A stretch of DNA of 64,000 nt from assembly GCA_022072175.1 (NCBI GenBank), contig JAJVIE010000003.1, forward strand, positions 1,134,483 through 1,198,482, in the 5' to 3' direction. Source of the DNA: Candidatus Omnitrophota bacterium. GTDB lineage: Bacteria > Omnitrophota > Gorgyraeia > 2-02-FULL-51-18. The position numbers were made by a program, and so were the translations under genes. Each line of letters starts with the position of its first letter. Within the stretch, counting starts at the first letter, position 1. Below, piece after piece: positions 1 to 64,000 of the stretch. The notes beneath the pieces are model-generated. The model was not told where the DNA came from, searched no databases, and worked only from the letters and a program-made list of their open reading frames with translations.

Positions 1-121
1 CGGTTTTACCATGGGACTGCTGGGCGGGCGCGCAGCCGGCGAAGAACATCGCCGTCAACACGAAGATCGCCGCGAAACGGCGCAAAAGCGTCAATTCATA
101 AAACTTTTTAAAAGAGTGCAT
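1..121 (-). CDS. Partial lipoprotein gene: N-terminal 40 codons only, with the body running off the left edge of the window
   Basis: Reverse-complement of 1-121 reads ATG CAC TCT ... = MHSFKKFYELTLLRRFAAIFVLTAMFFAGCAPAQQSHGKT. This is a classic lipoprotein signal: positive n-region, hydrophobic core, lipobox FAG-C. It is absent from the ORF track because it is under 60 codons inside the window. An AT-rich putative promoter region lies at 122-282. Confidence 0.45.
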   Translation of the reverse strand, partial: MHSFKKFYELTLLRRFAAIFVLTAMFFAGCAPAQQSHGKT

Positions 122-282
122 TCGCGTATGCTATCAAGGCTGCCTAAGGTTCGTCAACTGTTGTTTTTGCTGATTATTGATGCGCTTTACTTTCCGGCCA
201 TCGCCGGTGCCCTGGGGGAGGGTCGTGGGGATCGTATATCGTAGTCTATCCTCCACAGCGCCGCGTTTCAAGGGGCTCTTGC

Positions 283-774
283 TCAATCGCGGGAAGTTCC
301 GCCCTGCTCCAGACAGCCCTTGGCGATGAGCTCCTTCCAGGCGGACGGCTCGCGGACCCCTTTCATGACGATCTCCACGCCGTCGGTGCCCGCGGTGCCG
401 ACCAAGAGATCGCCGAAATGCAGGAGCCGGCCGATGAGGTTCTGCTTCACGTTCATGGACCTCACGTGCGCCACAAGGACCTCGTCCACGCTCCGGGACA
501 GGATGCCCCCCCGGGCGCTCACACGCAGATCGGTGACCCGGTACAAGCGGTTCATACGATCGAGCCAGACGTATCCGATCACCAACAGCCCCGCGCCGAA
601 CAGAGGCAGAAGAAGCGCGCCGAACAACAGTTCCAGCCAGTAACTGGCCCAGACGGGGCGCTCGCTCGCCAACACGCGCTCTTCCAACGACCGCTCCCCG
701 AGACGTTCTCCGCAATAGCGGCACCGGACGGCCTCATCGCGGACCTCCTCGGCGCAGGCGGGACAGGTCTTCAT
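283..774 (-). CDS. Zinc-ribbon, TM and bacterial PH-domain (YdbS/DUF304-like) membrane protein, translationally coupled to ppc
   Basis: The internal Met (MKTCPACAEEVRDEAVRCRYCG) of track ORF 283..1269 sits at 772-774 and forms an ATGA overlap with the ppc stop at 774-776. CxxC..CxxC ribbon, one TM helix (WLELLFGALLLPLFGAGLLVIGYVWL), then a PH-like beta region. The upstream part of the track ORF overlaps ppc in another frame and is spurious. Confidence 0.6.
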   Translation of the reverse strand: MKTCPACAEEVRDEAVRCRYCGERLGERSLEERVLASERPVWASYWLELLFGALLLPLFGAGLLVIGYVWLDRMNRLYRVTDLRVSARGGILSRSVDEVLVAHVRSMNVKQNLIGRLLHFGDLLVGTAGTDGVEIVMKGVREPSAWKELIAKGCLEQGGTSRD

Positions 775-3494
775 CAGCCCGTGCTTTTCATGCCGAAAGC
801 GATGCCGTTGACCGTCAACAGAAGGACATCGTGGAGGCCCGGCTCCTCCGAACCGCGCCGGATCTCCTCCATGAAACGGACCTGCATGTAATGGAGCGGG
901 TCGATGTAGGGATTGCGGAGACGGATCGATTCCTTGAGCACACGGTTGAAATCCAGGAGTTCCTTGTGGCCCGCTAACCGGAGCGCCCCTTTGACCGAGC
1001 GCTCGTATTCCCCGGCGATACGGCGGTGAAGGTCCTCGGCCAGACGCGTGTCCGAGGCGAGCTTGACGTAGTGCGCGGCCATGTCCATATCGGCCTTCGC
1101 CAGGGACACCTGCACGTTGTTGATCAGGGAACGGAAGAACGGCCAGTGCTCGTACATTTCCCGGAGCTCCGCCTCCCCGCCCTCCCGGCGTGTGTACTCG
1201 TCGAGCGCGTGGCCGATACCGTACCAGGCGGAGATGATGTACCGGGACTGGATCCAACTGAACACCCACGGGATCGCGCGCAGGTCCTCGAAAGAACGGC
1301 GGGCCGAACGCGCCGCCGGGCGGGAAGCGATCCGCGCGTACTGCAAAAGCCCGATGGGCGTCACGTCCTGGTAGAAATCCAGGAACCCGGGCGTTTCGTA
1401 GATCAGCCCCCTATAGTAGGAGAACGACAGATCGGACAGGCGCTCCAAACGCGACTCCCAGACCGGCAGGCGCGGATCGCTGCGGTGCTCGCCGGAGCTG
1501 ACCAGGTTGGTCCAGGCGACGGCCGTGATGAGCTGTTCGATGTTGCGCTCGGCGATGGCCGGATTGGCGTACTTCTGGGCGATGACCTCACCCTGCTCGG
1601 TGATCTTCATGCTCGCGCCGCTGGCGGCGAACGGCTGGGCCAGGATCGCGCGATGGGAGGCCCCGCCGCCGCGGTCGATGGTCCCGCCCTTGCCGTGGAA
1701 CAACCTCAGAGCGATGCCGTGCCGAGCCGAGGTCTCGGCGAGTTTCTTCTGCGAGACGTACAGTTTCCAGTTGGCGGTGAGATAGCCTCCGTCCTTGGAG
1801 CTGTCCGAATAGCCGAGCATCACCTCCTGCTCCAACCCGCGCGCTTCCAGGTACGACCGGTACAGCGGCACCGAGAAGAGCCGGTCGAGGATCTCGTGAC
1901 AGCGTTCGAGCGAGTGGATGGTCTCGAAGAGCGGCACGATCCCGATGCGCGCTTGCGTCACGCGGCCCTTCTCGACCCGGATCAACCCCCTCGACCGCGC
2001 CAGGCAGAACAGGCCCAGGAGGTCCGCGGGCCCCTCGGTCATGCTCAGGATGTAATCCTCCACGCTTCCGGGGCGCTTGCGGTCGAGACGGGCCAGCATG
2101 TCGAGCTGCTCGATCAAGTCGCGGGACACCGGGCTCAACCGGGACAACTGCACACGGACCGGACGCTTGACCCCGATCTGGGCGACGAGGAACGCCTCGT
2201 TGACCTCCTGGCCCGAGTAGATCTCCGACAGAGCCTGGCGCACCTTGCCGCTGTGGTCCCGGAGATCGAGCTTGGCCAGATGGAACCCGAAGCACTCCGC
2301 CTGACGCATCAGACGCTCGACCTCGACCGCGGCCAGCTGACCGCGGTTCTCCCGCAGGCTGTCGCGCACCAGGCGCAGGTCCTCGACGAATTCGGCCGGT
2401 GATGCGTAACCGCAACGCCGCCCGCTCTGCGTCTCCTGGAGCTTGCGATGCACGAACGACAGTTTTTTGCGGTAGACCTCGTTGTGCTCGTAGCGCTCGA
2501 GCTCCGCGGCCAGGGACGGGAAATCCTTCTTGTGCTGGGCCAGGGACCTCTTGAGCCGGTCGCTGACCGCGACCAGCCGCTCGGACTGGCTGAAACGCCG
2601 GATGAGCGTCTCGACGGCCGACAGATAGTGCCTGAAAATGACGCGTTCCTGCAGTTCGAGCGTGCGGCGGGTGGTCTCCGGCCGGACCTCGGGGTGACCG
2701 TCGCGGTCCGCGCCCACCCAGGAGCCGAACTTCAGCTGGGGCCGTCCGACGGCCTGGCGGCCGTACACGCGGCGGTACTCGCCGGCCACGCGCTCCTGGA
2801 CCTCGGGCACCAATCCGAGGATCGTCCGCTGAAAATAGAACAACACTCCCTCCACCTCATCGAAGACCTCGACCTTACGGCGGCGGGTTTCGGAGGTCTG
2901 CCAGAGCACTTCGAGGGCGCCCTTGATCACGTCGGCGCAGGCGGAACGCTCGCGCGGAGTCAGGTCCTCGCGCGCCGACACCGGCAGCTGCGAGGCGACG
3001 CGGAGCAGGTGATCGAGCACCGTACGGCGCTTGGCCTCGGTCGGATGGGCGGTCAACACCAGCTCCAGTCTCAAGCGCCCCAGGAACTCCCCGACGGCCT
3101 CGGGCGAAAGCCCTTTGAGACGGAGGTCGGTGAACAGCTTGCGCAGCGACATGTCCTGCAGCGTCGCCTCGTCGCGGTCGTACTCGCGGATGCGGCGCAC
3201 ACGCTGAGCTTCCTCGGCGAGATTGACGAGCTGAAAGTAGATCGTGAACGCCCGGGCGACCTTGAGCGACTCCTCCAGCGAGAGACCCCGGATGACACGG
3301 CGCAGTTCCGTGACGAGCGAGGGCTGGGGGGAGGTCCGGATCTTCTTGGCGAGGCTCCGGACGAGCTCGATCGTGGCGAAAAGGCGCTCCCCCTCCTGCT
3401 CACGGATAACGTCCCCGAGGAGCGTGGTGAGGTACCTCACGTCCTTGCGCAGCGGACCCATGGTCTCGGTCGAAGTCTTGCGTTCGGGGGTCAT
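774..3494 (-). CDS. ppc: Phosphoenolpyruvate carboxylase
   Basis: 906 aa. Motifs VLTAHPTE and FHGKGGTIDRGGG, C-terminal ...GMKSTG. Length and architecture typical of bacterial PEPC. Confidence 0.95.
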   Translation of the reverse strand: MTPERKTSTETMGPLRKDVRYLTTLLGDVIREQEGERLFATIELVRSLAKKIRTSPQPSLVTELRRVIRGLSLEESLKVARAFTIYFQLVNLAEEAQRVRRIREYDRDEATLQDMSLRKLFTDLRLKGLSPEAVGEFLGRLRLELVLTAHPTEAKRRTVLDHLLRVASQLPVSAREDLTPRERSACADVIKGALEVLWQTSETRRRKVEVFDEVEGVLFYFQRTILGLVPEVQERVAGEYRRVYGRQAVGRPQLKFGSWVGADRDGHPEVRPETTRRTLELQERVIFRHYLSAVETLIRRFSQSERLVAVSDRLKRSLAQHKKDFPSLAAELERYEHNEVYRKKLSFVHRKLQETQSGRRCGYASPAEFVEDLRLVRDSLRENRGQLAAVEVERLMRQAECFGFHLAKLDLRDHSGKVRQALSEIYSGQEVNEAFLVAQIGVKRPVRVQLSRLSPVSRDLIEQLDMLARLDRKRPGSVEDYILSMTEGPADLLGLFCLARSRGLIRVEKGRVTQARIGIVPLFETIHSLERCHEILDRLFSVPLYRSYLEARGLEQEVMLGYSDSSKDGGYLTANWKLYVSQKKLAETSARHGIALRLFHGKGGTIDRGGGASHRAILAQPFAASGASMKITEQGEVIAQKYANPAIAERNIEQLITAVAWTNLVSSGEHRSDPRLPVWESRLERLSDLSFSYYRGLIYETPGFLDFYQDVTPIGLLQYARIASRPAARSARRSFEDLRAIPWVFSWIQSRYIISAWYGIGHALDEYTRREGGEAELREMYEHWPFFRSLINNVQVSLAKADMDMAAHYVKLASDTRLAEDLHRRIAGEYERSVKGALRLAGHKELLDFNRVLKESIRLRNPYIDPLHYMQVRFMEEIRRGSEEPGLHDVLLLTVNGIAFGMKSTG

Positions 3495-3509
3495 TCGGTC
3501 TCCTTTGCA

Positions 3510-3534
3510 GACACCGGATTATATCACTGGTGTC
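3510..3534. promoter_or_regulatory. Inverted repeat GACACC-N13-GGTGTC in the ppc/purK divergent promoter region
   Basis: gacaccggattatatcactggtgtc lies between the ppc start (3494, minus) and purK start (3589, plus). The AT-rich core (attatat) resembles a -10 region. Candidate operator. Confidence 0.3.
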
Positions 3535-3588
3535 CACGGACGGGCATGGCTCTTTATCTTTGGGGCCGGGCGTGCTAATTTAAGCCCC

Positions 3589-4734
3589 ATGAACCCCTTC
3601 CGCAAATCCTCTTACCGCTTGGGCATCGTCAAAGGCGGTCAGTTGGGCAAGATGATGCTGCAAGCCCTCTCGGACTGGAACGTCCGCACCGCCGTGATGG
3701 ACCCGGATCCCGACGCGCCCTGCCGGACCTTGTGCGACACCTTCGTGCTCGGTGACCCTTTGGACGCCGAAGCGCTCTACCGCTTCGGACGCGGGTTGGA
3801 CGCGCTGACACTGGAGTTCGAGAACGTGAACGTCGAGGCCCTCGAACGCCTGGCCAAGGAGGGCGTGCGTGTCTGCCCTCCGCCGGCGGCCCTGCGCATC
3901 GTGCAGGACAAGGGCCTGCAGAAGCTCTTCTACGCCGAACGCGGCATCCCCACCTCCCCGTTCGCGTTGGTGGACGGACGCCGCGAGGCCTCGGGCCACA
4001 CCGGCCTCTACCCCGCTTTCCTCAAGAAACGGCGCTCGGGATACGACGGCCGCGGTGTGATGCGGCTGGAGGATCCCGCCGAAGCGCTCTCCCGGGGGTT
4101 CGAAGGGCCGTGCGTGCTCGAGAAGGCCGCCGACTATCGCGCGGAGATCTCGGTGATCGTCGCGCGGACCGCTTCGGGGCAGAAGGCCTGCTTTCCACCG
4201 GTGGAGCTGGAGTTCCACCCGACCAAGCACCTGGTCGAGTTCTTGCTGGCCCCCGCGCGGCTCGAGGAAGCGGTGCTCTCAAGGGCCCGGGAGCTGGCCG
4301 AACGGCTGAGCGACGAGCTGGAGATCGTGGGTCTGTTGGCGGTCGAGATGTTCGTGATGAAGGACGGCGCGGTGTGGGTCAATGAGATCGCGCCACGCCC
4401 GCACAACAGCGGCCACCACACGATCGAGGCCAACCGCACCTCACAGTTCGCCCAACATCTGCGCGCCGTACTGGACCTGCCTCTGGGGCCGGCCGAGGCG
4501 CTCCTGCCGGCGGTGATGGTCAATCTGCTCGGCGAAGAAGGTCATGAGGGTGAGGCACGCTACACTGGACTCGAGGAGGCGCTGGCCCTGCCCGGCGTCT
4601 ATCCGCATCTTTACGGCAAGAGGTACACGGCCCCGTTCCGCAAGATGGGGCACATCACGATCACCGACACGGACCTGTCCCGGGCCAGACGCGTCGCCGG
4701 GCTGGTGCGCGACAAAGTGAGGGTCCTGGCATGA
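3589..4734 (+). CDS. purK: N5-carboxyaminoimidazole ribonucleotide synthase
   Basis: Starts at MNPFRKSSYRLGIVKGGQLG, which is Met116 of track ORF 3244..4734. The upstream extension overlaps ppc. ATP-grasp PurK motifs are present. A 4-nt ATGA overlap with purE follows. Confidence 0.9.
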   Translation: MNPFRKSSYRLGIVKGGQLGKMMLQALSDWNVRTAVMDPDPDAPCRTLCDTFVLGDPLDAEALYRFGRGLDALTLEFENVNVEALERLAKEGVRVCPPPAALRIVQDKGLQKLFYAERGIPTSPFALVDGRREASGHTGLYPAFLKKRRSGYDGRGVMRLEDPAEALSRGFEGPCVLEKAADYRAEISVIVARTASGQKACFPPVELEFHPTKHLVEFLLAPARLEEAVLSRARELAERLSDELEIVGLLAVEMFVMKDGAVWVNEIAPRPHNSGHHTIEANRTSQFAQHLRAVLDLPLGPAEALLPAVMVNLLGEEGHEGEARYTGLEEALALPGVYPHLYGKRYTAPFRKMGHITITDTDLSRARRVAGLVRDKVRVLA

Positions 4735-5237
4735 GCAAACCCTGGGTGGGCATCATCATGGGCAGTCCGTCGGACCTCGAGGTCATGTCGGGTGCCGCAT
4801 CGGCGCTCGAAGAACTCGGCGTCCCGCATGAGGTCACGGTCGTTTCGGCCCACCGCACGCCCAAGAGGATGTTCGATTACGCCTCGAGCGCCGAGAAGCG
4901 GGGCCTGCGCGTGATCATCGCCGGAGCGGGAGGCGCCGCCCACCTGCCGGGCATGGTCGCCGCGATCACGCCCCTGCCGGTCATCGGCGTGCCGGTCAAG
5001 TCGCGCAACTCCATCGATGGATGGGACTCGATCCTCTCCATCCTCCAGATGCCGGCCGGAGTGCCGGTGGCGACGGTCGCGCTCGACAACGCCCGCAACG
5101 CCGGCATCCTCGCGGCCCAGATCATCGGGGTCCACGATACGGCCGTGCGCTCGCGCGTCCGGTCCTACAAGGAATCCCTCCGGTCCAAGATCGAGAGCTC
5201 CGCCAAGGAGCTCGAGAAGAAAGCCCGCAAGCGCTGA
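4731..5237 (+). CDS. purE: N5-CAIR mutase
   Basis: 168 aa. MSKPWVGIIMGSPSD..., AGGAAHLPGMVAA. Classic PurE. Confidence 0.95.
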   Translation: MSKPWVGIIMGSPSDLEVMSGAASALEELGVPHEVTVVSAHRTPKRMFDYASSAEKRGLRVIIAGAGGAAHLPGMVAAITPLPVIGVPVKSRNSIDGWDSILSILQMPAGVPVATVALDNARNAGILAAQIIGVHDTAVRSRVRSYKESLRSKIESSAKELEKKARKR

Positions 5238-5250
5238 GCGGCGCGCGCCG

Positions 5251-6189
5251 CTAGGAGTGGGCGGCGCCGTCCTTGCGGGGCCAGAGGATCGAGGCGATCA
5301 CGGACAGGGCCAGCACACCCACGATCACACCCAGAGCGATCCCGATCGGCACATGATAATAGTGCGAAGCGAGCATCTTGCAGCCGACGAACACCAGGAT
5401 CACGGCCAGTCCGTAGTTGAGGTAGTGGAAGAGCTTCATCAGTCCCGCCAGCGCGAAATACAGCGCCCGTAGACCCAGGATCGCGAAGACGTTGGACGTG
5501 TAGACGATGAAGGGGTCCGTCGTGATGGCCAGGATCGCCGGGATGGAATCCACCGCGAACACCACGTCCGTCGACTCGATGATGATCAGCACCAGGAACA
5601 GCGGGGTCACGTACCAGCGGCGGTCTTCCTTGACGACCAAGCGGCCCTCCCGATACCCGTCGGTGACCGGCAGGATACGGCGGAAGAACAGCATGACGGG
5701 GTTCTTCTCGGGATGCATCTCCTTATCCTTGCCGCTGCCGATCTTGATGCCCGTGTACACCAAGAACGCTCCGAAGACATAGATGATCCAGTGGAAGCGC
5801 TCGATCAGCGCCACTCCGGCGAGGATGAAGACGGCCCGCATCACCAGAGCCCCGAGGATACCCCAGAACAGCACCCGGTGCTGGTACATCGACGGCACCT
5901 TGAAGTATGAGAACACCAGCACGAACACGAACAGGTTGTCCACGCTCAGGGATTTCTCGAGCACATAGCCGGCGAGGAACTTCATCGCCTTCTCGGGTCC
6001 GGCGAAATGATAGACGCCCAGGTTGAAAGCCAGCGCCAGCGCGATCCAGAACGCGCTCCAACCGAGCGCCTCCCCGAGATGGACCTCGTGGGCCTTGCGG
6101 TTGAACACCGCCAGGTCCAGCCACAACATGACCGCAACGAACGTCACAAAACCGCCCCACAACAACCAAGGACTCATCGTCTCCCCCAT
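5251..6189 (-). CDS. TerC-family integral membrane protein (Alx/YoaE-like)
   Basis: Multi-TM protein with SLSVDNLFVF and AVDSIPAI motifs. Chosen Met (MGETMSPWLL) at 6187-6189 forms an ATGA overlap with the malQ stop. The longer track ORF overlaps malQ. Confidence 0.85.
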   Translation of the reverse strand: MGETMSPWLLWGGFVTFVAVMLWLDLAVFNRKAHEVHLGEALGWSAFWIALALAFNLGVYHFAGPEKAMKFLAGYVLEKSLSVDNLFVFVLVFSYFKVPSMYQHRVLFWGILGALVMRAVFILAGVALIERFHWIIYVFGAFLVYTGIKIGSGKDKEMHPEKNPVMLFFRRILPVTDGYREGRLVVKEDRRWYVTPLFLVLIIIESTDVVFAVDSIPAILAITTDPFIVYTSNVFAILGLRALYFALAGLMKLFHYLNYGLAVILVFVGCKMLASHYYHVPIGIALGVIVGVLALSVIASILWPRKDGAAHS

Positions 6190-8045
6190 CAGATCCGCCC
6201 GGTCCGCTCGACAAGCCCGCGGATCAGCGATGTTTCGGCCAGTTTGGTCAGACGCTCGATCGGAGCCGGCAGCACGATCGACCAGTTGGCATCGCTGGTC
6301 ACTCCCGGAAAGTTGATCCGGTAGTCCCAAGCGTCCATACCGGGCAGTTCCGCCGGCGCCAGCCAATCCTGCAGGAGCTGGACACTGAAGACCGACGCGC
6401 TGTTCAGCGAAGCGCCCAGGGCGGCCCGCAAGAACTCAGGCGTGGCGCGCTCGGACGGCGTCCCCTTGAGCCCCACGGCCGACCAATAATCGCTCCGCTC
6501 GCGGGACGTCGACCGGAAGGCCTCGAAGAGCGCCCTCGGCCGATGACCGCCGACCAGCCGAGACAGGGCCTCTTCGCTGTCCAGGGTCTCTTTCCAGCGC
6601 AACCGCCCGTAGCGCGAGCTCTTCTCATCGAACAGCTCGCCCCGGAGCGTTTCGGCGTCGAGCCCGGCCTCGGCGCACCAGCTGGCGAAAGAATACGTAT
6701 CGATCGTGCCCGCCTCGGCCTCCCACCATTGCCGCAAAGGCGAGATATCATGCGTCGAAACGACGCACACGGCGTTGGGGCGGTATTCCTCGGGGGACTT
6801 GAAAGCGGCGCCGGGGCGGTCCCAGTGCCGGCTCCAGCGCTGGATATCGGTACCCGGAAGCCCGGTCTCGCGGAGCAGGGCGTAGGAACAATCGGGCACC
6901 GTGCCCAAGTCCTCGGCCACCGGCAGCATCCTCGTCGAGCTCAGGATGGCCGACAGGATGCGGCGGCCGTGCGCCTCCCAGATATCGGTATCGGGCGGAT
7001 CGAAGGCCCCCTTGCCGCCCGGAGCGTCCTGAAAAGCCCAGACGCGGAAGATCCCCACGAAGTGATCGAGGCGGAAAAGATCGTAGAACGTCTCGGCGTA
7101 CAAGAGCTTGCGGCGGAGATACCGGTAAGCGTCCTTCTCGATCGCCGGCCAATCGTACGGTGGCATCCCCCAACGCTGACCCTCGGCGAAGCACAGGTCC
7201 GGGGGAGCTCCCGCGGCGAGGTCCAATTTGAAATACCGCTGTTCGGCCCAGACGTCGGCGCTGTCGCGCGACACCAGAAACGGCAGGTCCCCCAAAAGAA
7301 GGACGCCCATACGGCCGAGCGCGGCGTGCGCGGCCGCGAACTGCTCATGGCACTGCCACTGCAGCCATTCGTGGTACTCGATCTCGACCGCGCGCTCTCG
7401 CAGGAACGCCTCGTACTCGGCCCCGCTGCGGTGACGGAACGGCTCCGGCCAGTCCCACCAGGCCCGCTGACCGTAGATCGACTTGAGGACCTTGTACTGC
7501 GCGTACGGCCCGAGCCACTCGGCGCACCGGCGGCGGAACGCCGCGAACGCGGCCGGACGCTTGCCCTGCCGATCGAAGATCGATCGCAGCGCTTCGAGCT
7601 TGGCGCGCTTGACGGCGGTATCGTAGCGGACGCGGCCCTGGGGTCCGTACGTACGGCGGATACGGGCCGCCGCCAGACGTCCCGCTCCGGCGCCGCCGCC
7701 GCGCACGGCCCCGAGGCACAGGTGCATCGGCTCGAGCGCGATGGAACTCTCGGCATCGTACGGTCGGAACGTGTAGCCGACGTCGTTCATCGGCAGGAGC
7801 TGGAGGATGGACAGTCCGGCGGCGCGGGCCCATCGACCCAGCGGCACCAGGTCCGGGTACTCGCCGACACCGGCGGAGGTTTCCGAGTAGACGGAGAACA
7901 GGGGTGTGGCCACGCCCGCGCGGCGGCGGGCGCCGATCCGGGACCAATGCGCGCGGGCCGGACCCTGCAGGAAGGACGCGTACACCGTACCTCCGGTGCC
8001 GGTCGCGCGTCGAGCTCGCCTGAGAGATGGTGCTTGTTTGGTCAT
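6189..8045 (-). CDS. malQ: 4-alpha-glucanotransferase (amylomaltase, GH77)
   Basis: SILQLLPMND motif and GH77-length product. Start MTKQAPSL is Met22 of the track ORF. The upstream Met would overlap the divergent gene. Confidence 0.9.
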   Translation of the reverse strand: MTKQAPSLRRARRATGTGGTVYASFLQGPARAHWSRIGARRRAGVATPLFSVYSETSAGVGEYPDLVPLGRWARAAGLSILQLLPMNDVGYTFRPYDAESSIALEPMHLCLGAVRGGGAGAGRLAAARIRRTYGPQGRVRYDTAVKRAKLEALRSIFDRQGKRPAAFAAFRRRCAEWLGPYAQYKVLKSIYGQRAWWDWPEPFRHRSGAEYEAFLRERAVEIEYHEWLQWQCHEQFAAAHAALGRMGVLLLGDLPFLVSRDSADVWAEQRYFKLDLAAGAPPDLCFAEGQRWGMPPYDWPAIEKDAYRYLRRKLLYAETFYDLFRLDHFVGIFRVWAFQDAPGGKGAFDPPDTDIWEAHGRRILSAILSSTRMLPVAEDLGTVPDCSYALLRETGLPGTDIQRWSRHWDRPGAAFKSPEEYRPNAVCVVSTHDISPLRQWWEAEAGTIDTYSFASWCAEAGLDAETLRGELFDEKSSRYGRLRWKETLDSEEALSRLVGGHRPRALFEAFRSTSRERSDYWSAVGLKGTPSERATPEFLRAALGASLNSASVFSVQLLQDWLAPAELPGMDAWDYRINFPGVTSDANWSIVLPAPIERLTKLAETSLIRGLVERTGRI

Positions 8046-8056
8046 TTCTCGTCTTC

Positions 8057-8062
8057 TATAAT
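8057..8062 (+). promoter_or_regulatory. Candidate -10 box (TATAAT) for the AI-2E transporter gene
   Basis: tctTATAATaacagaggccaaacgacccgATG. A perfect TATAAT sits 20 nt upstream of the 8083 start, in the 37-nt divergent intergenic region. Confidence 0.35.
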
Positions 8063-8082
8063 AACAGAGGCCAAACGACCCG

Positions 8083-9144
8083 ATGGAACAAAAAAACCCC
8101 CTCATCACGTATTCGTTCGCGATCCTGCTGCTGTTCGTGCTGTATCAGGTCACGTTGATCCTGTGGCCGTTCTACATCACGCTCTTCTGGTCGGCGATCA
8201 TCGCTTTCGCCTTTCATCCGGCTTACCGGCGACTGGCGGACCGGATGGGTGGCCGCCGCACCGCGGCCGCTCTCCTGGTGACGGTGGTGATCCTGCTGGC
8301 CTGCGCGCCGCTGGCGTCCCTCTTCCTCTTCAGCCTGGTCTCCGAGTCGCTCCGCTCGTACGCGTGGATCTCGGAGAAGATCACCGGCGGTTCGCTCAAG
8401 AGCACTTTCGACTGGTTCGACGCCTTGCCGATCGTCAACCGGTTGGAGTCGTTCATCGGTTTCGACCTCACGCGCGACCACATCAAGCGCTGGATGCTGC
8501 AGGCCGCGGGGTCCGCCGCCAACTACGCCGCCGCGCACGCCGCGACACTCACCCGGGATGTCCTGAGCGGTATTTTCAACTTTTTCCTGACGTTCTTCCT
8601 GGTGTTCTTCATGCTGAGGGACGGCACCGGGATCCGTCGTTTCGTCTATGACCTGACGCCCCTGGGCAGTGACACCAAGGAACAGATCTTCACGATGCTC
8701 GAGGAGACGTTCGCGGCCGTGCTTCGGGGACAGATCCTGACCGCACTGGCCCAATCCCTGGTGGCGGGCCTGATCTTCTGGGCGCTGGGACTGCCTCTGC
8801 CGGTCCTGTTCGCGACGGTGATGTTCTTCACGTCGATGATCCCGGTGCTGGGAGCGACCTCGGTGTGGCTGCCGTTCGTCGTCTATCTGGTCCTGCAGGG
8901 GGCGATGGTCAAGGCGGGGATCCTGCTGGTGCTGGGGGTCTTCGTGATCAGCTTCATCGACAATCTGCTCAAGCCCTGGCTCATCGGGGACAAGACCAAG
9001 CTACCCTACCTCCTGCTCTTCCTGGGCATCCTCGGAGGTCTCCAGCTCTACGGGATCGTCGGGATCTTCATCGCCCCGGCGGTCCTGTCGCTGTTCTTCA
9101 CCCTCATCAAGATCTATCGCGAACAGTTCCTGACGAGCCGCTGA
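8083..9144 (+). CDS. AI-2E family transporter (PerM/YhhT, UPF0118)
   Basis: 353 aa, 8 TM helices. Its 3' end overlaps the convergent gene by 38 nt. Confidence 0.85.
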   Translation: MEQKNPLITYSFAILLLFVLYQVTLILWPFYITLFWSAIIAFAFHPAYRRLADRMGGRRTAAALLVTVVILLACAPLASLFLFSLVSESLRSYAWISEKITGGSLKSTFDWFDALPIVNRLESFIGFDLTRDHIKRWMLQAAGSAANYAAAHAATLTRDVLSGIFNFFLTFFLVFFMLRDGTGIRRFVYDLTPLGSDTKEQIFTMLEETFAAVLRGQILTALAQSLVAGLIFWALGLPLPVLFATVMFFTSMIPVLGATSVWLPFVVYLVLQGAMVKAGILLVLGVFVISFIDNLLKPWLIGDKTKLPYLLLFLGILGGLQLYGIVGIFIAPAVLSLFFTLIKIYREQFLTSR

Positions 9145-10789
9145 GCGGACGCCGTTTGGAGAAGATGGTGTAGAGGTACGGAGCGGCCAGCGCCGCGTAC
9201 AGCACCTGCCTCAACCGCTTGACCAGGCTCAGCGCGATGCCATGGGCCGCGCTGCCGCTCGAATAGGCCGCCAGATACGCCAACCCCTGTTCCTGGGCCC
9301 CGAGATTGTGGGGGATGAAGAACGTCACGGTCTGCACCGCCTGCATCACCTGCTGGATCACGAAGGCCTGCGTCAGCGTGATCTCCACGCCGAAGATACG
9401 GAACACGAAATAGACCTCGAGCAGGAAAGCCGTCCATCCCAGAGCGTGCCACATCGAGGACCTCAGCAGGTCCCCGCGCCGTTCGTTGAGCAACGACCGC
9501 AGTTCCAAGCCCATGAAACCCTTGAGCCGGGCGACCTCCTCATCGGACAAGCTCGAGCCGATCCTCGCGGCCATGCCGGGCAGGAGCTTGGCCAACCCCT
9601 GCCCCGACCCCCACAGGAGCCCCACGTAGATCACCGAGAACACGGTGGCCGCGCCCCCCACCCACAGGATGGCCGCGTCCGCGCCGCGCGCCAGTACGAT
9701 ACCCAGCGCGACCAGCACCACGAGGATCTCGCTGGTGGCGTACACGAGACGGGCGAAACAGATCGCGCGCACGGATTCCTCGAGCGTGGCCAAGCCCTTC
9801 TTGTACACCAGGAGGACCTTGAGCGGCTCGCCTCCGATATCCACGAACGGCGTGATCTTGTTGAACGAATCCCCGGCCAGGAAGATCCCGTACAACCGGC
9901 CGAACGGAATGGAACGCCGCGTCCTCTCGGGAAAGAGGTCGTACAGACCGAGCGTGTACAGCAGGCCTGTCAGCGGGAACACGAGCATCACCAGTCCCAG
10001 GCCCAAGCCGCCCTTGGACAGCAGGCCTCCGACCTCGGACCATGTCACGCCCTTCAGCGCCGACCAGAAGAGCCACAACCCCAGACCCAGGGCCGCGGAC
10101 TTACCCGCCCACAGGAGCGTGCGTCCGGACGACCAGCCGGTCAGCCGCTCCCAATTGGTGACCAGCCGCGTGATCCAGAGGATGTTGATGTAACCGGCCC
10201 CGACCGCCAGGAAGCCGGCGACATTGAGCGTGAGGACCGCCAGCCAGGCCAGGACGATGGAATCGCCGTTGTGGCTGAGCGTATCAAGAAAGGAGAAGAA
10301 GAGGCTTTTCTTGCGTCCCTCGCTGACGCCGTCCGCATGATAGGACGTACTGCATCCGACCGCGCGCTCCCGAACGACGATCAGGGCATGGAGGATCGAT
10401 CCCAGTACGGCCGCGACGTAGAGCTCTTCGGCCGGGAAGTCCCTGAACATCGCGTAATGACGGACGCCGAAGTACGCGCCCGTCCAGAGCGACAGGTCCA
10501 CCAGCAGGTCCGAGAACAGGTCGTACCACTTACCGAAGCGGGTGCGCCAGTCCCGCAGCCGCGCCAGCTCTCCGTCGCAGTTGTCCAACAGGAACGACAA
10601 GTGCAGCCAGGCGACCCCCAAGAGCAGGCAGGTCTGCGTGCCGAACGACACCGTCGCTCCGGCGAACACGCCGCAGAGCAACGCCAGGGTCGTCACGAAG
10701 TTCGGGGACACGCCGGTGCGGGCCAAGAACCGCGTCAGGAGGCCGGAGATCTTGCGGTTGACCTGAAGATAGGGTCTAAGGTCTTTCAT
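9107..10789 (-). CDS. Fusion protein: N-terminal CDP-alcohol phosphatidyltransferase with a C-terminal flippase-like domain (UPF0104 / lysyl-PG-synthase-TM-like)
   Basis: N-terminus carries the CDP-OH transferase signature DNCDGELAR...G...D...D. The remaining ~380 aa are polytopic with glycine-rich helices, typical of the TIGR00374/UPF0104 flippase-like family. Confidence 0.75.
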   Translation of the reverse strand: MKDLRPYLQVNRKISGLLTRFLARTGVSPNFVTTLALLCGVFAGATVSFGTQTCLLLGVAWLHLSFLLDNCDGELARLRDWRTRFGKWYDLFSDLLVDLSLWTGAYFGVRHYAMFRDFPAEELYVAAVLGSILHALIVVRERAVGCSTSYHADGVSEGRKKSLFFSFLDTLSHNGDSIVLAWLAVLTLNVAGFLAVGAGYINILWITRLVTNWERLTGWSSGRTLLWAGKSAALGLGLWLFWSALKGVTWSEVGGLLSKGGLGLGLVMLVFPLTGLLYTLGLYDLFPERTRRSIPFGRLYGIFLAGDSFNKITPFVDIGGEPLKVLLVYKKGLATLEESVRAICFARLVYATSEILVVLVALGIVLARGADAAILWVGGAATVFSVIYVGLLWGSGQGLAKLLPGMAARIGSSLSDEEVARLKGFMGLELRSLLNERRGDLLRSSMWHALGWTAFLLEVYFVFRIFGVEITLTQAFVIQQVMQAVQTVTFFIPHNLGAQEQGLAYLAAYSSGSAAHGIALSLVKRLRQVLYAALAAPYLYTIFSKRRPLSGSSGTVRDRS

Positions 10790-10849
10790 CGCGGGGGTCG
10801 ACTCACGGGACTGAGGTTACCCCCTGAGCGCGAGGATGTCAATTTGGCA

Positions 10850-10885
10850 CAAAAAAAGACCCGCCCCGGCTGTCGGGGCGGGTCC
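10850..10885 (-). terminator. Rho-independent terminator downstream of the OMP gene
   Basis: Minus strand reads GACCCGCCCCGacagcCGGGGCGGGTC followed by TTTTTTTG. Perfect 11-bp stem plus T-run, immediately 3' of the stop at 10899. Confidence 0.8.
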
Positions 10886-10898
10886 GGGCGGCTCGAGG

Positions 10899-11456
10899 TC
10901 AGCCGAAGAGGTACTTGATGCCCCCGCCTACGGCCACGTAATCGAGATCGTCATTGGCGGTCGAACCGCTCGGCAGGTCGCCCGGGTCCGTCCAACTGGC
11001 CTCGAAGTTGAGCGCCCAGTTGGAGTTGACGAACCAATCGACGCCGCCGCCCAACTTCCAAGCGAAAGCCGAATCGTCGCGGTCATCACGGTCCTCGATG
11101 GACGCGTAACCCGAAGCGGCGCCGAGGCCGAGCACACCGTAAGGCACGAACTCCTGTCCCTCGATATGCCAGCGCAGGATCACGTCGCCCATGATGTTGG
11201 CGATACCGACCTCGCCGGGCTCGGACTCATGCTCGCCCTGCTGCCAACCACCCTCCACACCCAAGGCGATCCACGGGGTCACACCGTAAGACATATTGAG
11301 CCCCACATAGGCCGCATCATCGATGGAGTTGTCGTTGAACGCTCCTGCCACGTAGCCGCCCAGATCGACCTTCCCCACGCGGTCGGGCGCCGTAGCCAAG
11401 GCGCTACCGCTGATCCCGAACATCATGACCATGGCCAGAACCGAGATCTTTTTCAT
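10899..11456 (-). CDS. Small outer-membrane beta-barrel protein (OmpW/OmpA-TM-like)
   Basis: Signal peptide MKKISVLAMVMMFGISGSALA, alternating amphipathic strands, C-terminal ...YLFG. AT-rich promoter region at 11457-11517 and a G-rich RBS. Confidence 0.8.
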   Translation of the reverse strand: MKKISVLAMVMMFGISGSALATAPDRVGKVDLGGYVAGAFNDNSIDDAAYVGLNMSYGVTPWIALGVEGGWQQGEHESEPGEVGIANIMGDVILRWHIEGQEFVPYGVLGLGAASGYASIEDRDDRDDSAFAWKLGGGVDWFVNSNWALNFEASWTDPGDLPSGSTANDDLDYVAVGGGIKYLFG

Positions 11457-11517
11457 ACGACCCCCCCTGAGAAAGCGTTATTAAAAAATAACAATGACCA
11501 CGAACAATTTATCAAAA

Positions 11518-12711
11518 CTAAGCTTTTCCGTCAATCCTCGTCGTCGCCGGACGGCGGCTTTCCAGGTGATAGGTCAGTTCAGTGGGTGCGATATCCGCGA
11601 TCTGCAGGGATTCGGGTAGGGCAAAATCGGCCGGACCGAGCGTCAGCGTACCGGTCCTCCGGCGCACATGCTGGGCGTGCACGCGCACGCGGATATCCTC
11701 GGCGCTCAAGAAATAGAACTCCTTGCGGGGACCGGACAGCGTCACATCGACCCGCTCCGGCAGGATCGTGGCGCCCTTGAGGGCCGGAGGCAGCTCCAGG
11801 CGCGCGGCGGGGATCACGTAGGTGCGTTGGACGATACCGGCGCCGTGCACGTTGACGAACCAGAGCGAAGAAGACAACACCAGGGCGAGCATCTTCTCGG
11901 CCCAGTTGCGACGAACAAAACCCGCGAACGCCGAACGCGGGTCTTCCGGACGCACCCGCTCCAAATGCGCCCGGATACGCCGCTCGAGCACGCTGGCGTC
12001 CTCCGCCCGTTCGATGCGTCCGGCCTCGGCCATCGACAGCGTCCCTTTCTCTTCGGAGACCACTAGGCACAGCGCGTCGGACACTTCGGACAATCCCAGA
12101 GCGGCGGCATGCCGCGTACCCGACCGATCGAGCTGGGAGAGGCTCTTGGACAACGGTAGGTGCGCCGAGAACAGCGTCACGCGTCCGTCCTCGATGACGA
12201 TCGCCCCGTCATGCGATGGCGAGGTCGGCTCGAAGAGACTCTTGATCAACGGTTCGCTCAGCCGTCCGCCGAGCTCCACCCCACCCGTCAGGTGCCGTGA
12301 CAACAGATCGTTACCGCGCAGGACCACCAAAGCCCCGACACGCTCGCGCGCCAGATCGGCCAGCGTGCGCGCCAGGAGGACCGCGTCGGGCGAGCGGTCG
12401 CCCGTCGAGCGGCGCCGCCCGGGATGGAGCCCCCAGAGCGCGACCTGCTCGAAGAAATGCCTCAACTCCTCTTGAAAGAGGACCACCGCGGCGATCAGGA
12501 TGACCGTGAAGAAGGCCTGAAAAACGGCGGCCGTCATCCACAACTGGAACTGCCGCGCCAGAACGTAGACGACGCCCATGATGAGGATACCGATGAGCAC
12601 GAAAGCCGCCCGGGTGCGCTTGACCAGCACGAGGGCCGTGTAGATCAGGAGAGCCAGGATCAGGATATCGGCGGCACCGGACAGCATGGTCGGCTCCCAG
12701 GTCAGGTTCAT
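11518..12711 (-). CDS. cdaA: Diadenylate cyclase CdaA with fused C-terminal YbbR/CdaR-like domain
   Basis: Three N-terminal TM helices. DAC domain motifs HDGAIVI and TRHAAALGLSE. About 200 extra C-terminal residues are beta-rich and YbbR-like. The chosen Met (MNLTWEPT) gives an ATGA overlap with the NUDIX stop. An alternative Met lies 24 nt downstream. Confidence 0.85.
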   Translation of the reverse strand: MNLTWEPTMLSGAADILILALLIYTALVLVKRTRAAFVLIGILIMGVVYVLARQFQLWMTAAVFQAFFTVILIAAVVLFQEELRHFFEQVALWGLHPGRRRSTGDRSPDAVLLARTLADLARERVGALVVLRGNDLLSRHLTGGVELGGRLSEPLIKSLFEPTSPSHDGAIVIEDGRVTLFSAHLPLSKSLSQLDRSGTRHAAALGLSEVSDALCLVVSEEKGTLSMAEAGRIERAEDASVLERRIRAHLERVRPEDPRSAFAGFVRRNWAEKMLALVLSSSLWFVNVHGAGIVQRTYVIPAARLELPPALKGATILPERVDVTLSGPRKEFYFLSAEDIRVRVHAQHVRRRTGTLTLGPADFALPESLQIADIAPTELTYHLESRRPATTRIDGKA

Positions 12712-13283
12712 CGCCGGGGACCCGGCCAAGACAACCCCAAGAGCGAGGCGGTCTTGACGAGCGCGACGATGCTCTGCCCGTCGGACAATACCCCCGAACG
12801 GAGCATCCGCGCCAACTCCGCCCAAGGGACGAAGCGCAAGTCGCTGATGCCTTCGGCGGCGGAGCCGTCCGGACGCGGAGCGTGCTCGAGGTCCTTCGCC
12901 AGATAGGCGTAGGACAGTTCCCCGGAAAGGCCGTTGACCGTCTGCCAAACGCCCGCGCTCCTCCAGGAGCGGGCGCTCAAACCCGTCTCTTCGAACAGCT
13001 CCCGACGGGCCGCGCGCAGAGGGGGCTGTCCTTCGGAGTTGCCTCCGGGCAGTTCCCACGAATCGCGGTCCGTCGGATAACGATGGATGCGGATGAGCCC
13101 GACCCGGGAACGCTCGTCGAGAGCGACCACGAAGACCGAAGGCCCCCGCGTCTCGATGACGTAGTACGCGCCGGGGCGGCCGTCGGGACGGCGGATACGG
13201 TCACGCCGGACGTGGTACCAGGGATTACGATGGACGACGCGTGAACCCAGGCGCAGCCAGGGTCCGCGGCGCTCAGTTGCCAT
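12708..13283 (-). CDS. NUDIX hydrolase
   Basis: Nudix box ELPGGNSEGQPPLRAARRELFEETG. Overlaps the glpX stop by 11 nt. Confidence 0.85.
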   Translation of the reverse strand: MATERRGPWLRLGSRVVHRNPWYHVRRDRIRRPDGRPGAYYVIETRGPSVFVVALDERSRVGLIRIHRYPTDRDSWELPGGNSEGQPPLRAARRELFEETGLSARSWRSAGVWQTVNGLSGELSYAYLAKDLEHAPRPDGSAAEGISDLRFVPWAELARMLRSGVLSDGQSIVALVKTASLLGLSWPGPRR

Positions 13284-14187
13284 GATAGACGGTGAACCAG
13301 CGGACCGTACCGCTGGTGGAGCGCATGAACACGCTGTGCGTGACCGGGCCGCGCGTCGTGTACCGGACCCCGCGCAGCAAACTGCCGTCGGTGATGCCGG
13401 TGGCGGCGAACGCGCACTCGCTCCTCACCAGGTCATGGAGCTCGTAGACCCTGGGCTCCGTGCCGCCGTCCTTGCGGACGATCTGGGTCTGCATGTCCCC
13501 TTTGAGGCACTTGATCGCGCAGGCCGCCAGAACCGCCTCGGGCGAGCCGCCGATACCGACGAGCAGGTCGATACCGCTCTCCTCCTGACAGGTCGCGATG
13601 GCCGCCGACACGTCGCAGTCCTGGATGAGCTTGATGCGCACGCCCAGCGACCGGAGCTCCGCGATGAGCTTCTCATGACGCGGCCGGTCGAGCACGCACA
13701 CGAGGATGCGGCCCCGGTCCTTGCCGGTGGCCTTGCTGACCAGGTCGACGGTGCGCGACAAAGGATCGGTGATGGAGAGCTTCGTCTTGGCCGCGATCTC
13801 CGGGCCATAGGCGAGCTTGTTCATGTAGAACTCCGCCGTGGAGAACAGCGCGTCCTTTTCGGCCACGGCCAGCACGCTCAACGCCTCGGGCCCCGAGTGC
13901 GCCGTAGGCCGCGTCCCCTCGATCGGGTCGACAGCCAGATCATAGACCTTCGCGGACGGGTTGCCGAGGTCCCCGACCACCTCTCCGGCGAAAAGACCGG
14001 GGCTCTCGTCCTTGATCCCCTCTCCGATGACGACGCGGCCCTTGAAATCCATCGTGTCCAGACGCTTGCGCATCGCGTCCGTCGCGGCCTGGTCGGCCGC
14101 TTTCTTGTCGCCGCTGCCCACCCACGCCGAGGCCGAGATCGCCGCGGCTTCCGTCACACGCACCATGTCGAGATTGATATGTTTCAC
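13273..14187 (-). CDS. glpX: Class II fructose-1,6-bisphosphatase
   Basis: 304 aa, MKHINLDMVRVTEAAAISASAWVGSGDKKAADQAA. Canonical GlpX N-terminus and length. Confidence 0.95.
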   Translation of the reverse strand: MKHINLDMVRVTEAAAISASAWVGSGDKKAADQAATDAMRKRLDTMDFKGRVVIGEGIKDESPGLFAGEVVGDLGNPSAKVYDLAVDPIEGTRPTAHSGPEALSVLAVAEKDALFSTAEFYMNKLAYGPEIAAKTKLSITDPLSRTVDLVSKATGKDRGRILVCVLDRPRHEKLIAELRSLGVRIKLIQDCDVSAAIATCQEESGIDLLVGIGGSPEAVLAACAIKCLKGDMQTQIVRKDGGTEPRVYELHDLVRSECAFAATGITDGSLLRGVRYTTRGPVTHSVFMRSTSGTVRWFTVYHGN

Positions 14188-14219
14188 GTAAGCCCTCGGG
14201 GTTGATGGGGCTTATCTTA

Positions 14220-15701
14220 TCACGAAGCTCCGCCGACCGCCTCCAGTGCCGCGGCGATCTCCGTCGTCGACGACGGCGCCGGGCGTCCAAGACCGTAGTA
14301 GACGACCGGTACGCGCGCGTCGTAGGCATAAGGCGTTCCGTGCGAAGCGCGGGTGTTCTTCTCCGAGGAACGCACGAGGATCGTGCCGGGACGCTGCAGC
14401 AGGTACACATCGCCTCCGGCCGACGGCGCCAGCGAGCGGCGCGCATGACGGGGACCCTGTCCGGCCAAAAGGTCGCTGGCGGTATAGGCGTTGCGGAGCC
14501 TGCCGTCCCTGCGCAGATACCGCACCGCCTCGCGCGCGGCCTCGCCAGGGTCCGCTCCCACAGCGGACAAGGCCGTCCGGTCCAGATAGATCAACGGCCC
14601 GGCCCAACCCCGCACGGCTCTCCCGACCCCGTAACGCGCCTTCAAGTACCCATCGAGGTCCGCCGCTATTCGATCTCCGTCCACCCTGTCGGATGGCTCG
14701 ACGGCTCTTGAGAAACCATGGTCGGAAGTCAGCGCCAACACGTAGCCGGACGGCCCCGCCGTACCCTCGAGAACCTCGATGAGTTCCGCCAGATGGATCG
14801 ACAACCTCCTCAGCACCCACGCCGACTCCGGACTTTCCGGGCCCCACCGGTGATTGGCGGCATCGAGCGCTGAAAACCCGACAGCCAGAACGTCCGTCCT
14901 CCCGCTCCCGGCGCCGATGCCGGTGGATGCGATCAGCTCCCGGACGAAAGCCAGCGTCGCCTCGTCCCGCGTGAGGATGTTGGACCTCCAGCGGGAACGA
15001 CGCGCTCCCGGGGCGGCCCGCTCGCTCCTAGCGTAGTAACGCCTCCACCATGCGGGGTAATCGTGGCGATAGTAGCGGCTCGTAACGAACCGCGCGCTGC
15101 GATCGCTGAAGAAGTACGCCTCACCCCGCCGGCCGGCCAGCAACACGGCCGACCGGTCCTTGGCGGCCACCGCGTAATACAACGTCTCCGGGCGCGAGGC
15201 CTTCCAGCGGTCGCCGAACGTGTCGGCGAGCAGATGCTTGGGAGAGATCCCGGAGCGGTCCTTGAGACGATCCCCCAAGACCGGATAAGCGCTATCCTCG
15301 ACACAGTAGACCTTGTGTCCGGAGGCGGGGTCGATCCATGAGTTGGCGCAGACGCCGTGCGTGGAGGGATGGACGCCCGTGGCCAACGTCGCGTGTCCGG
15401 GGGCCGTATACGTGGCCGCGTACCCGTAACTCGCGCGGCCGTTGACCGACGAAGCCGCCAGGAGCTTTCTAAGAGACCGAGGCGCGGAAGGGCCTGAAAA
15501 CTCCGAGAACTGACGTGAGGTAAGTCCGTCGATCACGATCAAAACCGCAAGCCGGGGCGGCATCGAAGCGGCCGGTGCCTCGACGAGCGATCGAGCGGCC
15601 GGAGCGGCTGAACCGGCCGTAATGAGACCCATCAGCGGGACGATCAGGCTGAGACGAACGACGTTGGACCGGATGCACCATGGCTTCACCTCGCTTTCCA
15701 C
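14220..15701 (-). CDS. Secreted alkaline-phosphatase-superfamily nucleotide pyrophosphatase/phosphodiesterase (ENPP-like)
   Basis: Signal peptide. Motifs VIDGLTSRQF and TYTAPGHATLATGVHPSTHGV match type I phosphodiesterase (PF01663-like) metal and catalytic Thr sites. Confidence 0.75.
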   Translation of the reverse strand: MESEVKPWCIRSNVVRLSLIVPLMGLITAGSAAPAARSLVEAPAASMPPRLAVLIVIDGLTSRQFSEFSGPSAPRSLRKLLAASSVNGRASYGYAATYTAPGHATLATGVHPSTHGVCANSWIDPASGHKVYCVEDSAYPVLGDRLKDRSGISPKHLLADTFGDRWKASRPETLYYAVAAKDRSAVLLAGRRGEAYFFSDRSARFVTSRYYRHDYPAWWRRYYARSERAAPGARRSRWRSNILTRDEATLAFVRELIASTGIGAGSGRTDVLAVGFSALDAANHRWGPESPESAWVLRRLSIHLAELIEVLEGTAGPSGYVLALTSDHGFSRAVEPSDRVDGDRIAADLDGYLKARYGVGRAVRGWAGPLIYLDRTALSAVGADPGEAAREAVRYLRRDGRLRNAYTASDLLAGQGPRHARRSLAPSAGGDVYLLQRPGTILVRSSEKNTRASHGTPYAYDARVPVVYYGLGRPAPSSTTEIAAALEAVGGAS

Positions 15702-15744
15702 GATGATCTCAGTCTAGCGCCGTTCCATGAAGATAGGATGAAGC

Positions 15745-16179
15745 TCATTCCTTACGCGGAGCGACCTTGGGCCACTCGGCATCGGGGTCCTCCTGGCGGG
15801 CTTCGAGGTAAGCAACGACGTCCGCCAACTGCCGGACGGTCATGACCTCGGAGAAGTTACGCATCGGGGACAGCCCGTTCTCAGCGGGCGCGAATCCTGG
15901 AGCGAACTCATGGGACGGGCGCGTGATGGCCAAGACCAGCTCTTGACGGGTCCGCACGGCATTGAGCCCGCCCAGCACTGGGGCCGGTACGCCCGAGATC
16001 GGCTCCGGCAGGTCCGCGTCCCCCAACACCCGGTGACAGGCGGAACACTGCAATCTCTTGAACGCCGCGCGTCCGGCCAGAGGGTTGCCGTCCACCGGGA
16101 CGGTCAGTACCGGCTCCTCGGCCGCCGCCGACAAGCACAACAACAATGAACCCACAAGACAGGACGTAGCGGTCTTCAT
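15745..16179 (-). CDS. Mono-haem c-type cytochrome (exported)
   Basis: Signal peptide MKTATSCLVGSLLLCLSAAA, haem motif CSACH. Confidence 0.7.
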   Translation of the reverse strand: MKTATSCLVGSLLLCLSAAAEEPVLTVPVDGNPLAGRAAFKRLQCSACHRVLGDADLPEPISGVPAPVLGGLNAVRTRQELVLAITRPSHEFAPGFAPAENGLSPMRNFSEVMTVRQLADVVAYLEARQEDPDAEWPKVAPRKE

Positions 16180-16202
16180 GACCGACCCCCTCTGGATCGA
16201 GC

Positions 16203-17390
16203 TTACTCCCCGGCGGCGGGCGGGGCCGTGACGGAGGTCACGCCCTGTGAGCCTTCTTCCTGAGAGGCGGCGGAGGGCGCCTCGGCCAGCAGCGCGTCGA
16301 GAAAATCCTGCTGGATAGGGCTTCCGAGTTGTTTGGCGCGCTGGGCATCCTCCAAGCTCTTGGCGTACTCGCCCTTGGCGAAGTAGGCGACGGCCCGGTT
16401 GTGATAGGCCTTCGCGTACTGGGGATCGATCTCGATGGCACGGCTGAAGTCCGCCACGGCCCTGTCGTCATCTCCCAGACGACCGTAAGTGACGCCTCTG
16501 TTGAAATACGCCCGCGCGTAGCCAGGGTCGGCCGTCACCGCCTCGGTGAAATCCGCGATCGCACGGTCGTTCTCGCCGATGGCCTGACGGGACAGGCCTC
16601 TGTTGTTGTAGGACCCCGCGAGGTTGGGGTTGATCTCGAGGGCTTTATTGAAGTCCCGGATCGCGCGGTCGTGTTGATCGAGCTTGGCGTAAGCGCGGCC
16701 GCGCGCGTGGTGCGACTCGGCGTCCGCCGGCGACAGCTCGATGGCGCGCGAGAGGTCGGCCAGCGCCGAGGCCGCCTCGCCCATCTCCAACCGGCAGTAG
16801 CCGCGGTTGAAATACGCGTCGGCGTCGGTCGGGTCCGACTCGATCTGGCGCGTGTAGTCGATGATCGCGTAGCCGTAGTCGCCCATCTCGGCGTAAGCGG
16901 CCGCGCGCGTCGAGCGGATCTGCGGGTAGTTCGGGTCCAGCTCGATGACCCGGCCGAAATCCTTGACCGCGTCCTCCAGGTCGCCCCGCAACTGGCGGGC
17001 CACGCCCCGATGGAAAAGCGCTTTGGCGCGGTCGGGTTCGAGCTCGAGAGTCTTGTTATAGTCCGCGATGGCCCGGTCCAGCCGGCCGGATTTCAGATGG
17101 CAATACCCGCGGTTGTTGTAGGCCTCGGCCGTCGGCGCGCTCTCGATCACCCGGTCCAGCAACCGCGTCGCGCCGGCATAGTCCCCCGCCGTCCCGGCGA
17201 CGAGCGCCCTCCGGTGGAGCTGTTCCGGCGACTCCGCGGAACAGCCGCTGAGGATCACGCCGCAAAGGCATACGGCCGTCAGCAGCGTTCTTTTCGAGCG
17301 CTCTGCCGGCACTTCTACGATGAGACCGGGCGAGGAGGTCATGCTTTCATTGTAGTCGAGCCCCGGTTCCAAGGAAAGGCGTCTGCTCAT
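16203..17390 (-). CDS. TPR-repeat lipoprotein
   Basis: Lipobox LSGC after a hydrophobic stretch, then at least 8 TPR repeats (AYNNRGY..., AYFNRGV..., etc.). An ATGA overlap with the upstream hydrolase stop occurs if Met1 is used. An alternative start at Met17 is 17342. Confidence 0.8.
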   Translation of the reverse strand: MSRRLSLEPGLDYNESMTSSPGLIVEVPAERSKRTLLTAVCLCGVILSGCSAESPEQLHRRALVAGTAGDYAGATRLLDRVIESAPTAEAYNNRGYCHLKSGRLDRAIADYNKTLELEPDRAKALFHRGVARQLRGDLEDAVKDFGRVIELDPNYPQIRSTRAAAYAEMGDYGYAIIDYTRQIESDPTDADAYFNRGYCRLEMGEAASALADLSRAIELSPADAESHHARGRAYAKLDQHDRAIRDFNKALEINPNLAGSYNNRGLSRQAIGENDRAIADFTEAVTADPGYARAYFNRGVTYGRLGDDDRAVADFSRAIEIDPQYAKAYHNRAVAYFAKGEYAKSLEDAQRAKQLGSPIQQDFLDALLAEAPSAASQEEGSQGVTSVTAPPAAGE

Positions 17391-18232
17391 TCTCGGAGCA
17401 CCGATCGGACCCAGGCGGAGACCCCGTCCCGGTATTCGGGCCTCCCGTCGGGTACCGCGTGCGGGCCGCCGATCTCAAGGAAGGTCGCCCGGCCGGAAGG
17501 AGCGGCCTCGAACAGACGGCGCCCCTCCCCGTACGGGACCACGTCGTCCTCGCGGCTGTGCACGATGAGCGCCGGACTGCGCAGGAGCCCGATCTTGGAC
17601 AGGTTGTCATAACGGTATTTCAGGAAGAGGTCCACCGGCGCCCAAGGATACAAGCGCAGGGCCATGCTCCGGATGGAGCTGAAGGCCCCCTCCAGCACGA
17701 CGCCCGCGGACCCCCGCTCGACCGCCAGGTCCAGAGCGATGGCCGCGCCGAGCGACCGCCCCCAGATCAGGATCCGCTCCGGACGATGCCCTTTGACCTC
17801 CGTCAGGTATGCCCATGCCGAGCGCGCGTCCAGATAGGTCCCCTCTTCGTCGGGCTTGCCCTCACTGCGCCCGTAGCCGCGATAGTCGAAATACAGCGTA
17901 TCGAGCCCCATCGCGCGGAACAGCTTGAGCGAATCGACGTCGCCGGAGATGTTGCGCGCGTTGCCGTGGCAGAAGAGGACCGCTCCGCGGGACGCGCCCG
18001 GAGCGGGCACGTACCACGCCGACAACTCCGTTCCGTCGGCGCTCCGGAACCGCACATCCTCGTAGACGAACCCGAGGTCGGCCGGGGTCGCGGTCCACTC
18101 CCGGGTCGGATGATACAGGTGCGAGGCTTGATCCAGCGCCAGGCCGCCGACCTTGGCGCCGTAGACGCAGGCCAGGACCCCGGCTGTCAGGAGGAGCGGG
18201 ACAAGACTCGAGGAGCGGCGGGGACGGCTCAA
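17387..18232 (-). CDS. Alpha/beta-fold hydrolase
   Basis: Signal/TM N-terminus, HGNARN oxyanion region, GRSLG nucleophile elbow, and a downstream Asp/His. Confidence 0.8.
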   Translation of the reverse strand: MSRPRRSSSLVPLLLTAGVLACVYGAKVGGLALDQASHLYHPTREWTATPADLGFVYEDVRFRSADGTELSAWYVPAPGASRGAVLFCHGNARNISGDVDSLKLFRAMGLDTLYFDYRGYGRSEGKPDEEGTYLDARSAWAYLTEVKGHRPERILIWGRSLGAAIALDLAVERGSAGVVLEGAFSSIRSMALRLYPWAPVDLFLKYRYDNLSKIGLLRSPALIVHSREDDVVPYGEGRRLFEAAPSGRATFLEIGGPHAVPDGRPEYRDGVSAWVRSVLRE

Positions 18233-18786
18233 GGTCCGATCAGCACCGGAGTACCGACATCGACACGGTCGTACAGCTCCGCGACGTCCTCGTTCGTCAT
18301 CCGGATACAGCCGTTGGAGGCGGGCTTGCCGATCAGCCCTTCACTGGGAGTGCCGTGGATATAGATGAGCCGGCGGAAAGAATCGATACGACCGCCACGG
18401 TTCACGCCCCGCTCGAGCCCCTCGAGCCACAGGATGCGCGTGGTCACCAGATCCTCGGGAGCGCCCTTGGACGTGCGGTCGATCCGCGCGCGGACGCGGG
18501 TGTTCACCCGGTTGCGGAAAACGGTGTTGAGGGGCGCTCCGCCTCCGATCTTACGGGCGATGCGGTGGCGTCCGAGCGGGGTCTTGAGACTGCCGAGCTT
18601 GTTGCCCGTGCCGTACTTGGAGGTCGAGATCGGGTAGGTTCGCACGGCCCGACGGCCTTCGTAGAGCGTCATCGTCTGCGCCGAGACGCTGACCTTGAGC
18701 GAGAGTCCAGGACGCTCGGCGGCGGTCGCGGCGGCAGGTTGGACCGCCAGCGCGGCGACTACGACGGCCGTGAGCGCTCTCTTCAC
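18229..18786 (-). CDS. L,D-transpeptidase (YkuD domain)
   Basis: Signal peptide. Catalytic motif IHGT...SNGCIRM. Confidence 0.85.
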   Translation of the reverse strand: MKRALTAVVVAALAVQPAAATAAERPGLSLKVSVSAQTMTLYEGRRAVRTYPISTSKYGTGNKLGSLKTPLGRHRIARKIGGGAPLNTVFRNRVNTRVRARIDRTSKGAPEDLVTTRILWLEGLERGVNRGGRIDSFRRLIYIHGTPSEGLIGKPASNGCIRMTNEDVAELYDRVDVGTPVLIGP

Positions 18787-21416
18787 GCTCCGGCGGTCTG
18801 TGTCCGGCGGCTCACGGACCGTTCATCGGCCGTCGCGTAGGCCCCGAGCCAGGCGTACACCGTATCGCCGTCCCGGCGGGCCCAGCGCGAGGTGCTGCGC
18901 GCGGTCTCGATGGCCTGCTTGACCGACCGTTCGGTCCCGCGCACCGGATGTTGTCTGAGGAAAGCCTCGGCCGCCGAGATCTCGGAAGGATCGACGAACG
19001 ACGAGACCGCTCCTTCGATGATGCGCGACAGGAGCCCGACGTTGCCGCCTCCGAAGCGGCGCGACAACTCCGCCCATCGGGAGCGGATGAACTCCCAAGC
19101 GATCGCGCGACCGCGCGGATTGACGCCGAACCCGGACAGCACGATGAACGTATCCTGCTTGCGGACGTCCGCCGACAACGCCAGCTTGAGCGAAGCCCTG
19201 ACGGCGGAGACCTCGCGTGTGCGCGTGAGCGCCCGCAGGATGCGGACCTTCTCCTCCTGCAGGTCCGAAGCGCGATAGAGCTCCACCAACCTTTCGTGTT
19301 CGGCCTGACCGCCGGTCTCCGAGACGATGCCGTAAACGGTGGTCCGCAGGGTCGGGTCGATCGGCCTGCCTTTGAGGTGGCCCGCGAAACGTTCACGTGC
19401 TTCGGCGACGGTCCCCGCGTCGGCGTAGTGCCCCATGCGGGACAACAGCAGGGGTCTCAGCATCAAGGACAGATGGTCGTCCGAAGGGGATGCCGACCAG
19501 CCCATCCGCGCGGAGGCGGGCCCGAACAGGGTCCGGGCGAAGTTGGCCAGACGATGCTCGGCCAGCCCCTGCCCCTCGATCAGGCTCTCGATCTCGCCGA
19601 GGATCCCCGCGAGCGTCAGCCACACGTTGTAGTCGAGTTGACGGGCGCACGAACCGACCAGATCGAGCAAGAGCGTCACCGGCAGACGTCCGGCTCGACA
19701 GAGCGCGGCCGCATCATCGAGCACGCCCAGCATGTCGATCGCCTCAAGCCGGCCCGACCGAAGCGCCTCGGAGAGCGGCCCGAGCAGTTCCTCGGCGTAC
19801 CGGACCCGGTAGAACCCGCTTTGTCCGGGATTGACTTTGATCCAGCCGGGAGCGGTCTTGAAGGCGATCGTGCCGGTGGTGGCGTCGAGCAGCGTCGCGA
19901 CCTCACCCTGCCGCTCGGTCCTCACGGCGACCGGCACGCTCCAGGAAAGACCGCGGGCATCGGAGCCCCCGTCGAAGATGAAGCGCGACTGGCGCAGGTC
20001 CAGTCCGCGGCCGCGCGACCCTTCCGTCTCGGCGACCTCCACGACCGGAAATCCCTCCTGCCGGGTATAGGCGGCCATGAGCCGGCGGACCGGCTTTCCG
20101 GAGACCTGCTCGAGCACCGACCAGAGGTCGACCGTGCGCGCGTTGCCATAGGCGTACTTCTTGAGATAGACGTTGAGGCCCTTGCGCAGGACCGGCTCGC
20201 TCAGATAGTGCTCGAGCATGCGATTGACCGATGCGCCCTTGCTGTAGGTGATACCGTCGAAGATCTCGCGGATCTCATGGGGATTCTTCACGTCGATCTC
20301 GATCGGGTGGGTGTTGCGCAGCGCGTCGTCCCGCAGGGCTCCGAGATACTCGGTGGCGATGAACTGGCCCCAGATGTCCCACTCGGGGAACTGGTCGTGA
20401 ACGGCCTTGGGCCCCATGTACGAGGCGAAACCTTCGTTGAGCCACAGGTCGGTCCACCACTCCATGGTGACAAGATTGCCGAACCACTGGTGGGCCAGCT
20501 CATGGTCGATGACCTCGGCGACGCGCTGGCGGGCCTGCACGGAGGAGTTGTCCGGGTCCACCAGGAGAGCGGTCTCGCGATAGGTGACGAGTCCCCAGTT
20601 CTCCATCGCGCCCGAGGCGAAGTCGGGCAGGGCCACCATGTCCATCTTGGGCAGGGAGTAAGGGATGCCGAACCAGTCCGCGAAGTACGTGAGCGCGTGC
20701 TTGCCGACCTCGAGGGCGAAGCGGGCCTGCTTCTCTTTGCCCGGCGTGGTGTAGATGCGGATCGGCACGCCGTTCTTGTCCCGCCCGGCCACGTACACGA
20801 GATCGGCGACGACGAAACAGACCAGGTAGGTGGGCATCACCGGAGTGGTCCGATAACTGACCGCCTTGAGCTCCCCCGAGACGCGCTGGGACTTGACCGG
20901 CATGTTGGAGAGCGCGGTCAGCTGCTTGGGCACGCGGAGCGTGATGTCGAACGTCGCCTTGAGGTCCGGCTCGTCCCAGCACGGGAAACAGCGCCGGGCG
21001 TCGGTGGCCTCGAACTGCGTGGCCGCCCCCCAGCGCGTGGCGCCGTCGACGGTGTAGCGGGTGCGGTAGAAGCCGTGCATCTTGTCGTTGAGCTCGCCGG
21101 TGTACTCGAGAGCAAGCTCCCGCGCCTCCGACGGGCGCACGGTCCTCGGGAACACGAGCGTGACCGTCTCTTTGTCCTTATCGAAAGCGATGCGGGACGC
21201 TTTGAGCGGTCCCGAGGCGGTCGACAGTTCCGCCCGCTGGATCCGCAGGTCGAGCGCATGGAGCGTGATCGATCCGAAGGCCGATGCCGCTTTGATGCGG
21301 ACCGACTGACGGCCTTTGAACGCGAAGTTCGCGATATCGACGGTCAGATCGATCGCGTAGTGGACGGGAGTGACGGTGCGCTCGAGACGATAGGGGTTGG
21401 TCGCGGTCTTGGGCAT
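18783..21416 (-). CDS. pepN: Aminopeptidase N (M1 family)
   Basis: GAMEN exopeptidase motif and HELAHQWFGNLVT...E zinc site. 877 aa. Confidence 0.9.
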   Translation of the reverse strand: MPKTATNPYRLERTVTPVHYAIDLTVDIANFAFKGRQSVRIKAASAFGSITLHALDLRIQRAELSTASGPLKASRIAFDKDKETVTLVFPRTVRPSEARELALEYTGELNDKMHGFYRTRYTVDGATRWGAATQFEATDARRCFPCWDEPDLKATFDITLRVPKQLTALSNMPVKSQRVSGELKAVSYRTTPVMPTYLVCFVVADLVYVAGRDKNGVPIRIYTTPGKEKQARFALEVGKHALTYFADWFGIPYSLPKMDMVALPDFASGAMENWGLVTYRETALLVDPDNSSVQARQRVAEVIDHELAHQWFGNLVTMEWWTDLWLNEGFASYMGPKAVHDQFPEWDIWGQFIATEYLGALRDDALRNTHPIEIDVKNPHEIREIFDGITYSKGASVNRMLEHYLSEPVLRKGLNVYLKKYAYGNARTVDLWSVLEQVSGKPVRRLMAAYTRQEGFPVVEVAETEGSRGRGLDLRQSRFIFDGGSDARGLSWSVPVAVRTERQGEVATLLDATTGTIAFKTAPGWIKVNPGQSGFYRVRYAEELLGPLSEALRSGRLEAIDMLGVLDDAAALCRAGRLPVTLLLDLVGSCARQLDYNVWLTLAGILGEIESLIEGQGLAEHRLANFARTLFGPASARMGWSASPSDDHLSLMLRPLLLSRMGHYADAGTVAEARERFAGHLKGRPIDPTLRTTVYGIVSETGGQAEHERLVELYRASDLQEEKVRILRALTRTREVSAVRASLKLALSADVRKQDTFIVLSGFGVNPRGRAIAWEFIRSRWAELSRRFGGGNVGLLSRIIEGAVSSFVDPSEISAAEAFLRQHPVRGTERSVKQAIETARSTSRWARRDGDTVYAWLGAYATADERSVSRRTQTAGA

Positions 21417-21450
21417 GAGCTCTCCTTGGAAGTGTCGTGGAGTATTCTAG

Positions 21451-21487
21451 AGAAAAGCCCGTCAAAAGGGAACGATTAACGGGCTAA
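21451..21487 (-). terminator. Candidate terminator hairpin at the 3' end of the DksA-like gene
   Basis: Minus strand reads AGCCCGT-N16-ACGGGCT followed by TTTTCTCT. The stem includes the stop codon. Confidence 0.45.
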
Positions 21488-21843
21488 CGGCCGGCTCGGG
21501 ACTCCGCGCGGCCCTGACAAGCGACGCAGTTGGCGGCCCACGGCACGGCCAGCAGGCGCTCATCGGGAATGCGTCCACCGCAGGTCCCGCAGGATCCGTA
21601 GCGGCCGGTGCGGAGCCGCTCGAGCGCCTCGGTCACGAGCCTCAACTCGCGGGCCTCGTGCTCTTCCTCCGCTTCCCTCAGTTCGATCTCCTCCTTGACC
21701 GGCGCGGCCTCCTCGGAGTCGGCGGGCAGGAGCTCCGAGGTTTCGCGTTCCCGGTCGTCGAGCTCGCGACCGAGCTCGCTCAGCTTGGCTTTCAGGAGCT
21801 TCTCAAGACGCGCGGCGAGGGCCGGGTCCGGTCGTGTGTCCAT
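21484..21843 (-). CDS. DksA/TraR-family C4 zinc-finger protein
   Basis: Coiled-coil N-terminus and C-terminal CGTCGGRIP...CVACQ four-Cys finger. Start is Met60 (MDTRPD) of the track ORF. Confidence 0.7.
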   Translation of the reverse strand: MDTRPDPALAARLEKLLKAKLSELGRELDDRERETSELLPADSEEAAPVKEEIELREAEEEHEARELRLVTEALERLRTGRYGSCGTCGGRIPDERLLAVPWAANCVACQGRAESRAGR

Positions 21844-21887
21844 GGCTGATCCCTCCGCATCGATTATACGCCCGCCGCCGCCCGCGG

Positions 21888-21926
21888 CCAAAAAAGAACA
21901 ACCCGGACGCCCGAGCGTCCGGGCTC
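21888..21926 (-). terminator. Strong Rho-independent terminator on the minus strand
   Basis: Minus strand reads CCCGGACGCtcgggGCGTCCGGG followed by TTGTTCTTTTTTGG. It lies between the promoter of the small plus-strand gene and the DksA-like gene, so it would stop read-through from the sensor operon. Confidence 0.6.
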
Positions 21927-22032
21927 CGTCCCCAAAGGGGGGTTCGAGGACGGATCGCAGCTTGTGCCCCGCGGCGGACCGTCGGGCGGTCCGGCGCTGA
22001 GCTATGTTATAATCTTGCATCCGGAGGCTTCG

Positions 22033-22329
22033 ATGCCGCAGAAGAACAGGGCCCCATCACCGTACGACAAGAACCTCGACTACGGCGAACTGCGTTTCCG
22101 GATGTCCACCTCCTACCCGACCTCCGCTCTCGAGTCCCTGCAGGACATCGTCTACGAGGCCGTCTGCATGCGCGACGGCGGTGTCCTGCGCGAGATCTCC
22201 GAGGGCGACATCGTCCAGCACTACGAGTGCCCCAAGTGCAAGAGCCAGATCGCGTACGCCGACATGCAGACGCTGGAACTGCGCGCGATCACGGACTACC
22301 GCGCCTGGCTCAAGAAGTGCTTTTTTTGA
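22033..22329 (+). CDS. Hypothetical small protein (98 aa)
   Basis: Strong signals upstream: gtTATAATc (about 22007-22013) and GGAGG 7 nt upstream of ATG 22033. Contains ECPKCK. No family recognised. Confidence 0.5.
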   Translation: MPQKNRAPSPYDKNLDYGELRFRMSTSYPTSALESLQDIVYEAVCMRDGGVLREISEGDIVQHYECPKCKSQIAYADMQTLELRAITDYRAWLKKCFF

Positions 22330-23904
22330 TCAGAACTCCAGCCGCCGGATCTTCTCGACGGCCTTCGCGTCGTCCTTGAAAAGTTCCTCCAACTTGCCCC
22401 TCACCGACTCCAGGACCTCCTGACGGGCCCTGCGCATCGCATCGGCCCAGGACAACTGGTCCTTGGGATGGCGCAGGATCAACTGCACGCCCGCGATCCG
22501 GCCGTCATGACGGACGGCGCTCGGGTACGCCTCGAGGGGGATCCGCACACCGTCCTCCGCGGCCAGCTCGAACGGGATCGCCGGCTCCTCCATCCCCTGC
22601 ATGACGTTACGGATCATCTGCAGCATCCGCGGTACGGTCGCCGGCGCCAGGAACGTCGACATCACGAAGATGCGGCCGCTGAGCGTCCGGCCCTCGCATC
22701 CGAGAAGGCGCTCGGCGGAAGGATTGACCATCGAGAAGCGGCCGTACTCATCCAGCACGACCACCGCTTCGGGCATCTCGCGGTAGAGGCCGCTCAGATG
22801 CTCGCGCGCCTCCTTGAGCGCCCTCTCGGCGCTGCGCAGGGCGGTCACGTCCCGCAACACCAGCACGCGGGCGACCAGACGGCCCAGACTGTCACGGATC
22901 ACCGACTCCTTCACGGACAGGTCCCGCTCGCGGCCGTCGGCCAGCTCGTGGCGCACCTCGATGTGCTCTCCCGCGACAGTGGTCTCGACCGGCTTCTCCA
23001 GCACGGGCGCCACCAGGGCGAGCGCCGAGCCGATCAGTTCCATCCGGTCCATTTTGAACAGATCGCAACAGGCGTCGTTGGCCAACCGCACGATACCCTC
23101 GGTATCGGACACGAGCACGGCCTCGCTCATGGTGCCGATGATGCTCTCGGCGGCGAACGAGGGCGTGATGTCCACCAGCCGGTAGCGCGTGACCGCGACG
23201 GCCGAGACGAGGGCGAAAACGAAGATACAAGCGTATCCGAACGGATAGACGGGCAGACCGAACTTGGCCAGATAGTCCACCATCGCCACGTCCGCGATGA
23301 GGAACGCCGCCAACAGACAGCGGATACGGGACCGGTGCACACTGGGCTGGGAACGCCGGGACTCGCGGACGAACAGCATCAGACTGACGACCATCACAGC
23401 GCCGAAGAAGAGCAGGAACGGCAGAGCCCCCGCCGCGTACTCCGGATAATACCCGTACGGTCTCAGGCTGACCCCCGAGAGGATGAGCTTGGAGAAGATC
23501 GCCACCGGAGCGAAAGCCGCGGCGGCGAAGAACGCCGCCAGCACCTTGCGCCGGTGCGCCTGATAGTGCCCCAGGACCCTGAGCGTGAAGTGCAGCACCG
23601 CCGCCGGAATGAAGGGTACACCCAGGTACTCGGCGCGCGCCCACACGTGAGCGACGGCCTGGCGCTCCGAGCAGAGCATCATGCCGAAAGCGAACAGCCA
23701 TATCGCCGCGGGCAGGGTCATCAGGAAGAACGCGACGCTGACCGCCGAATGCCTCTCTCTGAGCAGCACATAGATGCCCAGGATCAGGGTCGCGGCCAGC
23801 GTGAAGAAGACCGGAAGCGCGTGCGGGTTGGCGGTGTAGCAGGTGACGTCGGCGACGTCCTTGAGGACCGGGTACAGCAATGAGAAGTTCTGCACGTAGA
23901 ACAC
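22330..23904 (-). CDS. Membrane sensor: N-terminal 7-TM domain (7TMR-DISM-like), two PAS domains, no output domain
   Basis: About 240 aa with 7 hydrophobic helices, then two PAS-like segments (..GIVRLANDACCDLF.., ..AVVVLDEYGRFSMVNPSAERLLG..). No kinase, GGDEF, EAL or HTH. A GTG start at 23902-23904 avoids overlap with the upstream gene. The first ATG is at 23970. Confidence 0.7.
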   Translation of the reverse strand: MFYVQNFSLLYPVLKDVADVTCYTANPHALPVFFTLAATLILGIYVLLRERHSAVSVAFFLMTLPAAIWLFAFGMMLCSERQAVAHVWARAEYLGVPFIPAAVLHFTLRVLGHYQAHRRKVLAAFFAAAAFAPVAIFSKLILSGVSLRPYGYYPEYAAGALPFLLFFGAVMVVSLMLFVRESRRSQPSVHRSRIRCLLAAFLIADVAMVDYLAKFGLPVYPFGYACIFVFALVSAVAVTRYRLVDITPSFAAESIIGTMSEAVLVSDTEGIVRLANDACCDLFKMDRMELIGSALALVAPVLEKPVETTVAGEHIEVRHELADGRERDLSVKESVIRDSLGRLVARVLVLRDVTALRSAERALKEAREHLSGLYREMPEAVVVLDEYGRFSMVNPSAERLLGCEGRTLSGRIFVMSTFLAPATVPRMLQMIRNVMQGMEEPAIPFELAAEDGVRIPLEAYPSAVRHDGRIAGVQLILRHPKDQLSWADAMRRARQEVLESVRGKLEELFKDDAKAVEKIRRLEF

Positions 23905-23905
23905 G

Positions 23906-24115
23906 TCAGCCCCCGCAGCAGCCGTCGCGCAGGCGCTGGCGCGGAGGACAATAAGCGTCCGAGTAGGCACAGAACACGCAACACTCGCCGCTCTTGGCGA
24001 TGATCGGCGAGGCGCAGGACGGACAGACGCACTCGACGGGGCTGTAACCCTCCGGCATGGCCTCCCGCGTGGTGTGTCCGCACGCCGGACAGGTCAGCGT
24101 CGCGGTGAGGATCAT
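23906..24115 (-). CDS. Cysteine-rich mini-protein (69 aa, 10 Cys), GDCCVxC-like
   Basis: MILTATLTCPACGH...CVCPSCASP...SGECCVFCAYSDAYC...DGCCGG. ATGA overlap with the BTLCP gene stop. The GECCVFC core resembles the GDCCVxC small-protein family. This is a family resemblance I recalled, not one I verified. Confidence 0.55.
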   Translation of the reverse strand: MILTATLTCPACGHTTREAMPEGYSPVECVCPSCASPIIAKSGECCVFCAYSDAYCPPRQRLRDGCCGG

Positions 24116-24684
24116 GACGTCGCGCCTTTGCGGCGCGTATAGCGCTGCGAATACTTCGTCAACCCCGAGTAGCGGTTGACGGACAGAAGTTCGCGCGTGA
24201 ACGTCTTGAAGTCGGATTGTTCGGTGATCACGAATCGGTCATTGTCCGTATACCCCCAGTACAACGTACCCCCGATGTCATAGCTGAAGATGCAGATCGC
24301 GTGCGACGCGGCCCAACGCTCCACCACGTAGATGTCCGCGCGGTGGCCGAGCACGCGCAGGACCGCGCGGTTGAGGATCGCGTAATCCTCGCAATCGCCC
24401 GACCCTCTCTTCAGCGTCACGATCGGTGAGCTCCAGTCATCTCCGTTCAGGTCCTTGTTGTAGCGGATATTCTCCGACAGCCACTGGCGCCACGCATAGA
24501 TGTCGCGGATGTTCCTGGAGTCGAGAAAATCCGCGATCAGACGATCCGCCCCGTCATGGACCTTGTATCCGGCCTGCCGGAGCAGGCCGGCCTGAGCGTC
24601 CATCGCCATGAACGCACCGGCCAGCGCGAGCGCCGCCAACACCGGAGCTCGCCGGACTTTCCTTATATAGCCTCTACGGAACAC
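24112..24684 (-). CDS. Bacterial transglutaminase-like cysteine proteinase (BTLCP / LapG-like)
   Basis: Signal peptide. GDCEDYA catalytic-Cys motif with downstream His/Asp (HAICIF...D). About 190 aa. Confidence 0.8.
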   Translation of the reverse strand: MFRRGYIRKVRRAPVLAALALAGAFMAMDAQAGLLRQAGYKVHDGADRLIADFLDSRNIRDIYAWRQWLSENIRYNKDLNGDDWSSPIVTLKRGSGDCEDYAILNRAVLRVLGHRADIYVVERWAASHAICIFSYDIGGTLYWGYTDNDRFVITEQSDFKTFTRELLSVNRYSGLTKYSQRYTRRKGATS

Positions 24685-24851
24685 GCCTTGGACTCCGGTT
24701 TCAAGTTGCCCAAAGTATAGTTAACAGGATTGAGTTTTACAATCTATCGCTAGGTTTTGCTTAAATAATATAATTAAAAATAAAGACGGATACGCGCGCA
24801 TTCGTTTTCAGACTTGAGCGGGTCAAGTACAGTGTTTATACTGTTGGTCTT

Positions 24852-26254
<1,403 letters not shown>

Positions 26255-26258
<4 letters not shown>

Positions 26259-26905
26259 ACCCGTTCACCGCTCACCGCGGCAAGGTCGTCACGCTGGACC
26301 GCGCCAACGTCGACACCGACCAGATCATCGCCAAGCAGTTCCTCAAGTCCATCTCACGGACGGGCTTCGGTCCTCACCTGTTCCATGACTGGCGATACCT
26401 GGCCGACGGCAGGCCCGACCCGTCGTTCCCGCTCAACCTTCCCCGCTTCAAGGACGCCAGCATCCTCGTGACGCGCGACAACTTCGGGTGCGGTTCCAGC
26501 CGCGAGCATGCCGTTTGGGCGATCCAGCAGTACGGTTTTCGTGTCGTGATCGCGCCTTGGCGCCAGAACCCCGGAGGCCGCATCCCGGCCTTCGCCGACA
26601 TCTTCCGCAACAACAGCTTCAAGAACGCGCTCCTGACCGTGGAGCTGGCCCCGGAGCAGGTGGACCGGATCTTCCAATGCACCCGGGACATCGCGGGCCT
26701 CGAGCTGACCGCCGACCTCGTCGGCCAGCGCATCGTTGTCCACGCCCCGACCGAAGAGTCGTATCCGTTCGAGATCGACGCGACCGTCAAGGAACGGCTG
26801 GTCAAAGGTCTCGACGACATCGGCCTGACCCTGCAGCATACCGCGGCGATCGACGCGTTCGAGGGCCGGCACGATACCCATCTACCCGCTCCCGCGCGCC
26901 GCTAG
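26255..26905 (+). CDS. leuD: 3-isopropylmalate dehydratase small subunit
   Basis: Starts at [11 protein letters not shown], an ATGA overlap with leuC. 216 aa. Confidence 0.95.
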
Positions 26906-26935
26906 ACGGCACGACGGGGTCCGGAGACCTTCCTC

Positions 26936-27346
26936 ATGACCCGCATGGACATCTTGTACGAAGGCGACCTGCACTGCCGTCTGACGCACGGCCCTTCGGG
27001 AGCGATCGTGCAGACCGACGCTCCCAAGGACAACATGGGCAAGGGTGAGGCTTTCTCGCCCACCGATCTGACGGCGGTGTCCCTCGGGGCCTGCATGTTG
27101 ACGGTCATGGGGATCCACGCCCGCAAGCGCGGCCTTGAGCTTCAAGGGGCGGTGGCCCAGGTGACCAAAGAGATGATCCCGGCGCCGGACCGGAGGATCG
27201 GAGCGATCACGGTAAGTCTTGCGATGCCGGCCGGCATCCCGCCCGGGGAGCGCGCCGGACTTGAGGAGGCGGGTCACACCTGTCCCGTCCGCAAGAGTCT
27301 TTCGGATCGGGTGAAAGTGAGCGTCTCTTTTGTCTATCCGGACTGA
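26936..27346 (+). CDS. OsmC/Ohr-family peroxiredoxin-like protein
   Basis: 136 aa with the OsmC-fold pattern (..GEAFSPTDLTAVSLGACMLT.. and the C-terminal ..GHTCPV.. Cys). Confidence 0.85.
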   Translation: MTRMDILYEGDLHCRLTHGPSGAIVQTDAPKDNMGKGEAFSPTDLTAVSLGACMLTVMGIHARKRGLELQGAVAQVTKEMIPAPDRRIGAITVSLAMPAGIPPGERAGLEEAGHTCPVRKSLSDRVKVSVSFVYPD

Positions 27347-27356
27347 GCTCCGGTCC

Positions 27357-28727
27357 TCAGGTGCGGTTGCCGACGCGCAACACACCCTGAGCCAGCACGG
27401 CCGCGATCTCGTCCCTGCGGTTCCATAAAAAGCCCCACCCGGAAGGTCTCAGGAGCATCCCGGCCGTATGGAGCGGCGTCAGCTTGTTGTCGTACAGGTC
27501 CCCCGCCAACAGCATGCGCCGGACGGCCCTGGTGTCCGGGTCGAGCACCGCGAAATCCGCTCCGACGAACAGCGCGTCGGTCCCGTACGGTTTCGAACAC
27601 CAGTCCGAGAGCGTCGCTGAATACGCGGCGATATGCGCTTCCTCGCCGGGCCAGACCCTCGCGCGCGCGGCACCCAGATCGATGGCGATGACCTTCCCCA
27701 GGTCCGGCACGCGCACGCGCAGGAGCGGCGCGATCCCGCTGAACGGCCCCAAGTGCTGGCGCAGATGCCTCAGGTAAGCGTCGAGTTCGAGCTGTAGCCG
27801 ATCGAACGGAACGCTGGGACCCCGGGGTTTGAGCGTGGGCCGGGATTCCTCGAGCGACGGCTCCAACCGCTTGATACGGGGTCGATCCGCTCCCCCACCG
27901 AGATCGCAGACATCGCCAAAACCCAGTCGAAGCACGCGCGGGTCCAGACGCTCCAGGTCCGCGGCAGTGAGCATCGCGCTGTTCTGGTCCTGTGAATCGG
28001 ACGAAAGGTAGCGATGCATCGACGCGAAAGGCACCACCCAACGCGGACGCAGCGCATCAAGGATGCGCAGGAAGCGCGCCGACAGCGCCTCTTTGATCCG
28101 GTCCGGGGGCGCCACATCGAGGAGCTTGTAGGCGTGATTGAAGTTCGTGAAGAGCACGTCCACCGGGCCGGTCCGTCGAGCCAGTTGGCGGATCGCTCCC
28201 ACCGGAAGGTTGCAGTCATTGAAATTGAGCAGGCGCGCGGACGGGGTCTCCATCACCAGGCAATTGTCGATGCCCGTACAAGGATGTCTGCGGATGGACA
28301 GCTCCCCTCCGAGCTTCTCCCACCGCAGCTCACCGAAGGGCCTGACGTCCTTGAACCCGGCGGCCCTGAGCGGCGTCACCATCTCGAAGTTCGCGGACAC
28401 GTTGGCATGGACGCGCAGGTCCGGCCGCAGAGCGGCCAGCTTGCGCAGTGTCGGGATGTGCAGGTGATCCCCGTGATAGTGGGAGATCCACAGGTCCGTC
28501 GCGGTGGCCGCTTCAGTGTAGGCGCCGGGGTTGTCATAACGCAATCCCCACCCGCCCTTGAAACAGGTCCCTTCGTACCACGGGTCGGACAATAGCCGCA
28601 CGGCCCCTGCCGTCAGCAGGATCGAGGCGTGATTGATCAGCTCGAACGAGAGCTCACTCACCCGAGAAGTCGAGCGCGCCCGAGTTGATGCAGTATCGGA
28701 GCCCCGTCGGGCGGGGGCCATCGTCAA
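27357..28727 (-). CDS. MBL-fold metallo-hydrolase
   Basis: HYHGDH (HxHxDH) metal motif. Start uncertain because the N-terminal ~25 codons overlap the msrB 3' end. Alternative starts lie near 28661. Confidence 0.7.
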
Positions 28728-29151
28728 AAACGTGACCCAAGTGCGCGCCGCAGCGCGAACACAGGACCTCCGTGCGCTTCATGAAGTGACTGTTGTCCTC
28801 CTCGGTCTTGACCTTGGAGGCATCCGCCGGCTCCCAGAAGCTCGGCCACCCCGAACCGGAATCGTACTTGGCCGAGGACCCGAAGAGCTCCTGTCCGCAA
28901 GCCGCGCAGAGATATTTGCCCTTCTCCTTGTGGTTCCAGTACTTGCCCGTGAACGGCGCCTCGGTGCCCTTGAGCCGGCAGATCTGGTATTGTTCCGGAG
29001 TGAGTTTCTTTTTCCAATCCGCGTCGTTCATACCGGACGGGTCCATCGGCACATCCTCCTTTCGGGATCCTTCGGCCATCGCCGAGACCGTACCGGCGAC
29101 GAGCCCTCCACACACCATGACGACCCACACCAGCGATGATCGGCCGCTCAC
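28654..29151 (-). CDS. msrB: Peptide-methionine (R)-S-oxide reductase MsrB, exported
   Basis: GWPSF and RYCINS motifs, CxxC x2 zinc site, preceded by a signal peptide ([20 protein letters not shown]). Confidence 0.9.
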
Positions 29152-30059
29152 TTCAACACACCTCCTTCACGACGATGACGACGGCACTCCTCCCAGATCC
29201 AGCGGCTGGCGTCCAATCCCGCATAGGGCTCATCGGGATTGCCGTTGGCCAGACCCGCGCGCCCTCCGGGCCAAGCATGGCCCCCGCCGCGCACCGTGCA
29301 GACCACGACTTCAGATCCACCCCGACCTCCGCCGTAACGCTCGATCCGGTGCGATCCCGCCGCGAATTCCTCGGGGATGGCCCGACAGCGATCACGCTCG
29401 ACCCAATAACGTACGGACTCCGCGAACGAAACGTCCGTCCTCGCCGTACCCACGATGCTCTTGCGAGGCCGTCCCCCGGCATAGGGCACATAGTCGTCCG
29501 AGGTCCCGTGCAATAGCACCGCGGTCACGGGTTCCCCCGCGCTTTGCCGACACGCTTCAGGCAAAGACCCCGCCACCGCCGCGAACGCCGCGATCCGGTG
29601 CGGACGCTCTGCCGCGAAGCGATGACACATCATCGCGCCGTTGGAGAACCCCGTCATGTAGATGCGGTCCGGATCGACGCCGTGAACGGCGGCCAGCTGG
29701 GCGCACAGTTCCTCGAGGAACGTGACGTCGTCCGCCTCCGAGCGAAAACGATCAAGCTCTCTTCCGCCGGAGTTCCAGAACAGGAAGCGGTCCGGCGCGG
29801 GACCGGAGCCGTCCGGGAAAACCGCCAGGAACCCTTCTTCGCGCGCCAGACGGTCGAAACCGGACATCCGCACGGCTCCCAGCGCGTTGGCTCCGGCCCC
29901 GTGCAATAGGACGACCGCGGCGGTACGCTCGGCGCGGACGGCCGGACCGGCCGAGAACCAGAGGCGCTCCCGGCCGCCGGACGACAAGACGTGCCGCTCA
30001 AGACCCTCGGGGATCGCGGCGTTCTGGAGCAGCGGCTCATCGGAGGATCTGGGACGCAT
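29148..30059 (-). CDS. Esterase of the PHB-depolymerase/LpqC family
   Basis: GFSNGA nucleophile elbow and HGTSD. ATGA overlap with msrB. Confidence 0.8.
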
Positions 30060-30079
30060 GACCGAGGTTCGATCGGCCC

Positions 30080-30523
30080 TCAGACGGACAGCTCGCGAGG
30101 AGAAGAAACCACGCGCAGATCGTTGACGACCGTATCGATCCCTTCGAGAGAACGGACGCTGCGTTCGAGCGCTTGGGCGTCCTCGGCCCTGAGCACCCGT
30201 CCCGACAGGGTCACCGTGCGGCCCTTGGACACGACCTTGAGACGGGCTACGATGTCGGCGGTCGCTGGGTCCTCCTGCAGGTGACGCAACACTTCCGCGA
30301 CACGGTCACGGGAGTACTCGACGGACGCTTCCGCGGGGATGCGCGCGTCACGGTCCCAGCGGCCGCGCAACGCTTCCTTGCGAAGGTTCTTCTCGACGCG
30401 CTCACGCGGGGTCAGCAGTCGGTCAGCGGCCGGGCCGGCAGCGGTGGTTTCCTTGGCGTCAGCCGATGATCCGGAGACCAGTAACGTTAGAGCGCAGATC
30501 ATGATGGGCAGGCGTACGGGCAT
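30080..30523 (-). CDS. BON-domain protein (OsmY-like)
   Basis: Signal peptide and C-terminal BON domain. Start is Met9 (MPVRLPIM), with AGGAGG 6 nt upstream. A TATAAT sits at 30548-30553, just upstream. Confidence 0.7.
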   Translation of the reverse strand: MPVRLPIMICALTLLVSGSSADAKETTAAGPAADRLLTPRERVEKNLRKEALRGRWDRDARIPAEASVEYSRDRVAEVLRHLQEDPATADIVARLKVVSKGRTVTLSGRVLRAEDAQALERSVRSLEGIDTVVNDLRVVSSPRELSV

Positions 30524-30605
30524 GGCGCACCTCCTTGATGCTCTCATTATAATCCCGGGGGCGTGCGACGAGCAAACGAACGCCGGGCCTCGAGAAGCCC
30601 CGGAG

Positions 30606-31511
30606 CTACTTGCCCGCCGCGTACAAGCGGTGGAACAGTCTCAGATAGGTCCGTCCGAGCGGATGATCGAGCCAGCGCTTACGCCGTGATTCCAGCGACT
30701 CTGGATCGAAAGAGCGGACACGCACCGGCTGGCCGTAAAGACTTTCGTACCCCTTCTTCATTCTCAGCGCCGAGCTCTCGGCGACCAGGCGCGCGGCCGC
30801 CTTGAACGGCCAGGGGTATCGTCCGGCCAGGTCCAGCCGCAGATCGTGACAGGCATCCACGACGCTGCCGGCTTGCTCGCTGAGGTCCTGCTCTCCGGAG
30901 ATCCGGTAATAAGCCATCGGCGCGTCGAGGATCAGGACCTTCCCGGCGTCCATCAGGCGGACCCAGAAGCGCATGTCGGCGTTCGGATACTCTCCGGGAC
31001 GAAAACCGCCCAATCTCCGCGCGAGCTCGACGTTGAAAACGACCCCGGGGAACGGCGAGAGGTTACCCGTCAAGAACCTCCAAACGTTGCACGATCGGAC
31101 GCGGCGGCCCGGCTCGATGTCCAGATGCACGGCGTCCGCGTCCTCTCCCCACGGGCACTCGACAGCGACCGCCGCGATGTCCGGACCGAGGTGCGGCAGC
31201 ACGCCGGCGATGAAGCGCTTGCCCAGCAGATCATCGTCATGAAGGATCGACAGCCATGGGGTCTCACAAAGCTCGATGCAACGGTTCCAGTTGGGGATGA
31301 TCCCGAGGTTTCGAGGATTGCGGTGATAGCTCACTCTCGGGTCCCCCAGCGCCTCCACCGCCCGCTCGAACCGGTCGTGGTCCGAGGCGTCATCGACGAC
31401 CTTGACCGCGCAACGCACCGTCTGCCGGACCGCGCAGCGCAGCGCCTGAGCGAAATACCGGTCCCGGTTGTACGCGGTCAGCGCGATGGTGATCCGGTCG
31501 GTGCTCAGCAC
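30606..31511 (-). CDS. Family-2 glycosyltransferase
   Basis: ITIALTAYNRDRYF..VVDDASDHD..DDD. GTG start with a 7-nt overlap of the sulfotransferase stop. The N-terminal part of the track ORF is a wrong-frame extension. Confidence 0.75.
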   Translation of the reverse strand: MLSTDRITIALTAYNRDRYFAQALRCAVRQTVRCAVKVVDDASDHDRFERAVEALGDPRVSYHRNPRNLGIIPNWNRCIELCETPWLSILHDDDLLGKRFIAGVLPHLGPDIAAVAVECPWGEDADAVHLDIEPGRRVRSCNVWRFLTGNLSPFPGVVFNVELARRLGGFRPGEYPNADMRFWVRLMDAGKVLILDAPMAYYRISGEQDLSEQAGSVVDACHDLRLDLAGRYPWPFKAAARLVAESSALRMKKGYESLYGQPVRVRSFDPESLESRRKRWLDHPLGRTYLRLFHRLYAAGK

Positions 31512-32224
31512 GGCGCGGCGCTCCGGGGCTCGTGTCTGGAGAGCGGGTCGCGGGCCCAACGTCGAGCCTCCTCGGCGTTCGTGAAGACCTCCAGCGGATC
31601 TCCGTCGGAGACGCGTCGCAGGGTCGGGCGGACACACGCGCCCGGACACCCGATGGCGGCGCTCAGCCCCCCGTCGAACACCCTCTGGGCATCGTCCCGG
31701 AGGTCCTCGTAGCGGACCCAGTAGACCGGGTCCGCGGCCGTCTCCGCCTCGAAGCCCGCGTACAGACGCCGGACCTCGACCGTGTAGCGCCGGAAATCCG
31801 CGGACCTGAACTCCGCCCGCCGTCGAAGCGGGACGACGGGCTCGTCGGCGCGGCGGGCCCACGTTCCGGTGAGACCGGCGCGTACGGCCGAGGCGTATTG
31901 GGCCAGGAGGTCCTCGCGGTACAGCGCGATCCAGCCGTTCGGAGAACAGGCCTCGCGCACCCGGGACAACGGCCAGCGGAGGTCTCGCAGCTGCTCGAGG
32001 GGCAGCTTGAACCCCCGCGCTTGGGCCTCGATACCGGACAAACCCTTCCTCAACGCCTCTTGGGCCGCGTCCACGGGCCGTCCGAACCATCGCGGGCGGC
32101 GGTCCGCCAAGGCCGGATTGAGGAGCTCCCCGCGGAAAGCCGCCCCCGGGACGGAGTTGAGACAATCGATAAGGTACCAGCTGCCCGAGCGCCCCGTGCA
32201 GACCACCACGTAAGTGCGGATCAC
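31505..32224 (-). CDS. Stf0-like sulfotransferase
   Basis: N-terminal YVVVCTGRSGSWYL (5'-PSB-like P-loop), about 240 aa. GTG start in a GGAGG-N7-GTGA arrangement overlapping the upstream TGA. Confidence 0.65.
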   Translation of the reverse strand: MIRTYVVVCTGRSGSWYLIDCLNSVPGAAFRGELLNPALADRRPRWFGRPVDAAQEALRKGLSGIEAQARGFKLPLEQLRDLRWPLSRVREACSPNGWIALYREDLLAQYASAVRAGLTGTWARRADEPVVPLRRRAEFRSADFRRYTVEVRRLYAGFEAETAADPVYWVRYEDLRDDAQRVFDGGLSAAIGCPGACVRPTLRRVSDGDPLEVFTNAEEARRWARDPLSRHEPRSAAPC

Positions 32225-34302
32225 AGGAACACCTCCGGATGCAGGGCCCGCAACGTCCTCTGATGCTCCCGATGACGCGCGACCGTCGCGGTGAGCATGG
32301 AGCTCGGGTTGACCCGGTAATAGAACAACGGCTTGGGTACGCGGCGGCCTGAGATGCCCTGTTTGCCCAGATGCAGCCAGAACTCCCAATCCTCATAACC
32401 GGGCACGTCGGCCTTGTAACCCCCGGCATCCTCCCAATCGGCCTTGCGGAACATCGCGCAGGCATCGATATAATTGGCCTCGGCCAGCCTTTCCAGCGAG
32501 TATTCCGGCGTTTCGACACGGACCGTCCTCTTGCCGAAACGGTACAGGTCCGTATACACGAATCCCTGTCCATGCTTTTCGATGTGGTTCAGACAAGTGG
32601 CCGCCATCGCCGGGTCCAGCAGGTTGTCCGCGTCCAACGGTACGATGTACCGGCCCCGCGCCGCCAGGATGCCCGTATTGCGGGCGGCGGCCAGCCCCCT
32701 GTTCGAATCGTGGTACACCACCCTCAACTTGGAGTGACGGCGCGCCAAGTCCCGGAGCAGGCGACGCGATCCGTCCGTCGAACCGTCATCGACGACCACC
32801 ACTTCAATACCCCTCAAGCTCTGGGTCAGCGCGGACATCACGCTCTCTCGCAGATGACGGGCATGGTTGTAGTTCGGGATGACGATGCTGACGTACGGGC
32901 ACCAGGACTTCCGGATGCCGGAGAGCCAGTAGCGCCGCCGCAGATACATGGATAACCATAGGCACAAGGTCCCCAACGCCGTCAGTGAACGCAGCCGCAT
33001 CGGACCGCGGCCCATGAAGAGCAGCCGCTCGAAGTCGCTCAACCGCGCTCCGAGACGCTCCACGAGCGGCAGCAAGGCGTCGTGCGCTCGCCGCAATGGA
33101 GCGGTGATCCGCCAGGAGACGGAACGCTCGAACCGGCCGATCGTCGCGTACGCCGCCGTAAGCTCCGAGCTCTTGCGCTCCAGGCGACGCCGTAAGTGCT
33201 CGACGCGGACGGAGGCCGGGAGCGCCGGCGCGGCGGGGGAGGTGCTGTCGGCCCGTGAGGCGGCGAAAACCTCCGGATGAAAGGAGCGGATCCGCTCGTG
33301 ATAGACACGATGGCGGCGGCGGGCGTTCCAGACCATGGACATCGGACGCACCTGGTACCAGAATCCGTGCATCTCCAAACGCTGGCCGGTGACGCCCATC
33401 TTGCCCAGCTGTATCCAGAATTCCCAGTCCTCGTACCCGTCGATCCCGCGCTTGTAACCGCCCGCCTCGACCCAGTGGTCCCGCCGGTACATGGCGCAGG
33501 TATCGATATAATTGGCCTTCTTGAGCTCCTCGTAATCGTACTGCGGCACGAAGACCTTGGCGGTGCGGCCGTCAGCGCGGAACTGATACAAGTGCGGGTA
33601 CACGAAACGGTCGGGAGCGGCGTCCAGCGCCTTGACGCACTCGCCGATGAGGTCCGGCTCGATGAAATTGTCCGCGTCCAGAGGCAGGATATAGCGGCCT
33701 CGAGCGGCTTCGACGGCGCGGTTGCGTGCCGCCGCCGGTCCTTGCTTGGGACACCCGAAGAACGCCCGGATCCGCGGATCCTTGTGCGTCTGACGCCGCA
33801 CCGCCTCGTCAGAACCATCGCTGGACCCATCGTCCGCGATGATGATCTCGTAGTCCGTATAGGACGACAACAACACCGAATCGACCGCCGCATCCAGGTC
33901 CGCACCGGCGTTGAAGTGCGGGATCACGACGCTGACCGTCGGCGACCAATGGGGCTCCTGTGCGACAGGCCGGCGCGCGGCGGCCGCCTTCTGTAAGCGC
34001 TCGCGAACCCTGCGCGCGTCGATGCCCGGCTGCGGCGTGAACATCGGTCTTCCGGCGAGCGTACGGCCATCGGTGGCGACGGTATCCGCCGCAACACCGC
34101 CGGTCCCGCCGCCCCCGCGGCCCAATCTGTCGCTGAGCCAGCGCAGTGGCGCCGTCCAGCGCCAGGAGCGCGAAGCGGCGAAATCCTCGATGACCCGCTT
34201 GGCCGCGTCCAACTCGATCGACAATGTCCTGTACCGGGTCTCGAGCGCGTCGTCCACAGCGGCCTCGGCCGGGGGTCCGGCAACGGGTATCGAAGGCGTC
34301 AT
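32221..34302 (-). CDS. Tandem-duplicated GT2 glycosyltransferase (two GT2 domains)
   Basis: Two homologous halves, each with VIP.YN...DDGS.DGS...PLDADN...DGYEDWEFW. Each half is preceded by a coiled-coil with an SWR(W/I)TAPLR motif. Confidence 0.85.
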   Translation of the reverse strand: MTPSIPVAGPPAEAAVDDALETRYRTLSIELDAAKRVIEDFAASRSWRWTAPLRWLSDRLGRGGGGTGGVAADTVATDGRTLAGRPMFTPQPGIDARRVRERLQKAAAARRPVAQEPHWSPTVSVVIPHFNAGADLDAAVDSVLLSSYTDYEIIIADDGSSDGSDEAVRRQTHKDPRIRAFFGCPKQGPAAARNRAVEAARGRYILPLDADNFIEPDLIGECVKALDAAPDRFVYPHLYQFRADGRTAKVFVPQYDYEELKKANYIDTCAMYRRDHWVEAGGYKRGIDGYEDWEFWIQLGKMGVTGQRLEMHGFWYQVRPMSMVWNARRRHRVYHERIRSFHPEVFAASRADSTSPAAPALPASVRVEHLRRRLERKSSELTAAYATIGRFERSVSWRITAPLRRAHDALLPLVERLGARLSDFERLLFMGRGPMRLRSLTALGTLCLWLSMYLRRRYWLSGIRKSWCPYVSIVIPNYNHARHLRESVMSALTQSLRGIEVVVVDDGSTDGSRRLLRDLARRHSKLRVVYHDSNRGLAAARNTGILAARGRYIVPLDADNLLDPAMAATCLNHIEKHGQGFVYTDLYRFGKRTVRVETPEYSLERLAEANYIDACAMFRKADWEDAGGYKADVPGYEDWEFWLHLGKQGISGRRVPKPLFYYRVNPSSMLTATVARHREHQRTLRALHPEVFL

Positions 34303-35222
34303 GCGGCCCTCCGCCGGAGCAGGAGGTTGCGCAACACCACATGCGCGGCGAACCTCAACGTCGCTACGGGTCTGACGGCGGCATAGAGCGCCAGCGCGGC
34401 GCTGTCGCGCGCGTCAGCGATGCGTTGGAGCGCGCGCGCAGCTCTCAAGCGCTCGCGCTCGATCCGATCCGACCCCGCGCCGCGCTCGAACGAAGCGCAC
34501 AATCGATCCAGGAAGACCTTGAGCTTGAGGATGCGCCTGAGCGTCATCGGTCCGTACGCGGCGCTGTGCTCATGGATCCGCCACCGCGTCAAACGTCCCG
34601 GCACCCTCCAGAACAGGGTCTCGGCGCTGACGTGCGCCAGGACCCACCAGTCGAGATTGGACCGGTGGCACCCGAGGCGGGGGACCCGCTCGAGCCACCG
34701 CCGTCGGACGATGAAGTGAGTGAACGACGCCACCGGATTACGCTGGAGCAGTTGGGGCCAAAGGCTCAAGGCGCGGCCCGACGGTACGCTCAGCGCGTTG
34801 GCCCACTCGTAGAGGGTCCAGTACACGACGCCTCCGGGCCGCCCGAAAGGCCTGTAGCGCGCGTACACCACGCCCACCTCGGGATGCTCGTCGAGCACGC
34901 GCATCTTGATCTCGAGGTTACGCGCTTCCCAAACATCGTCCGCCTCGATATAAGCGATGACCGGCGCCCGCGCTGCTGCGAGGGCCGTTTCCAGGGCCGT
35001 CTGAAGCCCCCGATTCACCTCATGCCTTATCACGCGCATCCGGACCGGGTCCCTGCGGCGCCAGCGCTCCAGGACCGCGGGAGTTCCGTCGCTCGACCCG
35101 TCGTCGACGACGATGAGCTCCAGATCGCCGCGGGTCTGCGCCAGCACCGAAGCGATCGCTCCGTCCAGATAACGCTCATAGTTGTACGTCGCAAGGAGGA
35201 CGCTGACCGCGGGGCCGCTCAC
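34299..35222 (-). CDS. Family-2 glycosyltransferase
   Basis: VSVLLATYNYERYL..VVDDGSSDGT..EADD. 4-nt overlaps on both sides. Confidence 0.85.
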   Translation of the reverse strand: MSGPAVSVLLATYNYERYLDGAIASVLAQTRGDLELIVVDDGSSDGTPAVLERWRRRDPVRMRVIRHEVNRGLQTALETALAAARAPVIAYIEADDVWEARNLEIKMRVLDEHPEVGVVYARYRPFGRPGGVVYWTLYEWANALSVPSGRALSLWPQLLQRNPVASFTHFIVRRRWLERVPRLGCHRSNLDWWVLAHVSAETLFWRVPGRLTRWRIHEHSAAYGPMTLRRILKLKVFLDRLCASFERGAGSDRIERERLRAARALQRIADARDSAALALYAAVRPVATLRFAAHVVLRNLLLRRRAA

Positions 35223-36250
35223 GCCGCGTTCCCCGGACGGCCGCCGCCGATCCGCCAGACGATCTCCCAGAGCGCTCCCGAGAACATCCCGAGCGTCATC
35301 GCGCAGGCATCAGGCACGAGCCAAAAGGCCGCCGACACCGCAAAACCCGCGCCGCGGCGCGTCGTCAGACGCGCCAGGAAGGCCCCCCAACAGACCGTCA
35401 ACATCGTCACGGCGAAGACCAACCATGCCAGCGCCGGGCCCGGACCCCACAACGCGCCCCAGACCGCGGCCGGCACGCTCAAGGTCGCCGCGAGCTGAAG
35501 GACCGAAGCGTGCGAAAAGGCCCCCCGGGCGGCGCCGCGGGCGCGGTAGCGCAGACACATCCTCGCGAAGAGGAACGGGATCACATAATCGTTGCGCAGC
35601 AATCCGAGCGGGCCGTAAGGCTTGAGGTGTTTGAGGAGCAGGCGGTGCTCCAACCGCACCTTGCGGCCGCGCGCGGCCAGACGCAACCCGAGCTCCGAGT
35701 CGGCCACTAACGATCCGAAAGGCCCCCGGATGGGCTCGAAGACGTCCAGCTCCGAGGCACGCACCGCGAACGCCGAACCGTAGAGGAAGTCGACCTCCTC
35801 CGGGCGGCTCCTAAATACATGTTCCATGTACTCGTTCTTGAAATCCCCCCACCAGGTGCCGGTCCGGTGACCGCCCTCGAGCAACCCGGTCACCGCGTCT
35901 GCCCGTCCGTCCAACACCGGAGCGCACAAGAGCGCCAGGCCGCCCGGCGGCAGGATCACGTCGGCATCCACGAACACCAGCACCGGACACTCCGTCGCGG
36001 CGAGGACGCCGGCATAGCGCGCCTCCATGGGTCCGGTGGCCGGTCCTTGGCGTGACACCACTTCCCAACCCAGGCGGCGCGCGATGGACGCGGTGCCGTC
36101 GGAAGACCCGTCGTCGACGACGATCCGCCGAAGAGGCCGCTCCATCTGGGAGTCGATGGACCCCAGACAGGCTTCGAGCGTGCGCTCGGCGTTGCGCGCG
36201 GGGACGATCACCGCGCAGGGCTGGACCGGAGCGCCGGCCGGATCAGGCAT
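35219..36250 (-). CDS. Family-2 glycosyltransferase with C-terminal transmembrane helices
   Basis: CAVIVPARNAE..VVDDGSSDGT..VDAD, then about 100 aa of hydrophobic helices. Confidence 0.8.
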   Translation of the reverse strand: MPDPAGAPVQPCAVIVPARNAERTLEACLGSIDSQMERPLRRIVVDDGSSDGTASIARRLGWEVVSRQGPATGPMEARYAGVLAATECPVLVFVDADVILPPGGLALLCAPVLDGRADAVTGLLEGGHRTGTWWGDFKNEYMEHVFRSRPEEVDFLYGSAFAVRASELDVFEPIRGPFGSLVADSELGLRLAARGRKVRLEHRLLLKHLKPYGPLGLLRNDYVIPFLFARMCLRYRARGAARGAFSHASVLQLAATLSVPAAVWGALWGPGPALAWLVFAVTMLTVCWGAFLARLTTRRGAGFAVSAAFWLVPDACAMTLGMFSGALWEIVWRIGGGRPGNAA

Positions 36251-37634
36251 ACACGACCTCCTCGAGCGCCGGTGAAGGACGCTCCTTGCGGAGATAGGCG
36301 CGCGCCGCTCCCAGGCCGCTCAAGAGGGCCTGATCGCTGTTGTCGTAACGGAACAACCCCGCCCGTCCGGCCAGATGAAGGTTCGGGATGCTCCGCAGAT
36401 AATCCAGCACCGTGTTCAAGGGCTCGCGATAGCCGACGCGGTACACCGGATAGGCGTTGGCCACGCGCACCGCGAAGCCTTCGCGGAGCGCCCGGTGCGG
36501 CGCCAGACCCATCCGATCGAGCTCGACGGCGCTGCGCCGGACCAGCTCGCTCTCCTCCATCGACCAGATCGGGTCCTGCGCGGAGACGAAGTACTCCACT
36601 CCGAGCGTGGTCAATCGCTCGGACGGCACCATGTCGGCGCTCCAGTTGCGGTAGTTCTGCACCCGTCCGAACGGCACCTCTGGGGCGTGCACATAGATCC
36701 AATTGTCGGGAAAGCTCTCGCCGTGCTCGTAGATCAGGTTGACGGTGATGAAGTGCCTGAACGACAGCCGCGCGCAGGCCTCGAGCACCGACGGCGGGGG
36801 CGGCGGATGGATCTTGCCGACGAGCGCCGTGATCGGGATGCTGGAGAAAACCTCCGAGCAGTCGCGCCTCTCGACGCCGCCCCGCGCATCCCCGAGGAGC
36901 ACCGCCGCGACCCGCTCCCCCTCTCTGAGAACGGACAATACCGGCCGGCCGTACTCGAGGAGCGCGCCGTTGCGGCGCGCGCGCTCGGCATAGCGTTCAC
37001 AGAACTGCCCCGGGCCCCTGCGTGGATAGTAGAACTCCTCGCTCAAGGACCTTTCGCCGGCGGCCGGCGGCCAGAGCGCCTTGCGCACGGCTCGCCCGAG
37101 CGAGAGACCGCGCACGCGCTCCTGGGCCCAATCGGACGACAATTGCGAGCACGGGATGCCCCAGACCTTCTCGGTGTAGGTCTTGAAGAACGTTTCGAAG
37201 AGCCTGCGGCCGAACCTCGAGCTCATCCAGCTGTCGAAATCCTCCCCCATCGCCGCGGGCCCTAGACGGGAGGCGGCGTAACTGGCCAGACAGCGGGCCG
37301 CCTCGACCGGGCCGAGCCCCGCCAGAGCGTTGAGCGGTCTCAGCGGGTAGTCGAAGAAGCGGCCCTGGTAGAAGATACGAGAGCGCCTGCGGACCCGCAG
37401 GAGGTCCTCGCCCATCACCTCCGACCAGATCGCGTTGACCTCCGGACTGTCCGAGAGGAAGCGATGGCCGCCGATATCAAAATAACAGTCCTTGTACCGC
37501 ACGGTCCGACACAGACCGCCGGGCTGCAGGTCCCTCTCGATCAGGGACGGAGCCGCTCCGGCGGAGGCCAGGGCATCGGCGCAAGCCAATCCCGCCGGAC
37601 CGGCTCCCAGCACCAACAGCGAGGGCCGGCTCAT
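36243..37634 (-). CDS. UDP-galactopyranose-mutase-like FAD-dependent oxidoreductase
   Basis: Rossmann motif LVLGAGPAGLACA. LFETFFKTYTEKVWG and AGRAGLFRYDNSDQAL resemble Glf motifs. Start is Met65, an ATGA overlap with the upstream stop. Confidence 0.7.
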   Translation of the reverse strand: MSRPSLLVLGAGPAGLACADALASAGAAPSLIERDLQPGGLCRTVRYKDCYFDIGGHRFLSDSPEVNAIWSEVMGEDLLRVRRRSRIFYQGRFFDYPLRPLNALAGLGPVEAARCLASYAASRLGPAAMGEDFDSWMSSRFGRRLFETFFKTYTEKVWGIPCSQLSSDWAQERVRGLSLGRAVRKALWPPAAGERSLSEEFYYPRRGPGQFCERYAERARRNGALLEYGRPVLSVLREGERVAAVLLGDARGGVERRDCSEVFSSIPITALVGKIHPPPPPSVLEACARLSFRHFITVNLIYEHGESFPDNWIYVHAPEVPFGRVQNYRNWSADMVPSERLTTLGVEYFVSAQDPIWSMEESELVRRSAVELDRMGLAPHRALREGFAVRVANAYPVYRVGYREPLNTVLDYLRSIPNLHLAGRAGLFRYDNSDQALLSGLGAARAYLRKERPSPALEEVVYA

Positions 37635-39487
37635 GGGCGGGTCTCCGTCGTGCGGGCGGGTACCGCCGTCCGGCCCGAGCCGAGCATCGACGCTTGCCGC
37701 TCGGCCCGCGCGGCGCCGGCGAGATCCCCGCGGCGACGCAGTGTTTCGGCCAGCAGGCGATACAGCGGGACGCCGGAGGCGCCCGAGCGGATCGCGCCGC
37801 GCAGTTGTTCTTCGGCCTTCCGCCAATCCCCCGAGGCGGCGGCGATGCGGGCGCGGAGGACCGGCAGTTCCGGCAGGCGCGGATGCAGACGCGACAAGTG
37901 TTCGAGCGCCTCGGCGGCCTCGGCGATCCGGCCGAGGGCCAGGCGCATGGAGATCAGATTGAGATGCGTGAGCGCATCACGCGACCCCTCCTCGACGGCC
38001 AGCCTCAGGCGCGCCTCGGCGCGGACCAGGTTGCCGGATGCGTGATCGATCATCGCGCGCAGACGGTGCGCCGCCGGATGTCCGGGCGCGGCCGACTCGA
38101 ACTTCCCGGCCAGATGCACCACTTGAGCGCGGCGGCCGCGCTCGATGCCGATCCGCATCAGGGCCTCATAAGCGTCCGGATCGGCCGGATAGTTGTGGAT
38201 CAGCCGCCGATAGATCCGTATCGCCTCTTCGGTCCGGCCGGTCAACAGATGATCGTCCGCCAGGAGCCACAGCGCTCTTTTGTCCTCAGGATGGTACCGG
38301 AGGGCGGCTTTCGCGTGAGAGGTCCCGTCCTTCCAATCCGGCAGTGCTCTCATCGTCAACGGCAGGCCGAGGATCGCGGAGGCCAGGACGATCGGAGCGG
38401 CCCAGCGCCTCAGCGGCCCCGGGGCCAAAGCCAAACCTGCGGGCACGGCCACGAGCGGCAGGTACAAATGGCGGGTCCCGATCGGAGCCCCGATGAGCGC
38501 GGCCGGCAGGACCAGCAGGACGAACCAGGCCGCCCAGTATCCCCACGCGCGGCGCCGCAGACAACCGATGACCGCAAGGCTCGTAACGAGCGCGGCGAGG
38601 GCCGCGTGCAGAAGGATCCATTCCGGCCGTCCGTACAAGGCCGACTCTTCGAACTCGTAGATGCGGGGTTCCTGAGGCCACAGGGCCAGACGCGCGTAGT
38701 AGCCCAGCATCGACACGGCGCGACAGCCGGACTCCATCGCTCCATCGGATGCCCAACGCTCGAGCGAGACGGGGAATCTCGCCAGAGTGAGCGCTCCGAT
38801 GAGGGTCGCGGGCACCACCAGGAGCGCGAACGTCATGCGGACGTTCCGGGAGGCGGTCCGGTCCCCGATCCCGCAGTGGGTCAGCAGCGCCGACAGCGGT
38901 ACCAGGACCACGGCCGTCACCTTGGATAAGATCGCGGCGGCCAGGCAGAGCGGACCGGCCCATCGTCCCCGGCCGCGGACCATCAGATTGAACCCCGCCA
39001 ACGCGAATGCCGCGCACAGCAGGCTCTTGCGTTCCGAGATCCAGGCCACGGGCTCGACCTGCGCGGGATGCCAGGCGAAGAACAGCGACCCGGCCAGAGC
39101 GGTCGGCGCCGAAACGCCCAGGGCGCGCAGGAGCAGACAGACCAGGGCGGCGTTCAGACAATGCAGCAGCAGGTTGGTCCTGTGGTGGCCGCTGACAGGG
39201 TCGGAGGCCCACAGCAGACGGTCCAGATCGAGGCTGGCCAGTGTCAGCGGCACCTGCAAACCCAGCGGAGAGCTGAACCACGCCGCGACGGCGTCCAATG
39301 GAGCGGTGCCCGGAGGCGTACGGAGAACGACGTAGCGGGCGTCGTCCACACGCACGGTGCCATATCCGGCGACCGGGGCGAAGACGACTGCTGCGGCCAG
39401 CGCCGCGGCGCAAGCCGTCAGCGCCGATGCGTATTTTCCGAGGGGATCGGCTCCGATCACGGCATCAAGTATACGCCCGCCGGACAC
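37631..39487 (-). CDS. TMTC-like GT-C membrane glycosyltransferase with C-terminal TPR domain (paralog 1)
   Basis: TM region with the ...HHRTNLLLHCLNAALV... and HPAQVEPVAWISERK motifs shared with paralogs 2 and 3. C-terminal TPR repeats. Start is ambiguous: GTG at 39487, or ATG at 39547 overlapping the wzm ATG. Confidence 0.65.
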   Translation of the reverse strand: MSGGRILDAVIGADPLGKYASALTACAAALAAAVVFAPVAGYGTVRVDDARYVVLRTPPGTAPLDAVAAWFSSPLGLQVPLTLASLDLDRLLWASDPVSGHHRTNLLLHCLNAALVCLLLRALGVSAPTALAGSLFFAWHPAQVEPVAWISERKSLLCAAFALAGFNLMVRGRGRWAGPLCLAAAILSKVTAVVLVPLSALLTHCGIGDRTASRNVRMTFALLVVPATLIGALTLARFPVSLERWASDGAMESGCRAVSMLGYYARLALWPQEPRIYEFEESALYGRPEWILLHAALAALVTSLAVIGCLRRRAWGYWAAWFVLLVLPAALIGAPIGTRHLYLPLVAVPAGLALAPGPLRRWAAPIVLASAILGLPLTMRALPDWKDGTSHAKAALRYHPEDKRALWLLADDHLLTGRTEEAIRIYRRLIHNYPADPDAYEALMRIGIERGRRAQVVHLAGKFESAAPGHPAAHRLRAMIDHASGNLVRAEARLRLAVEEGSRDALTHLNLISMRLALGRIAEAAEALEHLSRLHPRLPELPVLRARIAAASGDWRKAEEQLRGAIRSGASGVPLYRLLAETLRRRGDLAGAARAERQASMLGSGRTAVPARTTETRP

Positions 39488-39533
39488 CCCCGCAAAAGCG
39501 GAAAAACCCGCCGGGGACGGGCCCGCTTTCAGG

Positions 39534-39539
39534 TATAAT
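39534..39539 (+). promoter_or_regulatory. TATAAT -10 box 6 nt upstream of the wzm ATG (possible leaderless transcript)
   Basis: aggTATAATcggaccATG. Preceded by inverted repeat AAAGCGG-N21-CCGCTTT (39495-39529). Confidence 0.35.
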
Positions 39540-39545
39540 CGGACC

Positions 39546-40322
39546 ATGTCCAACCCTCTTTTCCGAGGTGACGCGGCGCTTTTCCGGGCGCTCTGCCGCA
39601 ATCAGATCATCTCCAGCGACTACCGCAGCGGCCTGGGCGTGCTGTGGAGCTTTCTGGGACCTCTTCTCAAGGCGACCGTCTTCTATCTGATCTTCCATGA
39701 GATCTGGGGACGGTCGGTGACACATTTCGGCCTCAAGATCCTGGTCGGCGTCGTTGCCCTGCAGTTCTTCCATTCGATCGTGCAGTACTCCCAACAGGGG
39801 ATCCGACAGGGGCAGGGCACCGCCCTGCACACGACAGTGCCGTTCGAGGTGCTGCTCTTCCCCACCTACGCCGTGCCCACGCTCAAGCTGATGACGGAAC
39901 TGACGATCTGCTGGCTGGCAGCGGCGTTCTTCGCGGGCGCGGGTATCATGGTCTGGGTCCGGCTGTTGGCCCTCGGTCTTCTTCTGTTGGCTTTTTCGAT
40001 CGGCACCGGCCTCTTGATCGCGTCCCTGCAAACACTGGCCCGGGACATCTCCGAGATCTGGCACCACCTATCGCCTCTCCTGCTGTTCCTGACGCCCGTC
40101 TTCTATTCCCTGGACCGCCTGCCCGAGAACGTCGCGGGGATCGTTCGCGCGCTCAATCCCCTGTGTCCGTTCGTTCTGGCCTTCCAATCGTCGTTGACCG
40201 CCTCCCCGGTGCCCGGGGCCGGCGGGGCCTGGATCGCGAGCATCGCCTGGTCCGCGGGCGCTCTGGCGGCGGGCTACACCGTCTTCCGCGCTCTGGAAAA
40301 AGAGATCGTGGAGAACCTGTGA
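39546..40322 (+). CDS. wzm: ABC-2 type polysaccharide exporter permease
   Basis: 258 aa, 6 TM helices, ABC-2/Wzm/TagG-like. Confidence 0.85.
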   Translation: MSNPLFRGDAALFRALCRNQIISSDYRSGLGVLWSFLGPLLKATVFYLIFHEIWGRSVTHFGLKILVGVVALQFFHSIVQYSQQGIRQGQGTALHTTVPFEVLLFPTYAVPTLKLMTELTICWLAAAFFAGAGIMVWVRLLALGLLLLAFSIGTGLLIASLQTLARDISEIWHHLSPLLLFLTPVFYSLDRLPENVAGIVRALNPLCPFVLAFQSSLTASPVPGAGGAWIASIAWSAGALAAGYTVFRALEKEIVENL

Positions 40323-41101
40323 GCGGCGGAACGGTCCTGAGGCTTGCCGGCGTCTCCAAGAAGTTCCGCGTCTACCGGTCCGAGCGGACGCTCTTCCGCT
40401 ATCTGATGCGCACCCTGAGCGGGGAGCCGATCCACGACACGCTCTGGGCCTTGCGCGGCGTGGACCTGGAACTGCGGCGGGGGGACAAGGTCGCCGTGCT
40501 CGGCCGCAACGGAGCCGGCAAGAGCACCCTTCTGCGTCTGGCGGCGGGTATCTACGGTCCGAGCTCCGGCACGATCGAGCGCTCGGAGCCGGGGCTGGCG
40601 CTGTTCCGCTACGGCGTGGGCATGCAAGCCGACCTGCCGGTCATCGAGAACATCCTGACGACCGGCGCCTTCTACCGGATCCCTCTTGCGCGGCTCCGGG
40701 AGCGCTCCGAGGCGATCCTCCGCTTCTCGGGGCTCGAGCATCTGCGCTATCATCCCGTCAAACGCCTCTCCTCAGGCCAGGTCCAGCGGCTCAACTTCTC
40801 GATCTTCCTGGAAGCGGGTTTTTCCTTCCTGGTCTTCGACGAGAGCACCAGCATGGCGGACATCGAGTTCAGGGCCCGCGCGGCCGTTGCCCTGCGGGAA
40901 CTGCTCCGTTCGGACAAGACGGTCCTCTTGGCGACGCACCAGCTGGATTTCGCGGCGCAGAACTGCGACCGAGCGATCTGGCTCGAGGACGGGCGGGTGG
41001 TCCAGAGCGGCGGCGTGCGGGAAGTGTCCGAGGCTTACGAAGCGTTCTGCGAGAAGCTCGCGCGAGGTCCGGCGGTCAATGCAGGGAAGGCCGCCATTTG
41101 A
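40319..41101 (+). CDS. wzt: ABC polysaccharide exporter ATP-binding protein
   Basis: GTG start overlapping the wzm TGA. Walker A GRNGAGKST, signature LSSGQ, Walker B LVFDE. No C-terminal carbohydrate-binding extension. Confidence 0.85.
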   Translation: MSGGTVLRLAGVSKKFRVYRSERTLFRYLMRTLSGEPIHDTLWALRGVDLELRRGDKVAVLGRNGAGKSTLLRLAAGIYGPSSGTIERSEPGLALFRYGVGMQADLPVIENILTTGAFYRIPLARLRERSEAILRFSGLEHLRYHPVKRLSSGQVQRLNFSIFLEAGFSFLVFDESTSMADIEFRARAAVALRELLRSDKTVLLATHQLDFAAQNCDRAIWLEDGRVVQSGGVREVSEAYEAFCEKLARGPAVNAGKAAI

Positions 41102-41666
41102 GCGAGCGTATGATCGCCTCCTCCTCGCGGACCAGGCGCTCCAGCCGGGCGTCCACCGTACGTTCATCGAAGTATTCGAGCGCCAGGTTCACGAACAGAT
41201 TGCCGTGCCGCGCCTCGGCGACGCAGAACTCCTTGTAGAACGCCTTGAGCTCGGGGTCCTCGAGGGCCCGATAGACGATCTGGAACCGCTCGGCCCCGCG
41301 CGCTTCGACGATGGAGGCGACCAAGAGACGGTCCAGGAACCGCTCCTCGCGGCCGCTCCGGCAGTGGGCCATCAGTCGGCTGACGTAGGGGTCCTTGATG
41401 AAATTGGGTTTGAGCGGCAAACCGCGTTTCTCAAGGATGCGGTGCACCTGCCTGAAATGCGCCAGCTCCTCCAGCGCCAGGTCGATCATCGGGCCGATGA
41501 TCTTCGTCCGGTCCGGACACTTGACCACGAAACCCAGCGCCATGGCCGAGGCCTTGAGCTCGCAGTCGGCGTGGTCGGCCAGGAACTCGTCGAAATGATC
41601 CAGGATCACACGCACCCAGGACGGGTCGGTCTTGCAGGTCAGCTGGACGGTCTTGGTCGGCATCAT
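41076..41666 (-). CDS. miaE: tRNA-(ms2io6A37) hydroxylase
   Basis: Ferritin-like di-iron helices with E..H motifs (DHADCELKA..., EARHGNLF). Start is MMPTKTV, with the exact start +/-3 nt. Confidence 0.75.
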   Translation of the reverse strand: MMPTKTVQLTCKTDPSWVRVILDHFDEFLADHADCELKASAMALGFVVKCPDRTKIIGPMIDLALEELAHFRQVHRILEKRGLPLKPNFIKDPYVSRLMAHCRSGREERFLDRLLVASIVEARGAERFQIVYRALEDPELKAFYKEFCVAEARHGNLFVNLALEYFDERTVDARLERLVREEEAIIRSLKWRPSLH

Positions 41667-41677
41667 CTCCCCCGGGT

Positions 41678-43246
41678 TCAGCGTATTGTATCGGACCCCG
41701 GCCTTCGCGGCCAAGAACCCTCCGGGCCCGGAGCGATCTCCCGCGAACGACCGCCGTCGAGATAGAACACCCGAAGGGGCCTGTCCCCCCGGCGTTCGGG
41801 CCGGAAGAGCAGTTTTCGGGGACCCCGCCCGATCACCGTCCCGAGCTTGGGGAGACCCTGAGCCGGCGGCCATTCGATCAAACGCGATGTCCCCGTCTCA
41901 GGCTCGAGCCGGAGAACCCCTTCGTCCAGCTGGGTGGCCCGAAAATCCCCGGATCGCCGGTGAGCGTAGAGCATCACGCCCTCGACCGCTCCGGAACCCC
42001 GGCCCGCGGCAAGAAGCGCGGCGGACGTCAGTCCGTTGCGTAGAACATATCGGCCCCGATAGCTGTCGGGCACATTGAGCACCACCACATCGGACGAGCG
42101 CGAGGCGGCTGCCACCGGACCCAGGACCGCGTCACGCAAACGCGCTGCCGCCGCCCAATCCGCTTGCGCCGCCCACGTTCGCGTCAACGCGTATCCGATC
42201 AGAGCGGCCGAGACCGCGATCCGGAGCGTCCGGCCCCGGACGGCGTCATGGATCGCCCCCGAGACGCACAGCGCCGCGAACACGGTGGACCAGTAGAGCA
42301 GGCGCTCGTTCTCAGGCGAGCCCGGAGCCGCCCCAAAATTGACGGTCGGCAGGAACGCGACCGTCATGAGGACCGCGCAGGCGGAAGGGATCGTACGCCA
42401 CCACCGGACGACGAGGAGCCACACGCACAACCCCGCCCCGATCAGGATCGGCCGGGCGGCCGCTCCCCATGCGGCGACATCCCCGGTTCCGGACAGACAT
42501 CTGGCGGGCAGGGACGCGACGTTGAAGAACAACCGCCCCGGATCGAAGTTCAGATGAAAACGCTGTCCGTATCCGCCGATCGGATCGCCGAGATAAGCTC
42601 CCCTGGCCAGGATATAAACAACGGTCAGGACAAGGAACGGCCAGGGCAGGGCCCGGCCGAGCGGCCGCTGTCCGCGGCCGCGTGCCAACACATCGTGCGC
42701 GGCCAACACCAGAGGGAAAGCGACCGCCGATTCCTTGGTGAACAAGAAAAGGACGAAGATCGTCGCGCAGACGGTTTCGTAGCGCCGGCGTCCGGTCTCC
42801 CGGTAGACCACGTACGCCCAGTATCCCGCCGTACCCCACAACGCGGCCAACACATCACAGCGCCCGGTGATCCAGCTGACCGCCTCCGAGTGGACCGGCA
42901 GGACCACGAAGAGCGACGCCGAGAGCAGCGCCGCTCCCCTGGAGCCGGGATACAACCGCCGCGCCAGACCGTAGAGCACGGCGGCCACGATCAGGTGGAG
43001 AACGAGGTTGGTGAGATGATGTCCCGGAGCCCACGGACCGCACAGGCGGATGTCCGCGAGCCACGTCGAGGCGGTCAAGGGGCGCACGAACATCGGCCAC
43101 CAGAGCGTCCACACGCTCTCGTCCCGGATCAAAAAGTGGCGGAGGATCAGGTAGTCGTCGGAGAGGAACCCGAAGCTCAGGGACGATCCATAAGCGACCA
43201 GACCGAGAACGACGATCAGGAGCGCCTCTCCGATCCGGCGGAACAT
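41678..43246 (-). CDS. TMTC-like GT-C membrane glycosyltransferase, paralog 2 (no TPR; distinct soluble C-terminal domain)
   Basis: DDYLILRHF...GHHLTNLVLHLIVAAVLY and HSEAVSWI motifs. Start is Met89 of the track ORF, a TGATG junction with the putA stop. Confidence 0.65.
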   Translation of the reverse strand: MFRRIGEALLIVVLGLVAYGSSLSFGFLSDDYLILRHFLIRDESVWTLWWPMFVRPLTASTWLADIRLCGPWAPGHHLTNLVLHLIVAAVLYGLARRLYPGSRGAALLSASLFVVLPVHSEAVSWITGRCDVLAALWGTAGYWAYVVYRETGRRRYETVCATIFVLFLFTKESAVAFPLVLAAHDVLARGRGQRPLGRALPWPFLVLTVVYILARGAYLGDPIGGYGQRFHLNFDPGRLFFNVASLPARCLSGTGDVAAWGAAARPILIGAGLCVWLLVVRWWRTIPSACAVLMTVAFLPTVNFGAAPGSPENERLLYWSTVFAALCVSGAIHDAVRGRTLRIAVSAALIGYALTRTWAAQADWAAAARLRDAVLGPVAAASRSSDVVVLNVPDSYRGRYVLRNGLTSAALLAAGRGSGAVEGVMLYAHRRSGDFRATQLDEGVLRLEPETGTSRLIEWPPAQGLPKLGTVIGRGPRKLLFRPERRGDRPLRVFYLDGGRSREIAPGPEGSWPRRPGSDTIR

Positions 43247-46200
43247 CAACCTCGTTCCACGAACTGCGCCAGGTAGTCGGGGCCTCCGGCCTTGGTTCCC
43301 AGGCCGGAGTGCTTCAATCCGCCGAACGGCTGGCGTCCGACCAGGGCCCCGGTGATCCCGCGGTTGAGATAGAGGTTGCCGACCTCCAGCTCCCGGCGCG
43401 CGCGGGTCAAGGTCAACGGCGACTGGGAAAAGACCCCCGCGGTCAACCCATAGGGCACCGCCGAGCACAGGCGCAGTGCCTCGTCCAAGTCCCGCGCGGG
43501 GGTCAGGCACAGGACCGGGCCGAAGATCTCCTCGGAGAACAACCTCGAGGAAGCGGGCACGTCCGCGTACACGACGGCGGGCGCGTAGTAGCCCCGTTCG
43601 TCCGCGGCGCCCTTCCTCTCAGCGGGGATATCCCTCCAAGCCAGCGGACGCAGCCCCTCGGATCGCCCGCGTTCGATGTACGCGAGCACCCGCTCCCTCG
43701 CCGCCCGATCGATGAGCGCCGACAGACGCACGCCGGGCTCCTGCGGCGAGCCAGCGACCATCGCGTTGAAGCGCCTGCGGAGCCTCTCCTCGAAAGCCGC
43801 CCGGATGGGCTCGAGCACGATCACGCGCGAGCAGGCCGAGCATTTCTGACCGGCGTACCCGAACGCCGACTGGATCACGGATGCGGCCGCCTCGTCCGGA
43901 TCGGCGTCGGCGTCCACGATGATCGCGTTCTTGCCTCCCATCTCGGCGATCACCGACCGGGGATCGCCCGAAGCGCCGAGGGCCTCCGCGTACAACGACA
44001 GTCCGACCTCGCGTGAGCCCGTGAACGTCACGGTCCGCACGTCCGGATGAGCGGCCAGGACCGCACCGGCACCCGGCCCGTCACCCGGCACCAGATGCAG
44101 GGCGCCTCCGGGCGTTCCGGCCTCGAGAAGAAGACGCGTCAGCGCCCAACCGGTGACGCTCGACTGCTCCGCTGGCTTGAACACGACCGTGTTGCCGGTG
44201 ACCAGCGCGGCGGCGGCCATCCCCGCCGGGATCGCGAACGGGAAGTTCCAGGGCGAGATCACCGCCGTCACCCCGCGCGGACGCCACGACCCCGGCAAAC
44301 GGCGGACGGTCTCCGCGTAGTAGTTGAAAAAATCGACCCCCTCGTCGACCTCGCGGACGGCCTCCTCGATGGGCTTGGCCACCTCGAGCGCGATGAGCCG
44401 CGCCAGGCCCGCGCGGTCGCGCAGCGCCAGCTGCGCCGCGCGGCGCAGGAGGGCCGAGCGCTCCTCGAGCGGCGTCCGGGCCCAACCCTCGAGGCTCCGC
44501 CGCGCCGCGGCCACCGCCAGCCGGACCTCCTCCTCCCCCGCCCAGTGCACGGCCGCGACCGCGCGGTCGGGACGGCAAGGGTCCTCGGACGGCACGACGT
44601 TGCCGGTGCGCACCGGCCGGCCGTCCACGATGGGACCGGGCTCACCGTCGATGAGCCGAGGCAGAAGAGTCTCGCCCTCCGCCAAGAAGCTCCCACGCCG
44701 TTCGCGCTCGTGCCAACGCAGTTCGGGCGTGCTCCTGAACCCGCTGACCCCGCCGCGGGAGCGCGGTTCCGGAGCGAAGCCGGCTTGCAGCGTGTTCTCG
44801 CACACGCTGACGGCGGCCGTCAGCTCCGGCCAGAGCTCGACGCTCCGCTCGGCTCGCACCCATCGAGGCGGCGTGCGGCGTTCGAGGGTCCGCTCGCTCA
44901 ACATCCGGCGCAGCGCCTGTTCGTCCGCCAAGCGGCCGACCACGCAGACCCACGCCAAGGCTTCCGAGCGAAGAGCCGCAGGTACGTCGGTCACGATCGC
45001 CGGGCTTCCGCCGCCGACACAGGAACTCAGAACGCCGGGAGAACCCGCCAGGCGCACAGGACCTCCGGCGCACAACGCGACACCGCACACGCGTCCCAGG
45101 AGCGCCGGATCGGCGCCCTCACCCGCGATCACCAAGCCGTCGCCCCTCGAGCGGTAGAGTATCGCGTTGAGCTCTCCGGGCAGGGACTGGACCCCGTCAC
45201 CGGCGGACCCGAGCGCGCGCCGAGCTTCCTGGATGCCGGCGCGCACCCCTTCCCCGAAGACCCCCGGAGCCGCGGACGCCAGACGCTCGGCTTCCCTGAG
45301 GCCGCGCTCCATCGCATCATGCGGAACGCTCCTCACCGCATCCTCCCGCGACGGTGTCGCGCCGCTCTCCGGCGCGGGCGGACGCAATTGACGCTCGATA
45401 TCCACGGCACGGTAGGACAGGCGCCGCAGGAACGAGTGGTTGGAAGAGTTCTCCAGCAGACGGCGCACCAGATAAGCCAGTCCCGGCAGCAGCTGTCCGT
45501 ACGGTGTGTAGTAACGCACCGGCCAGCCGCGGGCCGCTACGGCCGCGGCGATCTCATCGGGGATCATGCCGTACAGGAACTGGAATTCCAAGTCCGCGGG
45601 TCGCGACCCCGCTGCTTCCGCGCAGGCCAGCACCCAAGCGATGGAGCGTACATTGTGTGTTCCGAAAGCCCGGTACAGGCCGTGCTCTTCCTTGAAAAGC
45701 CGCATGGCCAGACGCTCGAAGGACCGGTCGGTGTCGGATTTCAGGTCGTAGAGGGGGTTGGGCCAACCCCGCCGGGCGGCCAGCACGGTGTCGCTGTCCC
45801 AGTTGGCGCCCTTCACCAAGCGCACGCCGAGCGGCCGGCGGACATCTCGAGCAGCGTGGATCAGCCGCGTCAGGTCGGTGTCGGTCTCATCGCGCACGTA
45901 GGCCTGCAGAGCCACGGACAAGCGCGCCGTTCCCGGATGAGCGGTCGCGGCCGCGACGACCGTCTCCAGCGTCAGGGACTTCTGCGTGTACTGCTCCATA
46001 TCGAGGGTGACTCGCGCGCCCTTGCGGTCGGCCGCTTCGAGCAGACGGCCGATCGCGGGCAGGACCGCGGCCAGTGTCCGATCCGCCGCTCCCGGATCGA
46101 ACACCGGATCCATCGCCGAGAGCTTCAGGGACACATCGTCGACACCCGCCTCGAGCAGTCGGAGGTACTCCGACATGTAGGCCTCCGCGTCGGCGGCATC

Positions 46201-46686
46201 CGCGCAGTTCTCGCCGAGCACATCGACGCTCACACCGTAACCACGCTCCCCGAGGCGCCTCCGGACGCGCAGGACATCGTCCAGTGCACAACCCGCGAAG
46301 AACCTCCCCGCCATCACACGCTCGATCAGGGACACGACCGTACGGGCGGCGGCGCGCTCGACGAGACCTCCCAGAAGAGGCGCGCGGCGGAGCGGGTCGA
46401 GCAGGACAGCGGGCGAGCGCAGAAGGGCCGGGATACCCTCGGCGCCGAAATATTGGACCAGATGGTCGCAGACACGCCTGTCATCGGCATGGATGAGCGG
46501 CAACAGGGCCGTGAAACGGAACGCGCGCTCTTTGAGCCCCGGATCGGACGCCGTCAGGCGCAGCAACGCTTCCGAGGGGTCCAGACGGCGTCGGAGCCGC
46601 GTCAGACGCGCGCGCCGGGCCGCCTCGAAGAGCTCGCGGCCGATCCGGCGCGCCGAGGGCTCGAGCTCAGCCCAGGAGGAACTCAA
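43246..46686 (-). CDS. putA: Bifunctional proline dehydrogenase / L-glutamate-gamma-semialdehyde dehydrogenase
   Basis: 1146 aa. PRODH barrel, then an ALDH domain with the FGYAGQKCSACSR catalytic-Cys region. No N-terminal RHH DNA-binding domain. Confidence 0.9.
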   Translation of the reverse strand: MSSSWAELEPSARRIGRELFEAARRARLTRLRRRLDPSEALLRLTASDPGLKERAFRFTALLPLIHADDRRVCDHLVQYFGAEGIPALLRSPAVLLDPLRRAPLLGGLVERAAARTVVSLIERVMAGRFFAGCALDDVLRVRRRLGERGYGVSVDVLGENCADAADAEAYMSEYLRLLEAGVDDVSLKLSAMDPVFDPGAADRTLAAVLPAIGRLLEAADRKGARVTLDMEQYTQKSLTLETVVAAATAHPGTARLSVALQAYVRDETDTDLTRLIHAARDVRRPLGVRLVKGANWDSDTVLAARRGWPNPLYDLKSDTDRSFERLAMRLFKEEHGLYRAFGTHNVRSIAWVLACAEAAGSRPADLEFQFLYGMIPDEIAAAVAARGWPVRYYTPYGQLLPGLAYLVRRLLENSSNHSFLRRLSYRAVDIERQLRPPAPESGATPSREDAVRSVPHDAMERGLREAERLASAAPGVFGEGVRAGIQEARRALGSAGDGVQSLPGELNAILYRSRGDGLVIAGEGADPALLGRVCGVALCAGGPVRLAGSPGVLSSCVGGGSPAIVTDVPAALRSEALAWVCVVGRLADEQALRRMLSERTLERRTPPRWVRAERSVELWPELTAAVSVCENTLQAGFAPEPRSRGGVSGFRSTPELRWHERERRGSFLAEGETLLPRLIDGEPGPIVDGRPVRTGNVVPSEDPCRPDRAVAAVHWAGEEEVRLAVAAARRSLEGWARTPLEERSALLRRAAQLALRDRAGLARLIALEVAKPIEEAVREVDEGVDFFNYYAETVRRLPGSWRPRGVTAVISPWNFPFAIPAGMAAAALVTGNTVVFKPAEQSSVTGWALTRLLLEAGTPGGALHLVPGDGPGAGAVLAAHPDVRTVTFTGSREVGLSLYAEALGASGDPRSVIAEMGGKNAIIVDADADPDEAAASVIQSAFGYAGQKCSACSRVIVLEPIRAAFEERLRRRFNAMVAGSPQEPGVRLSALIDRAARERVLAYIERGRSEGLRPLAWRDIPAERKGAADERGYYAPAVVYADVPASSRLFSEEIFGPVLCLTPARDLDEALRLCSAVPYGLTAGVFSQSPLTLTRARRELEVGNLYLNRGITGALVGRQPFGGLKHSGLGTKAGGPDYLAQFVERG

Positions 46687-49600
46687 GGTCCTCGCGGCCC
46701 AGGGTGCCGCGTGACGTTCCCCCGAGGGCTTGGCCCGCCAGCTCGGCCTTGCGGGATTTCAACTGCAGGATGCGTTCCTCCAGGGTGCCGCGCATGATGA
46801 GGCGGGTCACGAACACATGATTCTTCTGTCCGATGCGGTGAGCCCGGTCGGAGGCCTGGTCCTCGACGGCGGGGTTCCACCACGGGTCCAGATGGAAGAC
46901 ATGATTGGCGCGCGTGAGGTTGAGGCCGACGCCGCCGGTCCTCAGGCTGATCAGGAACACCGGCGGCGAAGCGCCGCTCTGATAGCTCTCGACGAGGGCC
47001 TTGCGGCGGGAAGCGGGCACGGTGCCGTCCATGCGCAGATACTCGATCCGCTCGGCCGACAGCGCCTCTTCGATCTCATCGAGAAAGGACGTGAACTGCG
47101 AGAACACCAGAGCGCTGCCCTCCTCCTCGAGGAGCTCGCGGAGCTTGAGCACCAGGAACTGCGTCTTGGGCGACGGTTCGGCGTGCGCGCGGTCGAACAG
47201 TCTCGGCGAGACGCAGATCTGCCGCAGGCGGGTCAGCGCGGCCAGCGCCTCGAGCGAGGCCTCACCGGCGCTCTTACGCACGAACGCCCGCTTGACCTGG
47301 GACCGCACCGACTCGAGCGTGCGGTCGTACAGCGCCCTCTGGCGCTTGGACATGGGCAGGAAGATCTCCTGTTCGGTCTTGGGCGGCAGTTCACGCGCGG
47401 CCGTGTCCTTGGTGCGCCGGAGCACGAAAGGCCGCGCCCGGTGACGCAGACGCTCGAGACGCTCGGCATCATCGGCGCGCCGGAACGTCTCGTACTCGCC
47501 CAACAACCCCGGCAGGGCGAGGTCCATCACCGAATAGAACTCCCCCAGGTGGTTTTCCAGCGGGGTCCCCGTCAGCGTCAACCGGAACGACGCTCGGAGC
47601 GACCGGGCCGCCGAGGTCCGCTCGGAGCGGATGTTCTTGAGGTACTGAGCTTCGTCAAAAATGAGCGTGTGGTAACGCCCGCGCTTGAGACGTTCGAGCT
47701 GTCGGCGCAGGGTCTCATAGCTGATGATCACCACGTCAGCTCCCGAGGGTAGCGCGCCCGAGGTCCATTCGACGACGCTCAGCGAGGGACAAAAATGCCC
47801 GATCTCCTTTTTCCAATTGAAGATCAAGGTCGGCGGCACGACCAGAAGGTGCGGCAAGCCGGAAACACCGGCGTGGAGCTTGATCTTGCCTTCTTTGAGC
47901 CCCCCGAGGAACGCGATCGCCTGCACGGTCTTGCCCAGACCCATGTCGTCGGCCAAACAGGCCCCCAAGCGGTGTTCGTACAGGAAAGCCAGCCAGTCGT
48001 ATCCGGTCTTCTGATAGTCGCGCAGGAGCCCGCGGAACGACGACGGAGGCTCCTTGGGCTCGATCCGCTCGAAACGCAGCAAACGTTGGACGCGCGCCTC
48101 GTCCTCGGCCGGCAGCGTGATCTCCACGCCGCGCGACCTCAGCCGCACCCAGTCCAGGAGTTCCAGCCGATCGATGCGCACCGGGTCATCGGCCGAGCGG
48201 CGCCGGGACAACGGCGGCATGAGCCCCGCCAGCGCCCGGAGGGTCTCGAGGCTCTTGTCATCGACGAGCATGAGGCGGCCTTCGACCTCGGACAACCCGC
48301 TGTCGGCCAGGATGCGCCGCCACTCCTCCTCGGGCACCGCTCGCCCGCCGGAGACGACCCTTGGCCGCGCCTCGAACCACTCCCCGCCCGCACGGGCCCG
48401 TCCGTCCAGATCGAAGCTCAGCGCCTGACGGCGCACCGGGGCCTCGCCCCACCACAACTCATAACCCTCGGCCGACAGCGCCGCGTACAGACGCCGCAAC
48501 CTCTCGTACAAACCCTCCGAGACCAGCGCCACCGCCGCGCCGCGCGTCCAGTCGCACACATCCCCGCCGAGCGCTTCGGCGGCCAGAACGGCCGACCGGA
48601 TCCGCCTGCGGGGTTCGGCCGTCAACGTGTAGAAGCCCTCACGCGAGGCCCTCAGCCGCTCGACCGGCTCCCCGGCGAAAGCCTTGCGGAAACGCCGGGC
48701 GGCCTCCTCGAGCTCGAAGGCCGCTTCCTCGAGCGGTGTGACACGCAGCGCCTCGCGGCGGAGGCGTTCCTGCGTGTCGGGCCCCTCGAACTCGAGCGCT
48801 TCGAGCAGGTACGCGCGACAGCGCTCTTTGGAGGACTTGCGGGACAACGCCGCGGAGCGGAACTCCAGGTGGGACAGGAACGCCGCGGCCGCTCCCTCCT
48901 GACCGCCTTCGTACGGTTTTCCGTCGAGAGCGCTCTCACAGCGTGCCCAAACCCTGCCATCCGGGCGGCGCCACACGACGATCCGCTGTTCGGGGCGGCG
49001 CGGACCGGCGGTCGAAGCTCCTCCGTCCACTTCGAACATCAGGTCCTTGAGGTAGGCCTCCCGCATCCCCGAGGGGAAGCTCAGGGCCTTCTCGTTGAGA
49101 TACGCGATGGGCAGGCGGCGTTCGCGCTCGCTTTCGTAGTGCCGCGGCGGCTCGACGGTCACACTGCGCGACGGACCCCGTGATCGCGTCGGTCTCGAGG
49201 GGACATAACCGTCCTCGGGGTCATAGCTGTCGCTCTCTTCGGTCTCGTACGCCAGTTCCTTGACCGCGGAGCGGGTACGGGTCTCCGTCGTCGTTTCCGC
49301 GGCGTCCGACAACAGAAGGTCCGCGACCTGCCAGCCGGAACGGTCGATGACGCGACCCAGCCGTCCGGTGGACAGGTCCGCCGCGAACGTCCGGCCGATG
49401 CGGACCGGCGAGACGATCGGCCGCGAGGGATCGCGGACATCGCAGAGCGCGCGGACGACCCCGACCTCACCCGCGCGGCCGTCGAGACGCAATCGCGTCC
49501 GGGCCCGCAGTTCCAGGTCCGGGTCCCAGCGCAGTTCGGTCGATCCGGCGGCCGTCTCCACGACCAGGCGCAACGCCTCTTCAGGAGCGTCGAGATAGTC

Positions 49601-49807
49601 CCGCAGATCGGCTTCCTCGGCGTCCGAGCGCAGTTCCTCGCGCACCAGGGCCCTGAGCCCGACGGGAATGGACAATGAGATGGACGGCAGCGCCTCGCCG
49701 TCCCTGCAGGGCACGAGGTTGATCGCCTCCCCGTCCAGACGGCCCGGTTCCAGGCGCAGTTCCAACCCGGGATCCGTGACCGCGCGCCGGGGAACGGACG
49801 TCGCCAT
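46667..49807 (-). CDS. SNF2-family helicase with long N-terminal bacterial SNF2-associated region
   Basis: C-terminal half: DDMGLGKT (motif I), DEAQ (motif II), and helicase-C ...[23 protein letters not shown]. About 560 aa of unique N-terminus. Confidence 0.85.
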   Translation of the reverse strand: [1046 protein letters not shown]

Positions 49808-49815
49808 ACGCTCCG

Positions 49816-51870
49816 CTAGCTCCTGCGGATGACGCCGTCCAGGCGCTCGGCCAGATCGGCCCGGCCGAGAGCGGTCAGCGCCTCGAGACGGCCTCGCGCG
49901 TCGGCCGGACGGCCGGCGCGCAGATAAGCGATGCCGAGGTTGTAGTGCGAGTCGGGGAAATCCGGATTGGTCTCTACGGCCTTGCGGCCGTACTCGACGG
50001 CGGCCTTCGGATCACCGAGGTCCAGACTGACGATGCACAGGTTGTTGTAAGCGTGGAAGAGCATCGGGTCGGCCTCGACGGCCTTGAGATAGTACTGCCG
50101 GGCGCGCTGTTTGTCGCCGCGCTGGGAGTACACGTTGCCGGCGTTGGAGTACGCGGCCGATACCGACAGTCGGTCTCCGGCCGATTCCCCCAGACGGATC
50201 GCTGTCTCGAACTGCCCGAGCGCCTCGTCCACTCGGCCGCTCTCGAAGTATGCCCCTCCGAGATTGGCGTAGTCCTTGGCGTGGCGCGGGTCGAGCTCGA
50301 CGGCCTTCACCAGGTACGGGATCGCCTCGCCCGGAAGGCGTGCTTCGGCATAGTGGTTGCCGAGCTGTGAATACGGGCGCGGGTCCTCGGGATATTTCTT
50401 CATCGCGTCGGTCCACAGCGACACCTCGTCCTTCCAGACGCGATTGCGCGTATGCGTCGTCACCGCCAGCGCCGTCAGGGCCGCCAGAGCGGAGGCGGCC
50501 AGCGGCCGGAGCGGGAGGCGTCCGTACGCCGGACCTAGCGCGACCGCGACGGCGACCCCGGCCATCGGCAGGTACAGACGATGCTCGAACATCACGTCCG
50601 GCAACGGTACCAGGGATTCCATCGACAGCGTCAGGAAGAACCAGGCGACACCGTATCCGACGGCCGGCGCGCGCCGACGCAGGACCCAGGCCGCCGCCGC
50701 CATCGCGGCCAGGAGCGCCAATGAGAGCGCGGTGCCAAGGTCCGCGGAGGTCGTGATCGGATAGTCGTGCACCACCGACTGTCCGGCGGGCCACACGATC
50801 ATGCGCAGATAAGACCGCAGGACATTGAGCTGGGTGAGATAGTAGTGCGCGCGGGGCATGTTGCGCTCCGACTCCCAGCGCGTGAAATCCTCCAGACGCG
50901 CCAACCCCGAAGCCGGCGCCTCCGCCTCGACCTTGGCGGGCGCGACGAAGAAGATGCCTTCGGACTGCGAACGGTTGAGCAGAAGGATCGGAATGATGAC
51001 CAGACAGGCCAGAAAAGGCGCCAGGGCGCGTGAACGCTCCTTCCAGAACGCGCCCGGCCGGCCGAACCACCAGAGCTCCGTCAATACCAGGGCCGCCGGC
51101 AACGTGAGGCTGATCTCCTTGCAGAACATCGCGGCGACCGTCAGCGTCCAGGCGGCGATGGTCCATCGCCGGTCCTGCCTCAGCCGGGCTTCGACGTACG
51201 TCCAGACCGCTCCGACGTAGCACACCGTGGCCATCACCGCCGCGCGCTGCCAGATGTAGTTGACCGCCTGGGTCTGCAGGGGATGTGCGGCGAACAGCGC
51301 GCCCGCTGCCAGCGGGGCGACCCAGAGCAGTCGCCCGCTCGAGCGGTCGGCTAGGGGACGGGCCGCCGGGGTCCGCATCAGCGCGGACGCCAACAGCGCC
51401 ACCAGGGCCGACGCGATCGCGTGCAGCGCCACGTTGACCGCGTGATACCCGGTCGTCTCGAGACCTCCCAACCGGTAGTTGAGCGCCAGTGTCAGGCCCG
51501 TCAGGAAACGCGCGTTGAACTGATCGAAAAGCCGCTTGAGATCACCCGCTTCCTTGATGACGGGATTCTGGACGATCGTATAGGTGTCGTCGAAATGAAA
51601 GGACCCGTCCAGCGCGTTGGCGTACACGAGCACGGCGATCGCGGCGGCGGACAGCGCGGCCGCCCAGGGTAAGACCGGACCTACGGCCCGTGAGGGCTCG
51701 GTGCCGGGAGGCGCGATCGAAGTTACGGACGGCTCCGGTGTAGGATCCTTGGGTGCCTGGCGCAGGACGGAGCGAACGTTCTTTTCACGGAGACCGGTGC
51801 GCTCGGCGATCTCACGGACCGTGAGACGCCCGGCGTTCTCGAGGATGAACTTCCTGGTCTCCGGGTGCAT
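49816..51870 (-). CDS. TMTC-like GT-C membrane glycosyltransferase, paralog 3, with N-terminal HTH-like segment and C-terminal TPR domain
   Basis: N-terminal 40 aa RLTVREIAERTGLREKNVRSVL is HTH-like. TM core: DGSFHFDDTYTIVQNP...FLTGLTLALNYRLGGLETTGYHAVNVALHA... and HPLQTQAVNYIWQR. At least 5 TPR repeats at the C-terminus. Confidence 0.7.
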   Translation of the reverse strand: MHPETRKFILENAGRLTVREIAERTGLREKNVRSVLRQAPKDPTPEPSVTSIAPPGTEPSRAVGPVLPWAAALSAAAIAVLVYANALDGSFHFDDTYTIVQNPVIKEAGDLKRLFDQFNARFLTGLTLALNYRLGGLETTGYHAVNVALHAIASALVALLASALMRTPAARPLADRSSGRLLWVAPLAAGALFAAHPLQTQAVNYIWQRAAVMATVCYVGAVWTYVEARLRQDRRWTIAAWTLTVAAMFCKEISLTLPAALVLTELWWFGRPGAFWKERSRALAPFLACLVIIPILLLNRSQSEGIFFVAPAKVEAEAPASGLARLEDFTRWESERNMPRAHYYLTQLNVLRSYLRMIVWPAGQSVVHDYPITTSADLGTALSLALLAAMAAAAWVLRRRAPAVGYGVAWFFLTLSMESLVPLPDVMFEHRLYLPMAGVAVAVALGPAYGRLPLRPLAASALAALTALAVTTHTRNRVWKDEVSLWTDAMKKYPEDPRPYSQLGNHYAEARLPGEAIPYLVKAVELDPRHAKDYANLGGAYFESGRVDEALGQFETAIRLGESAGDRLSVSAAYSNAGNVYSQRGDKQRARQYYLKAVEADPMLFHAYNNLCIVSLDLGDPKAAVEYGRKAVETNPDFPDSHYNLGIAYLRAGRPADARGRLEALTALGRADLAERLDGVIRRS

Positions 51871-51964
51871 GCAGTGATTATAAGCGATGCGGTCGTGCCC
51901 TCACAAGGCCGATGGGCTCAAGGCCCTTGCGCCCGGAGGCGGGGCGGTTTAGACTGCACTCCAG

Positions 51965-53305
51965 ATGGCCGCTCAACAGCCCCTCACCGCGTCACTCTTG
52001 CGCCCCGGACCGCTCTGGGCCGTGCTGGTGGCCGCCGTTCTCACCGCTCAGACCTTCTGGCTCCAGCACGGCAAGGGCGACGAGCTCTTCTACGTGGCGA
52101 CGGCCATGAAGCTCGAAGCCTCCGGCTGGAGCGGCTACTCCCTGCGCGGCGTGGACGATCGCCGAGTCCAGGGCATCTATCGCGAATTCACCCCCGCGGC
52201 CTCCGGAGCCGAGGGAACACTGCTGAGCGCTCTCAAGAAGAGCGGGGCGGTCTACTATGACGCTCCGCTCCTGACACAGCCCCCGCTCTTGAGCCTGCTC
52301 ATCCAGGGCTCTCATCGACTGCTGGACGGCCGCTCGGCGTACCGCATCCTGCCTTTTCCTCTGCCCTTCCCCCGGGATCTCCGCCCCTCCGAGGCCAATA
52401 CCGTCCGCTGGCGTGTCGTGCGCACGCAGTTGTACGCGGCGCTGTGGCCCTTCCTTTTCGGACTGCTTTCGGTCGGAGCCGTGTACGCGCTGACCCTGGA
52501 GCTGAGCGATGACCGCCGGGCGGCCACTTGGGCGTCCCTGCTGATGGCCGCCGCGCCCGAGCATCTGCTGGCCTCCTCCAAGATCTGGGCCGACACCGCC
52601 GTGACGGTCTTGGTGACCCTATCCGTTTGGGCCTGGATCCGCGCTCGAAGATCCGACAGCTCCCCGATGGCCCTGGCGGCCGGAGCGCTGTGCGGTCTTG
52701 CGGCCCTGGCCAAGACCACGGGCTACCTCCCTCTCTTGGTCGTCGCGGCGATGTACCTGCGCGGCCTGGTCCTGAGACAGCGCGAACGTTCGCTCGTCCC
52801 TTTCGCGGTCGGCACCGCGGTCCTTTCGGCCCCGTGGTATCTGTATGTGGCCGCGGTGTACGGCGACCCTCTGTACGTGAACATCCTCTCCCAGCCCGTA
52901 CCCGCGGGTGAGTGGTTCGGAGAGCTGGCCTCCCGCCCTCTCGGCTACTATCTCGTCAACCTGCCGTATCAGACACCGCTGATCCTGGCCGCCGCGGCCG
53001 CTCCGGTGGCGTTGTGGACGGCTCGCACGCCCGGCGCTCGGTCGTTGCTGGCGGCGTGGGTGCTCCTACCGTTGACGGTGCTCTACGCGACCAAGGAAAT
53101 GCGCTACCTGCTCCCGCTCTACCCTCCGCTGCTAGCCCTGGCCGGAGCGGGACTGGAGAGGGCACGGAGATATCTGGACGGGATCCGGCCTCCAACGGGA
53201 TCGCTCGTGACGGCCGCCGCGCTGGCGGCGTCGTTGTTGTGGTCGGCGTCCATCGGCCTGAGCCATGCGGCCGCCGGGTCCGGGCTCATCAAAGCCCCCT
53301 TCTGA
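51965..53305 (+). CDS. GT39/ArnT-like (PMT_2) GT-C membrane glycosyltransferase
   Basis: Polytopic protein with an early DE motif (GDELFYVATAMK) in the first loop. About 12 TM helices. Confidence 0.7.
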   Translation: MAAQQPLTASLLRPGPLWAVLVAAVLTAQTFWLQHGKGDELFYVATAMKLEASGWSGYSLRGVDDRRVQGIYREFTPAASGAEGTLLSALKKSGAVYYDAPLLTQPPLLSLLIQGSHRLLDGRSAYRILPFPLPFPRDLRPSEANTVRWRVVRTQLYAALWPFLFGLLSVGAVYALTLELSDDRRAATWASLLMAAAPEHLLASSKIWADTAVTVLVTLSVWAWIRARRSDSSPMALAAGALCGLAALAKTTGYLPLLVVAAMYLRGLVLRQRERSLVPFAVGTAVLSAPWYLYVAAVYGDPLYVNILSQPVPAGEWFGELASRPLGYYLVNLPYQTPLILAAAAAPVALWTARTPGARSLLAAWVLLPLTVLYATKEMRYLLPLYPPLLALAGAGLERARRYLDGIRPPTGSLVTAAALAASLLWSASIGLSHAAAGSGLIKAPF

Positions 53306-53351
53306 TCCCGGCTCTGGACGCCGGACCTCGCCACGGTTACAATACGCCCCC

Positions 53352-55634
53352 ATGAGCACCGAGACCGCACCGCAACCCCAGCCGGCGATCGAGGAGATCC
53401 TTTCCAAGGAGATCCAGGTCAAGCCGCACCAGGTCTGGGCCGCCATCAAGCTCCTCGACGGCGGCGCGACGGTACCGTTCATCGCGCGCTATCGCAAAGA
53501 AGCCACCGGCGGGATGTCCGACACGCATCTGCGTCTCCTGGCCGACCGTCTCGAGTACCTGCGTGAGCTCGAAAGCCGCCGCATCGCGATCCTGCAGAGC
53601 ATCGAGGAGCAGGGTAAGCTCGTACCCGAGCTCAAGGACAAGATCCTCGCGGTCACGTCCAAGAGCGAGCTCGAGGACCTCTATCTGCCCTTCCGCCCGC
53701 GCAAGCGCACCAAGGCCCAGGCCGCGCGCGAGATGGGCCTCGAACCTCTGGCCGACCTCCTGCTGTCGGGTCAGGAACCGTCCCCTGAAACGATCACCGA
53801 GACCTACGTCCGTCCCGAAAAAGGCGTCTCATCGGTCGCCGAGGCGCTCGGCGGCGCGCGCGAGATCCTCATCGAGCGCTTCGCTGAGGACGCCGCGCTC
53901 ATCGGCGGCCTGCGCCGCAAGTACACCGAGGAAGGTTGGATCCACTCGCGTCTGATCGAGGGCAAAGGCGAGGCGGGCATCAAGTTCTCGGACTATTTCG
54001 ATCACAAGGAGCCCATCAAAGGCATCCCCTCTCACCGCACCCTCGCTTTGTTGCGGGGCCGTCAGGAGGAGTTCCTGCGCGTGTCGCTCGAGCCGGGCTC
54101 TCCGGAGTCCGACGAGACCTACACCGAGACCACCTATGTCCAGCGCGTGGCCGAACGCTTCGGCATCGTCCGTGAGCGCTCGGGCGCCGGTCCTTGGCTG
54201 TGGGAGACCGCCCGGCTGGCCTGGCGGCTCAAGCTCCGTATCCACCTGGAGCTGGACATCCTGATGGAACTGCGCAAACGCTCCGAGGAAGAGGCGATCC
54301 GCGTCTTCGCGGAGAACCTCAAGAACCTGCTGCTGGCCTCCCCCGCGGGCGGCCGCCCCACGCTCGGGCTCGACCCGGGCTTCAGGACCGGCGTCAAGAT
54401 CGCGGCCGTGGACGCCACCGGCAAGCTCATCGCCACGGCGACCGTCTATCCCCACCCGCCGCAGGAGGAGTGGCGTCAGGCCGTGCAGGTGATCGCGACG
54501 ATGATCCAGCGCTACAAGATCGAGCTGGTGGCCGTCGGCAACGGCACCGCCTCGCGTGAGACGGAAAAACTCGCTCTCGAGGCGATCAAGCTCACCGGCG
54601 ACGCCAAGGTCCAGAAAGTCGTCGTCTCCGAGGCCGGCGCTTCGGTGTACTCGGCCTCCGAGCTGGCCTCCAACGAACTGCCCCGTATCGACGTGTCTCT
54701 CAGAGGCGCGGTCTCCATCGCCCGACGCCTGCAGGACCCCCTGGCCGAGCTCGTCAAGATCGACCCCAAGAGCATCGGGGTGGGCCAATACCAGCATGAC
54801 GTCAACCAGACGCGGCTGGCCCAGGCCCTGCACAACGTCGTCGAAGATTGCGTCAACGCCGTCGGCGTGGACGTCAACACCGCCTCGCCGTCCCTCCTGT
54901 CGTACGTTTCGGGTCTCAACAAGCGGACGGCCGCGAGTCTCGTCGCCCACCGGCACGACAAGGGCGCCTTCAAGGACCGGCAGGAACTGCTCAAGATCGC
55001 GGATTTCGGGTCCAAGACGTTCGAGCAGGCCGCGGGCTTCCTGCGCATCCGCGGCGGCGACAACCCCCTCGACGCCTCGGCCGTCCACCCGGAGTCCTAC
55101 CCGGTCGTCGAGCGCATCCTCTCCAAGACCCAGAAACCCATCTCGGAGCTCATCGGCAACTCCACCGCGCTCAAGAAGCTCGACGCCAAGGAGTTCACCG
55201 ACGAGCGCTTCGGTCTGCCGACGGTACAGGACATCCTCGCGGAGCTCGAGAAGCCGGGCCGGGACCCGCGTCCGGAGTTCCGCACGGCGACGTTCAAGGA
55301 GGATATCAACAAGCTCGAGGACCTCAAGCCGGGCATGGTCCTCGAGGGTTGCGTGACCAACGTCGCCAACTTCGGCGCTTTCGTGGACATCGGGGTCCAC
55401 CAGGACGGGCTGGTGCACATCTCCGAGCTCACGGACGGGTTCGTGGACGACCCGCACAAGATCATCAAGACCGGGCAGATCGTGAAGGTCCGTGTCGTCG
55501 AGGTGGACCTGGCGCGCCGGCGCGTGGCGCTGACCCTGCGCTCCGGCCCCGCCAAGCCGAAAGGCCGCGACAGCGGTCCGTCGCGGCCTTCCTCCGCCCC
55601 CAAGACGGGCGGCTTCAACACCCTGCGGATCTAG
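53352..55634 (+). CDS. tex: Transcription accessory protein Tex
   Basis: Start MSTETAPQ... Contains YqgF/RuvC-like, HhH and C-terminal S1 domains (..GMVLEGCVTNVANFGAFVDIG..). Confidence 0.9.
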   Translation: MSTETAPQPQPAIEEILSKEIQVKPHQVWAAIKLLDGGATVPFIARYRKEATGGMSDTHLRLLADRLEYLRELESRRIAILQSIEEQGKLVPELKDKILAVTSKSELEDLYLPFRPRKRTKAQAAREMGLEPLADLLLSGQEPSPETITETYVRPEKGVSSVAEALGGAREILIERFAEDAALIGGLRRKYTEEGWIHSRLIEGKGEAGIKFSDYFDHKEPIKGIPSHRTLALLRGRQEEFLRVSLEPGSPESDETYTETTYVQRVAERFGIVRERSGAGPWLWETARLAWRLKLRIHLELDILMELRKRSEEEAIRVFAENLKNLLLASPAGGRPTLGLDPGFRTGVKIAAVDATGKLIATATVYPHPPQEEWRQAVQVIATMIQRYKIELVAVGNGTASRETEKLALEAIKLTGDAKVQKVVVSEAGASVYSASELASNELPRIDVSLRGAVSIARRLQDPLAELVKIDPKSIGVGQYQHDVNQTRLAQALHNVVEDCVNAVGVDVNTASPSLLSYVSGLNKRTAASLVAHRHDKGAFKDRQELLKIADFGSKTFEQAAGFLRIRGGDNPLDASAVHPESYPVVERILSKTQKPISELIGNSTALKKLDAKEFTDERFGLPTVQDILAELEKPGRDPRPEFRTATFKEDINKLEDLKPGMVLEGCVTNVANFGAFVDIGVHQDGLVHISELTDGFVDDPHKIIKTGQIVKVRVVEVDLARRRVALTLRSGPAKPKGRDSGPSRPSSAPKTGGFNTLRI

Positions 55635-56452
55635 GCCGTCCGCCTCAAGCCCTTCAGCACCCCCGCAAGCGCCAGCGTCACCCCAAAAACGCACACGACG
55701 CTCGCCCCCGTCGGATAGTCCAGGAAGTACGACACGGCCATGCCCGCCAGACTGACGATCGCGGCGATCGTCCATCCGAGGAAGAGTCTCTTGCGAATAT
55801 CCTCGGTGATGAGCACCGCGGCGGCGGCCGGCACCACGAGATAGGCGAACACCAGGAGCACGCCGGCCACGTGCACGGAACACGTCACGACGATGCCGAA
55901 CGTCGCGTAGAAGAGAAAATCCCACCCCCTCACGTTGAGCCCCTCACGGAACGCCCCCTGCGGATCGGCGGAGATCCGGAAGAAAGGCCCGCGGAAGATG
56001 AAGTGCACGACGCCGACCGCCGAATAGATGGCCAGCATCTTGAGCACCTCGTGCGGCCCGGTCAGCAGGATGTTGCCCACGAGCATCTGACGAATGTGCT
56101 CATCGCCCTCGCCGGTCCGGCTGAGCACCATCACCAATGCCGCCGCGGACACCGCGTAGACGATACCGATGAGCGCCTCCTGCGGGATGCGCTGTTTTCT
56201 GAAGCGTGTCAGCGCGAACACCGCCGCGCCGCACACCGTGAAGACCAGCGACATCCCGTAGGCCCAGGCGTCATGGCCGTCGTGACCGAACAACAGCGCC
56301 AGACCCGCGCCCAGCGCCGCGATCTGAGCCAGGGCCAGGTCCACGAAGATGACCTCGCGCTGGATCACATGCAGGCCCAGATAGGCATGGATCCCCGTAA
56401 GGACCAGACAGGCCAGGAACGGCCACAACATGACGCCCAGGAACTCCTGCAT
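55631..56452 (-). CDS. znuB: Metal ABC transporter permease (ABC-3, ZnuB/MntB-like)
   Basis: 273 aa, 8 TM helices, ABC-3 family pattern. Confidence 0.85.
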   Translation of the reverse strand: MQEFLGVMLWPFLACLVLTGIHAYLGLHVIQREVIFVDLALAQIAALGAGLALLFGHDGHDAWAYGMSLVFTVCGAAVFALTRFRKQRIPQEALIGIVYAVSAAALVMVLSRTGEGDEHIRQMLVGNILLTGPHEVLKMLAIYSAVGVVHFIFRGPFFRISADPQGAFREGLNVRGWDFLFYATFGIVVTCSVHVAGVLLVFAYLVVPAAAAVLITEDIRKRLFLGWTIAAIVSLAGMAVSYFLDYPTGASVVCVFGVTLALAGVLKGLRRTA

Positions 56453-57382
56453 CTATTTCAGCGCCTCCGCCAACACCTGAAGGTTACGGTCGAAAAATGC
56501 GAAGTAATCCTCGTTCTCCGCGACCTCTCCGACGTTCTGTGCCACCGTGACGACCGGCACTCCGATCCTGCGGCCGAAGCTCTCCGCGATCCCCTTGGGA
56601 AAGTACGTCGGCATCACGATCGCCTTGACGGCTCCGGACCGAGCGTACTCTTCCAGCTCCTGCAGATGCCGCGGTGTCGGCGGCACTCCGGGCTTGGGTT
56701 CCAGGAAGCGCTCGGCCTTGAGGTCCAGGTAGTCCGCCATGTACTCGAAGTCGTCATGGTACGACAGCACCTCTTTGCCGGAGCAATGCGCGCACAGCAC
56801 CTGCCATTCGGCGAGCTTGGCATCGAGCTTGGCGAGGAACGCCTGATGGTTGGCGTCGTAGACGGACGCCCCCTCCGGATCGATCTCCTTGAGCTTGGCC
56901 AAGATCACTTCGCACATCGGCCGTGCATTGCGCGGATCGAGCGTATAGTGAGGATTGCCGTACAGATGGATATCACCCTCCGCGCGGGACGGTCCCGTCT
57001 GCGGGACCTTGAGCAGCTTGACTTGCGTCGAGACATCCACGGAGCGCGCGGCCCCACGGAAGAACTCCGGACGCCCGGCCGCCTCCACCAGAGGATCGGA
57101 CCACGCCTCCAGGTCCAATCCGGCATTGACGTACAGATCCGCTTTGCGCAGAGCACGCACATCACTGGGTCTGGGCTGGATGTAGTGGACGTTGAACCGC
57201 GGCGAGGCCACATGCCTGACCTCGACGCGTTCCTTGCCGATCTGCCGCACCAGGTCCGCCAGCAGCGACTGGGTCGCGACGACCTGGACCTTGTCCGCGG
57301 CCCTCGCGGCGGTCGGTACCGCCGCCAAGACCATCAGCACCGCGGCAGCGGCTAATGACCGCCATCCTTTGGGTCTGATCAT
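56453..57382 (-). CDS. znuA: Metal ABC transporter substrate-binding protein (TroA/ZnuA-like)
   Basis: Start Met29 (MIRPKGWRSLAAAAVLMV, signal peptide). The longer track ORF would overlap the porin gene by 71 nt. TroA-fold motifs. Confidence 0.85.
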   Translation of the reverse strand: MIRPKGWRSLAAAAVLMVLAAVPTAARAADKVQVVATQSLLADLVRQIGKERVEVRHVASPRFNVHYIQPRPSDVRALRKADLYVNAGLDLEAWSDPLVEAAGRPEFFRGAARSVDVSTQVKLLKVPQTGPSRAEGDIHLYGNPHYTLDPRNARPMCEVILAKLKEIDPEGASVYDANHQAFLAKLDAKLAEWQVLCAHCSGKEVLSYHDDFEYMADYLDLKAERFLEPKPGVPPTPRHLQELEEYARSGAVKAIVMPTYFPKGIAESFGRRIGVPVVTVAQNVGEVAENEDYFAFFDRNLQVLAEALK

Positions 57383-57395
57383 GATCTCCCCCGTT

Positions 57396-58691
57396 CTACT
57401 GAAGTTTGTGCTTGTGTTCGCCGATGGCGAAGGTGCCTTGGACGAAAACACGGTTGTCGTCGTCACCGCTCTGCAGGTCCAGATGCGAGTACTGTACCCT
57501 CCAGCGCGCGTATTCGCTCTGGTAGAAAGTCAGGTACGTGCTGAACCCGCGCTCGGTCTGCTGGGGATTGGCGAAATCCTCACTGGTCTCAATGAGCTGT
57601 ACGTTGTCATAACGCACACCGGTCGCCCACTGCGGCAGGAACCTCCAGTCCAGGAGCGCGTAGCCGCCCCACAGCGAACGGGCGTCATCAAGGTCCTGGT
57701 TGAAGATCTCGCTGGTCGTTTCATCCTCGAGCGGGTAGAACGACTCGCGGCGATTCACATGGTATGCTTCGCTCTGTAGCTTGATATGCCTCTGATCGCC
57801 GTAGCGGTGGATCAGCGTGCCGTCCAGTCCGATGACATTGACCTCGAACGACGAGTCGTCATCGCGTGATCCGACCAGATGCGACACACCCAGCTCCAGA
57901 CCGGTCACGTCATTGAGGTCGACGTAGTTCTTCAAGCGGTTGTAGATCGTCGGATGGCGGCGAGTCTCGCCGAAGAGAGAGCCCTCCTCGCCGTTGCCCC
58001 CCTCCAGCACGCCGAAGGTCCACTCATGGGTCATGTCCCACGGCAGTTCGATCGGACGGGTCAGGTCCACGCCGGTCTTGTTGTACCCGTGATGGCCGAA
58101 GTACTTCTCGAGCACCAGCGGCAGGTCGACCGTATCGAGGGAGTCGCGGTGCACCGGCAGGACCTTGCCGATCTTCGGCAGGAAGCGCCCGATGCGTGCC
58201 GTGAAGTCCAGCGGCAGATCGAAGCGTGTCGCGTACGCTTCCTCGAGGCTCATCTCCTCGAAATCCGCGATACCCAGCGTCACGTCCAAGCGGATGTACG
58301 GGTCTACGGCGCTGCCGAACACGATCTCCACCTCGCGGGCGCTGATGCGATCGGCGCCCTCCTCATCGGACTTCGGACTGTCCGACTGCATGACGATGTC
58401 GGCCACGACGCCGATATCGGGATTCCAGCGGCCGGTCGCTACGCCTGAGGGGCGTCCTCCCGTAACAGGCAGCCACGACGCGGGTCCGGATACCGGCCCC
58501 GAAGAACGCAGGCTCTGCAGCTCTTTCTGCTGTGCATCCACGGTCAGCTTGAGGTCCTTCACGAGCACGGACAGCTCCTGCACTTGAGTGCGCAGGGCTT
58601 CCATTTCATTGGCCCAGGCTTCTTTGGGCGCGGGCAGTCCGGCGCCGCAAGCCAGGCACCAGACCATCGATACGATCAGGGTCTTCTTCAT
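57396..58691 (-). CDS. Putative outer-membrane porin with N-terminal coiled coil
   Basis: Signal peptide, about 50 aa of coiled coil, then an alternating-strand beta-barrel region. GGAGG RBS 6 nt upstream. Confidence 0.6.
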   Translation of the reverse strand: MKKTLIVSMVWCLACGAGLPAPKEAWANEMEALRTQVQELSVLVKDLKLTVDAQQKELQSLRSSGPVSGPASWLPVTGGRPSGVATGRWNPDIGVVADIVMQSDSPKSDEEGADRISAREVEIVFGSAVDPYIRLDVTLGIADFEEMSLEEAYATRFDLPLDFTARIGRFLPKIGKVLPVHRDSLDTVDLPLVLEKYFGHHGYNKTGVDLTRPIELPWDMTHEWTFGVLEGGNGEEGSLFGETRRHPTIYNRLKNYVDLNDVTGLELGVSHLVGSRDDDSSFEVNVIGLDGTLIHRYGDQRHIKLQSEAYHVNRRESFYPLEDETTSEIFNQDLDDARSLWGGYALLDWRFLPQWATGVRYDNVQLIETSEDFANPQQTERGFSTYLTFYQSEYARWRVQYSHLDLQSGDDDNRVFVQGTFAIGEHKHKLQ

Positions 58692-58724
58692 CCTATCCTC
58701 CGTTAGAGTATGGTGGCAAAAGGT

Positions 58725-59048
58725 CTAGAAGTGCGGCGTCGCCGCAGGAGGACCGCGCAGGCTGTTGCGGAGAGAATGCGCGCGGTACGAAGGAGTGTCG
58801 CTGGGCGTACCGACGGCCCAAAGGAAGACCGGGGTTTCGGGTGCGGCCGATTCGATCGAGACGGCCGCCTGCGTAGCGGATGCGGCCTGATGGAGGACGC
58901 ACGAAGAGGCGTGCCCGCTATCGGCCGCGTCATGGAAGTGCGGTAGGAGCCCCACGCCGGAGACGACCAGACATACCAGCGATAGGGCGATCGGCAGGAC
59001 CGGAGAGATGATCCGACGTGAGGGCCTCACGCCGCGCACTCCGCACAC
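58725..59048 (-). CDS. Possible small exported His-containing protein (hypothetical)
   Basis: Signal-like ISPVLPIALSLVCLVVSGVGLL followed by HFHDAADSGH. Lies between zur and the porin gene, overlapping the zur 3' end by 22 nt. Confidence 0.25.
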   Translation of the reverse strand: MCGVRGVRPSRRIISPVLPIALSLVCLVVSGVGLLPHFHDAADSGHASSCVLHQAASATQAAVSIESAAPETPVFLWAVGTPSDTPSYRAHSLRNSLRGPPAATPHF

Positions 59049-59437
59049 TGCCCGTAGAATTTGAAATCATGGTGCGCGATCCTGAAGCGCGTGCGGCGCA
59101 CGAGCTTCTTGCGGAGCTGTTCGGCAAAACATTCCTCGAAGTCCTCGACGGAGCCGCAGTCGGTGCAGATCAGGTGGTGATGATGTTCGCGGTGGGCGTC
59201 GCTCAGCTCGTACCGCTCTCCGTCGACCGTCACATCGACGGCAACGAGCACGCCGAGTTTTTGCAACGTCCTCACGGTGCGGTAAGCGGAGACCAGGTCC
59301 GACCCGCCGCCGGAGAGCCGATGTGCCTCACGCACTGTCAGCGGCCGGGCATGCGAGAAGAACGCCGCAAGAAGACTTGCGCGCGAGGATGTCCAGCGCC
59401 CGCCGGCATCCAAGAGTTTCCGACGGATGTCCTCCAT
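59027..59437 (-). CDS. zur: Fur-family metalloregulator, probable Zur
   Basis: HHHHLICTDCG...CAEC. Best start is Met31 (MEDIRRKLL), which places the 23-bp palindrome about 45 bp upstream. Alternative starts at 59482 and 59527 would read through the palindrome. Confidence 0.8.
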   Translation of the reverse strand: MEDIRRKLLDAGGRWTSSRASLLAAFFSHARPLTVREAHRLSGGGSDLVSAYRTVRTLQKLGVLVAVDVTVDGERYELSDAHREHHHHLICTDCGSVEDFEECFAEQLRKKLVRRTRFRIAHHDFKFYGQCAECAA

Positions 59438-59480
59438 GGCCGGACCGCTGTGCTGCGTTGCGTGTTCGTGGGCGGGTTTC

Positions 59481-59503
59481 ATAATGCAATTGAATTGCAT
59501 TAT
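59481..59503. promoter_or_regulatory. Perfect 11-1-11 palindrome ATAATGCAATT-G-AATTGCATTAT: candidate Zur/Fur-family operator
   Basis: Read directly from the sequence. Located in the zur promoter region, upstream of the zur-porin-znuA-znuB array. Confidence 0.6.
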
Positions 59504-59558
59504 AGACGGCCGGAGGGACCCCGTCAAGACGGCTTCGCTCGAGACCCGACGGCGGACC

Positions 59559-61601
59559 TCACTCCGCGGAGGTCAGCTCCGAGACCCTGAAATAATGCGC
59601 CAGGATCTCCTCGGCGCTCTGGCCGGCCAGCGCGCGGCCTGCCGCTCCGGACTGGCACATCCCGACACCGTGCCCCCAACCGCCGCCGAAGAAGATGTGC
59701 TCCACCGGTGCTCCCGAGGCATCGAAGCGGGTCTCGACCTTGAACAGCGAGCTGCGCAGATCGCCCAGCGCCCGGCGGATGACGAGCTCCTTTTGGATCT
59801 CCACGGCCCCCTCCGTCCCGACGATGCGCACGTGAGAGATATGCCCGGAGCACTTGCGCTCGACGACCTCGATGTGACGTACGCTACCGACGTGCCCGAT
59901 ACGCGCGGCCATCTGGTCCATCTCCTCCGCCGAGTACACGCGGACCCAGCGGAAGCGGCTCGGCTGCGCCTGGATGGGCGCCCCGCAGTGGATACCCTCG
60001 GGTGGTGACTTGATCCATCGCTCAAGGTCCATCGGGGAGAGCGGGAAGATCCAGGGGGCCGCTCCGTCGGGGGACCCGCGCAGGTACGGCACATCCTCTC
60101 CGGCTCCATAGATATTATCCTGCGTGTGTCCTCCGCAAGAGCTGGAGTACACCGCGTCGATCGGTCGCCCCTCGTGCAAAAGCACGCGCCCAGCGGTCTC
60201 ATCGACGAGCTGGCAGACCTTGCGCGTCTCGCGGCTGGTCCCCGAGTAGACCTGACAGTGCGTCTCGGCGCATAGGTCGTATCCGTCCATCGCGTGACGC
60301 GCGATCTTCCTCAATGCCTCGGAGCGCGCGGCGATGGCCTGGGCCTTGAGCGCCTCCTCGGGCCACAATGCCGACATCTCCGACGGGACGACGCCGTACA
60401 GGTAGGATTCGAGATCGATACGGTTGATGACGGTGACGCCCGTCCCCGCCGAGGCCAGAAGCTCCAGATCGCCGCGGTACGAGCGGTCCTCGCGCTTGGC
60501 CCAGAAGTCCCCCCGGCCGGCCTCGACGTCGTAGAGCGTGAACACGCCTCCCGGTGCGACCGATTCCAGCCGCGCCGGGGCCAACACCCAATCCTGGCTC
60601 CGTGCCTGGCCGGAGACGGCCTCGATGAGCAATCTCCCCTCTCCGGCGGCGCTGATACGATAACGCGTGCCGGCGCGGCGCAAAGGCCCGTCCGACCGCC
60701 CGTGACGGACGATCCTGAAATCCGAGCTGAAGGAGAACTCCGCGGAGCGCACGTCCGTCCCCAGGCCGATACGGATGATCTTGGAGGTCTTGGGATGGGC
60801 GGGCTGATGCATGACGCGCGGTGCGGCGGCCGGCTCGGCGGCCCGGCGCGGGAGCTTGCGCCGCAACAGCGACAACCTTGCCCGCATGCTCTTATCGTCG
60901 GGGTAGAGCTTGAGGGCTCTCTCGTAGGCGACGACGGCTTTGGCCGTGTGTCCGGCCTGATCGTGCAGCTGGGCGACGATCCGGCGGGTCGAGCGGAGAC
61001 TGGGATCGATGCGCAGGGCCTCCGTGTAGTGCCTCAAAGCCCGGTCGATCTCACCGTGTCGCCGGAAACTCTCGGCCATCTCCAGATGAGCCAGCGTATC
61101 GTTGGGATCGGCGTCCAAAGAGCGCTTGAGCCACTTGCGGGCCTCGCGCTCCTTGTCCTGGCGTCTGAGCGTCAACGCCAGCGTGCGCATCGCGTGCGCG
61201 TCGGAGGGATCGCGGGCCAAGATCCCGCGCGCGACATGAGCCGACTCACGGTGCTGTCCGTTGAGATAATGCACCCAAGCCAAGAGGCGTGAGACCTCGG
61301 ACAGCTCGGGCTCCTCCTCCAAGAGCCCGCCAAGCGTATCGATGGCCTCGTCGTAGCGTCCGGCGTCCTTGTGCGCGACGGCGCGGTTGAACTCCGAGCG
61401 GATCCTGCGGTCGCGGAAAAGCTCCGCGCTCTCCGCCAGATAGGCCGGAAGATCGGCCTCGGTCATCGCGCTCGTCATCTTGAGCGGTGTTGCCCCGGGC
61501 TCGGCCAGGACGACGGAGCCATATGGTTGCGATAAGGCCAGGATGAGCAGAAGTGCCGACGTCTTGCGGGGGATCGTCAAGCGGATGGTCGCATACTCCA
61601 T
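59559..61601 (-). CDS. TPR-repeat plus SpoIID/LytB-domain protein
   Basis: Signal peptide, about 5 TPR repeats, C-terminal SpoIID/LytB motifs (CQVYSG..., SSSCGGHT). Confidence 0.85.
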   Translation of the reverse strand: MEYATIRLTIPRKTSALLLILALSQPYGSVVLAEPGATPLKMTSAMTEADLPAYLAESAELFRDRRIRSEFNRAVAHKDAGRYDEAIDTLGGLLEEEPELSEVSRLLAWVHYLNGQHRESAHVARGILARDPSDAHAMRTLALTLRRQDKEREARKWLKRSLDADPNDTLAHLEMAESFRRHGEIDRALRHYTEALRIDPSLRSTRRIVAQLHDQAGHTAKAVVAYERALKLYPDDKSMRARLSLLRRKLPRRAAEPAAAPRVMHQPAHPKTSKIIRIGLGTDVRSAEFSFSSDFRIVRHGRSDGPLRRAGTRYRISAAGEGRLLIEAVSGQARSQDWVLAPARLESVAPGGVFTLYDVEAGRGDFWAKREDRSYRGDLELLASAGTGVTVINRIDLESYLYGVVPSEMSALWPEEALKAQAIAARSEALRKIARHAMDGYDLCAETHCQVYSGTSRETRKVCQLVDETAGRVLLHEGRPIDAVYSSSCGGHTQDNIYGAGEDVPYLRGSPDGAAPWIFPLSPMDLERWIKSPPEGIHCGAPIQAQPSRFRWVRVYSAEEMDQMAARIGHVGSVRHIEVVERKCSGHISHVRIVGTEGAVEIQKELVIRRALGDLRSSLFKVETRFDASGAPVEHIFFGGGWGHGVGMCQSGAAGRALAGQSAEEILAHYFRVSELTSAE

Positions 61602-61690
61602 ACGGACATCACAGGCGGCGGCCCGACCGCCCTTGGCCTCCGGCAGCGGCCGCGCCGCTCCGGACCCTTGGAGATTCGACTGATATGGCG

Positions 61691-61721
61691 ATTATACTCC
61701 CGTCCGCGACGCTCCGGTCAA
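61691..61721 (-). promoter_or_regulatory. Candidate sigma70-type promoter for the TPR-SpoIID gene
   Basis: Minus strand reads TTGACC-N19-TATAAT (plus-strand ggtcaa 61716-61721, attata 61691-61696). Confidence 0.35.
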
Positions 61722-61830
61722 GAGCTTTTGACTTTCCAACGTGCACAGGGGGTCATCCGCTTAAAAGAGTCCCCGGGGATCGGGGTTCGGGGTTCATCAG
61801 GACAGAACGGCGGACGTGGTGGTCCGGACG

Positions 61831-63432
61831 CTAGAACTGCACCACGATCTCGGTATAGAACAGATCGTTGTCGCTCTCGGCCATGAAGTTGTTCTTGACC
61901 ACATCGCCGCCGAAGAAGTGCGCGTAGTAGACCGTGACGGTCGTTGAAGCGCGCAGCTGGTATGTGGCGCTGAGGTCGAGCTGAGTGCCGAGCTCCTGAC
62001 TTCCACCGGAGCTTCGAGCCGCGTATCCAGCCAAATTGCCGTCTGTAATCTCACCAGCGCCCAGATACCAGCGGTCCGCACCGTCCTGCAGATCGATCCG
62101 GTGCACCTCGGTCTTGAGGATCCATGCTTCGGACGGCTTCAGGATCAGCGACACGAACACATCCTCGGTGTTCATGAGATTGTACATGATCGACGAGGAG
62201 TACAGACGGGTCGTCGGCAGCATCTGATAGAACGTCCCATGCTCCGCGTCGAACCCATCATCATCGCCTGAACCGACGTTGTATCCGACGCGCAACCACG
62301 GCTTCCAAGGCACAGCTGTCCACTGGTGTCCGGCTTCGAGCGCCAGCGACCAAGCCTCATGATCCAGCTCGAGCCAGTCACCCTCTTGGTAGGCGCCCCA
62401 TACCAGATAGTCCACGACACCGATCCGCCAAGTCTGAGCGCCCGCCAAGTGCGCACCCCAAGAACCGATCTCGATGTCATGCGCCGTACCCGCGTGGACC
62501 AGGCGGCCGGCGTTATCCCGCCGGAGGATCGTTGCGCTCATCTGCCGCGAGTCGGCATAGTCGTAGTAAAAGAACTGTATTTCCGTCCCCGGCAGGAGAG
62601 TGCCAGCTTTGACCGTCGCCTCCAGCGTCAGCAGGTCTATGTCATAGAGCGTCCGTCCGGCGTTCTCGTCATAGCCGCCCTGCGTCGGGTTGGTCGCCGA
62701 CAAGTGCAGATGCGCATTCTCGTGATCCCACGCGGCATATCCTCCATCAAAAGAGCGCTGGTACTCGGACCAGCCGAATCCCCCGATGAGTCGATCACCG
62801 ACACGGTTGGACTTGAGCCACTGGATCTTCTTGATCGAGGGTGATGCATTGGCCCCCTCCGCCGCTCCGCGCCCTGTGCCCGCGGTGTAGTTGTTGCCGC
62901 TAGAGAGGTTCATGCGCCCGCCTCCGGCGGTCAAACCCGCGCCGGTCAGCTCCTTGAGTTGGAATTCGGCGTACTTGAGGTAAGTACCGTGAGTCTCATT
63001 GTCCCCCGTGCCGTTGGCGAAATAAAGCGTCCCAGTGCCCGCCCCTGCGCTGGTGCCCGTAGGCAGCAGCCAAGTCTGGCCGTATTGCCAAGCCGTGTGG
63101 GCCTTGAGCCAAGCGTTTTCCAAGCGCGTGCCCAGACGCAGTTGCTGCGCGAAGTGATCGTAGGCATTGTCGAACGGCGCTGATCCGAAATGGTCCCATA
63201 AGTACCAACGCGTGCGGCTCATGCCGTAAAAACCCATCTTTCCCGCCGAGCCGGGCAGCGCGATCACCACATCCTTGGGAAGTGTGGGTGATCCACTGGC
63301 GTTCTTGGCTTGGATCATGCGCTCCGCATCTTGACCGGCGAGCGCCGGCAAAGCCAGCAACAGACACAGAGCAACGATGACCCCGACCGACCGGCTCCCC
63401 ATACTTGCTCCTCTGTTGGTTGTTTGTTGCAT
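61831..63432 (-). CDS. Alginate-export-family (AlgE-like) outer-membrane beta-barrel
   Basis: Signal peptide, 533 aa of beta-strand-rich sequence, terminal aromatic ...VVQF. Confidence 0.7.
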   Translation of the reverse strand: MQQTTNRGASMGSRSVGVIVALCLLLALPALAGQDAERMIQAKNASGSPTLPKDVVIALPGSAGKMGFYGMSRTRWYLWDHFGSAPFDNAYDHFAQQLRLGTRLENAWLKAHTAWQYGQTWLLPTGTSAGAGTGTLYFANGTGDNETHGTYLKYAEFQLKELTGAGLTAGGGRMNLSSGNNYTAGTGRGAAEGANASPSIKKIQWLKSNRVGDRLIGGFGWSEYQRSFDGGYAAWDHENAHLHLSATNPTQGGYDENAGRTLYDIDLLTLEATVKAGTLLPGTEIQFFYYDYADSRQMSATILRRDNAGRLVHAGTAHDIEIGSWGAHLAGAQTWRIGVVDYLVWGAYQEGDWLELDHEAWSLALEAGHQWTAVPWKPWLRVGYNVGSGDDDGFDAEHGTFYQMLPTTRLYSSSIMYNLMNTEDVFVSLILKPSEAWILKTEVHRIDLQDGADRWYLGAGEITDGNLAGYAARSSGGSQELGTQLDLSATYQLRASTTVTVYYAHFFGGDVVKNNFMAESDNDLFYTEIVVQF

Positions 63433-63628
63433 CTTACCAGAACAGCCCCGGGCCCTTGGTGACCTCCATCACTGACCGTCAGGTTGCACAATCGACCCAT
63501 CCGGCCCTCTCCGGATCGGCGATGAGCCGGATCCGGGTCGCCGAAGGTCATCGGCGCTCTTGAGGAGGCGTAACACGCAGCCGCGCTCGAGCGGCGCGCA
63601 GTCGTTGCGGCGCAGCTTACAAGTACCA

Positions 63629-64000
63629 TCAACGTGCAGGTGGGGACAGGTCCAGGTCATCGGGGGCGTTGATGTTGGCCAGGCGTCTTGCGGCATCTCT
63701 CGGTTCCAACCGGATGACACGCGCAAGAGAACGGATATAGGAATGCATCGAGGGTCCCGAGGACAGATGATCGGGATCGATACGCCTCAGAGGCTCGGAC
63801 GCGTACAGACCCGGGAACGGCTGCTCCGCACCCTTTGTAGCGGCCGAGTAAAGCACAGCATCCACACCGGGGACGAAAGCGCCCAGAAGCCCCCTCAGAT
63901 CCTCCGCGTTCAAGTACGGCATGTCGCAGGTCAGGGCAAGTAAGGCGTCGTTCGGATACTCCTGATGGGCTCGATGAAGCCCGGCCAGCGGGCCGCAGTG
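63629..64000 (-). CDS. Partial MobA-like nucleotidyltransferase gene (C-terminal part; start beyond window)
   Basis: Reverse translation of 63629-64000 contains ...LTCDMPYLNAED..., the LxCDMP motif of MobA/MocA-type molybdenum-cofactor nucleotidyltransferases. Confidence 0.55.
   Translation of the reverse strand, partial: HCGPLAGLHRAHQEYPNDALLALTCDMPYLNAEDLRGLLGAFVPGVDAVLYSAATKGAEQPFPGLYASEPLRRIDPDHLSSGPSMHSYIRSLARVIRLEPRDAARRLANINAPDDLDLSPPAR

What the first reader, a model, noticed from the sequence alone, without database searches (positions are those of the whole stretch)
9107..10789. CDP-alcohol phosphatidyltransferase fused to a flippase-like UPF0104 (MprF-TM-like) domain
A single 560-aa polytopic protein starts with a complete CDP-OH phosphatidyltransferase signature (DNCDGELAR..G...D...D). 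It continues into a ~380-aa domain with the glycine-rich helices typical of the lysyl-PG-synthase TM / flippase-like family. Fusing a phospholipid head-group synthase to a putative lipid flippase would couple synthesis to translocation. The specific lipid product is unknown.
Basis: partly seen in the sequence, partly recalled or inferred. Interest (0 to 1): 0.55.

Follow-up and report, generated by a model that had tools for sequence, protein, structure and literature searches.

The report
Head-group transferase fused to HpnL-like flippase
One membrane protein of an Omnitrophota bacterium joins an enzyme that attaches a nucleotide-activated polar head group to a membrane lipid with an MprF/HpnL-type lipid translocator; the same two proteins are neighbours in phosphonate-lipid and hopanoid gene clusters of many bacteria, so the fusion suggests a testable job for the long-unexplained hopanoid gene hpnL.

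The parts
9107..10789 (-). Whole gene: 560-aa CDP-alcohol phosphotransferase / HpnL-like fusion. The stop codon is at 9107-9109.
   Evidence: ORF. Codon bias. 100% identical to NCBI protein MOGMAGMI_01511 of a Candidatus Omnitrophica MAG.
10139..10789 (-). N domain (aa 1-217): a juxtamembrane helix plus 6 TM helices, CDP-alcohol phosphotransferase.
10508..10585 (-). Catalytic motif D69xxD72GxxA76R77x8G86xxxD90xxxD94.
   Evidence: Direct reading. Invariant in the 7 orthologs. Kept in all architectures.
10262..10369 (-). Cytoplasmic TM4-TM5 loop and start of TM5 (aa 141-176). It carries the clade-specific motif ERxxGCSTSxH...HNGD. D176 (or an acidic equivalent) is conserved family-wide. This is a candidate substrate pocket.
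   Evidence: Invariant columns. Comparison across context classes. The functional role is inferred, not shown.
10118..10138 (-). Short cytoplasmic linker (aa 218-224) at the position where split relatives have a stop/start junction.
   Evidence: Domain limits from local HMMs. Split genes overlap by 4 bp or lie 52 bp apart at this point in L005 and L006.
9155..10117 (-). C domain (aa 225-545): 8-TM PF03706 / HpnL-like putative lipid translocase.
9818..9874 (-). Motif GD(S/A)xNKxTPFxDxxGEPxK (aa 306-324) in the broken helix-loop-helix predicted at 296-330.
   Evidence: Invariant in orthologs. G306, N310, P314, G320, E321 and K324 are at least 90% conserved in 88 family members. Secondary structure of the model.
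9206..9322 (-). Motif FFIPxxxGxQExGL (aa 490-503, E500) and motif KRxRQ (aa 524-528, R525 and R527) in the last two helices. This is a candidate equivalent of the MprF Glu-Arg gate.
   Evidence: P493, G497, R525 and R527 are invariant, and Q499 and E500 at least 90% conserved, in 88 sequences. RtMprF gate E280-R304 and SaMprF D254-R279 are described in PMC8131360. The equivalence rests on position and spacing (25 residues) only and was not verified by a residue-level alignment.
10857..10885 (-). Terminator-like hairpin between the upstream OMP gene and this gene. It implies that the fusion gene is transcribed on its own.
   Evidence: 12-bp stem with 10 G-C pairs, followed by a T run. This is a consensus match only.

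Best explanation
The gene encodes a bifunctional inner-membrane protein with an N-in/C-in topology and 6 + 8 TM helices.

Proposed mechanism.
1. The N domain is an active CDP-alcohol phosphotransferase of the AF2299/IPCT-DIPPS-like clade that is the conserved partner of HpnL. At the cytoplasmic face it takes a polar head group activated on cytidine nucleotide by a separate cytidylyltransferase and transfers it, with loss of CMP, to the hydroxyl of a membrane lipid.
2. The C domain is an HpnL-type member of the MprF-flippase (PF03706/PplT) fold. It moves the newly made lipid from the inner to the outer leaflet.

In the nearest relatives with informative gene context, the head group would be 2-aminoethylphosphonate delivered as CMP-AEP, giving a phosphonolipid.

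What is shown: the domain identities, the intact catalytic motif, the fold, and the linkage of the two halves across phyla.

What is inferred: the direction of the reaction (soluble donor, lipid acceptor), the translocase activity, and the identity of the head group. For this genome the head group is not supported by any local gene.
For: Domains and catalytic residues.

Topology. K+R-rich loops fall on the predicted cytoplasmic side.

Functional linkage of the halves.
- Split relatives are adjacent genes: L005 (4-bp overlap) and L006.
- In 119 genome loci chosen only by the N-domain motif: 53 co-directional N then C, 30 divergent, 2 fused, 1 C then N, 15 undecidable, 18 without a C gene.
- Four fusion architectures occur: N-C, C-N, C-X-N and X-N-C.

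Soluble activated donor.
- The best solved relative is AF2299 at 58 bits, against 36-37 bits for CDP-DAG-using PIP synthases.
- Three-domain relatives carry an intact (I/V)LAAGxGxR(L/F) nucleotidyltransferase domain, homologous to PntC-like genes found next to split modules.
- Stand-alone or fused NTP_transf_3 genes lie next to the module in Omnitrophota/Planctomycetia loci and in Roseomonas.

AEP as head group in relatives. PEP mutase, a phosphonopyruvate-decarboxylase-like TPP enzyme and a class-V aminotransferase are adjacent. The window's N domain nests within this AEP-associated clade in an NJ tree. PntC enzymes make CMP-AEP (PMC6697681). Nostoc and Burkholderia 'phosphonolipid' clusters contain both a CDP-alcohol phosphatidyltransferase and hpnL (PMC5987646; PMC8942020).

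Translocase activity of the fold. The MprF TM domain binds and translocates lipids (PMC8131360). PaMprF scrambles lipids in vitro (PMC11980842).
Against: - The 64-kb window has no PEP mutase, decarboxylase, AEP transaminase, cytidylyltransferase or hopanoid gene.
- The other contexts of the fused clade (L001, L002/L003, L104) and of the closest split relative (L085) also lack them.
- No protein from the window's 1.59-Mb contig is among the 120 best PEP mutase-PntC homologues.
- The TM4-TM5 loop of the fused clade differs from that of the AEP-associated relatives, so the substrate may have changed.
- NCBIfam scores to archaetidylinositol-phosphate and PIP synthases, which use lipid-linked CDP donors, are about as high as those to IPCT-DIPPS.
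- The C-domain family profile finds no MprF sequence in the PDB even at E <= 10, so the relation to MprF rests on the Pfam family and the predicted fold.
- No PF03706 protein other than MprF has demonstrated translocase activity, according to the preprint 10.1101/2022.03.11.483950.
- The NJ tree has no support values.
Confidence: 0.6

Rival explanations
1. Classical phospholipid synthase plus flippase. The N domain would use CDP-diacylglycerol as donor and a soluble alcohol as acceptor (for example inositol-1-phosphate, as PIP synthase does). The C domain would flip the resulting phospholipid.
Against: All these equivalog scores are far below their cut-offs of 170-180 bits. AF2299 is clearly the best solved relative by sequence and by Foldseek. 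Relatives are repeatedly fused or adjacent to soluble-substrate cytidylyltransferases. No inositol-phosphate synthase was found in the window or among the conserved neighbour families that were annotated.
Confidence: 0.2
2. The C domain is not a translocase. It would be an accessory membrane module that recruits or presents the lipid acceptor to the transferase, or stabilises it. The product would stay in the inner leaflet or be moved by other systems such as HpnN or Mla-like proteins.
For: Translocation has been shown only for MprF. The HpnL-like family is too diverged from MprF for sequence searches to find it. Clusters in Proteobacteria already encode HpnN, HpnM and MlaA-like transport proteins.
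Confidence: 0.12
3. The enzyme makes a soluble product, as di-myo-inositol-phosphate-phosphate synthase does, and the C domain exports or regulates it.
Against: The partner fold is a lipid translocase with lateral membrane portals, not a solute exporter (PMC8131360). The conserved neighbours are lipid pathway genes. The equivalog score is far below its cut-off (40 against 580).
Confidence: 0.05
4. The fusion is an artefact: an assembly or sequencing error joined two adjacent genes.
For: Close relatives do have two separate, overlapping genes at exactly this junction.
Against: The same fused ORF occurs in seven 90%-identity clusters from NCBI, JGI, ENA and Logan assemblies at 40-78% identity. 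It also occurs in further representatives and in genome locus L104. The linker is in frame and has a model confidence above 80.
Confidence: 0.01

Closest known systems
MprF (lysyl/alanyl-phosphatidylglycerol synthase-flippase)
   Different: The catalytic partner is a membrane-embedded CDP-alcohol phosphotransferase at the N-terminus, not a soluble tRNA-dependent GNAT-fold synthase at the C-terminus. There are 8 rather than 14 TM helices in the translocase part. Sequence similarity to MprF is undetectable by profile search.
HpnL (TIGR03476), hopanoid-biosynthesis-associated membrane protein of unknown function
   Same: It is the best NCBIfam hit of the C domain. The stand-alone partners of the N-type gene range from bona fide HpnL (L011, 252.7 bits against a cut-off of 195.65) through a graded series (176, 165, 143 bits) down to the window domain. 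The conserved motifs are the same.
   Different: The window domain scores 102.5 bits, below the cut-off. It is fused rather than free-standing. No hopanoid gene lies in the 64-kb window.
AF2299 and IPCT-DIPPS of Archaeoglobus fulgidus (CDP-alcohol phosphotransferases with solved structures)
   Different: The window protein lacks their N-terminal cytoplasmic nucleotidyltransferase-like domain, which is present in the X-N-C and C-X-N relatives. It carries a translocase domain instead. DIPPS makes a soluble product (from established knowledge).
The CDP-alcohol phosphatidyltransferase + hpnL gene pair of predicted 'Group 1 phosphonolipid' clusters (Burkholderia, Nostoc; Yu et al. 2013 as cited in PMC8942020 and PMC5987646)
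   Same: It combines the same two protein types. In Omnitrophota/Planctomycetia and Roseomonas relatives the surrounding genes are also the same: PEP mutase fused to PntC, Ppd, AEP transaminase and a cytidylyltransferase.
   Different: There the two are separate genes. Here they are one polypeptide with none of the phosphonate genes nearby. Products of those clusters have never been characterised. Orthology of the Burkholderia and Nostoc genes to the window domains was not tested here.
PplT-domain fusions (Hauser et al., bioRxiv 10.1101/2022.03.11.483950)
   Same: The general concept is that the PF03706 domain occurs alone (E. coli YbhN) or fused to diverse lipid-modifying enzymes. CDART lists 148 such architectures.
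   Different: The text names glycosyltransferases, kinases, HAD hydrolases, O-antigen ligases, methyltransferases and 'phosphotransferases'. It does not name CDP-alcohol phosphotransferases or HpnL.
Kennedy-type choline/ethanolamine phosphotransferases (CPT1/CEPT1)
   Different: They have a 10-TM eukaryotic architecture, much lower similarity, and no translocase domain.

Membership tests
CDP-alcohol phosphotransferase superfamily (PF01066) | Motif Dx2DGx2ARx8Gx3Dx3D on TM2-TM3 | tested here: met
   D69, D72, G73, A76, R77, G86, D90 and D94 are all present and invariant in the orthologs.
CDP-alcohol phosphotransferase superfamily (PF01066) | Profile score above the Pfam gathering threshold | tested here: met
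   39.4 bits against 22.
CDP-alcohol phosphotransferase superfamily (PF01066) | 6-TM fold with a juxtamembrane helix | tested here: met
AF2299 / IPCT-DIPPS subgroup | N-terminal cytoplasmic nucleotidyltransferase(-like) domain preceding the TM domain | tested here: not met
   The protein starts at the juxtamembrane helix. The domain is present only in longer relatives.
PIP synthase / archaetidylinositol-phosphate synthase / DIPP synthase equivalogs (NCBIfam) | Score above the curated equivalog cut-off | tested here: not met
   48.7 against 180, 39.3 against 170, and 40 against 580.
PF03706 LPG_synthase_TM / PplT / UPF0104 | Profile score above the Pfam gathering threshold over the full domain | tested here: met
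   79.4 bits against 33.4, covering profile positions 3-297 of 302.
PF03706 LPG_synthase_TM / PplT / UPF0104 | TIGR00374 'flippase-like domain' cut-off | tested here: not met
   36.7 bits against 43.2.
PF03706 LPG_synthase_TM / PplT / UPF0104 | MprF-type 8-TM translocase fold | tested here: met
PF03706 LPG_synthase_TM / PplT / UPF0104 | Lipid translocation activity | not testable with these tools
   This needs a reconstitution assay. It has been shown only for MprF.
MprF | C-terminal aminoacyl-PG synthase (GNAT-fold) domain | tested here: not met
   There is no such Pfam or NCBIfam hit, and the protein ends 15 residues after the TM domain.
MprF | Intramembrane Glu/Asp-Arg gate pair (RtMprF E280-R304) | tested here: inconclusive
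   E500 and R525/R527 are conserved and similarly spaced. No residue-level structural alignment could be obtained.
HpnL (TIGR03476) | Score above the curated cut-off of 195.65 | tested here: not met
   102.5 bits, although it is the best hit. Partners in other loci score 143-253 bits.
HpnL (TIGR03476) | Genomic association with squalene-hopene cyclase / hpn genes | tested here: not met
   None in the 64-kb window. The feature is met in relatives: HpnI/J/K/N/M/A above cut-offs, and shc-hpnCDEGH-hpnA in Roseomonas.
Predicted phosphonolipid ('Group 1', CDP-OH type) cluster | Adjacent PEP mutase, phosphonopyruvate decarboxylase, AEP transaminase and PntC cytidylyltransferase | tested here: not met
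   Absent from the window and from other fused-clade contexts. Present next to the split module in related Omnitrophota/Planctomycetia loci and in Roseomonas.

The most novel reading that the evidence does not exclude
The CDP-alcohol phosphotransferase / HpnL module, free-standing or fused as here, may act on hopanoids rather than on glycerolipids. Under this reading it would esterify a cytidine-activated head group onto the terminal hydroxyl of a bacteriohopanepolyol: 2-aminoethylphosphonate where the AEP genes are present, and another phospho-alcohol elsewhere. HpnL would then flip this phospho(no)-hopanoid for export by HpnN, HpnM and MlaA-like proteins.

If true, this would define an undescribed class of phosphorus-containing hopanoids. 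It would also assign functions to HpnL and to the unnamed CDP-alcohol transferase family that ranks sixth among gene families near shc (Table S8 of 10.1101/2025.07.29.667474).

Evidence not excluding it.
- The module sits beside HpnI/J/K/N/M in Alpha- and Gammaproteobacteria; HpnJ also occurs in Nitrospinota loci.
- It sits beside HpnA, an HpnH-architecture gene and an HpnG-like gene in Omnitrophota/Planctomycetia.
- It sits inside the shc-hpn core together with the AEP genes in Roseomonas marmotae.

Against it: no such lipid is reported in the searchable literature, and for the window organism hopanoid capacity is unknown.
Probability: 0.25. Interest if true: 0.8.

Novelty: new variant of a known kind. 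Interest (0 to 1): 0.55.

Why it matters
Three separate literatures touch this module without connecting it.
- Hopanoid biology lists hpnL as a conserved gene whose function 'remains unclear' (10.1101/2025.07.29.667474, PMC12583986). It leaves the co-located CDP-alcohol transferase unnamed.
- Phosphonate genomics draws the transferase and hpnL in predicted phosphonolipid clusters whose products have never been isolated (PMC8942020, PMC5987646).
- The MprF/PplT field proposes that PF03706 domains are general lipid translocators but has no second worked example.

The fusion in this window, together with the reverse-order and three-domain fusions and the 83% adjacency, is Rosetta-stone evidence that HpnL works with a CDP-alcohol phosphotransferase as a synthase-translocase pair. 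That turns an open annotation problem into an experiment that can be done in cultured carriers. It also predicts where to look for bacterial phosphonolipids, and possibly for phosphorus-bearing hopanoids, which would matter for biomarker geochemistry and the marine phosphonate cycle. For the Omnitrophota organism itself the result is more modest: a monocistronic envelope-lipid enzyme with an unknown product.

Tried and rejected
- First genome-contig scan with the ortholog alignment: 109 pattern matches, none confirmed. Strict orthologues of the fused protein appear absent from the species-representative genomes apart from L104.
- Sequence search of the PDB with a broad C-domain profile: no MprF hit even at E <= 10, so the Glu-Arg gate could not be aligned residue by residue.
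- First structure model from 7 sequences: only pLDDT 70.5. It was replaced by a 130-sequence model.
- Local gene context as a clue to the head group: rejected. The window neighbours are unrelated: an AI-2E transporter, an OMP beta-barrel, CdaA, NUDIX, GlpX, MalQ, TerC and PurEK. The rest of the window has no lipid, inositol, phosphonate or hopanoid gene. The amine oxidase at 36243-37826 is not HpnE (40.7 against 283 bits).
- Search for a PEP mutase-PntC protein of the same genome: none from the 1.59-Mb contig among the best 120 of 1,232 hits. This is inconclusive.
- Two PEP-mutase contexts (L126, L127): uninformative.
- Metagenome scan for more fused orthologues: it returned only more distant split relatives.
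- My first literal 'LDNCDG' filter misclassified 25 loci. It was corrected by using the best N hit per locus.
- Single-linkage clustering merged N, C, aminotransferase and NTP genes through fusions and shadow ORFs. Those genes were therefore identified individually.
- Inositol-lipid reading suggested by the NCBIfam hits and the Bacteroides BT_1521 neighbour: kept only as a rival, because no inositol-phosphate synthase was found in the window or among the annotated neighbour families.
Full report
**1. The observation.** The window carries a single uninterrupted 560-aa ORF at 9107-10789 on the minus strand. Its codon-position GC is typical of the window's real genes (GC3 0.87). The ATG is the first start after an in-frame stop 9 codons upstream, and the N-terminus is shared by the orthologues. 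The quoted signature is present in full: D69-N-C-D72-G-E-L-A-R77-x8-G86-x3-D90-x3-D94.

Profile scores are as follows.

| Model | Region | Bits | Cut-off |
|---|---|---|---|
| PF01066 | aa 28-142 | 39.4 | 22 |
| PF03706 LPG_synthase_TM | aa 232-531 | 79.4 | 33.4 |
| TIGR03476 HpnL (best C-half hit) | C half | 102.5 | 195.65 |
| TIGR00374 | C half | 36.7 | 43.2 |
| Archaetidylinositol-phosphate synthase | N half | 48.7 | 180 |
| IPCT-DIPPS | N half | 40 | 580 |
| PIP synthase | N half | 39.3 | 170 |

The protein is 100% identical to MOGMAGMI_01511 of a Candidatus Omnitrophica MAG, on a 1.59-Mb contig.

**2. The fusion is real.** Six further 90%-identity clusters (40-78% identity, 533-571 aa) from NCBI, JGI, ENA and Logan assemblies have the same two-domain architecture. 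An exhaustive profile search of 1.84 billion representatives found 175 proteins at E <= 1e-30. I classified all 167 proteins held after with domain HMMs.

| Architecture | Count |
|---|---|
| N-C, as in the window | 13 |
| C-N, reverse order | 8 |
| C-X-N, with an insert of about 200 aa | 12 |
| X-N-C, with an N-terminal extension of 140-280 aa | 12 |
| N half alone (up to 255 bits) | about 20 |
| C half alone (up to 353 bits) | 98 |

All N-containing forms retrieved by the motif search keep the complete catalytic motif. The closest stand-alone halves are encoded by adjacent, co-directional genes. In L005 they overlap by 4 bp, and in L006 they are 52 bp apart. An assembly artefact is excluded.

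**3. Structure.**
- *Model quality.* A 7-sequence alignment gave a mediocre model (pLDDT 70.5). A 130-sequence alignment of fused and split relatives gave pLDDT 91.8 and pTM 0.80.
- *Distance from MprF.* The C-domain family is too diverged for a profile to find MprF in the PDB.
- *Topology.* Loop charges follow the positive-inside rule for an N-in/C-in protein with 6 + 8 TM helices. This explains why fusion in either order is topologically allowed.
- *Conserved residues.* Across 88 C-domain relatives, E458, P493, G497, R525 and R527 are invariant. E321, K324, Q499 and E500 are at least 90% conserved. E500 and R525 lie 25 residues apart in the last two helices. This resembles the gate pair D254/R279 of SaMprF and E280/R304 of RtMprF (PMC8131360). 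I could not verify the equivalence residue by residue.

**4. The two halves are a conserved module.** I scanned 185,579 species-representative genomes for DNA encoding [L/F]DNCDG[E/D/Q]xAR, a criterion that involves the N domain only. Local HMM classification gave the following.

| Arrangement | Loci |
|---|---|
| Co-directional, N then C | 53 |
| Divergent | 30 |
| Fused (L096, L104) | 2 |
| Co-directional, C then N | 1 |
| Undecidable (N gene at the locus edge) | 15 |
| No C gene in the locus | 18 |

Thus 86 of 104 decidable loci (83%) link the two. The taxa are Alpha- and Gammaproteobacteria, Nitrospinota, Planctomycetia, Omnitrophota, Chlamydiae, Gemmatimonadota and Flavobacteriales. Eight extra metagenome loci repeat the pattern.

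**5. What surrounds the module.** I clustered the neighbouring ORFs and scored representatives against curated models.
- *Hopanoid side-chain and transport genes, above NCBIfam cut-offs.*

| Family | Bits | Cut-off | Loci in cluster |
|---|---|---|---|
| HpnI | 438 | 310 | 27 |
| HpnN | 1001 | 752 | 27 |
| HpnJ | 738 | 578 | 25 |
| HpnM | 182 | 160 | 19 |
| HpnK | 359 | 233 | 14 |
| HpnA | 460 | 368 | 10 |

- *The partner C gene.* It is a bona fide HpnL in gammaproteobacterial L011 (252.7 against 195.65). It grades downward in other phyla: 176, 165 and 143.5 bits, and 102.5 for the window domain.
- *Phosphonate genes.* In Omnitrophota/Planctomycetia/Chlamydiae-binned loci the module is preceded by a complete 2-aminoethylphosphonate pathway. 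This comprises PEP mutase fused to an NTP_transf_3 domain, a two-subunit TPP decarboxylase whose best hits are phosphonopyruvate and sulfopyruvate decarboxylase, a class-V aminotransferase (sometimes fused to NTP_transf_3), and a stand-alone cytidylyltransferase.
- *Hopanoid genes in the same loci.* The module is followed by HpnA and an HpnG-like phosphorylase. A radical-SAM + DUF3463 gene (the HpnH architecture) lies upstream.
- *A cultured example.* Roseomonas marmotae 1318 shows the combination in RefSeq annotation on plasmid p1318-3. The gene order is VacJ/MlaA, MMPL transporter, polyprenyl synthetase, cytidylyltransferase, aepX, aepY, HpnL-like gene, AEP transaminase, CDP-alcohol phosphatidyltransferase, ispH, hpnH, hopanoid phosphorylase, shc, hpnE, hpnD, hpnC, glycosyltransferase, hpnA. 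Its two genes score 92 and 217 bits against the broad N and C profiles.

**6. Where the window protein sits.**
- In an NJ tree of N domains (no support values) the window and its fused orthologues nest inside the Omnitrophota/Planctomycetia clade. The earlier-branching lineages of that clade all carry AEP genes.
- The fused sub-clade itself shows no AEP or hpn genes in the DNA available. This covers the window, L001, L002/L003 and L104, plus the closest split relative L085.
- The 64-kb window contains none either.
- A terminator-like hairpin upstream (10857-10885) and a convergent downstream gene suggest a monocistronic gene.
- No protein from the window's contig is among the best 120 PEP mutase-PntC homologues. 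This is inconclusive.
- The catalytic core and an acidic TM5 residue (D176) are shared with all context classes. The cytoplasmic TM4-TM5 loop (ERxxGCSTSxH...HNGD) is specific to the fused clade and its closest split relatives. The substrate may therefore differ.

**7. Mechanism.**
- *Shown.* The transferase domain has an intact, active-looking catalytic motif. The C domain has an MprF-type translocase fold. The two are strongly linked across phyla.
- *Inferred, donor.* The donor is a soluble cytidine-activated head group and the lipid is the acceptor. Three lines support this: the proximity to AF2299/IPCT-DIPPS; the three-domain relatives with an intact (I/V)LAAGxGxR(L/F) nucleotidyltransferase, homologous to the PntC-like neighbours; and the adjacent cytidylyltransferases. 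PntC enzymes make CMP-AEP (PMC6697681).
- *Inferred, translocation.* The HpnL-like domain flips the product, by analogy with MprF (PMC8131360) and the scramblase activity of PaMprF (PMC11980842).
- *Confidence.* I put the general mechanism at about 0.6. The rival with CDP-DAG as donor is at about 0.2.

**8. Comparison with what is known.**
- The PplT preprint states that PF03706 domains are fused to many enzymes. It does not name CDP-alcohol phosphotransferases or HpnL.
- A Nostoc genome paper labels those genes as a CDP-alcohol phosphatidyltransferase and hpnL (PMC5987646).
- A survey of Acetobacteraceae noted terpenoid genes next to PEP mutase and suggested 'an undiscovered terpene-phosphonate' (PMC8776678).
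- Hopanoid papers of 2025-26 still list HpnL as of unknown function.
- The supplementary table of one of them ranks 'IPR000462 CDP-alcohol phosphatidyltransferase' sixth among gene families within 20 ORFs of shc. It has 1,409 occurrences, against 1,506 for hpnC and 1,398 for hpnG, but the family is left unnamed.
- I found no report of a phosphorus-containing hopanoid.
- The fused protein is therefore a new variant of a known kind. Its main value is as Rosetta-stone evidence linking HpnL to a CDP-alcohol phosphotransferase.

**9. Verdict.** The product of this particular protein is still unknown. The most novel reading not excluded is that the module makes and flips phospho(no)-hopanoids. I give it a probability of about 0.25, and it can be tested directly in cultured carriers such as Roseomonas marmotae.

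Noticed in passing
window 31505-41101: A surface-glycan-type cluster on the minus strand. It holds a weak Stf0-like sulfotransferase, a 693-aa double-GT2 protein, two further GT2 genes, a PRK07208.1-4-type FAD oxidoreductase (510 bits against a cut-off of 389; not HpnE) and a TPR protein. An ABC-2 permease and its ATPase follow on the plus strand.
   Followed up: partly
window 11518-13283: The CdaA (diadenylate cyclase) ORF is 513 aa from its first GTG, but the CdaA_N domain starts at aa 127. The ORF overlaps the NUDIX gene (12708-13283) by about 350 nt. The real start is probably about 115-125 codons downstream.
   Followed up: no
window 10790-10900: A strong terminator-like hairpin (12-bp stem, 10 G-C pairs, T run) lies at 10857-10885 on the minus strand. 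A perfect TTGACA with a weak -10 (TAACCT) lies about 50 nt upstream of the fusion gene's ATG. No obvious Shine-Dalgarno sequence is present.
   Followed up: partly
window 9107-9144: The convergent AI-2E transporter gene (8083-9144, plus strand) and the fusion gene overlap by 38 bp at their 3' ends. The same neighbours (OMP beta-barrel, fusion, AI-2E, GH77) recur in the 78%-identical orthologue loci L002 and L003.
   Followed up: partly
window 27357-28727, 41678-43510, 57396-58691 (all minus strand): Three long ORFs with gene-like codon bias (456, 610 and 431 aa) have no Pfam or NCBIfam match.
   Followed up: no
L026 4132-5406; L080 712-1953; L094 1684-2949; L103 5181-6389: Nitrospinota loci carry an additional 403-425-aa protein 1-3 kb from the N/HpnL-like module. 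It has a CDP-alcohol transferase domain in its C-terminal half, like IPCT-DIPPS. Its N-terminal half was not examined.
   Followed up: no
L010, L045, L059, L063, L072, L078, L097, L098, L106: Many alphaproteobacterial loci have two or three further CDP-alcohol transferase paralogues clustered next to the module. This suggests a larger lipid head-group locus.
   Followed up: no
L081 2608-6164; L100 263-2203: PEP mutase-cytidylyltransferase and AEP-transaminase-cytidylyltransferase fusion proteins lie divergently next to the CDP-alcohol transferase gene. The cluster therefore encodes two cytidylyltransferase domains, as reported for Burkholderia 'Group 1' clusters.
   Followed up: partly
L128 (Roseomonas marmotae p1318-3, NZ_CP061094.1 9748-38140): The whole shc/hpn hopanoid cluster, with embedded AEP-phosphonate genes, sits on a 430-kb replicon annotated as a plasmid in a pure-culture isolate. 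It lies next to sox genes and an IS701 transposase. A stretch of about 2 kb (locus 6694-8670) has no listed gene.
   Followed up: partly
P0019 (679 aa): A GT4 glycosyltransferase is fused to a CDP-alcohol transferase domain of the same DxCDGELAR type. This is another head-group-enzyme fusion in the family.
   Followed up: no

Follow-up and report, generated by a model that had tools for sequence, protein, structure and literature searches.

Control of c-di-AMP synthesis is understood almost solely from the Firmicutes, where CdaR and GlmM are separate proteins that act on the cyclase CdaA; our reference for comparison is the cdaA-cdaR-glmM operon of B. subtilis and L. monocytogenes as well as S. 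aureus. CdaR (YbbR) acts on CdaA (DacA) through contacts between transmembrane (TM) segments, with its YbbR domains outside the cell (PMC10243994, PMC8316131, PMC10636490), and CdaR has been reported both to stimulate and to inhibit CdaA (PMC10636490). In some streptococcal strains CdaA and CdaR are fused (A5LQF8, E1M7C3, and V8IIN0), cases described as 'large fusion proteins' that a few strains have in species whose two genes are normally separate (PMC10243994). Thus, a single-chain CdaA-CdaR is already in the literature. The streptococcal fusions presumably carry a full-length CdaR, and the note on them (PMC10243994) was all that a literature search returned on the compact type of CdaA-YbbR fusion described below.

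That compact fusion is encoded in the window, by which we mean the whole 64-kb stretch of DNA analyzed here. The gene cdaA (11518..12711, minus strand, ATG at 12711) specifies a 397-aa protein whose N-terminus forms three TM helices (CdaA_N); a DAC domain comes next, then a linker helix and a fourth helix, and a single YbbR-fold domain is last. The product is thus laid out as a diadenylate cyclase with a CdaR-like C-terminal module. The protein is 100% identical to an NCBI MAG protein labeled 'Candidatus Omnitrophica bacterium'. A longer model of the gene, the 513-aa maximal ORF from a GTG at 13059, was rejected as a spurious upstream extension into the neighboring NUDIX gene. We consider it likely that the cdaA product is a CdaA-type diadenylate cyclase, bound to the membrane and carrying a CdaR-type partner in cis.

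Like Firmicutes CdaA, the window protein joins a three-TM CdaA_N region to a cytoplasmic DAC domain with a DGA motif, and its single-pass anchor helix, together with the YbbR-fold domain after it, is homologous to the CdaR N-terminus. The two systems would be expected to share one logic, in which an extracytoplasmic YbbR region controls the cyclase through TM contacts. However, what is two proteins in Firmicutes is a single polypeptide here, with one YbbR domain rather than the three or four of CdaR and with RHA in place of RHR. The gene that follows cdaA encodes an OMP beta-barrel (10899..11456, minus strand) instead of GlmM, and the host is Gram-negative, such that the YbbR domain would face the periplasm. 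The streptococcal fusions also hold CdaA and CdaR in one chain, but the window form is compact (~390-400 aa, one YbbR domain) and conserved across a family that spans many phyla. At locus L085, cdaA-cdaR-glmM is intact. In the window, the [ST]ASHNP phosphohexomutase loop (glmM) is absent from all frames of the 64 kb, and a window-wide search found no second YbbR-like ORF, second DAC, or DHH-cluster homolog.

Immediately upstream of cdaA, on the same strand, are a NUDIX hydrolase gene (12708..13283, minus strand, 191 aa) and glpX (13273..14187, minus strand), whose 304-aa product is a class II fructose-1,6-bisphosphatase (PF03320, 364.7 bits, E = 3.8e-109; TIGR00330, 282.8 bits against a cutoff of 259.3). 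The start/stop overlaps that an earlier note had reported for these three genes were confirmed: the stop end of glpX shares 11 nt with the ATG end of the NUDIX gene (13273-13283), and the NUDIX TGA and cdaA ATG form an ATGA, a 4-nt overlap (12708-12711). The direct neighbor of glpX on the other side, across a gap of 32 nt, encodes a 493-aa exported ENPP/PafA-like phosphodiesterase or phosphatase (14220..15701, minus strand); it is upstream and in the same orientation, as the note had said, but is the first gene above glpX and the third above cdaA, not two genes further on. This product belongs to the general family (PF01663, E = 1.7e-35), scores 217 bits with the PafA equivalog model NF042991, below its cutoff of 650, and has a hydrophobic segment at its N-terminus that would fit a signal peptide. 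No terminator-like site was found on the minus strand from 15701 to 10899. After the OMP gene there is a strong terminator-like hairpin (10857..10885, minus strand; a 12-bp stem, 10 of its pairs GC, and a T-run), which is probably the end of the transcription unit. An Rfam scan of the window, covering for example the c-di-AMP riboswitch, gave no match.

The NUDIX product (PF00293, E = 1.2e-15) appears from its sequence to be of the ADP-ribose/ADP-sugar pyrophosphatase type. It has a precomputed NDPSase_N plus NUDIX architecture and aligns over nearly its full length with known ADP-ribose pyrophosphatases, the best solved relative being the M. tuberculosis ADPR pyrophosphatase (Rv1700, 1mk1; E = 8.7e-20), followed by NudF and the Thermus ADPRase (Ndx). 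Unlike the genes for these enzymes, the window NUDIX gene overlaps a cdaA start codon. The product misses every NCBIfam equivalog cutoff. Its Nudix box, GGNSEGQPPLRAARRELFEETGL (12978..13046, minus strand, residues 80-102), retains the REx2EE core of the consensus Gx5Ex7REUxEExGU, with Q rather than E at position 7; in three lineage homologs the box is nearly identical, with differences at three non-signature positions only. Metagenome scans found no relatives of the NUDIX product.

This neighborhood had been read as one in which a NUDIX hydrolase and GlpX replace GlmM and tie c-di-AMP synthesis to the hydrolysis of nucleotide sugars or nucleotides and to central carbon metabolism. The replacement is not like-for-like, because both genes lie upstream of cdaA and the canonical cdaR and glmM lie downstream. 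As for the tie, glpX and the NUDIX gene could act together with cdaA, perhaps with the ENPP-like gene as well, as a unit through which c-di-AMP synthesis is coupled to gluconeogenesis and to the hydrolysis of nucleotide sugars; a fructose-1,6-bisphosphatase and an ADP-sugar pyrophosphatase might, for example, set alpha-glucan storage flux under c-di-AMP control. The overlaps imply co-translation, the NUDIX assignment to the ADP-ribose/ADP-sugar type would suit such a role, and two relatives with a CdaA 68-70% identical (L083 and L084) retain the nudix-cdaA pair and its ATGA overlap, one of them (L084) keeping glpX as well. Genes for GH77 and PEP carboxylase are also nearby in the window, and alpha-glucan genes recur near fused cdaA elsewhere, with GlgE within 6 kb in 21/80 related loci. 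However, homologs of GlpX, NUDIX, and ENPP were found within 6 kb of fused cdaA in 0/80 related loci, the linkage of cdaA to a NUDIX gene and glpX is limited to a handful of close relatives, and L083 lacks glpX. The next NUDIX relatives are ~50% identical and actinobacterial-like, and the two examined do not adjoin DAC genes. Further, cdaA, the NUDIX gene, and glpX sit within a run of ~10 tightly packed, co-directional genes of mixed function, so co-orientation by itself is weakly informative; the ENPP-like product appears to be exported, whereas c-di-AMP is made in the cytoplasm; and NUDIX enzymes cleave pyrophosphate bonds, which neither c-di-AMP nor pApA contains. We regard a functional unit of this kind as unlikely. 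On the simplest reading, the glpX-nudix-cdaA arrangement is a narrow-lineage one that reflects local operon packing, not a general module linking c-di-AMP to carbon metabolism, and it matters little unless a lineage-restricted coupling proves functional. The conservation of an ATGA-coupled nudix-cdaA pair at ~70% identity does leave room for a real functional link of that kind.

The N-terminal part of the protein carries the features of a CdaA-type cyclase. The three TM helices (12463..12681, minus strand, residues ~11-83) are matched by Pfam CdaA_N (PF19293; residues 11-83, 36.7 bits against a cutoff of 23.8), correspond to three hydrophobic segments, the first two joined by a KRTR loop, and are modeled as helices at residues 7-32, 36-54, and 58-95 by AF2 (full-length pLDDT 85). 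The DAC catalytic domain (12016..12366, minus strand, residues 116-232) matches PF02457 with 111 bits (E = 3.2e-32), and in Foldseek its model aligns to solved CdaA/DacA with a target-normalized TM of ~0.90 and an rmsd of 1.5-1.7 A. Both motifs quoted in the earlier note are there, HDGAIVI at residues 167-173 and TRHAAALG at residues 199-206. The DGA within the first (D168, G169, A170; 12202..12210, minus strand), read from the sequence, is invariant among 50 homologs. TIGR00159 spans residues 9-250 with 161.1 bits, below its equivalog cutoff of 188.8.

The second motif departs from the canonical RHR: R200 and H201 are conserved and the third residue is alanine (R200-H201-A202; 12106..12114, minus strand, read from the sequence), whereas all four solved CdaAs in our alignment have GTRHRAA. 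The RHR motif is highly conserved and needed for ligand binding (PMC8573169), and changing RHR to AAA in M. tuberculosis DisA abolished ATP binding and activity (PMC3328451). Together with the sub-cutoff TIGR00159 score, this could mean that the DAC domain is impaired and that the protein is a sensor, a scaffold, or a binder of c-di-AMP or ATP instead of a cyclase. The published DisA mutant, however, changed all three residues and not the last arginine alone (PMC3328451), and RH[A/S/T] is a family-wide feature that purifying selection evidently maintains across phyla: GTRHA is present in 151 of the 184 DAC proteins with a tail and GTRHR in 5, with A, S, or T at the third motif position in 175. 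In the homolog alignment R200, H201, the DGA, G198, and the SEE segment (S219-E221) are invariant and T199 is nearly so, and a DHH/DHHA1 phosphoesterase-like gene adjoins fused cdaA in 26/80 related loci, which fits a nucleotide-turnover pair. Loss of cyclase activity thus seems improbable to us. We assume that the fused CdaA is catalytically competent, a putative property against which RHA and the TIGR00159 score do count. The family-wide change from RHR to RHA could help to show which active-site residues are truly essential.

Beyond the core, taken to end with TIGR00159 at residue 250, the extension is ~145 aa long. The claim that the DAC domain continues into a YbbR-like tail in one polypeptide stands, with a tail shorter than the ~200 aa first proposed. 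In this tail, a linker and one TM-like helix lead up to a single YbbR-fold domain of ~90 aa. The fourth helix (11845..11904, minus strand, residues 270-289), seen in the AF2 model, is a predicted CdaR-type membrane anchor; N269, K273, A276, and W284 are invariant in the homolog alignment, and N269 and K273 lie at its start. The YbbR-fold domain (11566..11835, minus strand, residues ~293-382) is placed in the periplasm because positive residues precede helix 4. Since the hydrophobicity of this helix is only moderate, below the Kyte-Doolittle threshold of 1.6, we offer both membrane insertion and the periplasmic location of the YbbR domain as predictions.

Four independent lines concur on the identity of the tail, and no competing assignment emerged. 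Pfam YbbR (PF07949) is matched by 20/50 CdaA homologs (40%), with a best E of 6.5e-7. A profile of the tail searched against the PDB retrieved YbbR structures exclusively (5hqh, from Listeria CdaR, at 1e-5, then 2l3u and 2kq1). The AF2 model of the tail (pLDDT 90) gave 5hqh, 3lyw, 2kq1, and 2kpu as its best Foldseek matches, followed by ribosomal protein L25, whose fold relationship to YbbR is known (PMC10636490). Finally, in BLASTP the window tail matched P0257, a standalone CdaR-like protein (Pfam YbbR, 2.6e-30), at 8e-8 over 130 colinear residues that align its N-terminal anchor helix with CdaA helix 4, and hhalign of the tail alignment with P0258 gave a probability of 98.6. The gene for P0257 lies in a tilS-ftsH-folP-cdaA-cdaR-glmM operon, where it overlaps cdaA by 4 nt. 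It is true that the window tail alone has no Pfam match at E up to 10, and that the Foldseek matches to YbbR, at probability 0.98-1.0 and target-normalized TM 0.55-0.69, have modest E values of 6e-3 to 0.1, as might be the case for an unrelated periplasmic beta-domain with a merely superficial likeness. But the homologs that do match Pfam, the PDB search, the pairwise and profile matches to genuine CdaR with its anchor helix included, and structural matches that are all YbbR or L25 make that explanation very improbable. We conclude that the tail is homologous to the anchor helix and first YbbR domain of standalone CdaR proteins; the YbbR similarity is present by profile, pairwise alignment, and predicted fold.

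A frameshift in sequencing or assembly that falsely merged separate cdaA and cdaR genes, conceivable in that the canonical pair overlaps by 4 nt and one indel could join it, has a negligible chance of being correct: independent assemblies (SRR10609168 and ERR10034884 among them) yield the same 397-aa product on three contigs, the reading frame runs unbroken from DAC to tail, the long form is found in all of the best 120 homologs (query coverage at least 83% in 120/120, most 92-99%) and as complete ORFs of 388-462 aa (median 394) at 78/78 related genome loci, and the tail is a single YbbR domain with family-specific invariant residues rather than a CdaR of three or four domains. The cdaA gene is thus a real, natural fusion, and a frameshift artifact is excluded.

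Such a fusion could have arisen by loss of the overlapping stop and start between cdaA and cdaR, with CdaR truncated to one YbbR domain. The N-terminus of the product would lie outside and the DAC domain in the cytoplasm, where DAC head-to-head dimers would make c-di-AMP from two ATP. The tethered helix-4/YbbR module may then tune the cyclase through the TM bundle, the way Firmicutes CdaR does in trans. The gene itself would be co-transcribed and translationally coupled with the NUDIX gene and, in the window, with glpX as well. In a stable natural fusion of this form, the cyclase holds one YbbR domain and the CdaR anchor helix at 1:1 stoichiometry. This supports the helix plus first YbbR domain as the functional core of CdaR and gives structural and biochemical work in Gram-negative lineages a simpler system of one chain.

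Nor is the fusion a peculiarity of the window locus. The long form is present at all 78 loci, which come from Omnitrophota, Binatia, Thermodesulfobacteriota, Verrucomicrobiota, Bacteroidota, Elusimicrobiota, Spirochaetia, Planctomycetes, and Nitrospiraceae. Compact CdaA-YbbR fusions are thus a large and widespread family, common in many Gram-negative phyla and already represented by database entries. A 2023 survey by Galperin, 'All DACs in a row', reportedly defined 22 DAC families. It is a tentative and rather doubtful further step to class the compact CdaA-helix-YbbR proteins as c-di-AMP synthases of a distinct kind, mostly Gram-negative, with one periplasmic YbbR domain, an RH[A/S/T] motif, no adjacent GlmM, an envelope or periplasmic cue that controls them in cis, and wiring to carbon storage rather than to GlmM. 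If this were true, the link in other phyla would be GlgE and an adjacent DHH/DHHA1 enzyme, and in the Omnitrophota-labeled lineage it would be GlpX and a translationally coupled ADP-sugar pyrophosphatase.

Around the 80 related cdaA loci, a search for homologs of the window's OMP, cytochrome c, and TPR proteins returned one OMP only. For the upstream DHH/DHHA1 neighbor, assignment as a c-di-AMP phosphodiesterase did not succeed, its sole sequence relatives being weak matches to family II pyrophosphatases. Among the closest known counterparts of the window protein are uncharacterized 'diadenylate cyclase' entries of ~390-410 aa from Thermodesulfobacteriota, Verrucomicrobiota/Opitutales, Acidobacteria, Binatia, Elusimicrobiota, and others. 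These entries have the same architecture, with 43-51% identity over 92-99% of the length, and the same RH[A/S/T] motif, and some carry a precomputed DAC plus YbbR Pfam annotation. Their neighborhoods differ from that of the window gene, never containing glpX-nudix and often adjoining DHH/DHHA1 or GlgE.

The cdaA gene (11518..12711, minus strand) encodes a 397-aa diadenylate cyclase with a CdaA_N domain at residues 11-83 and a DAC domain at 116-232, followed by a tail of about 145 residues past residue 250. The earlier note had described the DAC domain as running into a YbbR/CdaR-like tail of about 200 aa; the domain order stands, and the length is corrected to about 145. Searched alone against Pfam, the window tail has no match, even at E 10. 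In an alignment of 50 homologues (42-69% identity), the tail has invariant or near-invariant N269, K273, A276, W284, P301, P318, G327, R329, Y333, F334, P366 and P376, and 20 of the 50 aligned homologues individually match Pfam YbbR, with a best E of 6.5e-7. A profile built from 35 tails matched only three sequences in the PDB, all of them YbbR domains: 5hqh (Lmo2119, the Listeria CdaR; 1e-5), 2l3u (0.022) and 2kq1 (0.037). In the AF2 model of the tail (pLDDT 90.1) a helix leads into a beta domain, and the top Foldseek matches to this model were 5hqh, 3lyw, 2kq1 and 2kpu, followed by ribosomal protein L25, a published structural relative of YbbR (PMC10636490).

A search of 1.84 billion cluster representatives with the tail profile found 8413 proteins at E <=1e-3 and 1965 at E <=1e-10, in three groups: proteins of ~390-420 aa with the matched region C-terminal, fused two-YbbR forms of ~490 aa, and standalone proteins of ~300 aa with the matched region at the extreme N-terminus. 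Pfam confirms the standalone matches as genuine YbbR proteins (E 1e-17 to 1e-30). One of them, P0257, is encoded in a tilS-ftsH-folP-cdaA-cdaR-glmM operon, where its gene has a 4-nt overlap with a 265-aa cdaA and is followed by glmM. BLASTP aligned the window tail with P0257 colinearly (E 8e-8), anchor helix on anchor helix and YbbR-I on YbbR-I, and an N-x3-K ... LWF motif is common to helix 4 of the window CdaA and the P0257 anchor helix. For P0258, a second standalone CdaR-like protein, hhalign against the tail alignment gave a probability of 98.6. From these profile, pairwise and predicted-fold matches, we conclude that the tail is a CdaR anchor helix plus the first YbbR domain, fused to CdaA; the proposed CdaA-CdaR fusion was right.

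We considered whether the long form could be an artefact and rejected this, because identical products were called independently and because the long form is present in every complete related ORF. The same product was called on contigs from independent runs, and an NCBI protein from a MAG labelled 'Candidatus Omnitrophica bacterium' is 100% identical to the window CdaA. The best 120 homologues are of similar length, nearly all covering 92-99% of the query (minimum 83%). The cdaA start at ATG 12711 agrees with homologue N-termini and with independent gene calls; a longer, 513-aa ORF starting at GTG 13059 reaches back into the NUDIX gene and was rejected as the cdaA gene model. With each species represented by one genome, all 78 complete related ORFs measure 388-462 aa (median 394), in a scan whose patterns included GTRHAAALG and which is therefore biased toward the subfamily of the window protein and says nothing about the frequency of unfused CdaA in the phyla concerned. 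The hosts are Omnitrophota, Binatia, Thermodesulfobacteriota/Deltaproteobacteria, Verrucomicrobiota, Bacteroidota, Elusimicrobiota, Spirochaetia, Planctomycetes, Nitrospiraceae, Dadabacteria and KSB1. Public databases already list several members of the fused family as 'diadenylate cyclase' or annotate them with Pfam DAC and YbbR, and CdaA-CdaR fusions have been noted in some streptococcal strains (PMC10243994). Thus, the window gene is a new, uncharacterised member of something known.

Residues 200-202 of the window CdaA (12106-12114, minus strand) read R-H-A, within GTRHAAALG, where the canonical DAC motif is RHR. GTRHRAA stands at this place in the four solved CdaAs shown aligned and in the unfused CdaA of L085, a canonical-operon locus. 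Among 184 tail-bearing DAC proteins, the third position of the motif is A in 151, S or T in 24 and R in only 5; judged from these alignments, the second Arg of RHR is lost in the fused family. RHR has been described as highly conserved and needed for ligand binding (PMC8573169), and changing all three residues (RHR -> AAA) leaves M. tuberculosis DisA inactive (PMC3328451); we found no data in the literature on single-residue RHR mutants.

In the full-length model (pLDDT 85), residues 7-32, 36-54 and 58-95 form helices; the DAC domain then spans about 107-253 and is followed by a linker helix (258-268), helix 4 (270-289) and a beta domain (293-382). The window DAC superposes on solved CdaAs with a target-normalised TM of about 0.90. 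Helix 4 (11845-11904), the predicted fourth membrane helix, is only moderately hydrophobic, with a 19-residue Kyte-Doolittle mean below the 1.6 threshold; it is less hydrophobic than in the homologues and has SSS and N inside. Helices 1 and 2 are joined by a KRTR loop, and RR precedes helix 4, from which we infer that the N-terminus is out, the DAC domain cytoplasmic and the YbbR domain periplasmic. In Firmicutes, contact between CdaR and CdaA runs through the transmembrane segments, and the YbbR domains of CdaR lie on the outer side (PMC10243994, PMC8316131, PMC10636490). By analogy with these contacts, the tethered helix-4/YbbR module would most likely modulate formation of the DAC dimer or oligomer on an envelope cue, and the window protein would most likely work like CdaA plus CdaR. 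CdaR is reported both to stimulate and to inhibit (PMC10636490), and regulation here could have either sign. In strict membership terms, the window protein differs from the CdaA family in missing the RHR motif and the TIGR00159 cutoff (residues 9-250, 161 bits, cutoff 188.8), from the CdaR family in lacking the multi-domain standalone layout, and from the canonical operon in lacking glmM linkage.

Reading of the sequence bore out that cdaA shares start/stop overlaps on the minus strand with a NUDIX gene (12708..13283; 191 aa; PF00293, E 1e-15) and glpX (13273..14187; 304 aa; PF03320, E 4e-109; TIGR00330 above cutoff). The glpX stop and the NUDIX ATG lie in an 11-nt overlap, and ATGA combines the NUDIX TGA with the cdaA ATG. 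An ENPP-like gene (14220..15701; PF01663; PafA-like, far under the equivalog cutoff), whose product has an N-terminal hydrophobic segment consistent with a signal peptide, does lie upstream, but it adjoins glpX directly rather than sitting two genes further up. These genes belong to a run of about ten co-directional minus-strand genes (10899-21416) with 4-nt overlaps or gaps of at most ~60 nt, in the order M1 aminopeptidase, YkuD L,D-transpeptidase (about 18229-18786), alpha/beta hydrolase, TPR, cytochrome c, ENPP-like, glpX, nudix, cdaA and OMP beta-barrel. Over the stretch bounded by the ENPP-like and OMP genes, the minus strand showed no terminator-like site; the sole strong terminator-like hairpin for the run is at 10857-10885, 3' of the OMP gene. 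A sigma-70-like promoter match (11506-11534, minus strand; TTGACG, 17 nt, TAAATT, with a TG extension) overlaps the final cdaA codons just upstream of the OMP gene and may be an internal promoter for it. Across the whole window (1-64000, both strands), no Rfam family reached its gathering score, including the c-di-AMP (ydaO/kimA) riboswitch.

The earlier note had also read this operon as linking c-di-AMP to central metabolism. In 80 related loci, no GlpX, NUDIX or ENPP homologue lies within 6 kb of cdaA, and a general link to FBPase or ENPP is unsupported. Of two close relatives, L084 (CdaA 70% identical) has retained glpX-nudix-cdaA, overlaps included, and L083 (68%) only nudix-cdaA; their NUDIX proteins are 71-72% identical to that of the window and conserve the Nudix-box signature residues. 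Among the NUDIX proteins P0275-P0293, identity runs at 71-99% for four lineage-specific sequences and then drops abruptly to about 50%. The named hits at that lower level come from actinobacteria (Conexibacter, Cellulomonas, Oerskovia, Humibacillus), a pattern suggestive of horizontal acquisition of the gene. Neither of the two ~50%-identical relatives examined has a DAC gene beside it. The window NUDIX is most similar to ADP-ribose pyrophosphatases (M. tuberculosis Rv1700, E 8.7e-20; NudF; Thermus ADPRase). NUDIX chemistry acts on pyrophosphate bonds, which c-di-AMP and pApA lack, so the window NUDIX is unlikely to be a c-di-AMP-degrading enzyme. Metabolic coupling is largely unsupported, and what survives of it is a conceivable lineage-specific functional tie between nudix and cdaA, the pair being kept in both relatives.

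Other neighbours recur. A DHH/DHHA1 protein of about 355 aa adjoins fused cdaA on the same strand in 26 of the 80 related loci (for example L018:4864-5940 and L077:4205-5284), directly upstream in 24, at distances of 44-430 nt. Its matches to Pfam DHH/DHHA1 are weak, as are those to family II Mn-pyrophosphatases, its sole detectable relatives; it may act as a PPase or as a c-di-AMP/pApA phosphodiesterase, and the 64-kb window holds no homologue. In 21/80 loci from several phyla (L007:5166-7154; also L029 and L052), fused cdaA has GlgE (alpha-1,4-glucan:maltose-1-phosphate maltosyltransferase) within 6 kb, and in 12 of them GlgE follows cdaA directly on the same strand. Near the window cdaA are a GH77 4-alpha-glucanotransferase and a PEP carboxylase (6189-8108 and 774-3494), and cdaA may have a recurrent association with alpha-glucan metabolism. 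A 560-aa protein (9107-10789, minus strand) has both a CDP-alcohol phosphatidyltransferase domain and a transmembrane (flippase-like) region of the lysylphosphatidylglycerol-synthase type; syntenic L083 is without this protein and has an AI-2E transporter gene directly after cdaA. Finally, a HisKA_7TM and PAS protein (22330-23970, minus strand) with a 'diguanylate-cyclase-like sensor' domain match is, by its predicted domains, another nucleotide-signalling-type sensor near the cluster.

Follow-up and report, generated by a model that had tools for sequence, protein, structure and literature searches.

A nine-gene locus in the genome of an uncultured Omnitrophota bacterium is, in our judgment and by a modest balance of probability, an assembly and export unit for a sulfated glycan. 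We analyzed a 64,000-nt stretch of DNA (the window), in which seven minus-strand genes, G1 to G7, form an operon (30606-39547) next to a divergent plus-strand pair, wzm and wzt (39546-41101). The features are as follows, with the evidence for each in brackets.

30606..31511, minus strand: G1, single-domain GT2, 301 aa, last operon gene (Pfam Glycos_transf_2, 49.1 bits).
31505..32224, minus strand: G2, predicted PAPS-type sugar O-sulfotransferase, Stf0/NodH-like, cytoplasmic, 239 aa (Stf0 PF09037 match; invariant residues; no TM segment).
32221..34302, minus strand: G3, internally duplicated two-domain GT2, 693 aa (Glycos_transf_2 in two stretches, 213 bits).
34299..35222, minus strand: G4, single-domain soluble GT2, 307 aa (Glycos_transf_2, 107.5 bits).
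35219..36250, minus strand: G5, GT2 with a C-terminal membrane segment, 343 aa (Glycos_transf_2, 67 bits; Glyco_transf_21, 34 bits).
36243..37634, minus strand: G6, UGM-fold flavoenzyme of the PRK07208 family, predicted nucleotide-sugar pyranose/furanose mutase, 463 aa (NF005548, profile, model).
37631..39547, minus strand: G7, polytopic membrane domain (about 9-10 TM) with C-terminal TPR, GT-C-like, first operon gene (TPR Pfam, TM segments).
39461..39545, no strand assigned: probable divergent promoter region separating G7 from wzm (promoter-like motifs).
39546..40322, plus strand: wzm, ABC-2 type permease, 258 aa (ABC2_membrane, 25.8 bits; TM segments).
40319..41101, plus strand: wzt, ABC transporter ATPase without a C-terminal carbohydrate-binding domain, 260 aa (ABC_tran, 65.4 bits).

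All junctions in the operon overlap by 4-8 nt: G7/G6 (ATGA, 4 nt), G6/G5 (8 nt), G5/G4 (GTGA, 4 nt), G4/G3 (ATGA, 4 nt), G3/G2 (GTGA, 4 nt) and G2/G1 (7 nt, with the GTG start of G1 inside the overlap with the G2 stop). The wzm and wzt genes also overlap by 4 nt (GTGA). Third-position GC was 0.78-0.85 in the frames that passed a composition filter; G1 and wzt failed this filter and are supported by Pfam matches and conserved synteny. The same gene order was found on contigs of other samples (L003, L004 and L005) with protein identities of 43-76%, which rules out a chance arrangement, and a 301-aa equivalent of G1 trails the sulfotransferase gene in L001 and L003 as well. Between G7 and wzm, TATAAT lies at 39533-39538, 6 nt ahead of the wzm ATG, and TATACT lies on the minus strand 7 nt ahead of GTG 39460, one of three candidate starts of G7 (the others are ATG 39547 and GTG 39487); the homologues of these two genes in L005 are spaced by 126 bp.

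The first-pass annotation had described contiguous, overlapping minus-strand genes, a GGAGG-N7-GTGA coupled start at the sulfotransferase gene, five GT2 domains, an internally duplicated GT2 and a divergent wzm/wzt pair with no carbohydrate-binding module on its ATPase, and all of this was borne out, coordinates and start motif exactly. The genes it listed are present, and it missed the first operon gene, G7, which lies inside the interval it covered and is translationally coupled to the mutase-like gene.

G2 is predicted to have a sulfotransferase fold in which the residues for PAPS binding and catalysis are intact. The Stf0 equivalog model NF047724 gave 16 bits against a cutoff of 400, and the PF09037 match spans only 48 residues (83-130). 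On its own G2 scored 19.3 against Sulfotransfer_3, under the gathering score of 27, and this model matched 45 of the 50 sequences in our family alignment (A2), which comprised G2, three close homologues and 46 remote relatives. Only six columns were invariant across these 50 members (R12, G14, E33, R103, S112 and E173). Five of them align with the PSB-loop glycine, R13, E34, R108 and S117 of Stam10, and no Stam10 counterpart was assigned to E173. The family profile matched Stam10 (9vki) over nearly its full length (E 9.7e-15); from the single sequence Stam10 was also the best PDB match (E 9.5e-5), a weak one made up of two aligned stretches of only 10.9 and 12.7 bits, for which no identity figure is given. 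Stam10, also called Sam10, is the fucose 2-O-sulfotransferase of saccharomicin A; alanine substitution abolished its activity at R108 and S117, abolished or strongly reduced it at R13, S16 and S17, and in a docking model E34 contacted the acceptor oxygen (PMC13291958).

Stam10 and rhizobial NodH (Sulfotransfer_3, R-x-G PSB motif) provide the closest comparison. At Stam10-essential positions G2 has the RSGS PSB loop, the Glu after beta-2 and the R...S 3'-phosphate motif, whereas Ser17 is replaced by Trp16 and G2 shows no clear equivalent of His155, which binds substrate in Stam10. The Stam10 substrate is a secondary-metabolite oligosaccharide, while G2 sits in a GT2/ABC-2 operon. The context also differs from that of mycobacterial Stf0 (trehalose 2-sulfotransferase, 1TEX), as sulfolipid genes are absent. 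Altogether G2 is no nearer to Stf0 than to the NodH/Stam10-type enzymes. Hydropathy revealed no TM segment in G2, so the enzyme is probably cytoplasmic, where PAPS is found. The broader family includes fusions to GT2 and to YfhO domains, which tie it to glycan work. An ABC transporter carries out export of the Mesorhizobium loti capsule, and in Sinorhizobium meliloti LpsS acts on the LPS. KpsS, of that capsule, and LpsS share with G2 the concept of a cytoplasmic PAPS-dependent sulfotransferase acting on a surface polysaccharide, and their systems, unlike our locus, have no mutase or GT-C partner. KpsS is a fucosyl sulfotransferase (PMC11625862).

The five GT2 domains are distributed as one each in G1, G4 and G5 and two in G3 (Pfam). 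In each half of G3 the GT2 domain comes after a coiled-coil that carries an SWRxTAPLR motif, and an alignment of the two halves gave 37% identity across 355 columns (E 2e-71). Its best PDB match, in two stretches, was E. coli K4 chondroitin synthase K4CP (2z86/2z87, E 1e-31), which like heparosan synthase carries two GT2 domains per chain; both G3 domains matched K4CP, but the G3 halves are recent duplicates, each with its preceding coiled-coil and motif. We found no TM segment in G4. G5 has a C-terminal hydrophobic segment at approximately residues 266-296, and its family profile covered positions 6-293 of the membrane GT2 6yv7 and reached DPMS, ArnC and GtrB in the catalytic domain.

G6 is a member of PRK07208, a large, uncharacterised family, and has a UGM fold in its model and conserved Arg, Tyr, His and FAD-site residues. 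NF005548 scored 510.7 bits (cutoff 389); a literature search for PRK07208 returned nothing. An AF2 model (pLDDT 88.8) was searched with Foldseek, and the top 34 matches were eukaryotic UGMs (TM 0.78-0.84), with full-length fold matches to the Aspergillus fumigatus (AfUGM; 3UKA/3UTE) and Trypanosoma cruzi (TcUGM; 4DSG) enzymes at TM 0.81-0.84 and 18-21% identity. The AfUGM active-site residues His63, Tyr104, Arg182, Trp315, Tyr317, Arg327, Tyr419, Tyr453 and Asn457 align with H57, Y96, R173, W312, Y314, R324, Y395, Y430 and N432 of G6, which are invariant across 41 family members, and the AfUGM motif YNFKVWA reads YTEKVWG in G6. Arg182 and Arg327 are the critical arginines of AfUGM, and Trp315 is specific to eukaryotic UGMs (PMC3322874). 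The uracil-binding Gln107 is replaced by Arg99, in a column that varies within the family, and Tyr334 by Trp331, so the nucleotide or substrate of G6 may differ. Unlike the eukaryotic UGMs, the G6 family is prokaryotic and operon-encoded. Classical bacterial Glf was rejected as an identity for G6: the equivalog TIGR00031 scored it at 30 bits (cutoff 304), and Pfam reported no PF03275 match.

Measured from its longest start, G7 is 638 aa long, and TPR Pfam matches occupy residues 410-615; the membrane part had no Pfam match. Remote homologues have PMT_2, PMT or DUF1736 matches or are named "protein O-mannosyl-transferase", a weak suggestion of a GT-C-like role. An orthologue (47% identical) lies upstream of the G6 orthologue in L005. 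Exopolysaccharide secretion proteins also commonly carry TPR, and PgaA and BcsC matches were seen (NCBIfam). Elsewhere in the window, the genes at 41678-43510, 49816-51900 and 51953-53305 encode additional membrane proteins that are GT-C-like or bear TPR.

The ABC2_membrane score of wzm is slightly under the gathering score of 26.9. The best NCBIfam matches of the pair are glycan and teichoic-acid exporters: the galactan export permease for wzm (36 bits against an equivalog cutoff of 380, thus far below it) and, for wzt, galactan Wzt/RfbE (136.5 bits, likewise far below its cutoff of 400), with lower scores for TagH (112 bits) and NodI (75-78 bits). The Wzt/RfbE alignment runs from residue 43 to residue 242 of the 260, so that an additional domain would not fit. 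The locus shares a mutase-type flavoenzyme, multi- or bifunctional GT2s and a Wzm/Wzt without a carbohydrate-binding module with the ABC-dependent galactofuranose glycan systems, namely Klebsiella O1/O2 D-galactan I (wzm, wzt, glf, wbbMNO), mycobacterial galactan (glf, glfT1, glfT2, Wzm/Wzt), Kingella kingae galactan (PMC12269835) and the Salmonella T1 antigen (PMC11294581). It differs from them in that its mutase is of the PRK07208 family, nearer to eukaryotic UGMs than to Glf, in the added sulfotransferase and GT-C/TPR membrane protein, and in having no identified member of a known Galf-transferase family and no initiating enzyme. The 64-kb window contained no PAPS-synthesis genes (sat/cysDN, cysC), WecA/WbaP-type initiating phosphoglycosyltransferase, ligase or nucleotide-sugar genes, which weighs against the sulfated-glycan reading.

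In six of six unrelated loci a G6-like gene lies next to a G5-like membrane GT2 gene or one ORF of ~105-109 aa away, these small ORFs following long G6 variants, and none of the six has a sulfotransferase gene. In three (L008, L009 and L012) a membrane protein of 395-513 aa, with a weak PMT_2 match or no Pfam match, is encoded by the gene just before the G6-like gene, the stop of the one overlapping the start of the other, and L009 and L012 also have the divergent ABC-2 pair. Because the GT-C-like/mutase/membrane-GT2 set recurs in other phyla without a sulfotransferase, the sulfation arm is probably a lineage-specific add-on; the sulfotransferase and three soluble GT2 genes would form an extension of this set, which sometimes includes ABC-2. 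The recurrence also points to an extracytoplasmic step rather than purely cytoplasmic D-galactan-like assembly.

In the pathway we propose, G6 would convert a nucleotide-activated pyranose to the furanose by the flavin-N5 covalent mechanism of UGM. The soluble GT2s G4, G3 and G1 and the membrane GT2 G5 would assemble a lipid-linked glycan on the cytoplasmic face, with G3, in the manner of chondroitin synthase, as a two-active-site polymerase or an alternating transferase. Before export, cytoplasmic G2 would O-sulfate a sugar hydroxyl of the presumed glycan substrate with PAPS as donor. The alignment and a predicted model show the cofactor and catalytic site for this step, in which the 5'-phosphosulfate would be bound by Arg12 and Ser15 and the 3'-phosphate by Arg103 and Ser112, with Glu33 serving as general base. 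The finished chain would cross the inner membrane via Wzm/Wzt, and at the outer face G7 may add a lipid-phosphate-linked sugar or pass the glycan to its final acceptor.

A split pathway is conceivable, though we doubt it, in which the G7/G6/G5 unit makes a polyprenyl-phosphate-linked furanose and the soluble GT2s and sulfotransferase build the chain that it decorates or anchors; the mutase would feed a furanose nucleotide sugar to G5 or act on the G5 product, and G7 would use the donor outside the cytoplasm. A GT2, a lipid-phosphate sugar and a GT-C enzyme form an established pattern (GtrB/GtrC, ArnC/ArnT, DPMS/PMT), and the split is favored by the G6/G5 pairing in sulfotransferase-free loci, the coupled upstream membrane proteins and ABC-2 pairs, the signatures in G7 homologues and the reach of the G5 profile. 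Yet the best single-sequence PDB matches of G5 are soluble GpgS enzymes rather than polyprenyl-phosphate transferases, no flippase was identified even though small ORFs trail the long G6 variants, the GT-C assignment of G7 is weak, and we know of no pathway to polyprenyl-phosphate galactofuranose in which a UGM-like enzyme takes part. It is unlikely that G6 is instead a flavoenzyme that performs redox chemistry on a sugar or lipid (for instance a member of the amine-oxidase/PPOX superfamily with oxidase or desaturase activity), in which case no furanose would be involved. Pfam does report only Amino_oxidase and NAD_binding_8, homologues are publicly annotated as "NAD(P)/FAD-dependent oxidoreductase" or "protoporphyrinogen oxidase", PPOX structures follow closely behind the UGMs in Foldseek (TM 0.76-0.78), and Gln107 is not kept. 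The invariant UGM-specific set (the GGH His-loop, both catalytic Arg, the Trp/Tyr pair, two Tyr and the Asn) argues for a mutase, as do the sequence profile, which places AfUGM and TcUGM (E 1e-36) above every oxidase (PPOX 1e-7 or weaker), and the constant glycosyltransferase pairing, which fits a sugar-nucleotide enzyme.

The other two alternatives concern the product, and we give both little probability. In one, the ABC-2 pump would export a small sulfated glycolipid or oligosaccharide in place of a long surface polymer, on the model of sulfated Nod factors (NodC, NodH, NodIJ) or mycobacterial sulfolipid (Stf0). The nearest characterised relatives of G2 have small substrates (trehalose for Stf0, lipo-chitooligosaccharide for NodH and an oligosaccharide antibiotic for Stam10), wzt matches NodI too, G5 passes the gathering score of Glyco_transf_21, a lipid glycosyltransferase family, and neither a chain-length regulator nor a terminator domain was seen. 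A set of five GT2 domains, two of them in a K4CP-like duplicated coiled-coil enzyme, is more typical of polymer assembly, however, wzt scores higher with galactan Wzt and TagH, and the match of G5 to the NodC model is negligible (19.5 bits against 550). The other is a glycan bound for protein, as in ABC-dependent S-layer glycans, with G7 as a TMTC/PMT-like protein O-glycosyltransferase or an oligosaccharyltransferase. This would suit the polytopic membrane and TPR architecture, which matches TMTC-type protein O-mannosyltransferases, the naming and DUF1736 or PMT matches of some G7 homologues, and the similar membrane proteins elsewhere in the window; it is opposed by the absence of a candidate acceptor protein from the locus, the weakness of the G7 homology, and the TPR of secretion proteins such as PgaA and BcsC.

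We therefore retain the reading of the locus as a sulfated-glycan unit, in a form that departs from the first-pass annotation. Its refuting cases, a non-sulfotransferase P-loop family for G2 and loss of the UGM Arg/Tyr residues and FAD site for G6, were not what we found. The fold, RSGS loop and PAPS site of its Stf0-like sulfotransferase stand without a specific affiliation to Stf0, and its UGM-like FAD enzyme keeps the fold and catalytic residues while falling outside the curated Glf/UGM models. Its D-galactan-like pathway holds for the mutase-type enzyme, the GT2s and wzm/wzt; the mutase is not Glf, and G7, with the extracytoplasmic step, had been overlooked. From gene content we infer a sulfated furanose-containing polymer as the product. 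A sulfated surface sugar chain, made with an uncharacterised relative of the galactofuranose-forming enzyme, is a plausible and mildly unusual prediction from the sequence.

The window, part of a metagenome-assembled genome that bears the label Candidatus Omnitrophica, has a G+C content of about 66% and carries seven minus-strand genes, G7 first and G1 last, next to a divergent plus-strand pair, wzm/wzt. Each gene was called by ORF listing and start-codon inspection, and all but two were also supported by third-position GC.

Genes of the operon and of the divergent exporter pair.
30606-31511, minus strand: G1, single-domain GT2; failed the third-position GC filter
31505-32224, minus strand: G2, sulfotransferase
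32221-34302, minus strand: G3, internally duplicated GT2
34299-35222, minus strand: G4, single-domain GT2
35219-36250, minus strand: G5, membrane GT2
36243-37634, minus strand: G6, UGM-like flavoenzyme
37631-39547, minus strand: G7, membrane and TPR protein
39546-40322, plus strand: wzm, ABC-2 permease
40319-41101, plus strand: wzt, ABC ATPase; failed the third-position GC filter

Third-position GC was 0.78–0.85 in the frames that passed the filter, with G1 and wzt outside it. Overlaps of 4–8 nt, of the ATGA or GTGA type, occurred at all junctions, and G2 has the GGAGG-N7-GTGA start that the first-pass annotation described. The genes, coordinates and overlaps which that annotation gave for the locus at 30606-41101 held up; it left unmentioned G7, which lies inside the interval and is the operon's first gene. 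A scan for promoters and terminators inside the operon returned no more sites than shuffled sequence.

The start of G7 may need revision. An orthologue of G7 with 47% identity is shorter (610 aa), and the stretch between the G7 and wzm starts (39461-39545) is AT-richer, with a perfect TATAAT at 39533-39538, 6 nt before the wzm ATG, and a minus-strand TATACT 7 nt before an alternative G7 start, GTG 39460. The shorter orthologue and this AT-richer stretch together suggest that the true start lies at 39460-39487, downstream of the annotated 638-aa start at 39547, and that the interval 39461-39545 serves G7 and wzm as a divergent promoter region. The same features suggest that wzm and G7 are transcribed divergently into mRNAs with no leader or almost none.

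Pfam bore out the five GT2 domains originally read from the sequence, with one in G1 (49 bits), two in G3 (213 bits, in two stretches), one in G4 (107 bits) and one in G5 (67 bits). G5, which also passed Glyco_transf_21 at 34 bits, has a hydrophobic segment at its C-terminus, as expected for the one GT2 thought to end in TM helices. When G5 alone was compared with the PDB the best match was the soluble GpgS, and the profile of its family matched the membrane GT2 6yv7 over positions 6-293, with DPMS, ArnC and GtrB matching in the catalytic domain. The proposed internal duplication of G3 was evident from halves 37% identical to each other (E 2e-71). Among solved structures its best match was K4CP, a chondroitin synthase with two domains (two stretches, E 1e-31), and both GT2 catalytic domains of the G3 chain are complete. 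In each half a predicted coiled-coil comes first and closes with an almost identical SWRxTAPLR motif (SRSWRWTAPLR and SVSWRITAPLR), which may be an oligomerisation or membrane-association element.

Wzm has TM segments and scored 25.8 bits against ABC2_membrane, just under the gathering score of 26.9, while Wzt scored 65.4 bits against ABC_tran. Their genes overlap by 4 nt, and an ABC-2 permease and its cognate ATPase are encoded together. Wzt had been described as lacking a carbohydrate-binding module, and a 260-aa ATPase indeed has no room for one. The best NCBIfam matches of both proteins were glycan exporters (for Wzt, galactan Wzt/RfbE at 136 bits and TagH at 112 bits). Assignment to a named exporter equivalog, galactan Wzm/Wzt or TagGH, was rejected at 36 versus 380, 136 versus 400 and 112 versus 320 bits.

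We then asked what kind of flavoenzyme G6 is. It belongs to NCBIfam NF005548 (PRK07208-4, "hypothetical protein"), scoring 510.7 bits over residues 3-448 against a cutoff of 389. At least 6,628 proteins belong to the PRK07208 family at E≤1e-10 among 8,000 candidates scored, and its homologues carry the public labels "NAD(P)/FAD-dependent oxidoreductase" or "protoporphyrinogen oxidase"; source labels of members include Verrucomicrobiae, Gemmatimonadota and Bathyarchaeia MAGs. Literature searches found no paper on PRK07208 and none connecting UGM with Omnitrophica. Classical bacterial Glf was rejected as an identity for G6 (TIGR00031, 30.3 bits versus 303.75, over the N-terminal 167 residues only), and a Pfam search gave no match to PF03275 (GLF) at E≤0.01.

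Although it is rejected as a member of the Glf family, G6 likely uses a UGM-type mechanism, as judged by comparison with solved enzymes. Eukaryotic UGMs were its best PDB matches, at E 1.5e-18 for G6 alone and E 1e-36 for a 41-sequence profile, which covered the Trypanosoma cruzi enzyme (TcUGM) over its full length. The same profile matched bacterial UGMs only over their alignment to the N-terminal 167 residues, with E values from 2.5e-19 to about 1e-7, and protoporphyrinogen oxidases at about 1e-7. The predicted model of G6 (pLDDT 88.8) gave UGMs as its first 34 Foldseek matches, with TM scores of 0.81–0.84 for TcUGM and the Aspergillus fumigatus enzyme (AfUGM) versus 0.76–0.78 for PPOX; against TcUGM 4dsg the TM score was 0.83, and the model has the three-domain UGM fold.

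Residues of AfUGM and their equivalents in G6, from the profile-to-AfUGM alignment (AfUGM in native numbering, one higher than the PDB chain index).
AfUGM G61-G62-H63: G6 G55-G56-H57
AfUGM Y104-P105: G6 Y96-P97
AfUGM R182: G6 R173
AfUGM W315 and Y317: G6 W312 and Y314
AfUGM R327: G6 R324
AfUGM Y419: G6 Y395
AfUGM R447: G6 R424
AfUGM Y453: G6 Y430
AfUGM N457: G6 N432

All of these residues were present in the window protein and invariant in the 41 sequences. They comprise equivalents of the two critical arginines, R182 and R327, of H63 on the flavin-adjacent loop (PMC3322874), and of the Tyr and Asn residues that hold the diphosphate and sugar. W315 is conserved among eukaryotic UGMs and not among prokaryotic ones (PMC3322874). 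The uracil-hydrogen-bonding Q107 is not kept, being R99 in G6 in a column that varies across the family, and Y334 is W331. The FAD site GxGxxG reads G10-x-G12-x-x-G15. The UGM-like claim for G6 had been staked on the active-site Arg/Tyr residues and the FAD site; since the catalytic set is present and invariant, it survives. The most likely function of G6, from sequence and model, is that of a pyranose/furanose mutase for some nucleotide sugar, which we regard as probable. A redox enzyme, as the public labels of the family and the residual similarity to protoporphyrinogen oxidases would have it, is an unlikely reading of a protein with this fold and these residues.

G2, identical to NCBI MOGMAGMI_01535 on a 1.59-Mb contig, scored 24.9 bits against Stf0 (PF09037; gathering score 22), with a short match over residues 83-130 only, and on its own 19.3 bits against Sulfotransfer_3 (PF13469), under the gathering score of 27. 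The Stf0 trehalose 2-sulfotransferase equivalog was rejected (NF047724, 16.4 bits versus a cutoff of 400), and "Stf0/NodH-like" is a description of G2, not a family membership. In an alignment of 50 sequences (G2, 3 close homologues and 46 remote relatives), 45 matched Sulfotransfer_3, 17 Stf0 and 8 Sulfotransfer_1 at E≤0.001, and six columns were invariant: R12, G14, E33, R103, S112 and E173. The 5'-PSB loop R12-S13-G14-S15 (an R-x-G motif), the 3'-PB residues R103...S112 and the base candidate E33 are all present in G2, in line with the Stf0/NodH-type logic of a PSB-loop Arg, a PB-helix Ser and either His or Glu as the base (PMC11625862).

A solved relative gives these positions a meaning. 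Stam10 (PDB 9VKI) is an 84% identical homologue of the saccharomicin fucose 2-O-sulfotransferase Sam10; its R13, S16 and S17 bind the 5'-phosphate, its E34 contacts the acceptor oxygen in a docking model, and Ala substitutions abolished activity at R108 and S117 and abolished or strongly reduced it at R13, S16 and S17 (PMC13291958). R12/S15, R103/S112 and E33 of G2 align with R13/S16, R108/S117 and E34 of Stam10, and the predicted structure of G2 has the sulfotransferase alpha/beta fold. The original call of G2 as a sulfotransferase stands as a prediction: it matched no non-sulfotransferase P-loop family, and its PAPS-site residues are intact. By sequence and model, G2 has the fold of a sulfotransferase, all the residues of a PAPS site and a Glu as putative base. 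Because it has no hydrophobic segment, it should act in the cytoplasm.

The clade to which G2 belongs is tiny and divergent. A word-indexed search returned just three other clusters, at 43–47% identity, and a four-sequence profile run against 1.84 billion representatives gave 896 relatives at E≤1e-3; no more than two, one being G2's own cluster, fell below 1e-30. Domain fusions in the wider family, with GT2, YfhO, NTP_transf_5, GNAT or a tandem sulfotransferase, tie it loosely to glycan work. The GTDB species genomes scanned with the clade profile yielded a single locus, L006, in a Pseudomonadota MAG, whose protein is 29% identical and stands alone among the housekeeping genes dnaX, recR and ppk. 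On that contig, 9875-10672 contains an in-frame stop when translated in the reading frame of a 215-aa ORF that lies upstream, which could reflect a pseudogene, a frameshift or a misassembly. The best remote relative of G2, P0125, is on a contig of only 2 kb. Papers naming both 'Omnitroph' and 'sulfotransferase' were apparently unrelated, judged by title and abstract.

G7 consists of a membrane part with about 9–10 hydrophobic segments and, C-terminal to it, TPR repeats (residues 410-615). Pfam at E≤10 gave no match to its membrane part or to a 610-aa neighbour, and a PDB sequence search with G7 found the TPR repeats only. Its remote homologues are TM-plus-TPR proteins, some of which match PMT_2, PMT or DUF1736 or are named protein O-mannosyltransferase. 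The motif VDDARYV after TM1 is kept in the shorter orthologue, and G7 is a candidate GT-C-like (PMT/TMTC-like) glycosyltransferase. NCBI names G7 "Beta-barrel assembly-enhancing protease", with no peptidase domain reported in the protein; the label is probably a mis-transfer from the TPR repeats.

Other membrane-protein genes of the window, and the gene adjoining the first of them.
41678-43510, minus strand: polytopic membrane protein, 610 aa, no Pfam match, FLSDDY after the first TM helix
41076-41873, minus strand: MiaE (tRNA hydroxylase) ORF, Pfam match from residue 71; the 610-aa gene runs directly into it
49816-51900, minus strand: 694-aa glycosylation-type membrane protein with C-terminal TPR repeats
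51953-53305, plus strand: glycosylation-type membrane protein, PMT/PMT_2/Glyco_transf_22-like GT-C

The 610-aa neighbour shares a similar stretch of 69 residues with G7 (E 6e-8), and GT-C and TPR proteins seem to be plentiful in this genome. Since the Pfam match of MiaE begins only at ORF residue 71, that gene probably starts near 41669, which would make the two genes nearly contiguous.

We also examined the arrangement of these genes elsewhere. Parts of the operon were found in the same order on contigs from other samples, at 43–76% protein identity.

Gene order on contigs with operon orthologues.
L003: (partial ORF)-G5-G4-G3-G2-G1-BON-esterase-MsrB-...-OsmC
L004: G4-G3-G2-G1
L005: wzt-wzm, divergent from G7-G6-G5

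In the window, G1 is followed after a 58-bp gap by a BON-domain gene (30080-30547), an esterase (29148-30059) and MsrB (28654-29151). These three are syntenic with the operon in L003 and a further contig, L001, which probably reflects close genome relatedness rather than shared function; the BON gene may nonetheless be co-transcribed.

To look beyond close relatives we sampled the loci of six diverse G6 homologues (45–51% identity; L007-L012). In 6 of 6, a G5-like GT2 of 326–355 aa, 27–44% identical to G5, adjoined the G6-like gene or lay one 105–109-aa ORF away. That small ORF, which has no Pfam match, follows the long (about 600 aa) flavoenzyme variants. Directly upstream of the G6-like gene, with stop and start overlapping as for G7, L008, L009 and L012 have a membrane protein of 395–513 aa with a weak PMT_2 match or none in Pfam; L009 and L012 also have a divergent ABC-2 permease/ATPase pair. 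A sulfotransferase was found in 0 of the 6 loci. These contexts point to a core, recurring across phyla, of a GT-C-like protein, a UGM-like enzyme and a membrane GT2, sometimes with ABC-2, to which the sulfotransferase with G4, G3 and G1 is, on the sequences compared, an extension specific to a small Omnitrophota lineage. We tentatively suggest, as a possibility rather than an expectation, that the GT-C-like/PRK07208/~340-aa membrane GT2 set (sometimes with divergent ABC-2) is a widespread uncharacterised bacterial and archaeal module, in which prokaryotic enzymes forming a sister group to the eukaryotic UGMs would provide furanose, possibly lipid-phosphate-linked, for extracytoplasmic glycosylation; here, three soluble GT2s and a divergent sulfotransferase would have been added to make a sulfated furanose-containing glycan of the cell surface.

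Annotation of the window covered most large ORFs outside about 56.4-61.7 kb, and included housekeeping genes such as PEP carboxylase, purK/E, aconitase, PutA, MiaE and Tex. Among the ORFs so annotated there was no ATP sulfurylase or APS kinase for PAPS synthesis, and no WecA/WbaP-type initiator, ligase or nucleotide-sugar gene. The initiator and the ligase/acceptor step may be encoded elsewhere in the genome; in enterobacteria, wecA is encoded away from the glycan locus.

The locus has five GT2 domains, a UGM fold with its catalytic set as modelled, an ABC-2 exporter, operon coupling and conserved synteny. That these parts form a whole pathway for assembly and export of a sulfated, furanose-containing glycan is a proposal we favour by a little. 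G6 would make the furanose donor; G4, G3, G1 and perhaps G5 would build a lipid-linked chain at the cytoplasmic face, where G2 would sulfate it with PAPS; Wzm/Wzt would export the chain, and G7 would act outside the cytoplasm. The recurrence of the core genes beyond this lineage also fits a split pathway, with G5, G6 and G7 producing a lipid-phosphate furanose and then consuming it, and the lipid-phosphate enzymes matched by the G5 profile are of interest here; we give this a smaller but real chance. A small sulfated glycolipid or oligosaccharide, Nod-factor-like, would suit the NodH-like description of G2, and it seems rather improbable beside five GT2 domains and an ABC-2 exporter of the glycan type. 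Protein glycosylation by G7 is about as improbable: some remote homologues are named for it, and the membrane part of G7 itself drew no Pfam match.

A sulfated, furanose-containing glycan pathway of the proposed kind would work like the ABC-transporter-dependent Galf galactan pathways of Klebsiella O1/O2, mycobacteria, Kingella and Salmonella T1, and resembles the rhizobial sulfated surface polysaccharides (KpsS, LpsS); by curated cutoffs, however, its proteins fall outside the defining families of both the galactan and the rhizobial sulfated systems. No known report describes a divergent Stf0/NodH-like sulfotransferase together with both a UGM-like enzyme of the PRK07208 family and a GT-C-like/TPR partner. 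Sulfated glycans are uncommon among bacteria, with six genera counted in a 2024 review (PMC11625862). The substrate is known for few of the carbohydrate sulfotransferases of bacteria. One encoded among the genes for an ABC-exported glycan, in a nanobacterial phylum without cultured members, would extend the list by a new lineage and by a new clade of enzymes. PRK07208 is a very large family labelled only as oxidoreductase or protoporphyrinogen oxidase, yet it has the complete UGM catalytic set. Should its enzymes prove to be mutases, annotations would be wrong by the thousand, furanose sugars would be far commoner among environmental prokaryotes than now supposed, and the eukaryotic UGMs, which are drug targets, could be traced to their origin.
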